Part shown: positions 1-64,000 of the stretch, one piece after another
Numbering within the stretch: the first letter of the stretch is position 1
Layout of the letters: the number at the start of each line of letters is the position of its first letter
From: Botryllus schlosseri
Lineage: Eukaryota
Length of the DNA: 64,000 nucleotides
Direction: 5' to 3'
NCBI GenBank assembly: GCA_051294905.1
Contig: CM119372.1
Span: 5,706,001-5,770,000 of the forward strand
Translations under genes and position numbers: made by a program
The notes under the pieces: model-generated
Told to the model about the DNA's origin: nothing
The model's input: the letters and a program-made list of their open reading frames with translations, nothing else
Database searches by the model: none

Positions 1-123
1 TTTCCAGTTTTCAAATTAAAAAAAAGATATTTGGCAGTTAAATATTGTCGAATACTTACAAATCCAAAATACCGTAGCGGGCCGCACAAAATGGTCTCGA
101 GGGCCGCGTGTTTGAGACCGCTG
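1..123. mobile_element. Right end of a Charlie-type hAT MITE
   Basis: gcgggccgca...gggccgcgtgtttgagaccgctg terminus. Confidence 0.6.
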
Positions 124-349
124 GTTTATAGGAAGCCCTGATTTTCAGGTCATTACCTTCGATGGGGCTCTTCCAGCCCCAAAAGTCGTAAAATCAATTT
201 ATTCGGCACCTTGGTCCACCGGGCATGATGATTTGTTCCGAGGTAAAATTGAATAGTGAACTTGAGTACATCCGTAAAATGTTCATTGACAACGGATACC
301 CTGGGCATGTTATCAAGCGGACAATAAATAATAGGTTAAGTCATCGAAC

Positions 350-570
350 ACTAATATCCCCCAATCCCCAACCCTAATATCCCCCTCACCCTCACCCTAA
401 TCTTGGGATACCCTAACCCCAACTTTCACCCTAAACCACCTCCAGTCTCCCCTAACCCAAACATCCCCCTTTCCCCAACCCTGATATCCCCCTCCCCAAC
501 CCTAATTTCCATTAACCCTAACAGCCCCCAATCCTAATATCCCCCTCTCTCCAACCCTAATACCCCTCAC
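350..570. repeat. Degenerate CCCTAA-rich tract
   Basis: Many (A)CCCTAA(T) units spaced by C-runs. Confidence 0.8.
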
Positions 571-1017
571 AAAGGTACAAAATAATTATTTTATTTTGAC
601 GTTTATAAACTTTTTGTCGTGTTTATGGGAAACATTTGTCGGTGCTGGCTCCTCTCCGCTCGTAAAACGAAGAAGCGCCCAAAAGTCTTCTATATTGGCA
701 AACATTTACTAGAAAATCATACATCTGCCAACTATCACGAGGACATGCTCTCTATATTGGCTAAGGGTCGCAATTTATTTCATTTGTCTGTTCTTGAGTC
801 CACCATCATCACCATGAGTAAACCCAGTCCATGCCAACATAATAAATTTGTGTATCATTTGAAAATAGCGCATTAACTTGTTTTACTTCGCTGTCTCCAT
901 GCCAACGCTACAGTTCTCTCGTTTTTCTAACTTTGTATATTTTATGTGTGACGTCATAATTAGCAATATATATTGTTGTTTAACATAGTTATTCGAATTC
1001 TCGCAATATTGCTGACG

Positions 1018-1057
1018 ATATCCCCTGACGACGGTCAGCCGAAAATCTTCGGGAATT
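1018..1057 (+). ncRNA. Minimal hammerhead-ribozyme-like motif of the Penelope element
   Basis: tccc-CTGACGA-c-gg-tcag-cc-GAAA-atct-TC-ggga: core boxes, short stem II, stem I tccc/ggga. Confidence 0.5.
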
Positions 1058-1132
1058 AACATGAATATTTTATTCAAATGTGTTATGACATGTGTATAAA
1101 CGACGAATGACAATGTACCGTACATCCGACAG

Positions 1133-1399
1133 ATGACCTTTCTTTTTACGGCGATGCTGATGGTGGATGTAAAATCATCGCTCTTGACAGTGGCGACAAT
1201 GTGCTATGTCGGTCAGCATCGCACCAAAGTGTAACGTGGTGGTATGACGGAACGCCAGTGCCGGAGTATGGCTCAGGGAAACCTGTTGTACAAGCGGATG
1301 ATCGATTATACTTTTACGACTTCGTGACTGTGGATAATTCTGGTGATTACTACTGCAGGTCTCTATCAGAAGCAAAATTATTGCAAGTCTACATTGTAG
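1133..1399 (+). CDS. Gene 1 exon: Ig-like domain
   Basis: acag|AT...GTAG|gtaagt, 267 nt, phase 1-1. Translation has VLC...VTWWYDG...DNSGDYYC, the Ig C-W-(D/N)xGxYxC pattern. Confidence 0.88.
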
Positions 1400-4300
1400 G
1401 TAAGTCTATAGATAGACAATTTACTCATAGTTTCGGCATGCATTATTACATCACGCACAATTCAGCAGGTGCATCAAAAACGACTATAAAATATAATTCA
1501 TGACTATTGTAAACGTCTTGTTGTCCATAAAAACAATTATCAATTAGTTTGTGTTGGTTGATGAAATTAGTGCATTGTATTCCTAAGACCTACGCTCTTA
1601 TAAGCACCATAATTACAGTATCTTCTTGTCAAATAATATTTCTAATAATAATATCACACAGAACAGTGAGATTAATAAAATAAGAGTAGTTGCATATATG
1701 CTTAGTTGCTGACTTTGTACAGCAACTAAGCAAAGTTTAGTCCAAAGATGTATTTTTTCACCTCCATGTATTATTAGTTGGTAATTGTAGTCCAATATCG
1801 AATTTACTTACCAGTCTTATAAACGTTATTACCAATTCTGAATTAGACGATCGGCCTCACAACTACTATATCATATATGTACTGTGCAGCCCGCGGTCCC
1901 ATCTCGTAATTGATATCTGGATTGGACACCCCTTGCTTATCCTGCATCTGAAACACATGCGCACTGCGCAAGCTATATATTATCTCTGATACCATTAGCT
2001 ATAGCCCGTGCAAAACTAAAGAAGACATTGCGATACCGCATATTAACAAGCAAAATGCACTTGTATCGATTTCGTTCAGATATTGTAACAAAACCTGCGT
2101 ATCGTGAAAAAGAAAATAATGTTTATAAGAAATTTCGTACCGTTTCAGGTTTCGTGACGATAGTTTATATTGTAAGTTTTTCATGTGAATTCTGACCTTG
2201 TGTTAAATTGCGAAACGCGAACAAAAGCCGTCGGTTCGCACCATTCCAATAAGAATTGAATTGATTCTGAAACGTTAAGAAATTTCCCACGGTACATTTG
2301 TGGATTGAATAGGCGAGGTACGTTATCACTAGGGCGATTTTTTTTGACCTAAAAAATGGAAGATTTTGACCTAAAAAATCTAAATTTTTACTTTTTTTGA
2401 CCTAAAAAAAACGAAATTTGACCAAATTTTGACCTCACGTATGCAAATTCGATTTTTTTCGCACATAATGCTAAAGTTGTACTACTTATTTTCATTTCTG
2501 GTTGGAACTGTCTGTCCTTTTAAAGTAGATTGGCCTGAAAAAACGTTTTTGACTCAAAAACTGACAAATTTTTACATAAGAATAACTAGTAGTTTAACAA
2601 AATCTGGCCCTATGAAGAATTCCAGTAGTTACAGAAGTAGTATGGTGGAAATAATTCAAATTTTTTGTAGTACAACGAAATATACTCTCCTACATTCTCG
2701 GGTAGAAAGTGTCTGTCCTTACTAAGTAGCTAGTCAGGAATGGAAAATGAACGTTCAACAGCAGCAGTTGTTGGCTGACAATACTGAAGTTGTGTGCACA
2801 CTGCTGGTGACACATCGTGTTGCTTCATTCTGACAAAGTTGTCTATATAACAATTTTTCAGCTTGCGCTCCTTGATATAAGAACATCAATGTCCAAGCAG
2901 TCTTGCTTCAGCTAGGATATTGCGGTACGTTGACCATAAAACCATGTCACTATTTGTTTCATTTGACCGTTTATAATTCACAATGAGCAGACGATGGTGC
3001 CGTTTATAATGGTAGGCCTATAAAGTAGGCTACAAGCTGTAAAATATCAAATGATAAGTTCACCGACAGCGCAAAATCTACGATACAAACGAAATGCAGA
3101 GGTCAAAAAATGTTTGACTTATTAAACAATTTTGACAAATTTTGACCTAACGCTACAATTTTGACCTAATTTTGACTTTTTTTGACATGTCAATAAAAAT
3201 CGCCCTAGTTATCACCATGCTTCTTTTATTCACAGATGTTTCCGTGATTACCCCAGCTGCATTCTGCGCTAGTGATGCCCTTTCAACAATTACTACTTCC
3301 GGCGGCTCTATTGATTCCACTACGGGTATTTATATATTTATATATATCGCAATTTGTTCAATAGACCTATTATATGTGTCTGTATATGCATCGAAGTGTA
3401 ATCCAAGTCAGATGATCAGGTATACGAGTATGTATATATGCAACAGTGACAAAATGCGTGCTACACATTTCGCAAATAGTTAAGTAGCGATGACACAGAG
3501 ACGGAAAAGAATGGAAAAACTAGTAAAATCTTTTACCTGCAGCTCGGTTACGGTGGCCTTTTCTCACAAGTGTAATTTAAACAAATGTAAATAGCCTATA
3601 TATTTCCCAGCGGACATATCAGCAATAGCAATACCAATGGTTACATATCCCAAAACCCCACCGATGAGCGATCATGATAGTCGTTATATGAGAATGGAAA
3701 AGCTCCTTTTTATTCATCTTAAGTTTCAGGATCCCTCCCAATACAACTGGTGGCTGAGAATATATAATCCCAGGGTTTGAATACAGCCTACTTCATAGGC
3801 CATGTGACATTTAATTATTACGGCAATGATTTAAAGACTATAGTACCATAGTGTCCTATATATGGTGTGGACACAGCGAGAGTGAACGGCTATCTGCATT
3901 TGGGTTACGTCATACTTTCCATTTGACCAATTGCAACTTTACGGCCATTTTCGACCGGCTTGCCGAGCGCCAAATTCAATAAAACGGGTATCAATGAAAA
4001 GCTGCTGCTATACTGATTACGAAAATATAAATTTTATTCTGTTCATGGTCCTGGAACCCCCAAAATTGGCCTAGAAATTTGCATTGTGATCTAGTTTTGG
4101 CATTTTGATGCAAAAATTCTGTCTGGCAAATCGAGAATGAAGCTGAGAAGAAAGAGCCAGTCGTCACAATGACAAAACTCGATAACAATGCAAATTCTAG
4201 GCTGCTTTTTTTTTGGGGGGGGGGGGGGTTCCAGGACCATGAACAGAATAAAATTTATATTTTCGCAATCAGTATAGCAGCAGCCTTTTATTGATACCGG

Positions 4301-7300
4301 TTTCATTGAATTTGGCGGTCGGCATGTCGGTCAAAAATGGCCGTAAAGTTGCCTTTGGTAAAATGGAAAGTATGACGTAATCCAAATGCAGCGAGCCGTT
4401 CACTCTCGCTGTGTCGACACCATATAGGACACTATGCTAGTACAGCAAAGCCAGAAAGATTAGATTTATATAGAGGATACAATTATAAATCCCCGGTTTA
4501 CAAATATCGTTGTCGCAATCTTAATTAGAATGCGTATTTACTGACGCTTCCCCCGTTACACCAATAAACCAATTTGGTCATTCCGATGTCATTTCTGTAA
4601 ACGCTATTGTTTGATATGAATACGAGGCCAATAGTTTTGAGCACACACTCGACTTGGTTATTTACATAATAATGTATATAGCCTACAGAAGATCGATTAT
4701 TTTTCAAGAAACTTTAAGGTAACGTCCGGTGTTTCACTGAACTCCGTTGATAGGATTTCGATGTCATATATGTAGACGGTATTGTTTGATACAGATATAT
4801 CGAGCTTTCTCAAGCAACTCGTATATTTACTTTGAAGTCTTGATTGGTCTCGTATTCATATCTCAGCACAGCCTTGTCAAAGATATTGGAGATATCGTAT
4901 ATTTCGTTTCCATGGACACCATGAAAGTTGTGAAGCTCGATACAAAAAGCTATTAAGCATCAAGTACTCAGCGATACAATAAGGGTTGTATATAAAACAA
5001 AATTCATCTCAAAACAAACATGTGTAAACATGGACCTTGTTTAAAACATTCATTTTATAGTTTTGTATCTCTATTTTTCACCATTACGCCACGAATATGC
5101 AATTATGACATCAAAACGGATTGTCATTTTTCTATGGCTCCTTAGGAATTAAAAATAAAAATACAAGGAATAGTCAGACAAATTTGACTATAATATCAAA
5201 CCGATTTTGTAATAGGACTTTAGCTGGGGTGGGCACATCATTAATGATGAAACCATGTTGTGGCACAGTATAATCAATACACTCGACCTGGGAATGCAAA
5301 AGTACATAATACCTACAGAAGATCGATTATTTTTCAAGAAATACGGCGATTATTACATCCGTTAAACCCCGGCTCGGCAATCATTTATTGATCTGCGGAG
5401 TTGTTTCCAAATGAATTTTCATGGCGGACCGGTCTTCAAGAAACAATATCAGTTGACATTGAAAAGTGATTGCAGGTCATAGGCTTATGATGTAACTAAA
5501 AGGTGTACAGTAAGGCAATAACATACATGTTTTGATTAAAGGGAGTAACTGGATTTCTTGTAAATTTTCAACACTAACCTTGACTGTTATGAAAGACTAT
5601 ATGAACTTTTCGCTGACCAGTATGGAAATCAGAATGGAACCATATTTTGAGAACAATTGGTGGTGTAATGTAAAGTAAATTTACCAGATTTAATGTGTTC
5701 ACCCCTTGCGAACTGGGTTGAGTCCACATCGTTGTTTAGTTATGATTTAATGAGTGTTTCACCATTTTCGCCCTCTATCTGCACATTAGTGCAATCGCCC
5801 TGTGGTATTTTCAGACCCTATCTCTCCAAACCGTTCAGAGGGGCATATGGCTCACTTTGAGTAGTATCGGATTAGACTTTGACGTCTACTCTATAATTGA
5901 TGGAAAAGGGTCCAATTTTATGCATTTTTGAAATGAGATATTAATTTCCGAAATATTTGGTGGACCGGCAGTAAAGTAGCGACGGACCACCGGTTGAGAA
6001 AAACTGACTTAAATTAAAAGCGGTAGAAGAGACAGACCGCTCGGAATTACCGACGAATGATATTTCCACGTCGAAACTGGATGTTGGGGCGGCGGCTCGA
6101 AAGCTCGTGTACAATATAAATTATGATTAGAAAGTAGAATAATATGTACTATGTTGAGAGCTACCAGGTTGTTATCTGATTTCAACCTATATCTATTAAT
6201 GAGAATGTCTCAGCAGTGCTGATGGTGTGAACCTCCGAAAGGTTCAGGTTCGTATGAACGCGAACCTTTTTGAAAGGTTCTGTGTGAACGCGAACGTGAA
6301 CCTCATGACGTCACGTGACGTTATATTGATAATTTCAACCCTATATTTCGATGAAGTGACAGCCTATATTACTGTACTTGTACACGATACCTAGCGACGA
6401 ATCGCGTCCCATCAATTTCACCATGCTGAAGTACATATTGACGATTTAAACGTCGCTAAATATATCAACTGAGACAATCAAATGATCCCATAAAATCAAT
6501 ATCTTCCGTCGCGTTGCCTACAATTGCGACGAGGACTTGCAAGGGAATATAAGCTTACGCCTTAACTGTCTAGTCCAGACCGGACAGTGTATTCGGCGTC
6601 TGGGTATTGAGCAGAGTGCAAAACGAGTTACTATATTTGCTACCGATAATGCCCCATTACTATACTTGCTACCGATATCACCCCATTAACAAGTTATACA
6701 GGTGTAGCCAACACCGCGAACGCACGGATTTGGCTTTTATGATAAGTAAACATAAATGATGTCATCGCCTGCTAGATTTTTACATCAGAAAACGATATCA
6801 ATCTCATTGATTGGTTGGATAACCATCATTCGTTGACTACATGTAGTCATTGTAGTGTATTTCGCTCTTGGTGTTGTGTGATTGCGGGTCAAGCTCACAG
6901 CAGAGAGTCACTAATAGATATTCACAAACGGAAAGCTGGATATTTCGAGCAAACTTTTGAGATTATCAAGGTGCATGCTCGTTTAGTGTTGATTGTTTAT
7001 GCTTTCAGCACCATGCATATAAAGTGCCCCGCAGTTGACGTTTCTTGTTTACCATTGTTCTGGATAATTACGAGGGATAAATACTAGTTTTCTACTTTAA
7101 CTCTAACTTCCTAATTGCTCAATAGTTACGCATCCACTCAGAAGCTTGTGTTACCCACGTAATTCATTGCTTTCAATTTATAAATTATTAGAAATTAATA
7201 CACCGCAGAATACAGTGCAAACTGTTGCATTAGCTCGCCAACGTATTTCCTGCCTGTCATTCTCAGAAAAATAGTTGCACATCTGTGACTTAGGGGTTCC

Positions 7301-10300
7301 CAAGTCATTAAAGGTTAAGAACCGTGATTTCATTCTCCTAGTCAACACATTAATTTTTATTTTATCGGGAATATCAGACATTGAATCGATATTTCAAAAA
7401 ACGGGGTTTCGAGTTTGAAATGGTGGAGGTTCTGACCCCAAAAAGGCACCCGCTGGCTATACGCCACTGTTAGCAATGATGGCTCTGAGCAAGCATTGGC
7501 TACACAAACATCATTCAACAGAATACCGGCAATTCATTTCACCCAAAACGACGACACGTGTCTTCTAGTTGTTCGGCAACTAATAATTTCTCAAATGTGC
7601 AACTAGAACTAGAACCACTCAATTTACAAAATCCGCAACTAGAACTAGACCTAGAACTACTCAAAAACCGTTAGTTAGTTGAACATCAACTAATTAAGTG
7701 GTTAGTTTGTACAATTCTGTTGTGGAAATGACATTCCTGTAAAGTTGTGATCAATCCACGGCATTGTAGCAAAGTTGAATGGAACAGTTATGGTCGAAGA
7801 AATAACCATATATTATTTAACTTGATGCAAGATAGGCATTATATTCTTTGTGTTCCCACAACCGGTACATGTTTGACATTTTCACGTCATTTGTATAAAT
7901 AAGTGGTACTCGAATACTCATTCTGACTCGAAGCCCACTACTCGATTCAGAATCTAATAACTCCTGTAGCCTATACTCGATATTGTCCGGCCCTGACAAT
8001 GAGTAGGTATTTGATGGCAATGCTATCGGTTGTGTCCGATCTGGACTGCAAATAAGTGGTAATTGGCGGAAATTGTTATGTTCGCGTATTTACGTTGGTA
8101 TCGTTTCACCCTTATTTGTCTAGGATTAGTAATTATCGCCAATCATTATTTCCTCGTGTGTCGGGCTTTGTATTTATACCCTGTGTTCTGTTGTCTACGG
8201 GTCTTTCGTTCCACTGCACTCTGGATCGTGTCGCCTGTCTTAAAGTTATTCAGCTGTACAATATACTGATTGCATATTGCAACCTCGTCGTATGAGTTAT
8301 TGTTCAAACAAAATCAAGAAAATAACAGAAATTATCACTATTCTCACTTTCAGCCACAGATAGTGCTCAGACTGCCACAAAGACATCGAATACTTATAAT
8401 CCTTCCACAATATTCCGTAATTCTGCCGCTTCTACTGCGAGACCAACAGGTATGTTTCACTGTTAATTAGGCTTACCATATGTCCTCTTTTAAGAGGATT
8501 TGTCCTCTTTTTTGAATTTTTTGAAATTGTCCTCTTTTTTGAAAATTTAGGTCCGATTTAGAGCAAATTGCGAGTGATATGCCGTAATTTAGAACAGAAG
8601 TGACGCTCCGCAGGGTATTTCAAAAACGCTATTTTGAGCTCCGAGCGGAAAGACGATTTTTTTTGTAGTCAACCACCTAGCAACGCAGAGAGAAAAACGG
8701 TATTTTGAGCTGTGAGCGGAAAGGTGACCTTTTTTTTAGTCAGCCGGTCACAAAGTGGGAAAAATTCACCGATTTTGAGAATTCTACTCCGGTTTTGCAA
8801 GTCTCAAATTTCTGAAAAAGTGTCCTCTTTTTAGATTTCCAAAATATGGTAAGCCTACTGTTACTACACTAAGAATTTTATTCATAATTAACAGTTACCT
8901 GTATAGTTCACCGATGCATCGTTTACGAAATGCTTTGGCGTATATATGTATGGGGCAAAGCATTTCGTAAACGATGCATTTGGTGAGGGACGTCCATCCA
9001 ATAATTGTGGAAATTATTAAGATTCTCACTTTCAGCCACGGAGAGTTCTGAGACTGCCACAAACGCATCGGATACTTATGATCCTTCCACAACATTCCTT
9101 AGTTCTGCCGCTTCTACTGCGTCACCTACAGGTTTGTTCCTCATAGATCTGCGACTATAATGTGATGTAGGCTAACCTTACAGCATGATTTCGTTAAATC
9201 TGAAATTGCCCTACCTTCTTAGTGCTTAATTGCTTCACCGCCTAAATTGGCACTTTTTATTTAAAGTATACATCAATATGACTTTATAACTCAAATATGA
9301 CCTAACCAGGAAATATGACTAGATCTGACTTTATAACTTTCTTAATATACCCCATAGGGACGTCGTTTTCGCGTTAAAATTGATTTCACGATTTACTGAT
9401 GCATAGAAAAAATATGATTTTAATGACTTTAAATGGCCCTACTTATGATCCTTCCACAACATTCCGTAGTTCTGCCGCTTCTACTGAGACACCCACAGGT
9501 ATGTTCTACTACGACTACGCTATAATTTTATTCATAATTGCTAATTACATATCTAGTTCACCGATAGGTCTTTAACGAAATGTTTTACAACACCCCATAG
9601 ATATATACGCCACTATTTGGTGAGGGGTCTTTATCCAATAAATGGCGGAAATTATTACTATTCTCACTTTCAGCCACAGACAGTGCCGTGACTGCCACAA
9701 AGACATCGAATACTTATAATCCTTCGACAATATTCCGTAATTCTGCCGCTTCTACTGCGAGACCAACAGGTATGTTTCACTGTTACTAGACTAAGAATTT
9801 TATTCATAATCAGCAGTTACCTGTATAGTTCACCGATGCATCGTTTACGAAATGCTTTGCCCCATACATATATACGCCACTATTTGGCGAGGGACGTCAA
9901 TCCAATAAGTTGTGGAAATTATTACGATTCTCACTTTTAGCCACGGAGAGTTCTGAGACTGTCACAAACGCATCAGATACTTATGATCCTTCCACAACAT
10001 TCCTTAGCTCTGCCGCTTCTACTGCGACACCTACAGGTAGGCTATGTTCCACTGAGAGTACATTAAGATTTTTATAATAATTGGTAATTACTAGGGCAAT
10101 TTTTTTTTGACATGTCAAAAAAAGTCAAAATTAGGTCAAAATTGTAGCGTTAGGTCAAAATTTGTCAAAATTGTTTACAAAGTCAAACATTTTTTGACCT
10201 CTGCATTTCGTTTGTATCGTAGATTTTGTGCTGTCGGTGAACTTATCATTTGATATTTTACAGCTTGTAGCCTACTTTATAGGCCTACCGTTGTAAACGG

Positions 10301-13300
10301 ACCATCGTCTGCTCATCGTGAATCATAAATGGTCACATGAAACAAATAGTGACATGGTTTTATGGTCAACGTACCGCAATATCCTAGCTGAAGCAAGACT
10401 GCTTGGACATTGCATGGTTCTTATATCAAGAAGCGCAAGCTGAAAAATTGTGATATAGACAACATTTTCAGAATGAAGCAACACGGTTTGTCACCAGCAG
10501 TGTGCACGTGCACACAACTTGAGTGTTGTGTTGTCAGCCAACAAATTCTGCTGTTGAACGTTCTTTCTCCGTTCTTGGCAAGCTACGTAGTAAGGACAGA
10601 CACTTTCTACCCGAGAATGTAGGAAAGGATCTTTCGTTGTACTACAACAAATTTTAATTATTTCCACCAGAATACGTAATGTAACTACTGGAATTCTTCA
10701 TAGGGCCAGATTTCGTTAAAATACTAGTTTTTCATGTAAAAATCTGTCAGTTTTTGAGCCAAAAACGTTTTTTTCAGGCCAATCTACTTTGTAAGGACAG
10801 ACAGTTCCAACCAGAAATGAAGATAAGTAGTACAATTTTAACATTAAATGCGAAAACACCTAATTTGCATACGTGAGGTCAAAATTTGGTCAAATTTCAG
10901 TTTTTTTAGGTCAAAAAAGGTCAAAATTCAGATTTTTTAGGTCAAAATCTTCAGTTTTTTAGGTCAAAAAAAAAATTGCCCTAGTAATTACCGGTCTAGT
11001 TCACCATTGCATCTTTTACGAAATGTGTTGTCCCATACATATGTAGCCTACGCCACTTTTGGTGAGGGACTTCCATCCCATCAGTTGCGGAAATTAATAT
11101 TATCCTCACTTTCAGCCGCAGATAGTTCTGAGACTGCCACAAAAACATCGAATACTTATGATCCTTCCACAGCATTCCGTAGTTCTGCCGCTTCTACTGA
11201 GACACCCACAGGTATATTCTACTGCGACTACGCTACAATTTTATTCCTAATTGCTAATTACATGTCTAGTTCACCGATAGGTCTTTAACGAATTGTTTTA
11301 CAACACCCCATAAATGTATGTGCCACTATTTGGTGAGTGGTCTCCATCCAATAAATGACGGAAATTATTACTATTCTCACTTTCAGCCATAGACATGAGT
11401 GCCATGACGGCCACAAAAACATCGGATACTAATGATCCTTCCACAACATTCCTTAGTTCTGCCGCTTCTATTGTGACACCTACAGGTATGTTCCACTGAC
11501 AGTACACTAAGATTTTTTATTAATTCGTAATTACCTGTCTAGTTCACCATTGCATCTTTTACGAAATGCGTTGTCCCATACATATATAGCCTACGCCACA
11601 TTTTGGTGAGGGACGTCCGTCCCATAAGTTGCGGAAATTATTTCAATCCTCACTTCAAGCCGCAGATAGTTCTGAGACTGCCAAAAACATCAAATATACT
11701 TATATTCCATCCACAACATTCCGTAGTTCTGCCGCTATACTACGGAGACACCCAAAGGTATGTTTTACTGCGACTACGCTATATTTATAATCATAATTGC
11801 TAATTCCATGTCTAGTTCTCCGATAGGTCTTTAACGAAATGTTTTACAACACTCCATAAATATATGAGCCACTATTTGGTGAGGGGTCTCCATCCAATAA
11901 ATGGCGGAAATTATTACTATTCGCAATTTCAGCCACAGACAGTGCCGTGACTGCCACAAATATTCGAATACTTCTGGTTCTTCCACAACATTCCGTAGTT
12001 TTGCCACTTCTACTCAAGGGCTTGGCCAGAAAAAATGGGGGGGGGGGAGAGGGGGAGGGGGGTGGGGCGAAATTTTTGATGAGTCAAAGGGAGCTACAGA
12101 GCGTTTGTTTTAAGATACCGCCATCTGAGGTGGAAGCCTATGGACAAATATACCTCCCTTTTGAAATCTCCTACTTTCTCTTTAATTTGAGTCGGTTCAC
12201 TAAATTGCATGCTTTATCGCGGCGTGTATGGTGTATCGTAGTAAAAAGAAGATTAAAGATATCGCTCTCTAGAGCAGTGGTTCCCAAACTTTTTCGGTGT
12301 GAGGGCCAAATTTAGAATTTCAGAGTACGGTCGGGGCCGCACGAATTCTGCGGCTATGAAACGGACCCAAACAGTCATCATGGCTATTTCGGAGTAGTTT
12401 TAATGCCCTGGCGAGATTTCCAAACTCTACACTGTTTACGGCTATACTGATCCGTTGCATTGGGTGTCCGTTGAGTGAATCAGCTTTTTGCGCCTAAACG
12501 TGCGAAGCGCGAGAAATTTCTTTAGTTTCATGACTGAATCGGTCAATATGATCGGGAATTGCATGTATTGCTATCAATTTTCATCCAGTTTCTGTTCACA
12601 TAATCTGATTTACCGGTAGAGCTGAGTGAGGTGTGTTTGAAAAGGTACAGGCCCCCTCAATAGTAATTAAACATCTCCGGGGGTATACCCGTTGTCAGGA
12701 ACGTAACAGCACTTTTTCAGGACCCAGGGTTCCCATAGGGTGATAAACTGACCCCATCACGTTGTTCGCTTTTGCCACGAAATTAAAGTTGTACTGTTTA
12801 GCGAGACAGCGCGCGACGTGCGAATATTTCGATAATTCATGATAAAACTGGTGACTAAGATCGGGAATTGCATGGTTGTACTCTCTGCCCACGTAATCAG
12901 ATTTACCGGCAGAGCTGAGTGAGAGGTCTCTTTGAAACCCCGTTAAATTAAACATCTTCGGGCGGGCGGATCCCTAAATGACTCCTTTACATGATGTTAT
13001 TTCGTGACGTCCTCCTGTCTGCTATATCAAAAAATGTAGAATTGCTCAAACCTATTAAACTGAGAGATCACACGATTTCAGATTGGTATTTCTCCACTGG
13101 CATATAATTTTCTTTCGTGCGGGATGGTATTTGTCTTGCTAGGTTCAGATTGCCAAGACAAGAACATTTGGCGCCAGTCATTTAGGCGCGTATATGGACA
13201 ATTAACCCTATAGTATTTTGTATATTATAACAAAGTTTTTGGTCAGCATAAAAACAGTCCTTTACGGCCAAGGCTTTCTCGCTGCCGATCGTTCTGACAC

Positions 13301-16300
13301 ACTTCTTGGAGTCACACGTTGTATGGCCTAAAACTTTATATGTCTTGGTGCGTTGTGGTGCGGTCATGGCCAACGCTGATATGCCCATTTCTATAAATCT
13401 TGCGTATTTTTTCTTGGGGAAGAGTGCCCAATAATCAAAATATGTGGCGAATTGAAATCGCGCATAGCGCGAAAACTGTTTGAAAAAATTGCATAAATTT
13501 TCCAAAAATACTCTATAATTTATGCTAATTCACGAAATAATTTTGGGCCATTTCCGAGCTCGGCCCCCTCAATTGGGGGTTTGGGGTGAGGCAGTTACGG
13601 CCCTGACTATATAGGACTGCCAATTATGCTGCTTTTAGCCGGCTAAGCATGAATCTCGGCGTATTCATCCGTGAGTCACGGGTTGCATATCATCTAGTCA
13701 TCATATACGTCCTCTTTTAAGATGATTTGTCTTCTTTCTTTGATTTTTTTTTTAATGTGTCTTCGGAGGACGCCCAAATGTCTTCTTTTTTGAGGATTTT
13801 CGTCACATATAGGGCCCAATTCGACTGATATACAGCACTGTAGGAACGCTACGGTGGCTATTTCGGGAGATGGACCGGAAAGTTGACCTTTTTTTCAGTC
13901 AACCACCTGTTAGTGTGAAAGAAAAACTGTATTTTCCGGGAGTTGAGCCTTTTTTTTCTCTTTTAGTCAAGTGGGAAAAAATTACCCTGGAAAGTTAGGG
14001 TACATTGCATCGAAACAGCAGTGACGTAACGTTAGCAGTCTATACTCACAAATTTCCTGCAATTCTGTAATCAAAAACCACAGAGGCAAAGCCAAACAAG
14101 AGTATTTTATAAATATAAATTTTATTTTTGTCATAAATCGATTTCTTAATATATTGTGGGGGCCGCAAGAAGGCTATATGGGGGCCGCATGCGGCCCTCG
14201 GGGCCGCACTTGGGAATCACTGCTCTAGAGTATTACGCCATTGAAACAGCCAGCCGCAAGAGGTATCATCGGGCTAAGGTCTGTTTCGCAATATTTAGTT
14301 TTTTTCGGTAAATTTGTTTTTATGACTTCGGGTGAACTCTGATTGCGGTCTCGAAAATGTTGCTACTTGAAAAGATAGTGATCTTTCATCTCAGCAAAAC
14401 ATCAGTGATTGCTTTAGTGTTAATCGTCTCATAATAATCTGGGAAATTCTGACCTGATGCCGGCCAATCACGGCTGAGTGGGCACGACTTTCAATAGTGA
14501 TAACAAAGTGCCTACCCAATGTCCACGACCGTTGGCTAGCTTTCTTGCAACAATAATTTAGTCATTGAAAACAAATCATAAAACAGATGTGAACAAAATT
14601 TGAATGTATTGCCAAAAACTATGAATCAATTATTAAATGATCAGAAAATGACAACATCACGATTACAACTGTATTCGTCGCCTCGCGCCATCCATATTCG
14701 TAACAACTCGATCGATCTTGTCCTCGCTCATCCTTTCGCGATGGCAATGAATCACACATAAATCTGAGAGGCTATCGGAAGTCATTGCTGAGCGTCGCCA
14801 GGTCTTGACCCGCTTGATGTAGGAGAATGACCTTTCAGCCTCCACCGTTGTTGCTTGCAAGGCAAGGATGACCTGGATCGTACTGTGCACGCTTGGATAA
14901 TCCTTAGCATTCAGAAGAAGGTCCAGCAAACTTTTCTGGTTTACTCGGGAAGTCAAAAACGATCTCCGGAGAATTACTTCGTTACCAAGGTTATCCAAAG
15001 AATGCAAACGCTCAATCTCATCTAACTTGACTGGCTTGTTTGAAGGAAGGATGGATAGCAACACAAGTAATGAGGGGTTGTCCCTGAAACGTTCCCGGAG
15101 AGAGTTAGTCAATCCGTCGATGTATGGGACATATACCGAACGCCGGAAATATTGCAAAGCCGATTCAGCACAGACGTTAGCACAGTACACTTGTACCTCA
15201 ACTATTCTAGGCATGCTCAGCTCTTCTACTCCGAGTACTTCACAGGTTTCTTTGTATATCTGCAGCGAAGCTTCCGGGTCGTTGCGGCCATGCTCAAGAA
15301 TTCTCTGTAGAGAATTAAACAAGCTCTTCACGCATGACATGCTGATACCAATAGTTTGAAGCTTGCGTGCTAGTGGTTCCAGGGTTGTAATGACTCGAGT
15401 CATGACTCGACTCGAGTCAGACTCGAGTCACGATTTTCGGATGACTCGACTCGACTCGAGTCATTTTCTCAAAATACGGAAATGACTCGACTCGACTCGA
15501 CTCGAGTCAATCTGTGTATTGACTCGACTTGGACTCGAGTCATTGCGCATGACTCGAAGCAAGTCATTGACTCGAGATTCAGACGGCGAAGACCGAAATT
15601 TCATTGAAATTTCGATGCCAACACGCTATTGGGATTTCGTTTGTTGGTACTGGTGCTTGAAAATGCGACCAGAAACTGCTAAAAGTGAGGGAAATTGATA
15701 TATTATAAATGCGAACCATTCAATATCACCAAATAGAGTTAAAAAGTGGATTTAGGAAGACTTTAACTGGAAACTGAGCAGTCAACACAATGACTTGGAC
15801 TCGGACTCGAGTCATAATACCATGACTCGGACTCGATCCTCTGTTCGCTGACTTGGACTCGGACTTGACTCGGTGGGAATTGAAAATGACTCGACTTGAC
15901 TCGAGTCAAAAATATAAAAGTGAGATTGACTTGTGACTCGGAGCCTTGTAACTTGGTTACAACCCTGAGTGGTTCTATAAGAGCTGAAAATATTTCAATC
16001 AAGTTAACAGCATAAGCGACCTCAGATTTTTCTAAAGCAGTTTTTAAAGAGGAAGCCTTTCCCCTTGTCTCACTGCTTGTTTCACTCGACAAAGAACCAA
16101 GAGCATCCAGCACACGCCGAAAATTAGAATTGAAGGTGCGGATGCTCTTATATTTCTCGAACCACCTGGTCGGGCAGAATAACGGGATGTTAATACCCAA
16201 AATGCAGCGCCTTTTGGGACTATATCTGAAAAAACGGATAGTTTCCCTGATGAAGCCACAGGTGTTTCTGATTACAGGAACTGTACTTTGGTCGTTAATG

Positions 16301-19300
16301 ACTAAGTTCAAACAATGAGAGGCACAGTGTACAAAGATTGCCCGAGGGTGGCGTATCGTGAATAATCCGAAAATGCACAAAACACATTGATTTAGTCGAC
16401 ACCGTTTACTTGATGACTTGAATTTGACTCGTAAGTTTTGTTCCGAGTAACGAGTCAATCCACATTTTTGAAGCGCCGAGTCAAGTCAAGTCAAGTCAAG
16501 TCATACGAAAAAGTTGAATCGAGTCTGACTCGAGTCAAGTCATGTCTCGAGTCATCCCAACACTGCATCAAGCCACACTTTAAGAAACTTGCGGCGATCT
16601 TGCCACGTAGTATCAAGAAGTGGCACGTTTCTCAAAGCATCCGAAGTCAGAAGTCTATATCTCTCTGCATCGCGAAGCTGCGAATGGTGGTCAAGAATAT
16701 ATCCAATATCGTTTGTTTTTCCCACCTCATATGATTTTTGGGGCTCTTGTGTATCGCCAATTATATCTGATGCTTCTACTAGCGAAGGAACACAACTTAC
16801 TATTCCTTCTGTTGGCTGCGCATCTCGACTCCTCGCGGGGAAAAAGCTGTCCAGTCTTGCTTGTTTCGATTTTGACATTGAAACGTAATGCGGAATCCAA
16901 ATCAATTACAATCCTCAAGGCCTCTCTACACGGCAACGAATACTTCACACCTCCTATCTACACGGCAAGCAATTTGCTTCGTGATCTATTGTAAACAAAA
17001 TACCTCGCCACAACAAACCCAGCATTTAAACTGCCCATCAGACAAATGTACTAATATGTGATAACCATCCACTTCAATATGACCTATAGTCATTACGTAG
17101 CATTGCTGTGTGTAGCTCATTGTACAATGTGTGTCTTGAGTGGGTTAAAATAATAGAACCACAAATCATACCGACTATACCCAACAAAGATCCCATCTCT
17201 GAGAGTCTGCGGTCGCGCTCAGCGAACCATAAACATACATAATTAATTAAACTAATGGCATCGCTGTAAAGGTGCGGTGGCATGTGGCCTGTAGAGAGGC
17301 CTTTAATATCGCACCTCGCATTGGTATAGTTATATCAGTAATTACAAATCTGCCTCAGAAAATCTACTTTATATTACTTTATGGAAAATTTGGGAGGGGT
17401 GGGGTGGGGCGATCGCCCCGTTCGCCATTTTCTGGCTACGCCAGTGGTTCTACTGCGACACCAAGAGGTATATGTTCCACTGTGACCACGTTATAATTTT
17501 ATTCGTATTTGTTAGTTACCTGATGGGTCTTTTGCAAAATGTTTTGCAACACCCCATAGTCTACATATATTAGGGTTACCATACGTCCTATTTTAAAAGG
17601 ATTTGTCATCTTTTAAGAGGATTTGTCCTCTTTTTTGACTTTTTTGAAAGTGTCCTCGGAGGACTCCCTTTTGTCCTCTCTTTTAAGAATTTAGGTCAAA
17701 TTTATAGCAAAATGCGACTGATATTCCCTAAATCAGCTTTTTTTCATTATTTTTTTTTAGTGAACCATCTAGCAATGTGGTGAGAAAAACGGTATTTTGG
17801 GCTCTGAGCGGAATATTGACCTTTTTTTGTCAACCGATCACAAAGTGGGAAAAATTCACCGATTTCTTAGGAGAATTCTTCTCCGTTTTTGTAAGTCTCA
17901 AATTTCTGAAAAAGTGCCCTCTTTTTAGATTTCCAAAATTTGGTAACCCTAACATATATATGCCACTATTTAGTGAGGGGTCCCCAATGTCCATCAAATA
18001 AGTGGCGGATATTTTTACTATTCTCACTGATCAGCCATAGATAGTTCTGACTCTGAGGCTGCTACTAAAAAATCGAATACTTATGACTCTTCCTCAACAT
18101 TCTGTAGTTCTGCCGCATCCACTACACCAAGAGGTATGTTCCACTGCTACTACGCTATACTTTTATTCATAATTGCTAATTACATGTTTAGTTCACCGAT
18201 AGGTCTTTAACGAAATGTTTTACAACACCTCATAAATATATACGTCACTATTTGGTGAGGGGTCTCCATCCAATAAATGGCAGAATTTATTACTATTCTC
18301 ACTTTCAGCCACACACAGTCCCGTGACTGCCACAAAAACATCGGATACTTATGATCCTTCCACAACATTTCTTAGTTCTGCCGCTTCTACGGTGACACCT
18401 ACAGGTATGTTCCACTGAGGGTACACTAATAATTTTTTAATAATTGTTAATTACCTGTCTAGTTCACCATTTCATCTTTTACTAAATGCGTTGTCCCATA
18501 CGATAGGTCTTTAACGAAATGATTTACAACACCCCATAAATATATACGCCACTATTTTGTGAGGGGTCTCTATCCAATAAGTGGCGGAAATTATTACTAT
18601 TCTTACTTTTCAGCCACAGATAGGTCTGACTCTGAGGCTGCTTCTAAAACGTCGAATACTTTTGATTCTTCCTCGACGTTGCGTAGTTCTGCCACTTCCA
18701 CTACATCAAGAGGTATGTTCCTGTTCCTGTCTAGTTCACCATTTCATCTTTTACGAAATGCGTTGTCCCATACATATATAGCCTACGCCACTCTTTGGTG
18801 AGGGACGTCCTTTCCATAAGTTGCGGAAATTATTACTATCCTCACTTTCAGCCGCAGATAGTTCTGAGACTGCCACAAAAACATCGGATACTTATGATCC
18901 TTCCACAACATTCCTTAGTTCTGCCGCTTCTACGGTGACACCCACAGGTATGTTCCACTGAGGGTACACTAATATTTTTTTAATAATTGTTAATTACCTG
19001 TCTAGTTCACCATTGCATCTTTTACGAAATGCGTTGTCAGATACATATATAGCCTACGCCAGTCTTTGGTGAGGGACGTCCTTTCCATACGTTGCGGAAA
19101 TTATTACTATTCTCACTTTCAGCCACAGACAGTGCCGTGACTGCCACAAAAACATCGAATACTTATGATCCTTCCACAACATTCCTTAGTTCTGCCGCTT
19201 CTACGGTGACACCCACAGGTATGTTCCACTGAGGGTACACTAATATTTTGTTAATAATTGTTAATTACCTGTCTAGTTCACCATTGCATCTTTTACGAAA

Positions 19301-22300
19301 TACGTTGTCCCATACATATATAGCCTACGCCACTCTTTGGTGAGGGACGTATTTTCCATAAGTTGCGGAAATTATTACTATCCTCACTTTCAGCCGCAGA
19401 TAGTTCTAAGACTGACACAAAAACATCGAATACTTATGATCCTTCCACAGCATTCCGTAGTTCTGCCGCTTCTACTGAGACACCCACAGGTATGTTTTAC
19501 TGCGACTACGCTATAATTTTATTCATAAATGCTAATTACATGTCTAGTTCACCGATAGGTCTTTAACGAAATGATTTACAACACCTCATAAATATATACG
19601 CCACTATTAGGTGAGGGGTCTCCATCCAATAAATGGCGGAATTTATTACTATTCTCACTTTCAGCCACAGACAGCCCCGTGACTGTCACAAAAACATCGG
19701 ATACTTATGATCCTTCCACAGCATTCCGTAGTTTTGCCGCTTCTACTGCGACACCAACAGGTATATGTCCCACTGTGACCCACGTTATAATTTTATTCGT
19801 AATTGTTTGTTACCTGATGTATAGTTCACCGATGGGTCTTTTGCGAAATGTTTTGCAACACCCCATAATGTACACATATATATGTCACTATTTAGTGAGG
19901 GGTCCCCAATGTCCATCAAATAAGTGGCGGAAATTATTACTATTCTCACTTTTCAGCCATAGATAGTTCTGACTCTGAGGCTGCTACTAAAACATCGAAT
20001 ACTTATGATTCTTCCTCAACATTCCGTAGTTCTGCTGCTTCCACTACACCAAGATGTATGTTCCACTGCTACTACGCTATACTTTTATTCATAATTGCTA
20101 ATTACATGTCTAGTTCACCGATAGGTCTTTAACGAAATGATTTACAACACCTCATAAATATATACGCCACTATTAGGTGAGGGGTCTCCATCCAATAAAT
20201 TGCGGAATTTATTACTATTCTCACTTTCAGCCACAGACAGTCCCGTGACTGTCACAAAAACATCGGATACTTATGATCCTTCCACAGCATTCCGTAGTTT
20301 TGCCGCTTCTACTGCGACACCAACAGGTATATGTCCCACTGTGACCCACGTTATAGCTTTATTCGTAATTGTTTGTTACCTGATGTATAGTTCACCGATG
20401 GGTCTTTTGCGAAATGTTTTGCAACACCCCATAATCTACACATATATATGTCACTATTTAGTGAGGGGTCCCCAATGTCCATCAAATAAGTGGCGGAAAT
20501 TATTACTATTCTCACTTTTCAGCCATAGATAGTTCTGACTCTGAGGTTGCTACTAAAACATCGAATACTTATGATTCTTCCGCAACATTCCGTAGTTCTG
20601 CTGCTTCCACTACACCAAGATGTATGTTCCACTGCTACTACGCTATACTTTTATTCATAATTGCTAATTACATGTCTAGTTCACCGATAGGTCTTTAATG
20701 AAATGTTTTACAACACCCCAAAAATGTATACGCCACTATTTGGTGAGGGGACTCCATCCATAAATGACGGAAATTATTACTATTCTCACTTTCAGCCACA
20801 GACAGTCCCGTGACTGCCACAAAAACATCGGATACTTATGATCCTTCCACAACATTCCTTAGTTCTGCCGCTTCTACGGTGACACCCACAGGTATGTTCC
20901 ACTGAGGGTACACTAATATTTTTTTAATAATTGTTAATTACCTGTCTAGTTCACCATTGCATCTTTTACGAAATGCGTTGTCAGATACATATATAGCCTA
21001 CGCCAGTCTTTGGTGAGGGACGTCCTTTCCATACGTTGCGGAAATTATTACTATTCTCACTTTCAGCCACAGACAGTGCCGTGACTGCCACAAAAACATC
21101 GAATACTTATGATCCTTCCACAACATTCCTTAGTTCTGCCGCTTCTACGGTGACACCTACAGGTATGTTCCACTGAGGGTACACTAATATTTTGTTAATA
21201 ATTGTTAATTACCTGTCTAGTTCACCATTGCATCTTTTACGAAATGCGTTGTCCCATACATATATAGCCTACGCCACTCTTTGGTGAGGGACGTCCTTTC
21301 CATAAGTTGCGGAAATTATTACTATCCTCACTTTCAGCCGCAGATAGTTCTAAGACTGACACAAAAACATCGAATACTTATGATCCTTCCACAGCATTCC
21401 GTAGTTCTGCCGCTTCTACTGAGACACCCACAGGTATGTTTTACTGCGACTACGCTATAATTTTATTCATAAATGCTAATTACATGTCTAGTTCACCGAT
21501 AGGTCTTTAACGAAATGATTTACAACACCTCATAAATATATACGCCACTATTAGGTGAGGGGTCTCCATCCAATAAATGGCGGAATTTATTACTATTCTC
21601 ACTTTCAGCCACAGACAGCCCCGTGACTGTCACAAAAACATCGGATACTTATGATCCTTCCACAGCATTCCGTAGTTTTGCCGCTTCTACTGCGACACCA
21701 ACAGGTATATGTCCCACTGTGACCCACGTTATAATTTTATTCGTAATTGTTTGTTACCTGATGTATAGTTCACCGATGGGTCTTTTGCGAAATGTTTTGC
21801 AACACCCCATAATCTACACATATATATGTCACTATTTAGTGAGGGGTCCCCAATGTCCATCAAATAAGTGGCGGAAATTATTACTATTCTCCCTTTTCAG
21901 CCATAGATAGTTCTGACTCTGAGGCTGCTACTAAAACATCGAATACTTATGATTCTTCCTCAACATTCCGTAGTTCTGCTGCTTCCACTACACCAAGATG
22001 TATGTTCCACTGCTACTACGCTATACTTTTATTTATAATTGCTAATTACATGTCTAGTTCACCGATAGGTCTTTAATGAAATGTTTTACAACACCCCAAA
22101 AATGTATACGCCACTATTTGGTGAGGGGACTCCATCCATAAATGACGGAAATTATTACTATTCTCACTTTCAGCCACAGACAGTCCCGTGACTGCCACAA
22201 AAACATCGGATACTTATGATCCTTCCACAACATTCCTTAGTTCTGCCGCTTCTACGGTGACACCCACAGGTATGTTCCACTGAGAGCACACAAAGATTTT

Positions 22301-25300
22301 TTTAATAATTGTTAATTACCTGTCTAGTTCACCATTTCATCTTTTACTAAATGCGTTGTCCCATACGATAGGTCTTTAACGAAATGATTTACAACACCCC
22401 ATAAATATATACGCCACTATTTTGTGAGGGGTCTCTATCCAATAAGTGGCGGAAATTATTACTATTCTTACTTTTCAGCCACAGATAGGTCTGACTCTGA
22501 GGCTGCTTCTAAAACGTCGAATACTTTTGATTCTTCCTCGACGTTCCGTAGTTCTGCCACTTCCACTACATCAAGAGGTATGTTCCACTGTTACTACCCT
22601 ATACCCCAGGGGCGGGCAACTTCTCTAGTCGGCGGGCCGTATATAGGAAAATTAGGTACTTGGCGGGCCTGATTGCTGAATCGATACATTATTCGCCCAT
22701 TTATCCACATATACAAGGAATACATCGTAATGAATGAATATTGCAGCATGCAACACGTTCACACCGCAAACCCATTCCACTCGAAGCCCCTCGACCGGCC
22801 CTCCCCAGGAGCAACCGCTGGCAAATGAGGCCAGCAAGCTCGAAACACATAAATAACTTTTTCATTGTGACGTAATCATGACAAGTACACAGAGTCGCGA
22901 ACGGGAGTAAACAACGCACGGTTACGGTACAACGTACACAAAATCTGCTGTGAAACAGCCGAACGACAAAACAACACTAATAGATGATTCCCAGCGTGCA
23001 GAGACGTTCCTTCTGGCGACAGAAGATCAGCTTTTGCAGCTTTATGATAGTTTATTCAAGGACGTTTAAATGAATAACGAGAACGACCAGTAGCTATGGA
23101 AAACTGATTGGTATTGTAATTTTGCACCCTCTGGGTATTTCAAGAGGTGATGTCCGATGACAGAATTACATGCTGTTACTTGGCCATAATCACGCATGGT
23201 AACTAGGGACTGTGGTGATGGAGAAGTCATGTCATCACCCTGCGAATTCCTAATTTGAGGAGGGACGTGTTGACGAATTCTTTGTTGCAAGCGCTGAGAT
23301 GTGCGACCCACGTACCGACTGTCGCATCGGCACGTGTATTGGTAAATTATGTTACTGTGATCAATCGCAAGTAGTACATCCTTACGCGTTGCTGGTAGTA
23401 AAGATTTAGTAGTAAATATGACACGGGGTTCCACTAGTGGAAAAAATGACTCACGGAGGACTTGATCTGTTTCTCAAACCTGTTACAAGCTGTGCCTATA
23501 CACGCGAGATGCAGATAAACTGGGCACCTTCTCGGTCCAAACGTCAAAACGACAAAATTCCTTCCCACTTCGAACCTGGTCAACCTCACCCACTAGCGGC
23601 CACTCCAGAAGAGGGCCAGTCGAAAAGCCTCGAGCGGAACAAATCTGCAACATGAACGCATTGTTTGCTGCAATATTGAAGTGCGGCACTCCTCCGAAAA
23701 GCCTATTGAAATAATGAATGTATTTTAACGACAGCAATGACACTTCAGAGCCATTTCTCGCCGATAGTGACGAAGACAATGTGGATTTGAGAATAGCATT
23801 GTCATACAGGCGCCGCCATGTCCGCTTTTATCTGATCAATCAACACACGGTGCAATCCTCAATAAAGATTTCAAGGCGTTCGTTAAGCCCGGTACCCCTA
23901 ATTTACCAAGATACCAATTCATTAGGGTAGAGTAGGTGATAAGATAGCGTCGTTGTTTAACTGTGTGGCCATCTCGATATTTGATTCATGCGGCCCGCGT
24001 CCTCTACGAAATTTGAAAAGTGGCCTGCGACCCGTTTTGAGTTGGCGACCCCTGGCATTAGCGGTGTCTTACGAAGGCCTAGAAGTGTGTCGTGCTACAA
24101 GTCGGTGGTTACGGAACCAAAAATAAGAAATACCAGCCTGGTGTAAAAGACCATTGTGGTCGACAAACACCATGATTACCACAAACGACATTAGGGTCGA
24201 GTACATCGTAAATGCCGAAAACGCAAGTCTTCTCGCTTTGACGAACTTACGCGTACATGCTCCACTTTCGCACGTTGCGCGCACACGTATATAATAACAT
24301 ACAGTCACTGACATTTGACGTAGTAAGCAAGTAATGAGGAATATCGGCAGACTGGGTCCGCGGGCCACATTATCATGTAAAACGGAAAACTGTCCGCGGG
24401 CCGGACAAAATCCCTTCGCGGGCCGTATGTTGCCCACCCCTGCTATACCCTTATTCATAATTGCTAATTAGCCTACTTGGGATGGTGCGAAGGGCGAACC
24501 TCTGAAAGGCTCTGGTTCTATAGTTAGGCAATTTAACGGCCATTTTGACCAGCTTGCCGAGCGCTGAATTTGATAAAACGTGTATCAATGGAAAACCGCT
24601 GCTGTACTTATTACGAAAATATAAATTCGATTCCGCTCATCGAACTAGAACCAGAGTGGGGTCAATTACAATAATTCAGTTACATTACAATTACAATTAC
24701 AAATACTGCCTTGTAAGTTCTCAATTACATTACAATTACAATTACTCAATGATAAAAATATCAAATTACTATTACAATTACTGTTGAGCATGTAATTGAG
24801 TCGGTAAAGAGGTGTTCTTTGACAGCCGCAGCGACGTAATAAGCAACAATCTCAAGCTATTCATGTTTCACTCATGATACTTAGGATACCCTTCAATTAA
24901 AAATACTCGAACGTATTCGAACTATTCCAAATCATGAGTACTGAACGCTGCAAACACAGAAAAATTTTTCAAGCGACTGTTAACAACCAAAAGTCTGAGC
25001 GACTAACAGCGGTTAGGTTACAGGACTGTAAATGAAATGTAATCAAACGATAACGCTACTCAGAGCTGAGTGAGGATATAATGAAATGTAATTGGTAATG
25101 GGTCAGCGATAAGAATGATACCGATGAGATGTGTAAAATTAAAATAAATGCAAAAGGAAAGAACCTCCTGATAACTACGAATTACAACATTTTGGTTCGC
25201 ATTTACATTTTCACTTGTTCGGAAACTGTTAGTTTGCATTTGATGAACATCACGGTGCGAAAATTTCCGGCCCCAGTAAATTCGGTCAAGATTGGAGGTA

Positions 25301-28300
25301 AGATTGGGATAACATCTCAACAAATGCGTGATCAAGTTTGATGAAGCCTTGGTTGGAAACTTGAATTTTTTTTGAAATTGTTGCAGCAAGCCTCGGTACT
25401 GGTCAGAGATTTAAAAATAAAGCTCTGACCGTGGTGTAGGGAATGGTTCAGCACAGGCTTCAGAAGAGTTTATTTGGAAGGTTATAACTGTTGATGAGAG
25501 AATTTTCTAATATGAAATTAGGACTATACACAGAGCAATAGCTATGAAATAGAGGTGAATCGTGCCAAGCGCGGAAAACATATTCAGTTTACTGGAGTTC
25601 TCGCGCCCCCTTCAGATGTATTCACGCCGCCCAAGGGGGGTACGCCCCCCCCCCATTTTGAGAACCACTGGTTAAGCCTATAATGTATTTCACAAAGTTT
25701 TCTGTTGCTGCTGAAGTATGGGAAACAGTTTAGCATGGCTGATTTATCTACCTGTAACGCATGCATTGAACACTGATGTAAATAGGCTAATTATTATTGG
25801 TGGCGATTACTAAGGCCTTAAGGCAGCGGTGGGCAAACTACGGCCTGCGGGCCGCCTGCGGGCCGCATGCGGCCCGTGAGAGTCTAGAGAAGTGGTTCTT
25901 AACCTTTTTTCCTCCAGCGCCCCCTTTCAAAAATTATCGTGCTCCAGCGCCCCCCAACTTCATATTGTGAGGGATGTAATAAAGACAATGAGTAAGAGGG
26001 ACGGCCGTAACAGCACTTCGTCAACCCCCCTAAAAACTATTGGATTGCGCACCCATAGCGTGATATACCAAACTTCTGAGGGCTTCGCCCACACGAACCC
26101 CAGAGCGTGATTTCGGTGGTCAGCAAAGTTTGTGTGGCCTGGTCGCCCTAGGAACCAAAATTTTCTATAATGCATGAATGAACAGGTGGTAATTATATGT
26201 ATAAGTCGCTATAAACTTTTTAGGTACAATTATTCGTTACCAGGGCCCTAACAGCACTTCGTCAGCCCCCCCCAAAAAACAAAAAACGTTGGTCCTGGGC
26301 CCCATCGGGTGATAAACCAAACTTCCGGGGGACTTGACCCCCAGACCCCCATTCGGCTGTCCGCTATTTGCTGATACTAGGTATCTACATTGGGTGCCCA
26401 TTTACTGATGCAGCAATTCTCGCCCAGACGCGCGAAGCGCGAAAAATTTCACCAATTCATGATTGAATTGGTCAATATGATCCGAAATTGCATGTAAATT
26501 GAGATCAATTTTTATCCTCTCCCTGCTCACGTAAACAGATTTACCGGTAAAGCTGAGTGATGTGTGATTGAAAAGGTAGGACCGCTCAATAATAATTATA
26601 CATCTTCGGGCGTATACCCGTTGGCAGGAACGAAACATCACTTCGTCAGGCCCCCGAAAAAACTTGGGTCTTGGGCTCCCATAGGGTGATAAATCGACCG
26701 CCCCCCATCACGTTGTTCGCTTTTGCCAAGGAATCAGCTGTACTGTTTAGCGAGCCAGTGCGACGCGCGAAAACTTTCGATAATTCATGCTAAAATCGGT
26801 CAGTAAGATCGGGGATTACATATATATTGCTATCAATGTCTTGTCCTCTCTGCTCCCGTTACCAGATTTACCGGTAGAGCTGAATGACGTGCAATGTTCC
26901 CTCTAAGCTGCGCAAGTGCGCAGTACTGACACGGTCTCTGCGCACTGAAAATCTGCGTTGCGCACAACAAATCCGAAGTTATGACCTTTTTTAGTCGTTA
27001 CGCACTGTTGTCCAAGGGTCAGCGAAGGGGGTTGTTGAGTGTGCGCAGACTCATCAAAACTTAAAGCGAACATTGTGAGGTGTCTTGGAAACTGTAGGGC
27101 CCGTAACTAATAATTAAACATATTCGGGCGGGCGAACCCGTTGGTATGACTTCGTTGCATGATGCTATTTCGTGACCTCCTGTCTGCAATATCAAAAAAT
27201 CTAGAATCGCCCAACAGGGATATCGCCCAACAGGAATATCCCTGTCGCCCAATCGTACTAAACTAAAAGACGTACACGATTTCAAATTGGTATTTCTTCA
27301 CTGGCATATATTTTTCCCTGCCAGATGAAATTCGTCTTCTGGGGTTCAGATTGCCAAGACAGGAACATTCGGTGCCAGTCATTTAGGCGCCCATGGACAA
27401 TTAAACCTAGGCCTATATGTATTTTGAAGGCTATATATAACGAAGTTTTCGGTGTTAATTTGCTCTGAATACTCATTAAGGATATGTCCTATCACCACTT
27501 CATCTACTGCGAAGCCATTTCTCTCCAGCGCCCCCCCATACCGCCCCCCTGAGCCCAGCGCCGCCCATATCTCCCCCTGAGCGTTTCCGCCCCCTTTAAA
27601 ATCGCCAGCGCCCCCTGGGCCTTGCAGTGTGATCGAGTTTGGTATTGCGACGCAACAATTCTGTCAGGCAAACCTGTTTCTTGCGTCACAACACAATGGT
27701 AAATTCCATCACAATCCGAAATTCGAGAGTAATTTTTGGGCGATCCCGGGCCATGAGCAGCATAACATTTACATTTTCGTAACAAGTACAGCAGCACGTT
27801 TTCATTGAATCCTGATTTATTGAATTTAGAGCTCGGAATGCCGGTCAAAAATGGCCGTAAAATTGCATTTGGCCAAATGACAAGTATGACGTACCCAAAA
27901 GCAGAGAGCCGTTCAATCTCGCTGTGTCCACACCATTTAGGACACTACGCTGTCAGCATTGTGCGTTCTGAAATTGACCAAACGCAAAAGCAGTATATAT
28001 CTATGAGCCGATCGTTCCTCCCGTGTTCAAATTTCCATCCTTTCTTAAGAATCGACACAATCTACTTTCGTCTCTAATTTTACCGAATGGATTGAGGATG
28101 GCCCGCGGACCGCATGTTTGTCACCTCTGATATAGTATATTTGCTCTGAGGTCTTGATTGGCCTCATATTCATATCTCAGCACTGCGTTGTCGAAGATAT
28201 TTGAGGTATCGTATATTTCGTCCACAGCATGCACAATGCACATTATAAAAGCTGCGAAGCACAATGGGCCTACATAACGTTATCAAGCATCAAGTACGCT

Positions 28301-31300
28301 GTGACAGATTCATGCTTGAATTTAAAACAAAATTAATTTTAAAACAAACATGTCTAAAGCATCGAACTTTTTGAAACATGCATTTTATTTTTGTTTTTTC
28401 TTAATTTCTTTTTTTCCTTTACGTCACGAATATGGAGTTATGACTTGGCAGCGGATTTTCATTTTTCCTTGGCTTCTAATGAATTGCAACTAAAAATCTA
28501 GGGAAATGTCGGAAAAATTTGACTATGAAATTAAACCGACTTGTGTAGAAGGCCAAGAGCTGATGTTGGAACATCTTTTATGCTCAACCCATATTGTCGT
28601 AACAACTTTTCTGCATGTGTCACAAATTGGATATACAATATAATCCGCATACCCTAGACTTGGGAATGCCCGTAATACCTACAAAAGATCGGTTATTTTG
28701 CAAGAAATTCGGCAATTATTACACCCGTTGAACCTCGGCAACGTTTTTTTTTATCTGAAGGCCGGATTCAAAATTAATTATTTTCCGCGTATCGGTCTTC
28801 AAAATCCACCAACATTTGCATTGAAAATTGATTGCAGCTCATAGACTTATTGTGTCACTAAATGGTGCCCAGTAAGGCATTAGCATTTTTTTAAAATAAA
28901 GTAAATAACTGGATTTCTTGTCGATTTTCGTCAGTAACCTTGACTATTATCAAAATGATATAGGAACTTTTCACTGACCAGTACGGAAATCTGCATGAAC
29001 CGTCACGTGTCCGCGGATCACTGTGGTGCGATTGCGACCAAAATTTTCACCCATCGCGGCTCATATTTTGAGAAGCATTGGAGTAATGTAAAGTGAATTT
29101 CCCAGATTTCATCTTTTCATCCCTCGAGGACTCGTACGAAGCATGCAGCGAACCAATTCTATATCAAAATCCATCCATTAATATATATATTGACCTTATA
29201 GCAAGAAACCAAGATTGACTGATCATTTTAACATTTTCGCCCCTTATCTCATCATTGGTACAATCGCCCGGTCGTATTTTCAGTCCCTGTCTCTTGAAAC
29301 TGACCCAGGAGTCAATATCGCTAACTCCGAGAGCCAACGGTTTAGAGCAGTGGCTCCCAAACTTTTTGGTATCGGAGCCGCATTTCAAATTTCAGAGTAG
29401 GCTACGATTGGAGTCGCACAATACATGAAAGCACGTACCAACGAATAGCAACACCAACAAGAAAAAATACACAAATCCATTTAATGTCCAACTTGACATT
29501 GGCTTTGTGCTTCAAGGAGTGAATCAAAGCGAGGCGTAATTGCAGAGAATGCAGTACGCAGTGGCTGCTTAAGGTGGTTATCGGTCAATCGATTGCGATA
29601 AAGATTTTTGATTCTGACCATTTTGCTAAAAAGGGCTCCATATATATAAGTTGATCACAATAGAGAATCGATTTTCTGGGCATTGGTTATCAAGTTGAAA
29701 TATTTTCCCTCTGGAACTTCACTCTTAATTGCTTAAGCTCGATATCTGACTGCATGTCTAGCAACTCGAGGTGAAAATTACTAGGGGCAGTAGCCACATT
29801 AACTAGAATAGTATCTGAAAACATTTTCATCATGGACAAACAAGCATCCATTCCGTCAATGCGGCGGTTGAACTCATCAATAAAGTTGCTGATAAGCCTG
29901 TTGCATGCATCAAATGATACATTGGTTTGATGGTCAGATACCGTTGAAAATATGTATTGTAATACCACCTGCACTTGAGTCTGGTGGTGAGCTGACTTAA
30001 ATTTGATTGCCGATCCGAACGCATTTGAGTGTGAGTATACTTTTTGGCTTGAGTAGAGTAGCGAAATCGTTGCTAAGTATAGAGAGTCACTACTCGACAG
30101 CACAGAAATTGGTCTCTGCCCGTAATTATCAACTCCAGACACCAAGCCTTGTAAGAGTAATTTTTGTACATGAATTTTATTTATTTTTTGTTATAAATTG
30201 ATTTTGTAGTGTTTTTGTGGGATTTTCAAACGTCAGTGGGAGCCGCAAGAGGGCTAGCTGGGAGCCGCGGTGGGGAATCACTGGTTTAGAGTCTAATTAA
30301 CAGTGTTGGGATCAAGTCACTACCTTCGAGTCACGAGTCACTTCGAGTCATTGCCCATTTTGACTCGAGTCAATTCAAGTCAATCGATTTTCAAAGGTGA
30401 CTCGAGTCAAGTCAAGTCACTCGATTTTTGGAGGTGACTCAAGTCAAGTCGAGTCAAGTCAAGTCAAGTCACGTGTCAAGTCACAATTCAAGTGAAGTTG
30501 CCTTTTCGAAGCATAGGGCATGATAACTTCATTGCATTTTGCAAGCTGTCTGAAATAAGAATTGAGTGGTCATTGATTTTGTACCGATGAACGAATATGG
30601 AGTTAAATATACATGCAAGAAGGCGCTGTATCGCTCACATATACGTAGAACTGCTAGACCACAGTCCATAGTTACCAGCCAGAATAGAGAATAGAGAAAC
30701 GAATTGACAAGATGCAATACATTACCCATTTACAAATCGATATGGTACAATTCTAGCCTGTGCCAATGGTTGAGGACTATATAAACTATATTTGATTTCA
30801 ATTTCAATAAAACAAGAGGCTTGGTTAAGGTAAAAACAGAGATTAATCACTTTACTATATACCAGTTTACGGCAAGGTAAGCCGTAAGCTTCGATCACTT
30901 CGTTTGCGGTCAATTTATTTGTGACGGAACAATGGAGGATCAGTAAAACACACGGTCATTAAATGATTGGTCGCGCTCACGGTTACACCAGCGCTTCGCG
31001 AACAATCCGAACATCTGCAAGATTCAGTGATTTTTATCGGCACCGATTACTAAATGACTTGAAATTGACTCGTGAATTCTGCTCCGAGTCACGAGTCAAT
31101 CCACATTTCTGATACGCCGAGTCAAGTCAAGTCAAGTCATTTTAGCAAAGTGACTCGAGTCAAGTCAAGTCATTCGAAAAAGGTGACTCGAGTCCGACTC
31201 GAGTCAAGTCATGACTCGAATCATCCCAACACTGCTAATTAATAGAAAAGGGTCCAATTTAATACATTCTTAGTTTGAAAAAAAAATCTCTTAAATATTT

Positions 31301-34300
31301 GGCGGAGCGGCAGTAAAGTTACCACGGTCCGGCGGTTAAGAACAATTTAATTAAATTAAAAGCGGTAGAAGAGAGGGACTGCACGGAATCACCCACAAAA
31401 TAAGTACCCCGACGCATATGTCATGATATTTCCGCGCCAAGACTGGATGTTACGGCGGTGGATCGAAAGCTCATCTACAGCAGTGTGTATTAATGCAGGG
31501 GGCGTGCCTGAACTGCGGCCCGCAAAATCCGCGGCCTATTGATTTGAACCTTTTGTGCAACTTAACTATTAAACTGCATTAAATGTGCTGCGTAGTAGCC
31601 TCCTGGACGTAGAAAATGGCATCAGATGTATGCAGAGGTGGTCAGTAACGAAGTACTTCTACTTTTTCGAAGTACTCAAGTAGTTTTCCTCTACTTCTGG
31701 TACTTACTCAAGTAGATCTTATTTTTGCTAATTCTACTTCTACTTCTTAATATTTTGTGATCTACTTACTTACTTCTCGCTATTTTCAGTTTGTCAAGTA
31801 GAAGTAGTTCAATCTTTTAATCAGAAAGATGGCCTGAGGAATTTCGGAGCTGTTTTCACGGAGTATAGACATTTAATTTCCAGAAAAGTTTATTAAAGCC
31901 GGAAATTTTCGTCGCGCCTCGCGCGCAGTGGATACGAAGTGACCAGTATGATTTCACGAAAGTATCGATGAATACAATTTAGGTGGAGGGTTGGCGTGGT
32001 TCCGTTTACACCACATTGTCGCCCTTCGCCCATATGAAATAATTCATCACAGTATATATGGCTCATCATAACTAGGGCTGGGCAAAATCGAGTACCTGAG
32101 TGATTCGATTCTGAATCACGTAAAATGCTTCGAGTCGAGTCGAGTAATCGAGTATCACTCATTATGACGTCATAGCAGAATATTATTTGTCAAAGTTCAA
32201 ATATGTACCTTTTAAGCGACCACAAAGAATATAATGCCTGTTATCCATCATATTAAGGATACTTTGGTATTTTTTCGACCATACCGATTTCATTGCACTT
32301 GGTGACAATATTGCGGGATGATCATGACTTCGGAAATGTGCTATTTCCAGTAACGTTCATAGCTTTGTACTTCATGTTTCGTATGCTACGATACGGCCAA
32401 TCAAGGTTTCAAGGTTTCAGTGAAATTAGTATAAACTCTTTGATCATTGATCAACTCCTCGTTGATAAATCAACTTTCAGTGGCGAGGAGCGTATAATTT
32501 CAGTACTCGAAAAAATCGTCTTTTACTACTCGACTCGAATCATTAAAATTAATACTCGATTCAGATTCGAGTACTCGAATCATTGTGCCCAGCCCTAATC
32601 ATAACGTTTGAAACTGATGTTTCGCAATCTAGCATTTTCTTTTCATATCGTAATCTAGCATGTCCATGGCGTGTCCTAATCTGGAAGAGTGGACTTTGAC
32701 TTTTTCAGTTTTAGAGCTGTTTTAGCGTACCACCATTGAAACTTTTTGGACTAAAAACATGAAATATATATTCTGCTTTTAGAAGTAGTATTTATACTTC
32801 ACTTTCAATTCCCAGTATCATATATTTGAGTTATAATTAATATCAGTTCTTATGTCTGGATAACATACATGTTGATTGTTGAAGTATAAAAGCAAGTGTA
32901 GTAATGCCTTTAATTTCTGGAAATAAAGCTACACAATATGGCATTTTTACGGTCCGCCATATTTTTTATTAACGTTTACTAATCGCGCAAAGTGTTTACA
33001 CCTATACAACTTGTCCGTATTGCTCTTCGACTAAACTACGGCCCTTATTATATGGGGGATGGTGCCATACCATGCTATTTTCCAAAACGTGCTGTTCGAG
33101 AAAACAGAGGACCACAACCACGAGCAGCCACGTTTTCAAATCATTATGTCAGTACAACGCTGTGATCTCTAGCATGGGCGACGGATATATTGAGCATAAA
33201 CAAATTAATATTTTAATAAAGAAATACAAATGCAACAAAAATATAATGATAATTACTTGGATTCAATTTCGAAATAAGAGCTGCACACGATAGCCTATAG
33301 CACTTCCACATTCAAGCGACTAAAGAATCGATATTGGGACTAGCCGAGACACTACATTTCCCCTTAAAGATTTAGTTTGTGGGGAAGTGTCAAGTCGTTT
33401 TCTGTAAGCGCCTCGGTTTTGGCAGTGTCTGGGCCATTGCACGTGAAGGCTTCATGTCCATTCATATCAGCTCCATGGGATGCTATTATCACCGACGGCG
33501 TATCAGCTAGTGAGGAAAAGTGATGCTGAACACCGGACAAAATCCCATTTTGAAAAACAACATTAGCATTTCCAAATGCTTTATTTAGCGTTCTTACAAA
33601 ATCTCAGTTTACGTCACGGGCCGCAAATTACGACTCTGCGGGCCACCAGTTGTTGACCCCTGCTTTAAACTTTGTTTTAAAGAAAGGTCTTTTTTGAAAA
33701 TCAATATTGTTGTCTATAATGATGTCATATTTGTGTAAATACTTTCCGAAACAACTGTTGTATGAGCCTACATACGATTAACACCTGATATAGCCGACTA
33801 TACGATATGGGATGGTGGGAAACCGCGAAATAGTCCTTCAGCAGCTATAGTACGTAGATATAGATAATGGTACGGAAAGAATGTTTTCATGATAATGACC
33901 GCCAACCGTAAAAATCCTGCATGAGGATGTAATACTGGTTAAAGATATTGTTGGTCCGCATATTGCAGGCGTTGGAAGCCTATTTCCAGGGTTGTAACCA
34001 AGTCACATGGTTCCAATCTCTTTTCTATAGTTTTGCCTCTAATCAAGTCGAGTCATTTTCAATCCACCACTGAGTCGAGTCCGAGTCAAAGTCAAACTCA
34101 ATGAGCAGACGGCCGAGTCCGAGTCCAAGTCATTGTGTTGACTGATCAGTTTCCAGTTAAAATATTGTTAAACCAACTTCTTATAACTCTGTTTGGTGAT
34201 ATCGAATGGCTCGGATTTATAATAGAATAATTTTCCTCGTTTTTAGCAGTTTCTGGTCGCATTTTCAAAATTGGTGAAATCCCAATCGTGTTGTTACTTT

Positions 34301-37300
34301 ACTATTCTTAGAAATTCGAGTCATTACAGCCCAGCCTATTTCGTCAAAGGACCTGTATGTATCCAATCATTGCAATTTCCAATGTCAATCCAATATGACG
34401 TAACATTTGAATATTCGTGTTGTCATTGCTCAGAAGAAGAAAAACACAAGAAAATGAAACAATATAAACATTTTCTAACAAGGGCCTTGTTTTAAACATG
34501 TGTGTTTTTAATTGAATTTTGTTTTAAAGGCAGCTCTACCGAACATGCTATTTTGAATGCTTCGACCGCGTTTATTTCAGACTTTCTTCAAACATGGTGA
34601 TTCTATTTGGCAATTACGTCAGTACGTATTGATTCGCCGCACCTCCTAAATTATATATTATGACATGGAGGCGATTGAAGAGCAACGAATATCCAAGCAG
34701 AACAACTAATTACGTCGCGGGTCGGTTCAAAACAACTGGCTTGTTCGAGTATTTTCTGATCCTAAAAACTCCCAAAGATAAATCGATTGATATAACTTTT
34801 TTAATTTTTTTAGTGATAGAAGGTTTAAAGTCATCAAAACCATAGTGTATACGCTTACATATGTACTGAATTATTTAAACCGTATTATTTTGAAACAGAA
34901 TCATAGGTTATTTCATTGCTATCCAGCACATCAATATCTCATTACAAGTTTCGAATGATTAATTGACATCTGAGCATGGCACACAATGAGAAATGACGGT
35001 TAAGCATTCGTCAATTTAGCATCAGAACGCATGAGCATGATGAGAGCTTGGGGAACATTAGCACGCGACTTCAAAACGTTATTCCTAATCATATTCCTCA
35101 TATTGTCATCATAATAGATCTTCGGTATAATGTAGTCCATGCACTATCCCATTGACGTCCATGTGGACCACAAGAGTATTTTTGTTGTTTTGTTTTTGGT
35201 CTAGAACTAAATAACGTATTTAGACTATTCCCATTCTGAATTCTCCCTGGTCACTATGTGTTCATTTATAAAAAAAAAAGCCTTAAACATTCAAACAAGT
35301 ATTTTACAGAAGATGTTGGATTGCTGTTGGTATTAATTTTATCTGGATGCTGTCATATGTATAATTTACCTTATAGTCATGACTCATGAGCATTTGTCGT
35401 GAGCTAGGCTAAGGATGTGCTCAGGAAAGCTATGAGACATACATGTGTAGTTTAATCTTCAAAATACGCTTCAAACGATGTTCTGGACAACCCGGAGAAT
35501 GATGTGCAGCATCATTTTCCTCTGCTATTCGCATTGGTACCGTGGTGCTCGAATTGCAACGAGCCCGTAATACTAAATTCGAAGAATTAATTCGCATTGT
35601 ATTGCGAATGTTATCAGCAAATTTTCTTCCCTAATGAATGTTTGTAACAGATATCACCTGTCCGGGGAACCCATCCAGCGTCGGTAATAGCGAAATCACA
35701 TCTGGGTGTGATGATGGCAGTCCGTATCAGACAACGTGCGAAATAAACTGCAATGAAGGGTATTATGTGGGAGGAAGTGGAAATGCAGTGTGTGTTGATC
35801 CTACACCAAACAATGACTCTAATGTTCAAGGAGCTTGGGATATCGGATCAACAACTTGCACACGTAGGCTAAGTGTAGACCGCCAAAGCGTAGCAGTTCA
35901 TACAATATATATATACATCTTATTTTGTCCACTTTCGCATATGACCGTTTATTACAGAGATTACGTGTCCTGGGAGCCCAACCAGCATTGATAATAGCGC
36001 AATCACTTATGGGTGTGATGATGGCAGTCCTTATCAGACAACGTGCGAAATAACATGCAATCAAGGCTATTATGTGCGTGGAAGTGGAAATGCAGTGTGT
36101 GTTGATCCTACACCAAACGATGACTCTAATGTTCAAGGAGCTTGGGATATCGGATCAACAACTTGCACACGTAGGCTAAGTGTGGACCGCCAAAGCGTAG
36201 CAGTTCAAACAATATATATAGGCCTATATATACATCTTATATTTTCCACTTTTGCATATGACCGTTTATTACAGAGATTACGTGTCCTGGGAGCCCAACC
36301 AGCATTGATAATAGCGCAATCACTTATGGGTGTGATGATGGCAGTCCTTATCAGACAACGTGCGAAATAACATGCAATGAAGGGTATTATGTGGGAGGAA
36401 GTGGAAACGCAGTGTGTGTTGATTCTACACCAAACGATGACTCTAATGTTCAAGGAGCTTGGGATATCGGATCAACAACTTGCACACGTAGGCTAAGTGT
36501 GGACCGCCAAAGCGTAGCAGTTCATACAATATATATATACATCTCATATTTTCCACTTTTGCATATGACCGTTTATTACAGAAATTACGTGTCCTGGGAG
36601 CCCAACCAGCATCGATAATAGTGCAATCACTTATGGGTGTGATGATGGCAGTCCTTATCAGACAACGTGCGAAATAACATGCAATGAAGGGTATTATGTG
36701 GGAGGAAGTGGAAACGCAGTGTGTGTTGATCCTACACCAAACGATGACTCTAATGTTCAAGGAGCTTGGGATATCGGATCAACAACTTGCACACGTAGGC
36801 TAAGTGTGGACTGCCAAAGCGTAGCAGTTCATACAATATATATCTAGGCCTACATCTTATATTTTCCACTTTTGCATATGACCGTTTATTACAGAAATTA
36901 CGTGTCCTGGGAGCCCAACCAGCATTGATAATAGCGCAATCACTTATGGGTGTGATGATGGCAGTCCTTATCAGACAACGTGCGAAATAACATGCAATCA
37001 AGGCTATTATGTGGGTGGAAGTGGAAATGCAGTGTGTGATGATCCTACACCAAACGATGACTCTAATGACGAAGGAGACTGGGATATCGGATCAACAACT
37101 TGTACGCGTAAGTGAGGACCACCAGAACGTCGTAGTTCGTACAATATATATACATAGGTGGATTTTTTCTCTCTAATTTAGTCATAGTTATACTTTTGAA
37201 ACGGGCGATTATGATTCCAACGAAATCTCACAGTTGACGATTCCCGGCCATAAAGGTATCCGTGGAAATGAAAAAGCCGTAAAAGTCGCACTAAAATCAG

Positions 37301-40300
37301 CCATGATGCCCCTCGTACAAGATGAAACCATCCGGCAAGAACTAACTATGAAGGAAACGAAATGCCTCGTTCCCGAAATCTGTCAAAAGAAGTGAATCGA
37401 CCACTTAAATGTCATTTACGACAACTATCAATGAAAAATATTATCGGAGATGTCAGGGACACGAATCTCATTATTGGTTTCTCACAGACTCAAATTTCCA
37501 TCCTGTTGCAGGAATCGGTACTGGCGACTTTGATTCAGCTTAGTCACTTAGTTGCTCCTGTTATTTCTTGACTCCTTATCCGGGTTATCGGTATAGCGGA
37601 AAGTTATCGATATCCGGGTTGTAACCAAGTCACATGGTTTCGAGTCACGAGTCAATCTGACTTTTGTGGTTTTGACTCGAGTCGAGTCGAGTCATTTTCA
37701 ATTCATCACCGACTCGAGTCCGAGTCCAAGTCACCGTTTTAAGGGTCAAGTCCGAGTCATAGTGTTATGACTCGAGTCGAGTCCAAGTCACAGTATTGAA
37801 GTCATGCTCAACTTATGTTTTCAATCCTGCTTGGGTGATATTGAATTCCTTGCTTGCCAAACATGCTTATTTTGTCCCTATCATAGTCTTGGCACATGTT
37901 TATTTAGGCAGATAACGGACAGTTTCTGGCCTCATTTACCGATGCTACAGATAGACGAGACAGGCCGCCAATACGATAACTTTACTAATCTTAGAACTTT
38001 AAATCAAATATATGTCAGTCTGATATATCACAAATGCAAGCACTCAGTTTTTATTACTAGCACATCGACGACCGCTCACTAATAGCTTATAGAGAATTAA
38101 CGAATTCACGTCTACATACTATCTGATAGAGAACCTACGAATTCGCGTCTAGATACAAGCTGGTAGAGAATCAACGTATAAACGTTTATGTAGAGGTACG
38201 GTTTTGCTTTCACATTAAATCAGGTGGTTGACCAGAAAAATGTCAACTGTCCTGCTCAGCTCCCGAAGTAGTCGCCGGAGCGTTACTTTAGTGCTGATTT
38301 ACTGTTATCTTAGTCGAATTTTCCCTACATTTACCAAAAATTCGCAAAAATGAGGGCAGAATCTTAAAAAGGAGGCTACTTCTTAAAGTTGTTAGAATAT
38401 CTGAAAGAACTTGAATTTGGCTAAATTCCAACCAGTATAAAGCAATGCTAACAGAAAATATTTTGAATTAATTACAAATAGAGACTTTCGAATTTTACCG
38501 GCTACCTCATGATATTGTTAGATTGTGTAGAAGTATGATTCATAGCAAATTTGGCTCAATTCCAATTAGAAGAAGCGAAGTTATTAGAGTGGAACATTTT
38601 GAATATGAAAAAATAGTCGACTTACTACTAGTATGTAATTATATTATATGAAATCATTTCTCACTAAAAATACTCCATGTATTTTCAAATCCAATATTTT
38701 CTCCTCTCATATCATTGATTCCACTATTTAAAATTAAGCCAGATTCAGTGTTCTTTTTATGCAACGTAACAATTTTATCAAGTAGCCACCATGTAGAATA
38801 AAAAAGAAGTTATTTTTGATCGGCCCTATTGTACAAACATCACACAACATTAGCCATTCATTATTACTCACGTGCACAATGCACACATCTAACAAAACGT
38901 CAAATGGACGGAGGGTATTGTGTGTTTTCACAGACAGCAGATCAAATCAATGAGTTATACTTGAAAATACTAAAGTGGAATGGAGATTCTCATATATGTT
39001 GAGGCGGCATGGCCTTAGAATAATCCACATCCACTGGATACACGTTCCACTGGTGCATTAGATGCAGGAATTGAAAAGCAATTTTGAACCACACTGAAGA
39101 GCATTAGATACTCATCCATTCTAGTCGCCCAAAATACAAAGAATCATCACCTTCAAATCTACACATGAGCTTATCACTCTCTTCCAAGTAGGCTACTTGA
39201 CCATCTGAGTCATTTCATTGGCTCTAATTGGACTTTGCTTCGATTGTTTGCTTGTATAATTGAAAAGTCTTGAGTACTATTACCTCTTCACCACGGGATT
39301 ATTTTGTACAATGCATTGCTATTTGCCAGTGTTGGGATCAAGTCACTACCTTCGAGTCACGAGTCATCTCGAGTCATTGCAGATTTTGACTCGAGTCAAG
39401 TCAAGTCAATCGATTTTCGAAAGTGACTCGAGTCGAGTCAAGTAACTCATTTTTTGGAGGTGACTCGAGTCAAGTCGAGTCAAGTCAAGTCAAGTCACGA
39501 GTCAAGTCACAATTCAAGTCAAGTCAAGTCAAATTGAATTTTTGAAGTATGAGTGATGATTCAAAGTCATTACATTTTGCTAGCTGTGGGAAAAACATAT
39601 TAATTGATCATTTATCTCGAATCAAATAACGAATATCTAGTTAACTATACATGCAAAAAGACGTTGTATCCCTCACGTACACGTAGAACTGCTAATGAAA
39701 TACGCGTGAGTAACTGTACAGCTCCATGCTACAGTTAGTTATTATCAACCAATATATAGGACCTAATACGAAGCTTTGAGAAGTTGAAACAAATTGATAT
39801 GATACAATAGCCTACACTACCCAATACCCATCTACACATCCGTGAGAATATAAACGCACAAACTAGATTTGTTCGATTTAAATCATACAAGAGGGTTGGT
39901 AAATGTGAGCACTGCGCAACGTAGGCCTAAGCGTTTAGCCGTCAAAGAAACAGAGACACATTGATATTTAGATTAATCTTCTATTACTACTACGACAGCG
40001 TAAGCTGTGATCGTTTAGTTTGCGGTCAATTTATTTGTGATCTAACAATGGAGGATTAGTGTAACGTACAATCACTGAATGATTGGTTGCTGTTCATACG
40101 AGTGACACCAGCGTATCTCGAACAATCCGAACATACACAAGATACGGTGATTTATTCGACACCGTTTACTTGGTGACTTGAAATTGACTCGCAAATTTTG
40201 CTCCGAGTCACGAGTCAATGCACATTTTTGAAGCTCCGAGTCAAGTCAAGTCAAGTCATTTTTCCAAAGTGACTCGAGTCAAGTCAAGTCATACGAAAAA

Positions 40301-43300
40301 GTTGACTCGAGTCTGACTCGAGTCAAGTCATGACTCGAGTCATCCCAACACTGCTATTTGCTACTATGTACCATTGTCTTTTGTTTTTACGGCGGCATAT
40401 CTGATATCATACGAGTGCAACGAAAGCAGTGGTGACAAAGAGCGATGTCGACAGAATTCGTCACATGCGTTGATCTAACTAACCATTGTATTTCTCAAAT
40501 TTCTTCACCTTCAAATCATATAAAATAAGCCGAGTCAATGACTTGAGTCGAGTCATGCGTAATGACTGGAGTACAAGTCGAGTCAATCCAAATATTGACT
40601 CGAGTCGAGTCATTTTCCCATTTCAAGAAAATGACTCGAGTCAAGTCGAGTCACAAAAAAATCGTGACTCGAGTCTGACTCGAGTCGAGTCATGACTCGA
40701 GTCATTACAACCCTGTCGATATCTACAAAACGTATCAGAAACAATTTGCCAAGGGCGGTTCTATATCCTGATCGAAAAATGAAGTCGCATTGAATCGCGA
40801 ATGTTATCAGCAAATATTCTTCCGTAATGACCGTATTCAACAGAGATCACCTGTCATGGGAGCCCATCCAGCGTTAGTAATAGCGAAATCAGTCCTGGGT
40901 GCGATGATGGCAGTCCTTATCAGACAACGTGCGAAATAACATGCAATGAAGGATATTATGTGAAGGGAAGTGCAAATGCAGTGTGTGTTGACCCTACACC
41001 AAACGATGATTCTAATGACATAGGAAACTGGGATATCGGATACACAACTTGCACGCGTAAGTATATGAACCTGGAGATTTCTTAGCTTATAGAACACATA
41101 TATATCTTGTATTTACGGAATTTACATATCGCCATTGTCAACAGAGATAACCTCTCCTGGGAGCCCTACTAGCGTCGATAATAGCGCAATCACATCTGGG
41201 TGTGATAATGACATTTCTTATCAGACCACGTGTGGAATAGCTTGCAATCAAGGCTATTATGTAGGAGGAAGTGAAAAGGCTGTGTGTGATGACCCTTCAC
41301 CTTATGTTGGCGACTCTAATGATCAAGGATCTTGGGATATCGGATCAACATATTGCACGCGTAATTTTGGTCCGATGTTGTAATGACTCGAGTCGCGTTT
41401 TTATTTGGGACTAGATCGGTGGTCCGCAACCTTTTTTTTGGAATGATTGCCTCCTTCTCAAGCTCGACAGCAATTTTCGCCCCCAATATTTATTGATCCA
41501 AAAAAGAGGACATATATATATGGGAAATTTATCCATCTATAACTCTGATCGCTGGTGAATTGACTAAAAATAAGGTCATTTTTCCGAGTAGCAGCTCTAA
41601 AAACCGGTTTGCGCATCGATTTTCCGTTTAGGTATGACTAGCATGATTTTTAGACCTAAAAAAGAGGCGGTTTTGACCGAAAAAATCTCAATTTCGACAT
41701 TTTTTGACATTAACAAACTTAATTTTGATAAAGTTTTAACCTCATGAATGTATATTGGGTGTTTTCCCACAGAATGTTAGAACTGTACTACGTATCTTCG
41801 TCTATGGTTGGAACTGTCTGTCCTTACCAAGTAGCTTGGCCTGAAAAGACTTATATGACTTATTTGACAAATCTTCACGTGGACCTATGAAGAATTCCAA
41901 TTTACATCACGCATTAAGGTAGAAAAAATTAAAATTGGTTGTAGTACAACGAAAGACACTTCTACATTCTCCTTTAGAAAGTGTCAGTCCTTACTAAGTA
42001 CTATTACCAGAGGTGGTCAAAGTAGCCGAGAAAGCTACTCAAGTAAAAGTAGAAGTAGCGACAAAAAATCTACTCAAGTACGAGTTGAAGTACTTCTTCC
42101 ATAAGCAACCTAAAACTACTTGAAGTAGAAGTAGAATAGACTGACTTTAAATCTACTTAAGTAAGTAAGTATTTGTGAAAACGATCGTAATTAGTTCACA
42201 TGGACTGTCAAAAGGTGCAAATTGAGCTATGCGAAAGGTGCCTAGCTTGATTGATATTGATCCATATCAGGAGGTATCCAATATTCGACAGCATAAGCAT
42301 TCGTCCGCATCATGGGATGATGAATTATTTAACACGTATTAAAAAAAATATAATCATAGATTATTTCATTGCTAGCCAGCACATAAATATCTCATTACAT
42401 GTTTCTAATGATTAATTGACATCTGAGCATGCCACACAATGAGAAATGGCGGTTAAGCATTCGTCGATTTAGCATAAGAACGTATGCGCATGATGAGAGC
42501 TTGGGAAACATTAGCATGCGACTTCTAAACGTTATCCATATCTGTTCGTCATATAGTCATCATAATCGATCTTCGGTATAATGTAATCCGTGCATTATCC
42601 CAATGAATCCATGTGGACAACACAAGAGTATTTTTGTTGTCTTGATTTTTGGTCACCAACTTAATTACGTATTTAGACTATTCCCATTCTGAATTCTCCC
42701 TGGTCACCATGTGTTCATTTATAAAAAAGAAGGCCTAAAAATTCAAACACGTGTCTTACATAAGATCTTGAAATGCTGTTGATATTAATTTTATTTTAGA
42801 TGCTGTCATATGCGTAATGTAACTTACAGTCACGAGCATTAGTCCATTCTAATATCACATTTGTCGTGTGCTAGGCTAAGGTTGTGCCCAGGAAAGTTGA
42901 ATATAAGACATACATGTATGTTTAGTTCAAACTTCAAAATATACTTCAAACGTTTCGGACAACCCGGAGAATGATGTACCGCATCATTTTTCTCTTCTGT
43001 TCGCATTGGCACCGTGGTGCTCAAATTGCAAAGGGCGGTACTATACTAAAATCGAAACATTAGGTCGCATTAAAGCGCGAATGTTATCAGCAAATATTCT
43101 TTCCTAATGACTGTTTGTAATAGAGATCACCTGTCCGGGGAGCCCATCCAGCGTTGGTAACAGCGAAATCACTTCTGGGTGCGATGATGGCAGTCCTTAT
43201 CAGACAACGTGCGAAATAACATGCAATGAAGGCTATTATGTAGGGGGGAGTGGAAATGCTGTGTGTGATGATCCTACGCCAAACGATGACTCTAATGACG

Positions 43301-46300
43301 AAGGAGACTGGTACATCGGATCCACAACTTGTACGCGTAAGTGGGGACCACAGTAACGTCATATTTCATGCAATATGTATAGTTGACTTTGTTCTCTCTA
43401 GTTTAGAATAAGGATTATGATTACTTTTGAAACGGGCGATTATGATTACAACGAAATCTCACAGTAGACATTTCCCGGCCATAAGGTATCCGTGGAAACA
43501 GTGGCGGCTCGTCCTATCGGGCAACTGGGGCATTGTCCCACCTAAAATTCTGTTCAATAACAATTCCTTACCATTTATAGACGCACACCAATCTATATAT
43601 ACCGAAATCGCAACGAAAGTCGTATTATTCTTGTCCTTTCGCTTGTAAATGCTCATATATAGCGAAGTCTCTGCGAAAATCGAATTCTCTACTGTGTTTT
43701 CGCTTTGCGAATGCCTAGCCGGGGCATGGCGCTCATGACTAGGGCTGGACAAAATCGAGTACCCGAGTGATTCGATTCTGAATCACGTATGTTCCGCTTC
43801 GAGTCAAGTATCCGAGTATCACTCATTATGACGTCACAACAGAATGGACTGTGTCAACGTTTAAATATGTATCTTTTATGCCACTACAGCCAATATAATG
43901 CCTGTAATCCGTCACATTAAAGACACTTTTGTATTTTTTCGACGATACCGATGTCATTGTACTTCTTGGCAATGTTGTGGGATGATCATGACTTCGACAA
44001 TGTGTTGTTTCCAGTAACGTTCGTAGGTTTGTACTATGTCTCGTATGCTGCGACACGGTCGATCCAGGTTTCAAGCCTTCCTCAGTGGAAAATAGTACCA
44101 AAACTATTCTCGTTAGTAAATTACCTTTCAGTTGCGAGGCGCGAATAATTTCAGTACTCGAAAATATAGTCTTGTACTACTCGACTAGAATCATTAAAAT
44201 ACTCGATTCAGATTCGAGTACTCGAATCATTGTGCCCAGCCCAACTCATAACAAGCTTTCACTGTCTATTCTCTCAAAGCCGCGCACAATAAAAAAAAAC
44301 GGTGATTTGCTCTCTCCTATTCATAAAACTACCGAGCAAGCGGGGCACAAAAGCTCTGTGCCCCTGAGGCAGGGGCGCCAACACGCGGCCCGCAAAGTCA
44401 TATTTTGCAGCTCGCGACTTGATTTGAGATTTCGGAAGAGAGCTAACAAAACATTTTGAAATACTGAAATTGACGTGCAATGGTCCAAACACTGCCAAGA
44501 CCGAGACGCTTAGAAAACGGCTTAGGGCAATTGTTCTGAAACTGGGTGGGCGCGAAAGCATCTGATGGCGGCCAGAAACTGCTGTCAACTGAAAAATTTT
44601 TTGCGCACGCCGCGATTTAACTCGGATTCATAGTTATAGCTATTCCTCTGTGTATAATCCGGAATTCATATTATAGAATTCTCTCACCGACAATCGTAAC
44701 CTTCCATGCCATCAAACTATATCCGTTGGGATTGCTAGCATTATGGAAGCATTTTGTGATATGACGATAAGAGGGACGCGAAATTTTTCACTAAAGGTGG
44801 ACATGTCTAAAAAGGATGGAGTACCACTGGCTTATATAGAGTTTCCCAACACGATCAAGCTTTACGTGGAAATGGTCTTTCAGCTAGTAACGTACATGTA
44901 TTGTCCACAGCTCTGAGTTCGAAATAAAACGAAATAGATTGTAGGGGTCCCTTTTTTGCATTTTCATTCCCTAAAATATTCCTTCTTTCGTGGTCACTAT
45001 ACCCATCGCATATGTTAGGAAGCATAGCATGGTACTAATGTAGAGTTTTAAAACGTAGGTACCTACTTTATATCGAAACTGAATGCATGCGGCCTGCGAC
45101 CGCTGCAAAATTTGGAAAGTGGCCCGCGACCAGAGGTGGTCAGTAACGAAGTACTTCTACTTTTTCGAAGTACTCAAGTAGTTTTCCTCTACTTCTGGTA
45201 CTTACTCAAGTAGATCTGATTTTCGCTACTTCTACTTCTACTTCCTAATATTTTGTGATCTACTTACTTACTTGTCGCTATTTTCAGTGTGTCAAGTAGA
45301 AGTAGTCTAATCATCCAATCAGGAAGATAGCCTGAGGAATCTCCGAGCTGTTTTCACGTAGTATTAACATTTAATTTTCATAAAAGTTTAGTAGAGCCCA
45401 GAATTTACGTCGCGCTTCGCGCGCAGTGGATACGGAGTGACCAGTATGATTTCACGAAAGTATCGGTGAATATAATTTAGGTGGTGGGTTGGCGTGGTTC
45501 CGTTCACGCCACATTGTCGCCCTTCGCCCATATGAAATAATTCATCACAGTATATATGGCTCATCATAAGGTTTGAAAGTGATGTTTCGCTATCTAGCAT
45601 TTTCTTGTCATATCGTAATTTAGCATGTCCATGGCGTGTCCTAATCTGGAAGAGTGGACTATTGACTTTTTTTTGGTTTTAGAGCTGTTTTAGCATACCA
45701 CTATTGAAACTTTCTAGACCAAAAACATGAAATACATATTCTACTTTTAGAAGTAGTATCAATATTTCACTTTCTATTCCCAGTATCATATACTTTGAGT
45801 TATAATTAATATCAGTTCTTTTTTCTGGATAACATACATGTTGAAGTATAAAAGCAAGTGCAGTAATGCCTTGTATTTCTGGAAATAAAGCTACGCCATA
45901 TGGCATTTTTACGGTCCACCATATTTTTTAATAACGTTTAGTAATCGCGCAAAGTGTTTACACCGTATCCTATACAACTTCTCCGTATTGCTCATCGACT
46001 AAACTATGGGCCTTATAATATGGGGGATGGCGCCATACCATGCCATTTTCCAAAACGTGCTGTTCGATAAAACAAAGGATTGGCATCCAATTTCGTTATC
46101 ATTACTATCATTTTCATCCCACGAGGTGGGCGAATGCTTATATGCTATCGAAAATTGGATACCTGCTGCTATGCATCAATATGAATGAAGCTATCTATCA
46201 TATAGCTCAATTTGCACCTTTTTATAACCCATCCAATCAGGATCGTTTTCACAACTACTTACTTACTTGAGTACTTTTAAAGTCAGACAACTCTACTTCT

Positions 46301-49300
46301 ACTTCAAGTAGTTTCAGGTTGCTTATGAAAGAAGTACTTCTACTTGTACTTGCGTAGATTTCTTCGACGCTACTTCTACCTCTACTTGAGTAGCTTTCTT
46401 GACTACTTTGACCACCTCTGGATGTATGTCCATATCTATAACACAAGGAAACATTCGGGGGTTTCGGGTTGGATTATGCACTGTACAATTGAAACATGTG
46501 TCGCACGAGATATTGGACGTTTTTGACTCTCTTGACAGGTCGACAAATTGATGTGTGTTGGATTTTGCAGCAACATTCACAGGAAAACTGTGACTTTTCA
46601 ACTTAAACTGAAACAAAATAAAATTGAAAATGGGTACCTAGCGATATTTCCGAGATCACCGACTCACAGCTAGCACCTATAGGATCCCATTGTAAATCGT
46701 AACGTAACCCACAGTAAATAATCCAACTACAGGGTGGCATCAGCGATGAAATTTCCAAAGCTCGACGCCCAGTATCAGCTGGCAATGATTTTAAGTTGTC
46801 GTTGTTTTTGTTGTTGGTGGTTTGATATTCATGGTGTTTCGACTACACTTGTCATTTTACATCAGGCCGATATTCTTTATTATGATTCCGTAATTACCGA
46901 CTTGCAGTTCGAGAACAAGTTGTACCAACCAAGTATTAAAGTTCCGAGACATTTCATCACTCAATTATGTCCTGATATACACATGTAACAAAGTACTGAT
47001 AAATAAGATGTGATCCCGATCGCCAGTGTTGGGGTGACTCAAGTCACCTTTTTCGCATGACTTTACTTGATTCGAGTCACTTTGCTAAAATGACTTCTGG
47101 ACTTGACTCGGCGTATCAGAAATGTGTATTGACTCGTTACTCGGAGCAAAATTCACGAGTCAATTTCAAGTCATCAATTAATCGGTGTCGATAAAAATCA
47201 CTGTATCTTGCATATATTCGGATTGTTCGCGAACGCTGGTGTAACCCGTGAGAGCGACCAATCATTCAATGATCGTGCGTTTTATTGAGCCTCCATTGTT
47301 CTCTCACAAATAAATTGACCACAAACGAAGTGATCGAGGCTTACAGCTTACGTTGTAGTAAACTAGTAGTAAAGTAATATAATAAAAAATTATCTACCTT
47401 AACCAAACCTCTTTTTCATTGATTTTGAATTCGAATGTAGCTTATATACTCCTCAACCATTGGCGCAGGCTTGAACTGTATCATATCTATATATAAATGG
47501 GTGAAGGGTAGCCTAATATATTGCATCTTATCAATTCGTTTCTCTATTCTCTATTTTGGTTGGTAACTATAAACTGAGGCTACGTATATGTGAGCGATGC
47601 AGCGCCAACTTGGGTGTATATTCAACTCTATATTCGTTGATCGGTTCAAAACCAATGACCACTCAATCTTTATTTCAGACAGCTAGTATAATGTATTGAC
47701 TTATTCATGCGTCATACTACGAAAAGGCAACTTGACTTGGATTTTGACTTGACTCGTGACTTGACTTGACTGGACTCGAGTCGCCTCCAAAAATCGAGTG
47801 ACTTGGCTTGACTCAAGCCACCTCCGAAAACCGATTGACTTGACACGAGTCAAAATGTACAATGACTCGAAATGACTCGTGACTCGAAGGTAGTAACTTG
47901 ATCCCAACACTGCCGATCGCCTTGATTGGGTAAATATCAACTAAACTTGTTATCGTTTAATTAACCTGCGTAATAACTCATCTAGGTGACAAAATAAAGT
48001 TGTTTTAAGCGACATATGGGCGCGATCAATTCGAATCAACTGAGTCTAACTATAACCGAGGGCTACTATATTTTTGTGTCATAAATTCCGGACGCTCGTT
48101 AGCGCCCATAAGCGGATTTCCAAATACGGTACGAGCATTGTCGATCAATGTGACGTCACGACAGCAAAGCTATGCCTATCGACAAGCGGTGGACACCATT
48201 CGGTTCAGGAGTATGTGTTTGTGTGTTGTAAGTTGTAACGAGAGCTGAAGCCACATTTTCAGCCCCAGCCGCCCATATAAACACTGATCTTGGGCCCACT
48301 GTAGGGTAATCGATGCAACTTCTGGAGTCTTACTGTATGCAGCTGGTTTTTCTAAATGCATCTGGACGGTAATTGATTTGATTGAATTATGTCAATAATA
48401 TTGGGTATTCCATATATTACTATATAATTTTGATTCTCTCTCCGCGCACGTGATCAGAGTTAGTGGTAGAGCTGGTGGAGGATGATGACTTAGAAAATTC
48501 AGGGAGAGTAATTGTACAAGGCACATTGTTAAGTCATGGTAATGTCACATCGATACGATTATTCATCAAGCTAATGCCGGTGCGCAGTGCGCACCACTGA
48601 GGTATATAAACACCCCACATCCGGTGGCTCCCAACCTTATATGGTCACAACTCCATTTCCAATTTGTTCCGTGGCCCAGCTCAGAATTTGATAAGCTGAT
48701 TACTAATAAAAGATCGGCACCTTTTTTCAGACTTAAGCACGGCCTATTTTGGAAGCCGATCACATTCAACATATTTTCGAACCCAAGAACAAAGGCGAAC
48801 AAATCCCAGGGGCAAACAAATTGCAGGTTTCGAACCACAAACTTTCAATAAAGCATGTCAACGGCCTAAACCGACTCTAGGAATATACCGTTCTCCTATA
48901 ATTCCGACTACAATTATACTTATTTCTGTAAATGAAGGTTATTTTGATTTATTTAATTTGATAGCAGTTTTAGTTTTTGCGAGGGTAGTAGTCCCAATAT
49001 TAAAATCAATATATGTGATTCTAAATCGCGCGAAGCGCGAAAAAAAAATGTAGCATAAATCTGTCCACAAAGAATATAGTTTAGGTTGATTTACGAAAAA
49101 AATATGAGCTTACTGCAAACCTTCAAAACTCCGAACATTTGGCCATATTTTAGAAATTCCTCCCGGACGCAATTTTACCAGTGAAGTTCCGGACATGTCC
49201 GGGAAATTCTGGACGTATGGCAACCCTACCATAACCCCAATTTAACCAAGTATAACACCGGGCTGGTATCCTAATAACCTCAAACCCTTGCCCTAATGCT

Positions 49301-49465
49301 AACTGGTTCGTATTCCGTTTAATCAACTGCTAAGTATTTTCTTCCTTCGCAGTGTCTCAAGAAAAGTCATCGTCACTTGGGGGTGGCGCGATTGCCGGAA
49401 TCGTAATCGGAGTGCTCGCCTTCGTCGCACTCTGCGTCGCGGGGTTCTTTCTTCTTCGCAGATAA
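1133..49465 (+). CDS. Gene 1 (5'-incomplete, multi-exon): type-I membrane glycoprotein, Ig - S/T exon - 23 mucin-like exons - 8 Sushi/CCP - TM - RR*
   Basis: 34 intact exons with AG acceptors; all internal exons have GT donors and are phase 1-1, so they join in one open frame ending at TAA 49463-49465. Joining all of them into one transcript is inferred from strand, order and phase. Confidence 0.8.
2330..3207. mobile_element. hAT MITE (TAGGGC TIR family)
   Basis: TIR TAGGGCGATTTTT/AAAAATCGCCCTA, 8-bp TSD GTTATCAC, TTTGACC subterminal repeats. Confidence 0.92.
3236..3325 (+). CDS. Gene 1 exon: 30-aa Ser/Thr-rich linker
   Basis: Pyrimidine tract ttcttttattcacag|, donor G|gtattt, 90 nt, phase 1-1; DVSVITPAAFCASDALSTITTSGGSIDSTT. 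Confidence 0.7.
3847..4436. mobile_element. Foldback MITE with ~220-bp inverted arms
   Basis: CATAGTGTCCTATA...TATAGGACACTATG; arms pair over most of the length. Partial copies near 24530, 27640-27950, 53490-53760 and 58320. Confidence 0.85.
8468..8857. mobile_element. hAT MITE in a mucin-array intron
   Basis: TIR TAGGCTTACCATA/TATGGTAAGCCTA, TSD CTGTTAAT/CTGTTACT. Confidence 0.88.
10092..10983. mobile_element. hAT MITE, inverted copy of 2330-3207
   Basis: TIR TAGGGCAATTTTT/AAAAATTGCCCTA, TSD GTAATTAC. Confidence 0.92.
12275..14222. mobile_element. Charlie-type non-autonomous hAT nested in the 5.4-kb element
   Basis: TIR CAGTGGTTCCCAA/TTGGGAATCACTG, TSD CTCTAGAG; internal part homologous to 26390-27450. 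Confidence 0.9.
15380..15967. mobile_element. hAT MITE (CAGGGTTGTAA family) inside the transposase
   Basis: TIR CAGGGTTGTAA/TTACAACCCTG, TSD AGTGGTTC, GACTCGAGTC arrays. Confidence 0.93.
16356..16565. mobile_element. Right-end fragment of CAGTGTTGGGA-family MITE
   Basis: Ends GTCATCCCAACACTG; matches the ends of 30301-31234 and 39327-40353. Confidence 0.8.
17571..17951. mobile_element. hAT MITE, same family as 8468-8857
   Basis: TIR TAGGGTTACCA/TGGTAACCCTA, TSD ACATATAT. Confidence 0.92.
22607..24442. mobile_element. Non-autonomous hAT element in the intron after the last mucin exon
   Basis: TIR CAGGGGCGGGCAAC/GTTGCCCACCCCTG, TSD CTATACCC; the array intron consensus resumes at 24451. Confidence 0.9.
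23066..23434 (-). pseudogene. Penelope-like GIY-YIG endonuclease fragment
   Basis: SNIIYQYTCRCDSRYVGRTSQRLQQRIRQH...SVIGHHLL. Confidence 0.88.
24652..24800. mobile_element. MITE end with ATTACA subterminal repeats
   Basis: CAGAGTGGGGTCAATTAC followed by repeated ATTACA; partner end not found. Confidence 0.5.
26892..27075. mobile_element. Small MITE
   Basis: TIR CAATGTTCCCTCTAAG/CTTAAAGCGAACATTG, flanks TGACGTG/TGAGGTG, GCGCA repeats. Confidence 0.7.
29348..30283 (-). mobile_element. Charlie/SPIN-type hAT deletion derivative with transposase C-terminal remnant
   Basis: TIR CAGTGGCTCCCAA/GGGGAATCACTG, TSD GTTTAGAG; minus strand HLELLDMQSD and EPFFSKMVRIKNLYRNRLTDNHL (GTF2IRD2-like C-terminus). 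Confidence 0.85.
30301..31234. mobile_element. hAT MITE (CAGTGTTGGGA family)
   Basis: TIR CAGTGTTGGGAT/ATCCCAACACTG, TSD CTAATTAA. Confidence 0.93.
31633..33110. mobile_element. hAT MITE (CAGAGGTGGTCA family), right end missing
   Basis: Colinear with 45131-46075; preceded by GATGTATG. Confidence 0.85.
32073..32597. mobile_element. Nested hAT MITE (TAGGGCTGG family)
   Basis: TIR TAGGGCTGGGCA/TGCCCAGCCCTA, TSD ATCATAAC; empty site near 45565. Confidence 0.92.
33987..34334. mobile_element. hAT MITE (CAGGGTTGTAA family), internally deleted
   Basis: TSD CCTATTTC; homologous to 15380-15967 in inverted orientation. Confidence 0.85.
35651..35863 (+). CDS. Gene 1 exon: Sushi/CCP domain 1 (6-Cys type)
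   Basis: aacag|...C|gtaggc, 213 nt, phase 1-1; ITCPG...GC...TTCEINCNEGYYVGGSGNAVC...GAWDIGSTTC. Confidence 0.9.
35958..36170 (+). CDS. Gene 1 exon: Sushi/CCP domain 2
   Basis: tacag|...C|gtaggc, 213 nt, open frame, same Cys/Trp pattern. Confidence 0.9.
36275..36487 (+). CDS. Gene 1 exon: Sushi/CCP domain 3
   Basis: tacag|...C|gtaggc, 213 nt, near-identical to domain 2. Confidence 0.9.
36582..36794 (+). CDS. Gene 1 exon: Sushi/CCP domain 4
   Basis: tacag|...C|gtaggc, 213 nt, near-identical to domain 3. Confidence 0.9.
36895..37107 (+). CDS. Gene 1 exon: Sushi/CCP domain 5
   Basis: tacag|...C|gtaagt, 213 nt, ends DEGDWDIGSTTCT. Confidence 0.9.
37240..37302 (+). pseudogene. Retroelement RNase H motif remnant
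   Basis: IPGHKGIRGNEKAVKVA matches the PGHxGIxGNExAD motif; partial duplicate near 43470-43497. Confidence 0.55.
37615..40715. mobile_element. 3.1-kb non-autonomous hAT (CAGGGTTGTAA family)
   Basis: TIR CGGGTTGTAA/TTACAACCCTG, TSD TCGATATC. Confidence 0.9.
39327..40353. mobile_element. Nested hAT MITE (CAGTGTTGGGA family)
   Basis: TIRs intact, TSD CTATTTGC; the homologous copy near 59325 lacks the insert. Confidence 0.93.
40844..41056 (+). CDS. Gene 1 exon: Sushi/CCP domain 6
   Basis: aacag|...C|gtaagt, 213 nt; ITCHGSPSS...DIGNWDIGYTTCT. Confidence 0.88.
41145..41360 (+). CDS. Gene 1 exon: Sushi/CCP domain 7 (divergent, first Cys replaced by Ser)
   Basis: aacag|...C|gtaatt, 216 nt, open frame; ITSPG instead of ITCPG. 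Confidence 0.8.
42008..42175. mobile_element. Isolated inverted right end of the CAGAGGTGGTCA MITE
   Basis: Reverse complement of 46255-46420. Confidence 0.8.
43124..43336 (+). CDS. Gene 1 exon: Sushi/CCP domain 8
   Basis: aatag|...C|gtaagt, 213 nt; ends DEGDWYIGSTTCT. Confidence 0.88.
43740..44244. mobile_element. hAT MITE (TAGGGCTGG family) nested in a CAGTGGCGGCTCG element starting at 43499
   Basis: TSD CTCATGAC/CTCATAAC; empty site near 51770. Confidence 0.85.
45131..46420. mobile_element. hAT MITE (CAGAGGTGGTCA family), both TIRs present
   Basis: TIR CAGAGGTGGTCA/TGACCACCTCTG; own flanks do not match (CCCGCGAC vs GATGTATG). Confidence 0.9.
47024..47912. mobile_element. hAT MITE, inverted copy of 30301-31234
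   Basis: TIR CAGTGTTGGG/CCCAACACTG, TSD CCGATCGC. Confidence 0.92.
49353..49465 (+). CDS. Gene 1 last coding exon: transmembrane helix and RR stop
   Basis: ttttcttccttcgcag| phase 1; LSQEKSSSLGGGAIAGIVIGVLAFVALCVAGFFLLRR*. Confidence 0.88.
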
Positions 49466-51349
49466 AATGCTAAACTGGCTAAAAATGGATAAAATAGTTT
49501 TAGATTTTTATATAGACTTGAATATCGCATTTGTGTTATATTGGATGACAAATGTTGAGCTTTGTAGAAACCTTGTGTCATAATTTTACGTATTTCTCAT
49601 TTCTCATATAGGCTACATCGTGACCAACCACTACTTTTTGCGAAACGCAAAGTACTATTGGAACAGAATATTTTACTATTTCATGATCCCAACACTTGGC
49701 ACTTCTTATGGTATCATATGTAATAATTTCCCACCTATAGGTGCTACATGCAGTGACATATCATGAAAGCGTCGAATGTGATTCTGCTTTATTGTGAATT
49801 ATTGAATTTAGATTCTGTACCAATCAATGCCGAGGGAGCTGCTTTGGGTAATTTCACATTCCGGACCTTAATTTTAGCTGTACCTGTTTATATATATCTC
49901 GAAATTTGTCATGCAGTGCCTTGCACGTTCCTGTAACACCCGCAAGTTTCTGATCAGGCCTAGTGGGGTTATTAAAATTGCACTAAACATGAATATGTCT
50001 CTAATTGCTCATGTGATAAAAAGGAAACTACAGAATGAAATGTCACAAATTCGCATTGCCTAACACCATCCTGTACGTAATGAATATCTCGAATGAAATT
50101 TTGTCATTATGACGTCGTATGGGCCAGTGGAATTAGGACTAACTATCCTCGACATTTTATGCTATTTTCACTCGACTCATGCCCGGTAAATTGCGTCTCC
50201 ACTCTATGTGTAATTGCATCTGCTCTGTGACATTTCTCATTGTGCACCTATGATCTTGACCCATGCCCCGCCAAATGCTTATTCAGCAGCGATGGTTTTC
50301 ACGTTTGCGTTCTGTGTGCGAACCTCTAAAATTCGAAGGTTCGCGTTCACAAACGAACCTTGGTTGATCACTGTGAACGCTTTTCATGCATTGAAATTTT
50401 TTCACGTCACTATAACGTCTTTGGTTGAGAGTTTTTGCATTTCAACATTGGACTACTCTCCGCATAGTGCTGGCAGTATTAAAGGGAATTCACCAGTGAA
50501 CGAGAGCGAACCTTGTCATTTTCAAAAACTATTTGCCCAAAAGTCAGCTCGGAATATTCAGATTTCCGTTTGTGAATCTTTAATGACTCTCTGCTATGAG
50601 CTTTGCTCACAATACCAAGAACTAAACACACTACATGTAGCATATTCTAAATTCTCATCTGAAATTCGTTGCGTTGCCTACGGACTTTTACCGATTCCTA
50701 ATTCGTACGGTGATCTCGTCGGAGGTTCATTGCACACGGTGAAAGTGCTCATTGTCGTTAGTATTGCTTACGTATCTCAGGAGTTCTCTTCAGTCAGTTT
50801 GGTTCAACATTTCTCCTCTACCGAATAAGGTACATGGAGAGAGCTACATCAGCGAAGCGCTAAAACACAGCTCCGCTGACATCAGACAGCAGTGATGAAG
50901 GGTCGGCGAATAGTAGTTGAACTAAAATCCATGGTAAAGTCTGTGTTCGTGGTTTTGCCTCGGGAAATAGTTCTCAGCCCAACATTAAGGTTGCGGGATC
51001 TGTGGAACATGCTCGGTATAGCAAGGTATATATACTTTTGAACCTAGTCCAATAGTACGTGTGGAAGTGGCTTGAGTGACGGACCTGAGAATGCAGTATA
51101 ATAGCCGATTTCACCTCGCTCTAACACCAAACAGTCTTGGAGTGATAAGAGAAGCTATAAGAAAGTTGTCATCTCAGTTCAAACTGTAGCGATACTGTTG
51201 CACTACAATCAAACAGTCATCAACAGAGCTGTATCCTCGGTGATCAGTAATTTTGAAGCCATCAAACCGCTCTACTTATCCAGGTTCATTGTAGTGTCCT
51301 GTTACAATCTGAGACAAGTCGCACGGCTGCTTGGATTCAGCACTATCAC

Positions 51350-54300
51350 CAGGCCGTGTTATTTTTGGCATTTCAGGAGCCAGATGCCAAAACTGCCAAA
51401 AATAAAAATTTGAAAATGCCAAAAATAAGCAATTTTTGGCATATGCCAAAAATAACACGGCCTGCCAAATAGTGTATTTCGTTCATGGTGTTGTCTTAAC
51501 AGGACCGCGTTACAAGCGAGAAGAGCAGTGGCGGCTCGTCCTATAGGGCAACTGGGGCATTGCCCCACCTAAAATTCTGTTCAATAACAATTCTTTGCCA
51601 TTTATAGACGCACACCTATCTATATAAACCGAAATCACAGCGAAAATCGTATACTTCTTGTCCTTTCGCTTGTAAATGCCCATATATAGCGAAGTCTATG
51701 CGAAAATCGAATTCTCTTCTGTGTTTTCGCATTGCGAATGCCTAGCCGGGGCTTGCCCCGGTAGCGCTCATAACAAGCTTTCACTGTCTATTCTCTCAAA
51801 ACCGCGCACAATAAAGAAACGGTGATTTACTCTCTCCTATTCATAAAATTACCGAGCAACCGGGGCACGATAGCTCTGTGCCCTTAAGGTGTGATGTAAC
51901 AATCGTATCTATTGCTGAACTCTGTTACCGTCATATGCGTTTAGTCGACCTTTGCTGGTATAGGTTGATTTTAATGGGGTTTCACACCATGAAAACTCTT
52001 GAAACTTGTTATGTCATGTCGTGATGGTGGTATTTAACACTGCCCCAAGTTTCAGGGTTTCTACTTAAAGTTTAGGGTAGTAATTCCGTTTCCGAAGTTG
52101 AGTGTGTGCTGATCCGTCATGTATCGCAAACAGATTTTACTCAAAAGCCTGTATTGGTATCCATTGGTTTTGACGGTGTTCAATACTGAGATCGGTTATG
52201 AAATTTGGCACGGTAAGTCTTAATGTTAGTATCGAACGCTGTACCAAGTTTTAAGTTTGTCACTGAACTGTGTTAGTGGTAATTTCGTTTCCTAATTCGA
52301 GTGAGAGCTGACTCGTCATTTATCGCTAACAGATTATACGCAAAGCCGGTATTGGTCTCTATTGATTTTAACGATGCTCCTTACCTAGATCCGTCATAAG
52401 CTTTTGCACGGTATGTCTTGATTTTAGTATCGAACGCTGTGCCAAGTCTCAAGGTTGACACTCAATGATTAGGGCAGTAATTTCGTTATCAAGGTCGAGT
52501 ATGGTAAAGATGTGCTCCGATCTGACACTTTAGCCTACAACACATTGCGGATTTCACGCAAAAGCCGGTGTATCTGCGGTAACGTTAAGTGAGATGATGA
52601 TATCATTCTCAGTTTGCATTCAAATATTTACTTTGATCGTATATTCTCCAATGTCAATTTCACCGTGAAATTGTGGCCTTCAAGCCATTTGCGTACAACC
52701 CCTCCGTCACTTGATCAGCCTATTCCTCAGTAAATTTTACGCAAAATTCGGTGTTGGTCTGTTCGCATTAATTTTGACAGTGTACCATACCGAAAAGGGC
52801 CATGAGGCCACTTCTCGATAATGTCATGTAACAGTGTACCAAGTTTAGGGCTTTCATCCACGTATTTATTCGGTAATATATTTTTCAAAGGCGATTTCGC
52901 AGCAGACCTATAAGACAGTAATAAAAACGTATGTGTCGTGTTACAGTCTCCAGTTTCAAGGCCAAAATCTCTTATGCTGTACCGAGACCAAATTTCCGAG
53001 GCTGCTATTCTTAGTCCTTTACAATGATGTTTTGGATTCAATAGGACAGGCCCAATCTATGAGATATAACAATTGCGTATCTGTCCGAATTTGTTGACCT
53101 TTCCAATTAGGCTTACGCTATCTCTCGAGTTATAGTCATTTCCATTTCTGCAGATAATTAGTCAGGTCTAATGCGAACATGAACCGTGTTGAATCTTTGT
53201 TCCGTACGCCGTTTACGCAGTTACCACACTTCAAGTCACAGCTCACCAGCGGACCTCTCGTGGCACATACGTTAAAATCACTGTTGCCGGGAAATTCATG
53301 TTACCGTACCATCATTAAGTTACTTGTTCACGTTGGAAAACGCCATTGTGACGTCATCTTGATAAAAAGTCGCTTGCAGCCCTTGCCCCACCACCCGATA
53401 TTGTCACGAGCCGCCACTGGAGAAGAGCGTTTGTGAAAGGCAGGTTTCTTAATCTGGGTCCAGCCCACCCATTAGGGGTGAAAGCATGGTGTCCTAAATG
53501 GTGTGGGCACAGCGAGATTGAACGGCTGACTGCATTTTGTTTACGTTATACTTTCCATTTGTCCAAAGGCAATTTTACGGCCATTTTTGACCGGCTTGTC
53601 GAGCGCTAAATTTGATAAAACGGGTATCAATGAGAAGCTGCCGCAGTACTGATTATTAAAATATAAATTATATTCTGCTCATGGAACTGGAACCCCCAAA
53701 ATCACCCACGATTTTTGCATTGTGATCGAGTTGAACATTGTGACGCAACAAACTGTCTGGCTATTTCTGAGCATCAGTCTCGTTTTGCCAGACAGTCATG
53801 TTGCGTCAATGTTCTTAAACACTCTAACCTTCTGAGGACTCTTCCATGCGAGTTGGTAATATTAAAGCCCCCTGAAGTGACAAAAGTCCTCAGAAAATAT
53901 ATCGGTAGTCTGAAGGAGAAATGATAGTCGGGCTACAAAATAGAATGTGTTGAGAGACAACACTGGAAACTCCTGGAAAAGGATCGGGAAGAAAATTCTT
54001 TCCGCGATGAGATCGATGGCACTGGCGAAGTGATCTCTTTTCATGATGCATGAAAGTCGGTTCGGCCCTCCAAAGATTTTGAAGCTCTGAAGACCTTTTG
54101 TAGATGACTGGCAACATTCTTTCCCTCAACGGCTACTGTTGAAGCCGATATTTTCCGGATTCGCTGGGCGATAAATGAATTTAGGAGAAACTTAGCTGAC
54201 CTGAGTTTGGAAGCACTGTTACAGTGCATACGATTTAACTCTATTCAACAGCTGTAACAATCAGCTGTTGAGCGTGTTTGTTAGGCTTTTCTTTCTTTTT

Positions 54301-54607
54301 TTTGCTTATTGGCACCGATTCCGATGGATACTGCACATTTTGTGGTTTCGTTTGATATTCATAACCTGTGAAATCGTTAGGTTTTTTCTTCTTCGTATTG
54401 TTTGTTGGCACTGATTATACGTGGATGCTGCACATTTTGTGGTATCTTCTGACAAACTAGCCCAAATAAAGCGTTTGTGTGACTAATTCGAGGCTGAAAC
54501 TATCTATTTAGAGGACGATGCCAAAACTGCCAAAAATAAAAATCGAAAAATGCCAAAAATAAGTTATTTTTGGCAGTTTTGGCATATGCCAAAAATAACA
54601 CGGCCTG
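51350..54607 (+). mobile_element. Decayed hAT transposon with transposase C-terminal remnant (53830-54257)
   Basis: TIR CAGGCCGTGTTATTTTTGGCA/TGCCAAAAATAACACGGCCTG, TSD ACTATCAC; FCR*LATFFPSTATVEADIFRIRWAINEFRRNLADLSLEALLQC. Confidence 0.85.
51526..53419. mobile_element. Nested non-autonomous hAT (CAGTGGCGGCTCG family)
   Basis: TIR CAGTGGCGGCTCGT/ACGAGCCGCCACTG, TSD GAGAAGAG. Confidence 0.92.
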
Positions 54608-55090
54608 ACTATCACCGATCCGGTTACGAAAACAGCGGCCTCTATGATTTTCGCCAATACCATACGCCAGCAGAGCGGTTATTTCTGGGGTGCCGATCGA
54701 TATCTCTGAAGAGGAATGCTTCGCCTAACAGAAAGCGATGTCGGCTAAACGTCTCAAGAAAAAACTGAAAAGGGCTGCACTGGAAGCTTCTCGGTATTAG
54801 TCTGCTTCAGCACGACGCAAGTTCATGACATTCGGATACCTACGTTTCGTTACGATGCCTTACAACTCTCCACCTACCAGATGCTTCAACTGTCATCGTT
54901 CGGTCACATCGCAAAAACGTGTCGCGGTCGGAAAACCTGCGGTAAGGTGGAAGATGCGACCCCGAATACGAAAACTGTCCAAATATAAGGAAATGTGTGA
55001 ACTGCAACGAATCCCACAGTGCTGGATACGGGCGGTGCTGAACATATAAACAGGAGGCTACAATCCAAATTGTAAAAGTACGTTCTACGG

Positions 55091-56375
55091 CAGTGCTTTT
55101 CAACCTGGGTGACGGTTCGCACTTGTGCGACTGAAAAAATTTCAGTGCGAATGGAGAAGGTGGTGCGAATAGGGTGAATGAAAATCCGGATCAAGTGCAA
55201 ATAATTCGAATAAACCGAATAGGAAATTTAACGTCAGTGTAACTATTGTAGTGGCGACGCAAGTGTAAAAACTTGTTTGACTTACGACGCACCACTAATC
55301 GTCCGTCTCAGCCTGCGACAGGAGGATACAGGAGTATACCATCATTACAAACTCACATTTGCAAGTTCCTGCAACGCAAATTTCTATCCCTTTAGGAGTT
55401 ATTAAAGTATGGACCGGAGAGGATATAATTTTGGGTCGCCACGGGGCCAGAGCTATCTGTTAATATGTGTGCAATATTCGTTGAGTTTATTGGAAAAAAA
55501 TCCTGCGATAGTTTTTTGCATATCCAAGGTCACTCTGTTGGGTACTGTAGCCATTAAGCGAGACTCGCAGAAAATATGGCTTTAACATGAGAATTCATGA
55601 CAGGATTTGTCCGACTGTTTATTCTGGAAAACATGGTCGAATAACGTTGGGATGAACTAGTGTAGGGTGCAACGAGCGAGTTCAGGCCTATGAGACTCAT
55701 TCATTTGGAGGCCAACCTCTACTGCGTCGGGGCACAGTAAAACGTAAAGTTTTGGCCAACAAACCGCTGATGACATGCGGTGCGGAAAACATATGCGGCG
55801 GGAAAACCTTGGTCTAAAAATGACCGATGCTGGATGGCCAAACCTTTCGATATGGATATGCTCCGTTGTCAGCACGGAATAGTCCCGTTCTTGCAATCTG
55901 AGTAGACAGTAGAAGCCTACAACTGCGACACGCAGAGCAGTTTAATTTGCCCTAATTTGAATTCGTGTGCGTCAGACATGCTTTGTAGAGCTGTGTTTGG
56001 TTAAATTGTGATATGCGCGTTCTGTATGTCATACATGTCTGTAAAATCGTAGCACACAACTGTATTATTAAAAAGGAATTCCTTTTCATGGGTGAGGCTA
56101 CGGTCGCGAGATGCCACAAAAACTCAGATTTTGGTGGTAGTCTAAAAGCCTCTTTAACGTTATTAATCGGTTATGAATTCTCAAGTTAGATTGAGCTAAA
56201 AAGCAGAACACACTGTATCGTGAGTTTATTTGCTCTTCTCGTATATACTCGCGAGACAAAAGTTGGAGCAACGTATCATAAAGTAGCGAGCTATAATGGG
56301 GCTATGTACTCTCCTTGATCATTTTGCACCTTATGTTCCCAGACGTAAGGCAAAAGCCTCAACACAAACATGTAG
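55091..56375. mobile_element. Partial inverted copy of the 56424-57454 element
   Basis: Starts CAGTGCTTTTCAACCTG; 55091-55200 and 56030-56375 are reverse complements of parts of the neighbour. Confidence 0.75.
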
Positions 56376-56423
56376 AGCTTCTTGGAGGTACAGAACTTCA
56401 ATATACAGTTGAATAGTATATTC

Positions 56424-57454
56424 CAGTGCTTTTCAACCTTTTTGAGATTCATTCGCACTTTTTTTGTTAAAGAAATTTCATTCGCACAAACTAACCGAAT
56501 ATTGTTATACAAAAAGAAGATGAAAATACCACATTTATTTGCTCAGATGTGCAACAAATTGGCTACTATCTATCTTAAGCTATCAAATGTCTCATTAAAT
56601 AGGCTACTATTTTCGCTCGTTTTGGTTTCAACTATTTAACTAAAACCCTTCTACTAGTGCTTGGATGACCAGGTCTTGAAGTCTGTTCTTGCACTCCTAT
56701 CCAACATACAGCGTATTTTTCAAGACTGAAAAATGCTTGTTGGACAAAATCGATTTGGAGAGCTGACAAAAAGCTCTAGGAAGCTCCAGTATGTCGGAGG
56801 TGTGAATAACTCGCCTGTTTGTGTTGAGGCTTTTGCCTTATGTCTTGGAATGTAAGGTTCAAATGATCAAGGACGAGAGTAGGCGCATTAGAGCTCGCTA
56901 CCTTATGATACGTTGCTCCAACTTTTTTTCTCGATTTCCCATTTTCTGTCTCGCGAGTATGTGGTAAGAGCAAATAAACTCACGATACTGTGTGTTCTGC
57001 TCTTTAGATCAATTTAAATTGAGAATTCATAACAGTTTAATACCGTTAAAGCAGTTATTTAGACTACCACCAAAATCTGAGTTTTTGTGGCATCTCGCGA
57101 CCCGAGCCTCACCCATAAAAAGGAATTCATTTTCAATATTCCAGTAGTATGCTATTATGTGACGGACATGTATGTACAAGTTTTTATAATTTCGTCGCAA
57201 CAACAAAAGCTACATTGTCGTTGTATTCCCTATAAGGTATATTTGAATTATTCCAGGCCAGAAAAAATGACAATTATTATTCACGATTTTCATTCGCACT
57301 CATACGGGATTTTCATTCGCACCGTTCGCACCACCTTCGTCGTTCGCATTCATCCGGGATTTTCATTCGCACAGTTCGCACCATGCTCGTCATTCGCACT
57401 ACAATTTTATTCATTCGCACAAGTGCGAACCGTCACACAGGTTGAAAAGCACTG
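56424..57454. mobile_element. hAT MITE with TTCGCAC subterminal repeats
   Basis: TIR CAGTGCTTTTCAACC/GGTTGAAAAGCACTG, TSD GTATATTC. Confidence 0.92.
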
Positions 57455-57469
57455 GTATATTCATATTGA

Positions 57470-57920
57470 AATGAACCGGAATATTTTCGGCTGACACTCG
57501 TTAGGGGTCATCGTCAGCAACTAGTAGAGAATTGGAAAGAACATTGTATATCAACAATCGTATCACAAAATATGACGTCAATAGCATGAAAGAGAGAGCG
57601 TTAAATGTACTATTTTTAGGTTGGACACGAACACCTTTTGTTGACAGAGTTCTGGTTGATGTATTTTGATAAAAGTCGACTCCAAGGCACACAAAAGGAA
57701 TTGTGAACGGCCCCGCCCAACGATTCGAAATCGGTCGTCTCGATAATTATTCGCACAAATCGGATTATCTAACAGATGTTTACCGATGGCAGAATTATTG
57801 GCCTTTGATCGCTCAGCATCAATCCTAAGCAGATGAGTGAAAGGTGAGCTTTTCACTGAGCGCGATGCACGTGTTCTGATAAATCTGGTGACATGTTGGT
57901 TTATGTGTTCCTGCAAATTT
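57470..57920 (-). mobile_element. Penelope-like remnant (GIY-YIG C-terminus and 3' region)
   Basis: NSAIGKHLLDNPICANNY..RFRIVGRGRSQFLLCALESTFIKIHQPELCQQK; the 3' region matches 995-1057. Confidence 0.82.
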
Positions 57921-58979
57921 CGTTATTTTCGACAGTGCAATATAGCGACATTTGGCACTGAAATAGACGCAAGCATACAGGAAACTTGCATTTCCGAAGA
58001 AACCGAACAATCAACTCCGTGATTTTTAACAAGAATTCGCCTAGCAGAAACTTCAATAGAGCTTCGTATAACATGACTAATATCAAAAGGCAGAACTAAA
58101 TGATGTTTTCAATATGTTCTTTTTTACATGACAAACAGACAGCATTAGATGTAAGAAGCACGCTCGCAGTATTCGGCATCGGATAGGAGTGGTCGAAATG
58201 ATCTGAGAGTTCAACTAGTCTAATTACACTCGCATCAAACAAGTACCTAGTTGTAAAATGTGTTTGATTAAAAAATGAAAAAGAAGTTGTAGTAGCAAAC
58301 ATATCAAATTGCATTCAATGAACGGCTCACTGGGTTACGTCATTCTCTCCATTTCACCAAATGCGACTTCGGCAATATGGTCGATTTTAGACTAGTGGTG
58401 TCGCGGGCCGCACCCGGCCCGCCAGACGACTTCATCCGGCCCACGAAGCAATCCTGAGTAGATCGAATAATGCTTGTATCATACAGCACATTTGTAACAA
58501 ACGATGAGATCTTTTGTAGGAAATACTACCTATAAAAATCCCTCTCCACTCTATAGTTACCCTTCGGAACAAGTCGGTGATATTAGCTCGCAATTTAAAG
58601 AAAGCCAAAAAGTGCACACTTAGTTCAGAGTTTTTTGAAAATGGACCGAAAACCAGTTACACAGAACTGTTATATGCAGGTTACTTGGAGCATAGTTACA
58701 CAAAATAAAATTGAAATATCTGTTGTCGCACTGCTCTGGATGTTATGACTCTTGGTTTCCATGTAAAGAAACCCGAATCGCTATTGAATAATAAAAATAA
58801 TAAACCAAATTTCAGCGACCGCGTTTACAGTTAAATCTTTTGTATTCCTCACAACGCATACGCGGTGCCAATGCCAGATTACGATACAGTGTCACATTTT
58901 CGAAATTCATCCTTGACGCAGTTTAAACAGTGAGATTCCGGACATGTCCGGGAAATTCCAGACGTCTGGCAACCGTACG

Positions 58980-59672
58980 TTAGAATATATATCCACCTCT
59001 ACTGAATACACGTTCCACTGGTGCACTAGATGCAGGAATGGACATGCATTTTTGAACCACACCGAAGAGCATTGGATACTCATTCTTTCTAGTCGCCGAA
59101 AAATGCAAAAGATCATCGCCTTCAAATCTACGCAAGAGCTTATCAGCCTAGCTCTTCCAAGTAGTTGACCATCTGAGTCATTGCATTGGCTCTAATTGAA
59201 CTTTGCTTCGATTGTTTGCTTGTATAATTGCAAAGTCTTGTATATTTGAAAAGTGACTTCGAAAAGTACTTTGATTGCGGAAGATCTATTACACCAACAT
59301 TACTGGAGCATTTTGTGCAATGCATTGCTAATATGTACCATTGTCTGTTGTTTTTACGGCGGCATATCTGATATCAGATGAGTGCATCTGCAGCAGTGGT
59401 GACAAATAGCGATGGCGGGGGAATTCGTCAGATGCGTTGATCTAGCCTTTACGATTTGCAGATTTCTTCATCTTCAAGTCATATAAAATAAGCCGAGTCA
59501 ATGACTTGGGTCGAGTCATGCGTAGTGACTCGAGTACAAGTCGAGTCAATCCAAATAGTGACTCGAGTCGAGTCGAGTCATTTTCCCATTTCAAGAAAAT
59601 GACTCGAGTCAAGTCGAGTCACAAAAAAATCGCGACTCGAGTCGAGTCATGACTCGAGTCATTACAACCCTG
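58980..59672. mobile_element. Right half of the CAGGGTTGTAA-family element
   Basis: Colinear with 39015-40715 minus the nested MITE; ends TTACAACCCTG. Confidence 0.85.
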
Positions 59673-60648
59673 TCATGGCCCTTGAACTCCCAAATCAGCG
59701 TCTAATTGTGCATTGTGTCCAAGTGTGGCATTGTCCCTCAATAACGACATCTTGAATAACTATGCTGCATCTCAGGAGCAAGTGAGGAGCAAAACGAGCC
59801 ACAAGCATATAGCCCGCGACTGAACAATGCTGTCACTCTTACTCCCGCCGCGCCGCTGCTCACACTGAGGTGAGCTCATGAATCCCTTCCCTAATGTTAC
59901 ACCGTTATAGGTTTATCTATAGGCTCCTATTCCCCACCTTATCCGCGTAAGCGGCGTCTTAAAAAAGACTAGAAGTGGGCCGGAATACCATTTCGACTAC
60001 AACGGAATCACAACAAAGAATATCGGACTGGTGTAAATGATCCGTGTAGTCAAAAAGCACCATGAATACCACGATGAACTATCTAGTCTGCCAAAAAATA
60101 CTGATGTTGAGCGCCTGTTATCCATTCTTGCCAAGCTATTTCGTCGAGGACATACAGTTCCAACCTGAAAAGTATTAAAATTATAATATTTGTTCTACAA
60201 CGCCTAATTTGAATACTTGAGGTCAAAACTTTGTCAAAATCATGTTTTCTAGGTCACAAAATGAACGCCCTAATGGTGATAATTCGACAGTTCAAAATAA
60301 ATTCAGGCAATGCAGTGACGTCGCAGATATACATCACGATGTACGATGTAAATAGTAAATATATGTCGTCGCGTAATCACCGTATAATCTGCGAAATTTC
60401 AAAACATTGGTGTGAAATTTTGCAGCCGCGATAACTAGAATCTCCAAATAGGGAAAACAAATATCACAGGGCACTAAATCTGACTCTGCGGGAGATCGGT
60501 GAGAATATAATATACACAACACACACCTATGGAGGCGATCGTGGAAACACAAAGTTTACCTGAATCAAATTCTACTTCGAAGATAGTCGGTAAACTTACT
60601 TCAAGACTAGTGCATACAGTAAAACACACACGTAATCAATTGCAGCTT

Positions 60649-60656
60649 CATAAATA
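60649..60656 (+). promoter_or_regulatory. Possible TATA-like box of gene 2
   Basis: CATAAATA about 95 nt upstream of the ATG at 60747; motif and position only. Confidence 0.2.
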
Positions 60657-60746
60657 GCCTCCGTGCCCCCTTCAGGTAATCGACGCGAAATACCCATGCC
60701 GTATGCATAGGATGCTATCGGCCGGATACCTCCTTCTGAACTCACC

Positions 60747-60849
60747 ATGAAGTCTTTGAATGGAATACTTTTTAGGGCGATAATTGTCGTTTGCTTCAGC
60801 CGTGCTATAAGGGGCGAAGGCAGTTGTAGTCAAGCGGAAGCAGCCAGTG
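60747..60849 (+). CDS. Gene 2 first coding exon: probable signal peptide
   Basis: caccATG context; MKSLNGILFRAIIVVCFSRAIRGEGSCSQAEAAS; donor G|gtaagt in phase 1, matching the next exon. Confidence 0.7.
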
Positions 60850-61254
60850 GTAAGTGAAATGGAAATTACTAATAGGCATAATATATAATATATCCATTTT
60901 GAGCGATAGATATTACCATGGAAACCCCGAAATCCGTAATAGCGTTAATATACATCCAATTAAGTTTTAAAGCTTTTAAATACTCTTCCTATGAATTCGT
61001 TCGTAGGGTACTCATATCATGGGTCGTAAATACCAGATTCAGAGTCTAGATCCGGTGCGTTTTCCTTTTGTTCTATCATCAGAGTGCACGAAACATGGCC
61101 GACGACGAAATCCTTTGTTGTGCTTATTGGGAAGTACAATATTAGATTTGCTCCTCTCGTCTCTGTACGCTGCTGTATCGTTTTATGCCTACACTGTAAA
61201 TTGAACCACCAGTATCGGCTTACTGACTGGAATTCAATTTCACCTATAAAAAAG

Positions 61255-61460
61255 CACTGGGAAGGTTGCGTGATGTGGAGCGTCCGGCATCTTGATCGGT
61301 AGGTCGAGGGTTCGATCCCCGGCCCGCCAGATCAAATAACTGTTTAGTAACGGTATCCGCGACTTCCCCGCTCGGCGCTCAGTATTACCGTGATCACATG
61401 GAGAGATGGTTCAAGAAGAAAGCGTTACATGCCTATAATTATACGCCTTCCTTGTCCAGC
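61255..61460 (+). mobile_element. tRNA-derived SINE-like remnant
   Basis: B-box GGTTCGATCCC at about 61309-61319 in a tRNA-like head followed by non-tRNA body; limits approximate. Confidence 0.5.
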
Positions 61461-62338
61461 GTAACACGTCGTGTCTATTTATATCTCGAGTCGGCGTATA
61501 TGTCGCAAAAACATCAAGGATAAAATTTACTACGCCCTACTTTCTTTTGCATAACTTCGATTGTAGCCGCTGAGGTATCGGGCTTCTACGTGTTTATTCA
61601 GGGTATAGTGGATTAAGCTGAAAATACAGTTAGGATAATTACTCCATAAAACTATCGAAACCTACGGTCGATTTTGGCGACTTCAAATTAATGCCGTAAC
61701 TCGGCCGCGAAGGAATCATGTACGAGATCTCTAAGTACGATGTACGGCCCGAAAATTTGGAATAACATACCAGTTACGATTCTTCAATGAAGCTAAATAT
61801 TCATTGATGAATTATCTTGTCATTTATTAATCATTTGGTCGAAAGTGGATTATCTTCATTTATGAGACCTGTTCTTATATTTGTCTTACGTGCGCATTCT
61901 GTCTTATATTAAGTGCTCACCGCAGGACACAATAGCCAAACCGACGATATAAAACCAATTGTCCGTTTTTTTGACATCAGTTCCTCAAATTGCGCGGTTA
62001 AAGGCTCCACGCAACCATCAGCACTAATATAGGGGTCAGCCTCAGCACTAACAATAAGATTAAGAACGAGATGAAAATTGCGTCAATACCGTTCATTTGG
62101 AAATATTGCTTTCTGATGTTTTTCCGATGAGACAAAGTACATGAAGATTTGATGCGATAATATCAGAATGAAACTTGTAGATTTACTAACGTCAGTAGTT
62201 TGGTGAGGTTAAGGTCACTTTGTAGAATTTAATCTATCACGAGCATCGCAGAGACCCTCTGTGTTTGTGATAGAAAAAACATGTGCCGAGCTCCCATTCT
62301 CATTGAGATATTGTGATATTTCTTGCAATCGATTTCAG

Positions 62339-62665
62339 ATGTATATATCACGCCGTGTACGACCAACGTTACCGTCAAGATCGGCCAAACTCCCAATTAC
62401 CAGATCGCGTTTTGCCACTCATCTTTCCGCGAACGAGATATGGCTTGGTACGAATTTGGCAAACCCGTCTCTACGGATACGTCGCAGCCATTTTATCAAG
62501 TGTACGACGTGGGTGGTCCGTCAAACAAATCCTACGTTGCATCGCTGGCGATTTCAAATAGACTGGACCCGTCTTTCCGAATACTCGAATGCCGCGGTGT
62601 AAATGACTCGCTGGACGAAGCGCAGGACACCCCGCTCCGTCTGCTCGTGGTAGCTTATGTGGAAG
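62339..62665 (+). CDS. Gene 2 exon: divergent Ig-like domain
   Basis: tttcag|...GAAG|gtacgt, 327 nt, phase 1-1, GC-richer than flanks; AFC...MAWYEFGKPV...ASLAI...LECRG; sequons NVT, NKS, NDS. Confidence 0.8.
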
Positions 62666-64000
62666 GTACGTTCCTTTTATGATACGAGCATTTCGATCAT
62701 GCTGTGGTATGCTCACAGCAATCGCGCTCCGCATTGGGGATAGTGTGAACGAGAGGTTCACGTTCGCGTTGGATTCGTGAGCCTCATAAATTTAGAGGTT
62801 CGCGTTTGCCACCGAACCTTAGTGGGTTCTACACTCGGAACCGTTTTCATTTATTACAAATTTCCACGTCATTACAACATCTTTGGTTGGAATTATTTAC
62901 ATTTCAACATGGGACCACTCTCTGTCTGCATGGGCAGAATGATTAGAAACCAAGCACTAAACGAGCATGCACCTGGCCAATTTCAAATAGTTCATTTGCT
63001 TTGTTAGAAACGTTTGCTCGAAATAATCAGCTTTCCGTTTCTGAATATTTAGTGACTTCCTGCTGTGGCCCGCAATCACACAACATCAAGATGTAAATAT
63101 ATTACATGTAGCTATAATCGCTGTTAAACTATGCTTAAACAACGAAATTGATTGAATGCATCGTTGTCTAATGTAAAAAGTCTATAGCAGACCTATACGG
63201 GATGTATCTTGATATACGAAATTTATTGTATCATAAATACTGAATCCGTCCGATTGGAGTCTTGGCTGCTGTATATCTTGTTTTTGAGGCAATGTCTGGT
63301 ACAAGTATACAGACCGTCATTTTATATCTGAGTACAATGGCATAATGTGGCCTGAGTCGTCGCTAGATATCGTGTAATATATTAGTCCACGGGAATGTAG
63401 AGTTGAATTAGCATTATGACGTCCGGTGACATAATTGGTTCGTGGTCATGTTTGCTTTCACATAGGCTACCACCATTCAAATACTTTATTAATGCTTTAG
63501 TGTTGCTCACCGTAAGTGGAATTGAACAAATTCTGGTCAACAATTTGCACGACTCGGAAAAAATAGATAGCCTACTTATTTGCCCATCGATATCTTGAAG
63601 CGTTCTGGATATCCCCGTTATTTACCGAGATAGCCATTTCGAAAGTAAGGCAAACAACTAATTACTTCTCTGTTACGCAATTACATATTTGCCCGATTAT
63701 GCAATTCCATTCGGGCCATACTTCGTAGGGGGCTGATGCGACCTATCAATTTTAGATTCTCTCCACACGTACGTCATTGAAATCATAACATTTTGACTGT
63801 TATAATGCGTATCTTATTATTCCCGCAATGGACTTCTATATTTGTATTATGCATCCGTTGAATATTATAGACCTGGCAGGTAATTTCTGTCTTCAGGATC
63901 GGCGAATAACGTAGCCGTTTCTGCGACAAATGAAAATTCAACCGAAGCATTGTGCGTGTCACCAACAGAGTACCCTGTGACGTGGGAGTTCGGGGGCATC

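Follow-up and report, generated by a model that had tools for sequence, protein, structure and literature searches.

A tandem array of exon-plus-intron units, most probably encoding a mucin-like segment, in the ascidian Botryllus schlosseri

A tandem array in which exon and intron are copied together was found in the window, the 64,000-nucleotide stretch of Botryllus schlosseri DNA analysed here. The array itself is real, and most probably its units serve as exons within a mucin-like segment. With somewhat better than even confidence, we read the locus as encoding an ascidian type I membrane glycoprotein whose spacer exons were duplicated with their introns, whose intact units are mostly spliced in series and whose length varies mainly by copy number. 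In the predicted product, one or more Ig-like domains would be followed by a 743-codon Ser/Thr spacer (O-glycosylated, by composition only), by eight Sushi domains and, last, by a transmembrane helix. It is probable that the intact exons are for the most part all included, with the dead units skipped.

Structure and growth of the array

Copies are confined to 8320..22596, as located by blastn with one unit as query. They amount to 26 units or remnants, 23 intact exons and three damaged ones, all on the forward strand; this total, which an earlier note on this DNA had also given, is reached by adding an orphan 3′ half-unit at 9440..9499. The intact exons all have AG..GT borders and phase 1-1, and are 96 nt (16 exons) or 99 nt (seven exons) long. 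None of the 23 has a stop in the spliced frame, which bears out their earlier description as open, while the other two forward frames carry a stop in 15/23 and 23/23. An AG acceptor is present in 25 units, and both splice sites are in place in only 24/26. The earlier claim of a conserved acceptor and donor in every unit is corrected accordingly: unit 7 has an altered acceptor, unit 8 is split and the 9440 remnant is truncated. Length variants had been said to differ by exactly 3 nt, which is correct as a net difference; a single +3 change, however, occurs only in unit 6, and the other six 99-nt units combine +6 with −3.

The introns within the array (139–209 nt) can be aligned across units, and Tandem Repeats Finder (TRF) gives a period of 271, so the intron has been copied along with its exon. 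The array is regular only from ~18000 to 22600, and its 5′ third is interrupted by insertions. Because neither the period of 271 nor the length of 14/16 regular introns is a multiple of 3, the array is unreadable without splicing. An unspliced coding VNTR was ruled out on the same period, and coding on the opposite strand was ruled out by stops in 7–23 of the 23 units per reverse frame.

Intact 96-nt exons at 8354..8449 (unit 1) and 9036..9131 (unit 2) precede the orphan half-unit, which retains its donor and has lost its acceptor and 5′ half. Units 3 (9674–9769) and 4 (9941–10036), also intact at 96 nt, are followed in the next intron by a 0.9-kb insertion (10082..10991) that is bounded by terminal inverted repeats and flanked by an 8-bp duplication; a 91% copy of the insertion lies at 2322–3217. 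Units 5 (11116–11211, 96 nt) and 6 (11387–11485, 99 nt) are intact. Unit 7 (11660..11757), a probable pseudoexon, is 98 nt long, with three 2-nt indels and an acceptor altered to TCAAG. Unit 8 has a 1-nt deletion in its 5′ part (11933..12014) and is severed from its 3′ stub (17447..17467, donor kept at 17468) by a 5.4-kb hAT-type insertion on the reverse strand (12015..17446). This insertion carries repeats nested within it, ends in imperfect terminal repeats and is flanked by a target duplication that matches at 7 of 8 bp; it contains a Pfam Dimer_Tnp_hAT match at 14666–15427 (E 1.4e-7, above cut-off). Unit 7 has 14 differences from its nearest intact unit and unit 8 has 11, against 0–10 among intact units.

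The remaining units are intact. Units 9 to 11 (18035..18712) start at 18035 (99 nt), 18309 (96 nt) and 18614 (99 nt), and units 12 to 16 (18852..20055) at 18852, 19123, 19394, 19665 (96 nt) and 19957 (99 nt). Units 17 (96 nt) and 18 (from 20523, 99 nt), at 20231..20621, duplicate units 15–16 with 98.4% identity. Units 19 to 23 (20796..21999) start at 20796, 21067, 21338, 21609 (96 nt) and 21901 (99 nt), and the array closes with units 24 (96 nt) and 25 (from 22479, 99 nt) at 22174..22577. The intron after unit 25 is interrupted by a further insertion near 22607.

Units 9–11 and 23–25 share 95.6% identity, and units 12–16 and 19–23 share 98.7%. The nested block duplications, at 96–99% identity overall, suggest unequal crossover, in agreement with the earlier note as far as the past process is concerned. 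We infer that one ancestral phase 1-1 exon with its ~175-nt intron was multiplied in this way, single units first and blocks of 2, 3 and 5 later; the pattern is seen directly, the mechanism is our interpretation. Since every copy comes with both of its splice sites and is frame-neutral, the number of copies could drift at little cost. An assembly artefact behind the newest block duplication is one form of an alternative we consider quite improbable, the other form of which concerns the flanking exons (below). Units 12–16 and 19–23 do have a 517-bp exact stretch in common, yet the two blocks differ at 18/1363 columns.

Constraint on the repeat exons and RNA evidence

Exon status of the units is favoured by splice-site conservation (p about 0.02) together with triplet-only indels. 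With AG and GT left out and 18/24 rows used, the splice-site columns hold 4 variants in 16 columns against an intron rate of 0.65 per column (Poisson p=0.022). Variants per column number 0.21 at the acceptor, 0.17 at the donor, 0.48 in the exon and 0.57–0.70 in the intron, and mean pairwise divergence is 12.9% for exons and 19.8% for introns (18/24 rows). Each of the three indel events in intact exons is a triplet, whereas introns have 3/21, a count that depends on the alignment; non-triplet exon indels are restricted to the two most diverged units, 7 and 8. Stop-free frames are not significant alone because only 0.8–1.2 stops are expected under neutrality, and the open frames are not independent because the copies descend from one ancestor. 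Selection estimates, built from pairwise and per-column counts, give a pN/pS of 0.61–0.69 (p 0.05–0.11), and third codon positions are about as variable as first and second ones (0.52 vs 0.47). Amino-acid constraint on the repeat is weak.

Part of the array is contained in 20/24 sequencing runs, no run listed as containing it being RNA, and the four others, raw RNA runs, were included by species label. Read mapping covered 1000–20790 in 4 of 24 runs, with units 19–25 and the Sushi exons lying outside that span. In run X5, a 446-nt contig aligns on 1130–1397 only, with 178 letters off it, and depth is zero in the intron bin next to the Ig-like exon; together these form a spliced-looking transcript signature for the gene. 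Mean contig depth over units 10–18 in X5 is 8.7, against 8.8 expected if all exons are included in a transcript of depth 15, contig depth being a poor measure. Counting against serial splicing of the units, raw RNA run X23 reaches a depth of 0–0.15 over units 10–18 in the 6% of it that was read, and an unspliced contig of run X7 runs through the unit 13–14 intron. Summed contig depth in DNA run X1 is 66–131 over the array vs 21 in a unique intron bin, which is no measure of copy number.

The weak constraint and the sparse reads could also be read as signs of a decaying array or gene, in which former exons, mostly unspliced into productive mRNA, are now spreading as an intronic satellite. We regard this as unlikely. 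It would fit the 3/26 dead units, the several insertions that interrupt the array, the near-neutral amino-acid change, the near-absence of X23 reads and a transmembrane exon that stops without a tail. It is opposed by the conservation of splice sites (p=0.022), by the fact that every indel in the 23 units is a triplet, with one such indel now carried by six copies, by the spliced-looking Ig-exon contig in X5 and by eight open Sushi exons.

A different possibility, which we take seriously without favouring it, is that cells leave out varying sets of the 23 exons, so that the spacer comes in a ladder of lengths 32–33 residues apart and the Ig domain changes its position with respect to the membrane. 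Every unit-to-unit junction codon is Ala or Ser (529/529), and any exon subset joins in frame, as the earlier note had proposed; this frame symmetry, however, is inherited by duplication of one symmetric exon, so selection for skipping is not needed. Donors vary, with weaker-looking forms in units 16, 18 and 23 (GAT|GTATGT), 5, 15, 17 and 22 (GTATAT) and 2 (GTTTGT), whereas acceptors are near-identical among units. The X5 bins with units 15–18 have depths of 3.4 and 1.5 vs 9.3 and 4.5 expected, a hint only in view of the measure. The 15 joints listed out of 1444 all fall in interspersed repeats, as do the loose ends and most of the pieces in this repeat-swamped mapping; none is a skipping joint or lies at an exon boundary, a point against this possibility and against serial splicing alike. 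Conserved RNA structure able to direct such choices is also absent from the acceptor-side intron segments, with z from −1.05 to +1.18 against shuffles in 11/11 and a compensatory change in 0/11 consensus pairs. An apparent intron hairpin 5′ of the acceptor was rejected on these grounds (z near 0, no covariation).

Precedents for skipping come from Botryllus and from the blood fluke Schistosoma mansoni. The available sections on the B. schlosseri Fester family (FF) genes describe 1–3 extracellular exons being spliced out, with a change in the distance from the Ig and Sushi domains to the membrane (PMC12582321), and those on S. mansoni SmPoMuc report transcripts that carry from 1 to 100 repeats (PMC2576457); the array here is known from DNA sequence. 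A combined form, in which the spacer of an Ig–Sushi receptor is tuned twice, by inherited copy number through unequal crossover and by cell-by-cell skipping among the 23 exons, with dead units shed as pseudoexons, is doubtful in our estimation. If true, it would let the reach from the membrane range from a few to >700 residues, a much enlarged version of the ectodomain splicing of the Fester receptors of Botryllus.

Mutually exclusive use of the kind found in Dscam, with a single repeat exon per transcript, is very improbable. The exons are tandem, near-identical and symmetric, as such a system might have them. Introns of 139–209 nt, however, exceed the steric-exclusion threshold, and symmetric exons offer no frame-based exclusion. 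No docking/selector-type structure was found in the acceptor-side intron segments, where nothing rose above shuffles or covaried. The copies are low in complexity and near-identical, so little would be gained by choosing one.

We return to serial splicing of the intact units, which would yield an extended spacer raising the Ig domain off the membrane. Units without frame or splice sites (7, 8 and the 9440 remnant) would be pseudoexons and skipped. Inclusion of unit 7 brings a stop one codon after it, so this unit must be skipped, and its omission is, by frame, the minimum needed for reaching the membrane anchor. The idea that damaged units can be dropped thus gains from their presence and from unit 7, and the read mapping displayed no skipping joint. 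Spacer length would be fixed mainly by how many units the DNA carries, to which unregulated skipping may add some variation.

Flanking exons and the predicted protein

The array lies in frame between an Ig-like exon on one side and eight Sushi exons and a transmembrane exon on the other, all on the forward strand. The Ig-like exon (1133..1399, 267 nt, phase 1-1, AG/GTAAGT) is open, and the gene start lies upstream of the window. Its Pfam Ig matches fall below cut-off (E 0.005–0.04), and its best ESM Atlas matches are Ig V/I-set at 0.93. A Ser/Thr-rich linker exon with one Cys (3236..3325, 90 nt, phase 1-1, AG/GT, open frame) follows. Sushi exons 1–5 (35651..37107), of 213 nt each and phase 1-1, form a tandem intron-plus-exon array of period 307, with Pfam Sushi above cut-off in 2/2 tested; exon-plus-intron duplication appears to be common in this genome, this array being an example. 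Sushi exons 6–8 (40844..43336) start at 40844 (213 nt), 41145 (216 nt) and 43124 (213 nt), of which exon 7 has lost its first Cys and still scores above the Pfam Sushi cut-off. The transmembrane exon (49353..49465) encodes a hydrophobic stretch, then basic residues, with a stop just past the membrane segment; it has weak Pfam TM-type matches, and the helix is followed by no GT donor.

Phase 1-1 is shared by every module, and the intact exons taken as a chain read through 1467 residues with no internal stop. The repeats are 49% Ser+Thr and 6% Pro, with one Cys in 720 residues. No SEA domain was matched in the 11 segments scanned, and the exons between array and transmembrane exon are Sushi.

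From their strand, phase and order, the Ig, repeat, Sushi and transmembrane exons would belong to one transcript. The other form of the quite improbable alternative raised above places the Ig and repeat exons in one transcript, for example of a secreted Ig-mucin, and the Sushi and transmembrane exons in another. Some 13 kb of repeat-rich DNA does separate unit 25 from Sushi exon 1, and a single 8-bp duplication flanks the Sushi block. The phases nevertheless match throughout, and a scan of 22578–35640 for frame-keeping exons with good splice sites, blind to terminal or signal-peptide exons, gave one doubtful candidate, inside an insertion.

Known systems and nearest relatives

Mucins of chicken and of blood flukes have already revealed this gene design, of which the locus is a further instance. 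The novelty that the earlier note implied was overstated, as one repeat per exon was published for chicken Muc13, in a paper whose available text also notes that the PTS domain of a zebrafish homologue is spread over several exons (Lang, Hansson, Samuelsson 2006, PMC1552070). Its authors propose length variation through both recombination and splicing, and the splicing-tuned length was a hypothesis in that paper. Chicken Muc13 as described there has at least 12 repeats of 20 residues, a SEA domain and a cytoplasmic tail (PMC1552070), whereas the locus here has 23 repeats of 32–33 codons between Ig-like and eight Sushi domains; no homology is implied. In SmPoMuc, according to the sections available, an exon with flanking introns is the tandem unit, under concerted evolution and in up to ~20 copies per gene (PMC2576457). 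That unit, however, holds a 27-nt exon in ~1 kb and is microsatellite-separated, a signal peptide directly precedes the repeats and the genes form a multigene family (PMC2576457), against a 96/99-nt exon in a ~271-nt unit here.

Among amphibians, available excerpts describe a multi-exonic mucin domain in Xenopus tropicalis Otogl/MucXS (PMC5789918), call X. laevis FIM-C.1 highly polymorphic via alternative splicing and, in a cited title, give FIM-B.1 a short consensus (Sushi) repeat (PMC7177656). As far as these excerpts go, the Xenopus mucins are secreted and gel-forming with vWD or trefoil domains, none of which is seen here. Joba and Hoffmann in 1996 reportedly dealt with splicing of the FIM-B.1 repeat units.

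No tunicate precedent for such a gene was found in the literature search, by title or abstract start among the matches listed, and the available part of PMC4948705 added nothing on exon structure. The locus offers a clean, gap-free case in a third lineage, where 23 live units stand beside three dead ones and the block duplications are dated. As RNA data for the species are public, combinatorial skipping and the death of exons within an array could conveniently be studied here.

Compared by description, the Botryllus FF/FcoR proteins and the product predicted here are both ascidian Ig plus Sushi membrane proteins. The available sections describe one Sushi domain and no mucin array for FF/FcoR, and Tyr-motif tails for FcoR (PMC12582321), whereas in the gene here a Ser/Thr array of 23 exons precedes eight Sushi domains on their N-terminal side, and a stop comes right after the transmembrane helix. 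Instead of the three Ig-like and one Sushi domains of FcoR, the window holds one Ig exon, the Ser/Thr array and eight Sushi exons, and a cytoplasmic ITIM or hemITAM is lacking, as the stop ends the transmembrane exon with no GT donor. No FF or FcoR name occurs among the 10 matches looked up.

A word-index protein search gave no database protein with the repeat or Ig exon (0 scored of 182 and 90 candidates, weak evidence) and none with a Sushi exon (0 scored of 27 candidates). The nearest relatives, by HMMER with a Sushi alignment, are predicted proteins of Styela clava: XP_039258803.1 (E 0), XP_039266283.1 (E 9.5e-80) and XP_077966642.1 (E 1.8e-43), the last two labelled ‘E-selectin-like’, the names being automatic. 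None of these matches lies outside the Sushi region of the window, and the parts of the proteins examined have no long repeat spacer or Ig domain. They share with the Sushi exons here a long acidic loop before the conserved Trp, and XP_077966642.1 has a short Thr-rich stretch ahead of its Sushi repeats.

The repeat array and its damaged units

The array is real and largely as the earlier note described it: copies of one Ser/Thr-rich, mucin-like unit of intron plus exon are confined to 8320–22596 (blastn of the window). The total of 26 units stands if an orphan 3′ half-unit without an acceptor (9440–9499) is counted, but the conserved acceptor and donor ascribed to each does not; an AG acceptor starts 25 units and both sites are in place in only 24. 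As claimed, 23 units have an open frame, with AG..GT boundaries, phase 1-1 and no stop in the spliced frame, and these intact exons measure 96 nt (n = 16) or 99 nt (n = 7). The net length difference is indeed 3 nt, but a plain +3 occurs only in unit 6, and six units carry +6 and −3.

Unit 7 (11660–11757; 98 nt) has three 2-nt indels and a TCAAG acceptor. Unit 8 starts at 11933, bears a 1-nt deletion in its 5′ part, and is interrupted by a 5.4-kb insertion (12015–17446), beyond which the end of the unit and its donor resume (17447–17469). The insertion encodes a hAT dimerisation domain, its terminal repeats are imperfect, and the duplication flanking it matches at 7 of 8 bp. Units 7 and 8 diverge most from their nearest neighbours, with 14 and 11 differences (0–10 for intact units). 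With three dead units, the locus is handy for testing. A perfect hairpin at 8938–8979, from a ~35-nt local inverted duplication in the intron preceding unit 2, is absent from other units. More insertions with inverted ends lie in array introns (8470–8860, 17570–17952 and 22607–24450); past the last of these the unit-25 intron picks up briefly at ~24451 and is interrupted again, so the array may formerly have extended further.

With a period of 271, and 14 of 16 regular introns not multiples of three, the array is unreadable without splicing. Variants were counted in 18 of 24 aligned units, leaving out units 1, 2, 4, 11 and 25 (broken or divergent flanks) and unit 7 (damaged), and came to 0.17 per column at the donor, 0.21 at the acceptor, 0.48 in the exon and 0.57–0.70 in the intron; the splice-site deficit has p = 0.022 with AG and GT excluded. 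Intact exons show three indel events, each of which preserves the frame, compared with 3/21 in introns. Protein-level constraint is weak (pN/pS 0.61–0.69, p 0.05–0.11), and the absence of nonsense changes from the 23 intact units is to be set against only ~1 expected under neutrality. Such weak constraint fits, without proving, a segment under selection for composition and frame; decay of the array or of the gene appears improbable.

The gene around the array

An Ig-like exon (1133–1399; weak Pfam Ig matches, Atlas matches of 0.93 to Ig clusters), a 90-nt linker exon (3236–3325), eight Sushi exons (35651–43336; Pfam cut-off passed by 3/3 tested) and a transmembrane exon with a terminal stop (49353–49465) share the strand and phase of the array. 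Joined, the intact exons encode 1467 residues with no internal stops, and separate transcripts or a misassembly are a very unlikely account of the arrangement. The repeats total 743 codons (Ser+Thr 49%, Pro 6%, one Cys in 720 residues), and this segment separates the Sushi rod from the Ig domain and does not adjoin the membrane. When the Sushi alignment was searched with HMMER against 1.84 billion representatives, Styela clava proteins ranked first, second and fourth (10 of 150 matches identified), which makes an ascidian source probable, and no match extended to the rest of the window outside the Sushi region. No example of this arrangement of Ig, multi-exon mucin, eight Sushi and transmembrane parts turned up in the databases searched.

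Sushi exon 7 lacks its first Cys, and the block holding all eight exons (31625–46428) has the same 8-bp sequence on both sides, outside inverted transposon-like ends. At 49455–49470 the transmembrane exon shows AG then ATAAAA instead of a possible GT donor and continues into the stop. An exon-like 45-nt stretch (56343–56387) has good splice sites, fits the phase of that exon and encodes a basic juxtamembrane peptide; given this stretch, we speculate that the protein may have lost its cytoplasmic tail. The next gene begins on the same strand (60747–64000) with a signal-peptide-like exon and continues to the window end, where an exon is truncated. Its phase 1 exon at ~62341–62666 has two Cys and gave no match in a Pfam scan; judged from its exons, this gene possibly encodes a related surface protein.

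Splicing and spacer length

Any subset of repeat exons joins in frame, as the earlier note held, since Ala or Ser stands at 529/529 unit-to-unit junction codons. Across all modules, stops arise in 21 of 1122 ordered pairs, a count that matches the pairing of the three T-ending units with Sushi exons 2–8. Unit 7, if included, gives a stop one codon downstream, so that a full-length protein needs at least a jump over units 7 and 8.

Four of 24 public sequencing runs were mapped on 1000–20790 (units 1–18), and their tables are dominated by interspersed repeats of the introns; none of the 15 joints listed, out of 1444 for the four runs over this interval, falls at an exon boundary. In the raw RNA run X23, of which 6% was read, depth is 0–0.15 across units 10–18, and the candidate gene is barely expressed in this run. 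In run X5, whose library type is unrecorded, a 446-nt contig covers 1130–1397 alone, which is the Ig exon within 3 nt, and depth is zero in the following intron bin; the contig looks like a spliced transcript. A contig of run X7 connects units 13 and 14 through the unspliced intron between them, and with other intronic pieces this indicates that X7 includes DNA or pre-mRNA. Mean X5 array depth (8.7, with units 15–18 low) gives only a hint of full exon inclusion, for which a depth-15 transcript would give 8.8; X5 contains 37% of array words where wholly exonic words are 25%, so background multiplied by copy number could account for part of this depth.

No steering RNA structure for skipping or exclusion was found in 11 intron segments, which fold like their own shuffles, and 0/11 consensus pairs covary. 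This argues against regulated skipping among the repeat exons, which the in-frame junctions would permit and which we regard as rather unlikely, and against their mutual exclusion, which we scarcely credit. The likeliest reading, and a somewhat probable one, is that the intact exons would be spliced in series and the dead units skipped, with spacer length governed mainly by DNA copy number.

Published parallels and growth of the array

The STP exons of CD46 and the PEVK exons of titin are analogues. In chicken Muc13 each repeat has an exon of its own, with length control by splicing as well as recombination proposed by its describers (PMC1552070), and Schistosoma mansoni SmPoMuc repeats exon 2 with its flanking introns, giving 1–100 repeats per transcript (PMC2576457). 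The design (both papers) and the hypothesis of splicing-tuned length (the former) had thus already been published for other animals, and the novelty was overstated. The mucin domain of Xenopus Otogl is multi-exonic (PMC5789918), FIM-C.1 polymorphism arises through splicing (PMC7177656) and extracellular exons of Botryllus FF genes are spliced out in 26/38 (PMC12582321). By analogy, the gene would work like these designs. Unlike Muc13 it has no SEA domain, and it is therefore not a Muc13; its domain count and tail differ from those of Botryllus FcoR, so it is not an FcoR either. No tunicate precedent was found in the literature searched, which omits most subscription papers.

Units 12–16 and 19–23 share 98.7% identity across 1363 columns, units 15–16 and 17–18 98.4%, and units 9–11 and 23–25 95.6%; several exon pairs are identical in sequence. 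Unequal crossover usually leaves nested block duplications of this kind. Sushi exons 1–5 (35651–37107) likewise make up a tandem array of intron plus exon, with a period of 307 and 92% matches, and such duplication is thus not peculiar to the mucin part. At 18480–18540 and 22345–22405, within the introns that precede units 11 and 25 (209 nt each), two intron types seem to be combined, together with 34 nt of additional sequence that could be a crossover scar.

Follow-up and report, generated by a model that had tools for sequence, protein, structure and literature searches.

A 14.8-kb block (31633-46420) carrying an array of Sushi exons in Botryllus schlosseri was confirmed to be bounded on both sides by transposon ends, which come from two separate copies of one cut-and-paste family. 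We give roughly even odds (about 0.5) to the reading, drawn from the sequence, that this block is a composite ("macro") transposon which would have moved by its outer ends. The fuller proposal, that macrotransposition in an animal genome may have carried a ready-made array of CCP (Sushi) exons with its introns, in one step, into an intron of matching phase in an unrelated membrane-mucin gene, to give a new multidomain receptor, is put forward tentatively and with somewhat less than even confidence. All positions refer to the window, the 64,000 nt stretch that was analysed (assembly GCA_051294905.1, contig CM119372.1, 5,706,001-5,770,000, forward strand).

Results

Outer junctions of the block

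The following features were found at the two ends of the block:

31625..31632, + strand: left copy of the target site duplication (TSD) GATGTATG (8 bp), directly 5' of CAGAGGTGGTCA at 31633-31644
31633..33111, + strand: element A, the left 949 positions of the family element with the left terminus CAGAGGTGGTCA intact, carrying a nested insertion
32073..32597, + strand: nested high-copy element of 525 bp inside A, with termini TAGGGCTGGGCA...TGCCCAGCCCTA
44368..45130, + strand: repeat W, a ~800-bp element with a CAGGGG...CCCCTG-type terminus, broken 23 nt before its right end by B
45123..45130, + strand: CCCGCGAC, left copy of the original TSD of B, inside W; the right TSD copy and the W tail are missing
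45131..46420, + strand: element B, complete at 1290 bp with its two termini intact, and oriented like A
46421..46428, + strand: right copy of the TSD GATGTATG (8 bp), directly 3' of TGACCACCTCTG at 46409-46420

Both outer 12-nt termini are intact and outward-facing and each is adjoined by the identical GATGTATG; the junctions thus read as the first-pass annotation had claimed, with this sequence outside the left terminal inverted repeat at 31633 and outside the right one at 46420. A and B belong, together with a third fragment (C, see below), to a family of hAT-like non-autonomous elements of ~1.29 kb, which has > 5,400 first-look candidates in the genome, whose copies differ by 5–8% and which carries CAGAGGTGGTCA as terminal inverted repeat at both ends in the copies examined. 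A CAG/TAG start of such repeats is typical of hAT. The two elements had been described as copies of one MITE: they are indeed of the same family, but at 1.29 kb they are long for a MITE.

The expectation that this family makes 8-bp TSDs was borne out among 29 other full-length genomic copies, in which the TSD was perfect in 24, had one mismatch in 4 and had five mismatches in 1. When left and right flanks of these 29 copies were paired non-cognately (812 pairs), none matched at ≥ 7/8 positions, the maximum being 6/8 (15 pairs). Family copies are not commonly flanked by GATGTATG, which was found in 0/29 of the other full copies. Across the 495-Mb genome the right terminus followed by GATGTATG occurs once, at this locus, and GATGTATG followed by the left terminus occurs exactly 3 times, this locus included, the other 2 matches being a different repeat. 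The variant terminus CAGAGTTGGTCA after GATGTATG gave roughly 45 matches, and the 3 that were sampled all belong to that other repeat as well; upstream it is conserved over at least 200 bp, in a sequence unlike the flank of the 14.8-kb block. By hand calculation from TSD position frequencies, the chance of a second independent end carrying GATGTATG is about 1e−4 per pair, and the flank match at the two outer ends is therefore beyond chance expectation.

It should be noted that GATGTATG, with A at position 2 and T at position 7, does not fit nTnnnnAn, which we take to be the hAT target preference. Among the 24 perfect TSDs of the family, T at position 2 (11/24) and A at position 7 (12/24) are commoner, and this counts against macrotransposition.

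Independence of A and B and the original site of B

A matches only positions 1-949 of B, in two parts at 31633-32071 (92.5% identity to B 1-439) and 32595-33111 (89.6% identity to B 430-949), and its right 341 positions are missing, in agreement with the earlier statement that the first copy has no right end. Macrotransposition would need a separate truncation to account for this. The two parts are divided by the nested 525-bp element, which has its own 8-bp TSD, ATCATAAC, at 32065-32072 and 32598-32605. Over 939 columns A and B are 92.1% identical, the median identity of A to the 29 other copies is 93.5%, and raised A–B identity was seen in no 100-bp window. As A and B are no closer to each other than to unrelated copies, they are independent insertions.

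The left flank of B also fails to match its right flank, as had been pointed out in the annotation: CCCGCGAC (45123-45130) differs from it at 7/8 positions. B lies in repeat W, other copies of which (3/3) run on for 23 nt past the position of CCCGCGAC before they diverge. To the right of B this 23-nt tail is lacking, and no orphan tail was found anywhere in the window, in which the only W end (24020-24054) is continuous with its own W body. Since the W tail is missing beside B, the right end of B must have been severed from its original site at its exact terminus and joined to new DNA, as by a transposase cut. No orphan W tail was found at the C4 locus described below, and as a W-tail 31-mer occurs 1,667 times in the genome within 2 mismatches, a donor site cannot be recognised by its orphan tail. 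The flanks at 31480-31632 and 46421-46785 had no other match in the genome, and 31496-31530 had no other copy within 3 mismatches. The sequence right of B is likewise unique, with no copy inside the block, and no flank is duplicated.

These results make it quite doubtful that the Sushi exons were always in the gene, with the flanks arising by a local hop, a complex rearrangement or coincidence. An intronic donor site should have kept the W tail beside CCCGCGAC, whereas the window's one W end is continuous with its own body; unequal crossing-over should have duplicated the sequence right of B inside the block, whereas this is unique; and duplication of one element in situ should have made A and B sister copies, which they are not. 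Pure coincidence of the flanks has the low chance per pair given above. A history of this kind would nevertheless agree with the tendency of hAT elements to move to linked sites, with a gene family in which modules are freely mixed (a paralogue on contig C8 has the TM exon together with CUB and mucin-like exons), and with the 1/29 other family copies that is also without a TSD.

The Sushi exons and the recipient gene

The exons identified in the block and on either side of it were:

22479..22577, + strand: last recognisable mucin-like (Ser/Thr-rich) exon, 99 nt, phase 1-1, upstream of the block
35651..35863, + strand: Sushi exon E1, 213 nt, phase 1-1, AG/GT
35958..36170, + strand: Sushi exon E2
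36275..36487, + strand: Sushi exon E3
36582..36794, + strand: Sushi exon E4
36895..37107, + strand: Sushi exon E5
40844..41056, + strand: Sushi exon E6
41145..41360, + strand: Sushi exon E7, 216 nt, first cysteine changed to serine
43124..43336, + strand: Sushi exon E8
49353..49465, + strand: transmembrane (TM) exon with a phase-1 acceptor, ending ...FFLLRR and then a TAA stop

A tblastn search of the 64-kb window with one Sushi exon as query found exactly 8 Sushi exons, and all of them (8/8) lie at 35651-43336, inside the block as the annotation had proposed. All eight are intact, of 213–216 nt and phase 1-1, with AG/GT splice sites. The five exons tested against Pfam Sushi/CCP (PF00084) all scored 21.3–25.1 bits (gathering cut-off 20.7), and the proteins of the 3 remaining exons are 93–99% identical to that of E4. 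Among the seven exons other than E7, which was left out because of its extra codon, dN/dS was 0.10–0.56 in 21/21 pairs, and the seven compared have therefore been working exons.

The recipient intron, which separates the mucin-like exon from the TM exon, has phase 1 and AG/GT sites at either end, and the phase-1 claim thus held for the last mucin-like exon, the eight Sushi exons and the TM exon alike. Given their phase (1-1), their good splice sites and their position on the strand of the gene, the Sushi exons can be spliced in frame, and we would expect them to be included in its mRNA. The "Ig" exon of the annotation does have Pfam Ig matches, but all are sub-threshold.

We propose that two independent copies of the ~1.29-kb element, in the same orientation, would have flanked the Sushi-exon array at another locus, A being a left-end fragment then or becoming one later and B being already inserted in W. 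The family's transposase may then have paired the left terminus of A with the right terminus of B and cut both, after which the whole 14.8-kb unit would have been pasted into GATGTATG, with duplication of these 8 bases, within the phase-1 intron that separates the TM exon from the mucin-like exons. The predicted product is an ectodomain with eight CCP modules between mucin stalk and membrane anchor.

We found the Sushi array with its introns to be single-copy in the assembly, which fits cut-and-paste rather than copying. The genome-wide search for a donor locus suggested in the annotation found none: the only other DNA match to the block was a decayed 181-bp Sushi pseudo-exon on contig C4, with 84% identity. 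Neither an empty target site nor an excised donor site was found in the assembly, in which the flanks are unique. Two paralogues of the gene were compared. One, at 6.17 Mb of contig C2, is 91% identical to 4414-7407 of the window and had no match to the block flanks or the Sushi exons; the other, on C8, has the TM exon at 85% identity with CUB and mucin-like exons upstream, and no Sushi exon was found in the 10 kb examined. In paralogues in this genome one TM exon is joined to differing ectodomain modules, and the gene family mixes its modules freely. Of the suggested change from an Ig-mucin-TM to an Ig-mucin-Sushi-TM protein, the structural footprint stands, while the history found no match in an empty-site allele or paralogue or in a donor locus.

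The donor search also bears on an unlikely alternative in which the exons would still have been imported, but by copying, through recombination at, or repair of, a resident element. One family copy would have inserted at GATGTATG; after a later break in or excision of this copy, strand invasion into a donor copy inside W at a Sushi-bearing locus, copying of about 13 kb leftward of the donor copy and end-joining to the resident copy at position 949 would give the order TSD, resident positions 1-949, donor DNA, W, chimera of donor and resident copies, TSD (a double crossover with two donor copies would be similar). The same outer TSD is predicted, and one event would explain why A stops at 949, why B is complete and why B has a foreign left and a resident right flank. 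Such a donor should persist, yet no second Sushi array or its introns were found in the assembly, only the C4 pseudo-exon, and this route would require two crossovers or else ectopic synthesis over about 13 kb. The lack of relationship between A and B[1-949] is compatible with this route if the switch point is at or beyond 949; A and the right part of B have no overlap, so chimerism of B offers no comparison.

Support from reads and other samples

We regard it as very improbable that the block is an assembly artefact, in which the assembler would have left through one copy of the family, crossed a Sushi locus and returned through a second copy. The family is large enough for this (> 5,400 first-look candidates), and the unique parts of the block occur once in the assembly, as a chimeric join would also give. 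Against it, the 5–8% divergence between family copies is resolvable by long accurate reads, A is truncated and has its own nested element and so is not a generic copy, and the contigs are tens of megabases long (about 24–38 Mb). Read mapping at 90% likeness was swamped by repeats and gave the junctions no confirmation: none of the 15 joints listed, beyond which there were 2,232 more, supports or contradicts them. Contig pieces from two other samples match unique stretches of the Sushi region and the right flank with 0–2 differences, without spanning the junctions.

Comparison with known systems

Ac/Ds macrotransposition in maize was reportedly described by Huang and Dooner in 2008. At maize White Cap (Wc), a natural hAT (Tam3L) macrotransposon was recognised by the matching 8-bp TSD at its outer junctions (10.1101/082677). 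The block resembles that case in having two hAT elements of the same family in direct orientation, whose outer termini would have been used together, and a matching 8-bp TSD at both outer junctions; the maize cargo was tens of kilobases of host DNA (10.1101/082677). Maize macrotransposons differ from the block in that they carry whole genes or were detected as new mutants, donor and target both being known. The Sushi block is in an animal genome, its cargo consists of symmetric exons that have the strand and reading frame of the gene and lie in an intron of compatible phase, no donor was found in the assembly and one of its elements (A) is only a left-end fragment. Our limited literature search found no case of macrotransposition carrying exons, the mechanism itself being known from maize.

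Alternative transposition by paired hAT ends has also been described (PMC3744419). Reversed-ends or sister-chromatid transposition of Ac/Ds would be expected to duplicate or delete flanking DNA and to leave TSD copies on the same side of differently oriented ends, or beside one end. The block differs in that its left and right ends have the standard orientation, each with a TSD copy on its outer side, and in having no duplicated flank. Pack-MULEs, CACTA elements and Helitrons capture gene fragments, and abortive gap repair with template switching is one way in which this occurs. The block is similar in that host exons lie between transposon termini, and copying into a resident element would use the gap-repair mechanism. 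Captured fragments are usually short, lie within one element and are amplified along with it, whereas the block has 13 kb with eight intact exons and introns between two separate copies, as a single-copy unit.

Much of the cell-surface repertoire of animals is held to have arisen through the shuffling of extracellular modules of phase 1-1 (Sushi, Ig, CUB, EGF). The evidence for intron-mediated exon shuffling is usually limited to statistics of domain phase, and to our knowledge the physical movement of exons between introns has almost never been observed. If macrotransposition is the correct reading, the block would be a direct molecular record of this classical process, with termini, TSD and severed flank still readable. 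It would also indicate that macrotransposition, so far documented in maize, works in animals and can deliver in-frame domain arrays. The proposed vehicle would be two ordinary cut-and-paste elements that acted as a unit and left a testable footprint; as there are thousands of family copies, and paralogues which share the TM exon and have different modules, a systematic search for the process is possible.

Other transposon sequences in the window

Two family copies had been noted in the block. A and B were both confirmed, but the total is three copies or fragments, one having been overlooked:

42008..42320, − strand: fragment C, an inverted remnant of a third, older copy that comprises its right end (B 984-1290), with outer flank ACTATTAC

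C aligns in reverse complement with B 984-1290, at 83.5% identity, and its median identity to other copies is 88.6%, versus 95.0% among those copies over the same columns. A segmental duplication at 42321-43381, matching 34867-35913, begins exactly at the inner end of C.

The window also holds a hAT transposase remnant on the minus strand at 14663-15427 (Dimer_Tnp_hAT, E = 1.4e−7). It is not linked to the termini of the ~1.29-kb family, of which there are only 4 in the window.

Junctions and elements of the Sushi-containing block

The block (31633-46420) lies between the outer ends of A on the left and B on the right, two copies of one transposon family of ~1.29 kb, in a window (C2:5706001-5770000) with a G+C content of 40.4% and no Ns (eukaryotic assembly: 495.5 Mb, 219 contigs). 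At the left junction GATGTATG at 31625-31632 stands directly before CAGAGGTGGTCA at 31633-31644, and at the right junction TGACCACCTCTG at 46409-46420 stands directly before GATGTATG at 46421-46428. Both junctions and their common 8-bp flank had been described in the first-pass annotation, and direct reading of the sequence confirmed this observation. The terminal 12-mer CAGAGGTGGTCA occurs four times in the window (31633, 42008, 45131 and, on the minus strand, 46409-46420), against ~0.24 occurrences expected by chance.

Members of the transposon family in the block, and the element nested in A
45131-46420, + strand: element B, complete copy of 1290 bp, used as the BLAST query for the family
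31633-32071 and 32595-33111, + strand: element A, matching B 1-439 at 92.5% and B 430-949 at 89.6% (BLAST)
42008-42320, reverse complement of B 984-1290: fragment C, 83.5% identity (BLAST)
32073-32597: element nested in A, 525 bp, with termini TAGGGCTGGGCA and its own 8-bp target site duplication (TSD) ATCATAAC

BLAST bore out that A and B point the same way and that A lacks a right end, and B's left flank does indeed differ from its right flank, in 7 of the 8 bases. Over 939 columns A and B share 92.1% identity, with no 100-bp window in which it is raised. Their median identities to 29 other copies (the best matches to B) were 93.5% for A and 92.9% for B, and these copies were 94.2% identical among themselves; A, B and C are separate insertions. 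For C the median identity to other copies was 88.6%, versus 95.0% among those copies over the same columns, and because of this lower identity C is considered to be older and unlikely to represent the right end that A lacks. An origin of C as A's right end in inverted form was rejected: the breakpoints, 949 and 984, are close together, but C's divergence is about double that of A, and reversing such an inversion would leave A without a matching TSD. A direct duplication (34867-35913 vs 42321-43381, 83%) begins exactly at the inner end of C, an edge which fits an old insertion followed by deletion.

Misassembly through family copies would mimic the composite pattern and is regarded as a minor alternative. 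When reads were aligned at 90% likeness, repeat copies overwhelmed the alignment, and the block junctions were neither confirmed nor contradicted. The joint from 31632 to 46429 was absent among the 15 joints listed, beside which there were 2,232 others, and neither the Sushi nor the transmembrane (TM) exons were covered by raw RNA reads (~6% of run X23); these observations count neither for nor against the block. Contig pieces of two other samples match unique stretches of the Sushi region and right flank with 0-2 differences.

Specificity of the shared flank

A first look at the genome gave 5,409 candidate family members, and all 40 of those scored aligned over essentially their full length at 87-100% identity. 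The TSDs of the 29 other full copies comprised 24 perfect 8-bp duplications, 4 with one mismatch and 1 with five mismatches. The hAT superfamily is marked by 8-bp TSDs and short CAG-type terminal inverted repeats, and on both marks the family fits a putative hAT-like non-autonomous element.

Among non-cognate flank pairs from the 29 copies (n = 812), none agreed at 7 or 8 positions and the maximum was 6 (15 pairs). A hand calculation, based on how often each base occurs at each position in the 24 perfect TSDs, puts the chance of a second independent end bearing GATGTATG at ~1e-4, and GATGTATG flanks none of the 29 copies. Genome-wide, the right terminus followed by GATGTATG has a single exact occurrence, the block's own, and 24 matches within one mismatch. 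GATGTATG followed by the left terminus has 3 exact occurrences, with ~45 more carrying the variant CAGAGTTGGTCA; the five other occurrences sampled (2 exact, 3 variant) all belong to a different repeat, whose upstream sequence is conserved for at least 200 bp and is unrelated to the block's flank. Because the exact right-side match is unique and the sampled left-side matches lie in a different repeat, the possibility raised by the first-pass annotation, that GATGTATG is a common flank of this family, is contradicted by both the 29-copy and the genome-wide counts.

That different repeat (~45 copies; loci L081-L085 on contigs C3, C4, C7, C10 and C15) contains an internal fossil junction of GATGTATG with CAGAG(T/G)TGGTCA, an old insertion of a related element having been amplified along with its flank. 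A remnant of a hAT transposase gene is found at 14663-16485 on the minus strand, within the mucin-exon region and unlinked to CAGAGGTGGTCA termini; its ORF at 14663-15427 matches Dimer_Tnp_hAT (E = 1.4e-7).

Original site of element B

Immediately left of B, 763 bp (44368-45130) form a copy of a different repeat, W, which has four other matches of 81-90% identity, all extending to the last base before B. All three W copies fetched run 23 nt beyond CCCGCGAC, ending in CCCCTG in two and CCCCTC in one, and then diverge. As these copies continue beyond CCCGCGAC, B must have inserted in W with the TSD CCCGCGAC, 23 nt short of W's end. To the right of B, GATGTATG and then unique DNA are found where CCCGCGAC and the W tail were expected, and the one W end in the window (24020-24054) is continuous with its own W body. 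The loss of the W tail here indicates that B's right terminus came away from the DNA it had adjoined in W, precisely where the element ends, and was linked to another site, whose 8-bp duplicate lies just outside A's left terminus. This arrangement of A-left and B-right ends would be the expected product of a transposase acting on those two ends. Since the intron holds no orphan W tail, a move from elsewhere in this intron is improbable.

Alternative transposition from paired hAT ends is well described (PMC3744419). At maize Wc, a natural hAT (Tam3L) macrotransposon was recognised by matching 8-bp TSDs beyond both outer termini, the same criterion by which the present block is recognised (10.1101/082677). 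In the literature searched, no paper combined "exon shuffling" with "macrotransposon", and among the papers listed that mention hAT and MITE elements, target site duplications and exon shuffling, no title or abstract opening described such a case. The mechanism is known; what is new is the in-frame exon-array cargo, the phase-matched intron as landing site and the host.

The Sushi exons

A tblastn search with one Sushi exon found exactly eight in the 64 kb, all of them inside the block, as had been claimed.

Sushi exons in the block
35651-35863, 35958-36170, 36275-36487, 36582-36794 and 36895-37107: Sushi exons 1-5
40844-41056, 41145-41360 and 43124-43336: Sushi exons 6-8

All eight are preceded by AG and followed by GT, are 213 or 216 nt long and are of phase 1-1, and the five tested all passed the Pfam Sushi cut-off. 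dN/dS ranged from 0.10 to 0.56 across all 21 pairs of seven exons, exon 7 being excluded because of its extra codon. Introns of the older Sushi-exon copies are ~12-14% different, more than the transposon copies differ mutually, which argues that the array predates the insertions of A and B. In exon 7 (41145-41360) the first cysteine is replaced by Ser and one codon is additional; of all eight exons this one has diverged furthest, with 72% protein identity to exon 4.

Empty-site and donor searches

Genome searches for an empty-site paralogue gave only distant matches, to 31236-31479, for the left flank (31236-31632) and only a ~100-bp high-copy repeat (46785-46910) for the right flank (46421-47035), so that the immediate flanks (31480-31632 left of A and 46421-46785 right of B) are unique in the genome. 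The stretch 31496-31530 matched only itself within 3 mismatches genome-wide, hence no repeat consensus was available for the comparison proposed in the first-pass annotation; when the two flanks were compared with every fetched locus by sensitive local BLAST, nothing matched, and no empty-site allele or paralogue was found. The window also contains an old intragenic duplication of intron DNA (4820-6113 vs 28135-31479, ~72%). As an in-window relative of the left flank, 4820-6113 was set aside: the match breaks off at 6113/31479, with no extension into the right flank (local score 22 vs a shuffled maximum of 28).

Matches that might have indicated segmental duplication (43499-44369 vs 51526-51889; 30293-31240, 39319-40368 and 47036-47912) proved to be repeat-family copies, as are all matches between the block interior and its surroundings. 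One such family forms an inverted pair (30301-31194 and 47036-47912, 83% complementary) that flanks the block at distances of 431 bp on the left and 608 bp on the right, with a third copy inside the block (39319-40368); read depth suggests that this family is high-copy. Unequal crossing-over, tandem duplication, and reversed-ends and sister-chromatid transposition were also worked through on paper, and these in-situ models were rejected because each predicts duplicated flanking DNA or another TSD placement, neither of which is seen.

The genome-wide search for a donor of the Sushi array, as proposed in the first-pass annotation, found only the in-block copies and one exon on contig C4 at 84%. 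This exon (C4:1794012-1794192, 181 bp) is the sole Sushi-exon relative outside the block at the DNA level. It is a decayed pseudo-exon with its cysteines lost and a stop present, cut off after ~135 nt of exon, with a reverse-transcriptase-like ORF ~1.2 kb beyond; the surrounding ~15 kb lacks a W tail and holds, besides this pseudo-exon, a single divergent Sushi exon. Searching for an excised donor through the W tail, we obtained 1,667 genome matches to a 31-mer within two mismatches, too numerous to be sorted through, and found no donor footprint.

Two routes of import were weighed. By macrotransposition, the composite would have moved from another locus by its A-left and B-right ends. Repair or recombination at a resident copy, copying ~13 kb from a locus with another family copy, would explain the truncation of A at 949 by the same event; it predicts a surviving donor, yet the Sushi array is without a second copy and its only outside match is the decayed C4 pseudo-exon. 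Macrotransposition is preferred for want of a surviving donor copy, and the composite-transposon reading is the best supported. We put the probability that the block was imported, by one route or the other, at roughly 0.7, and consider the odds of macrotransposition in particular to be about even.

The putative recipient gene and its relatives

The last recognisable Ser/Thr-rich exon upstream of the block is at 22479-22577 (phase 1-1), and the downstream TM exon (49353-49465) has a phase-1 start, its reading frame closing with FFLLRR and a stop. The exon at 1111-1503, which had been called Ig, is weakly Ig-like (best Pfam match Ig_5, 17.9 bits vs a cut-off of 27.3). Pfam gave no match for the whole ORF of this exon or for the ORF at 62317-62682, and a protein database restricted to longer proteins also gave none when either a single Sushi exon or the Ig-like exon was the query. 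The composite structure with its shared TSD and the phase-1 exons stand; the exon-shuffling history proposed for the gene is plausible.

A long run of near-identical Ser/Thr-rich ORFs on the + strand at 9700-22700 (for example 19592-19966, 20158-20532 and 21536-21910) makes up a mucin-like exon region repeated in tandem. Some 430 kb downstream, a locus at C2:6169143-6172379 is 91% identical to 4414-7407 of the window, with no match found to the block flanks or Sushi exons. On contig C8 a paralogue (L078, 19975001-19985000; 19984930-19986608) resembles the gene in its TM exon (85%) and downstream DNA (73-79%). Its upstream part holds a CUB exon (Pfam E = 4.3e-11) and an exon rich in Thr and Ser, and the 10 kb examined contained no Sushi exon; one membrane anchor is thus joined to different ectodomain modules in the two genes.
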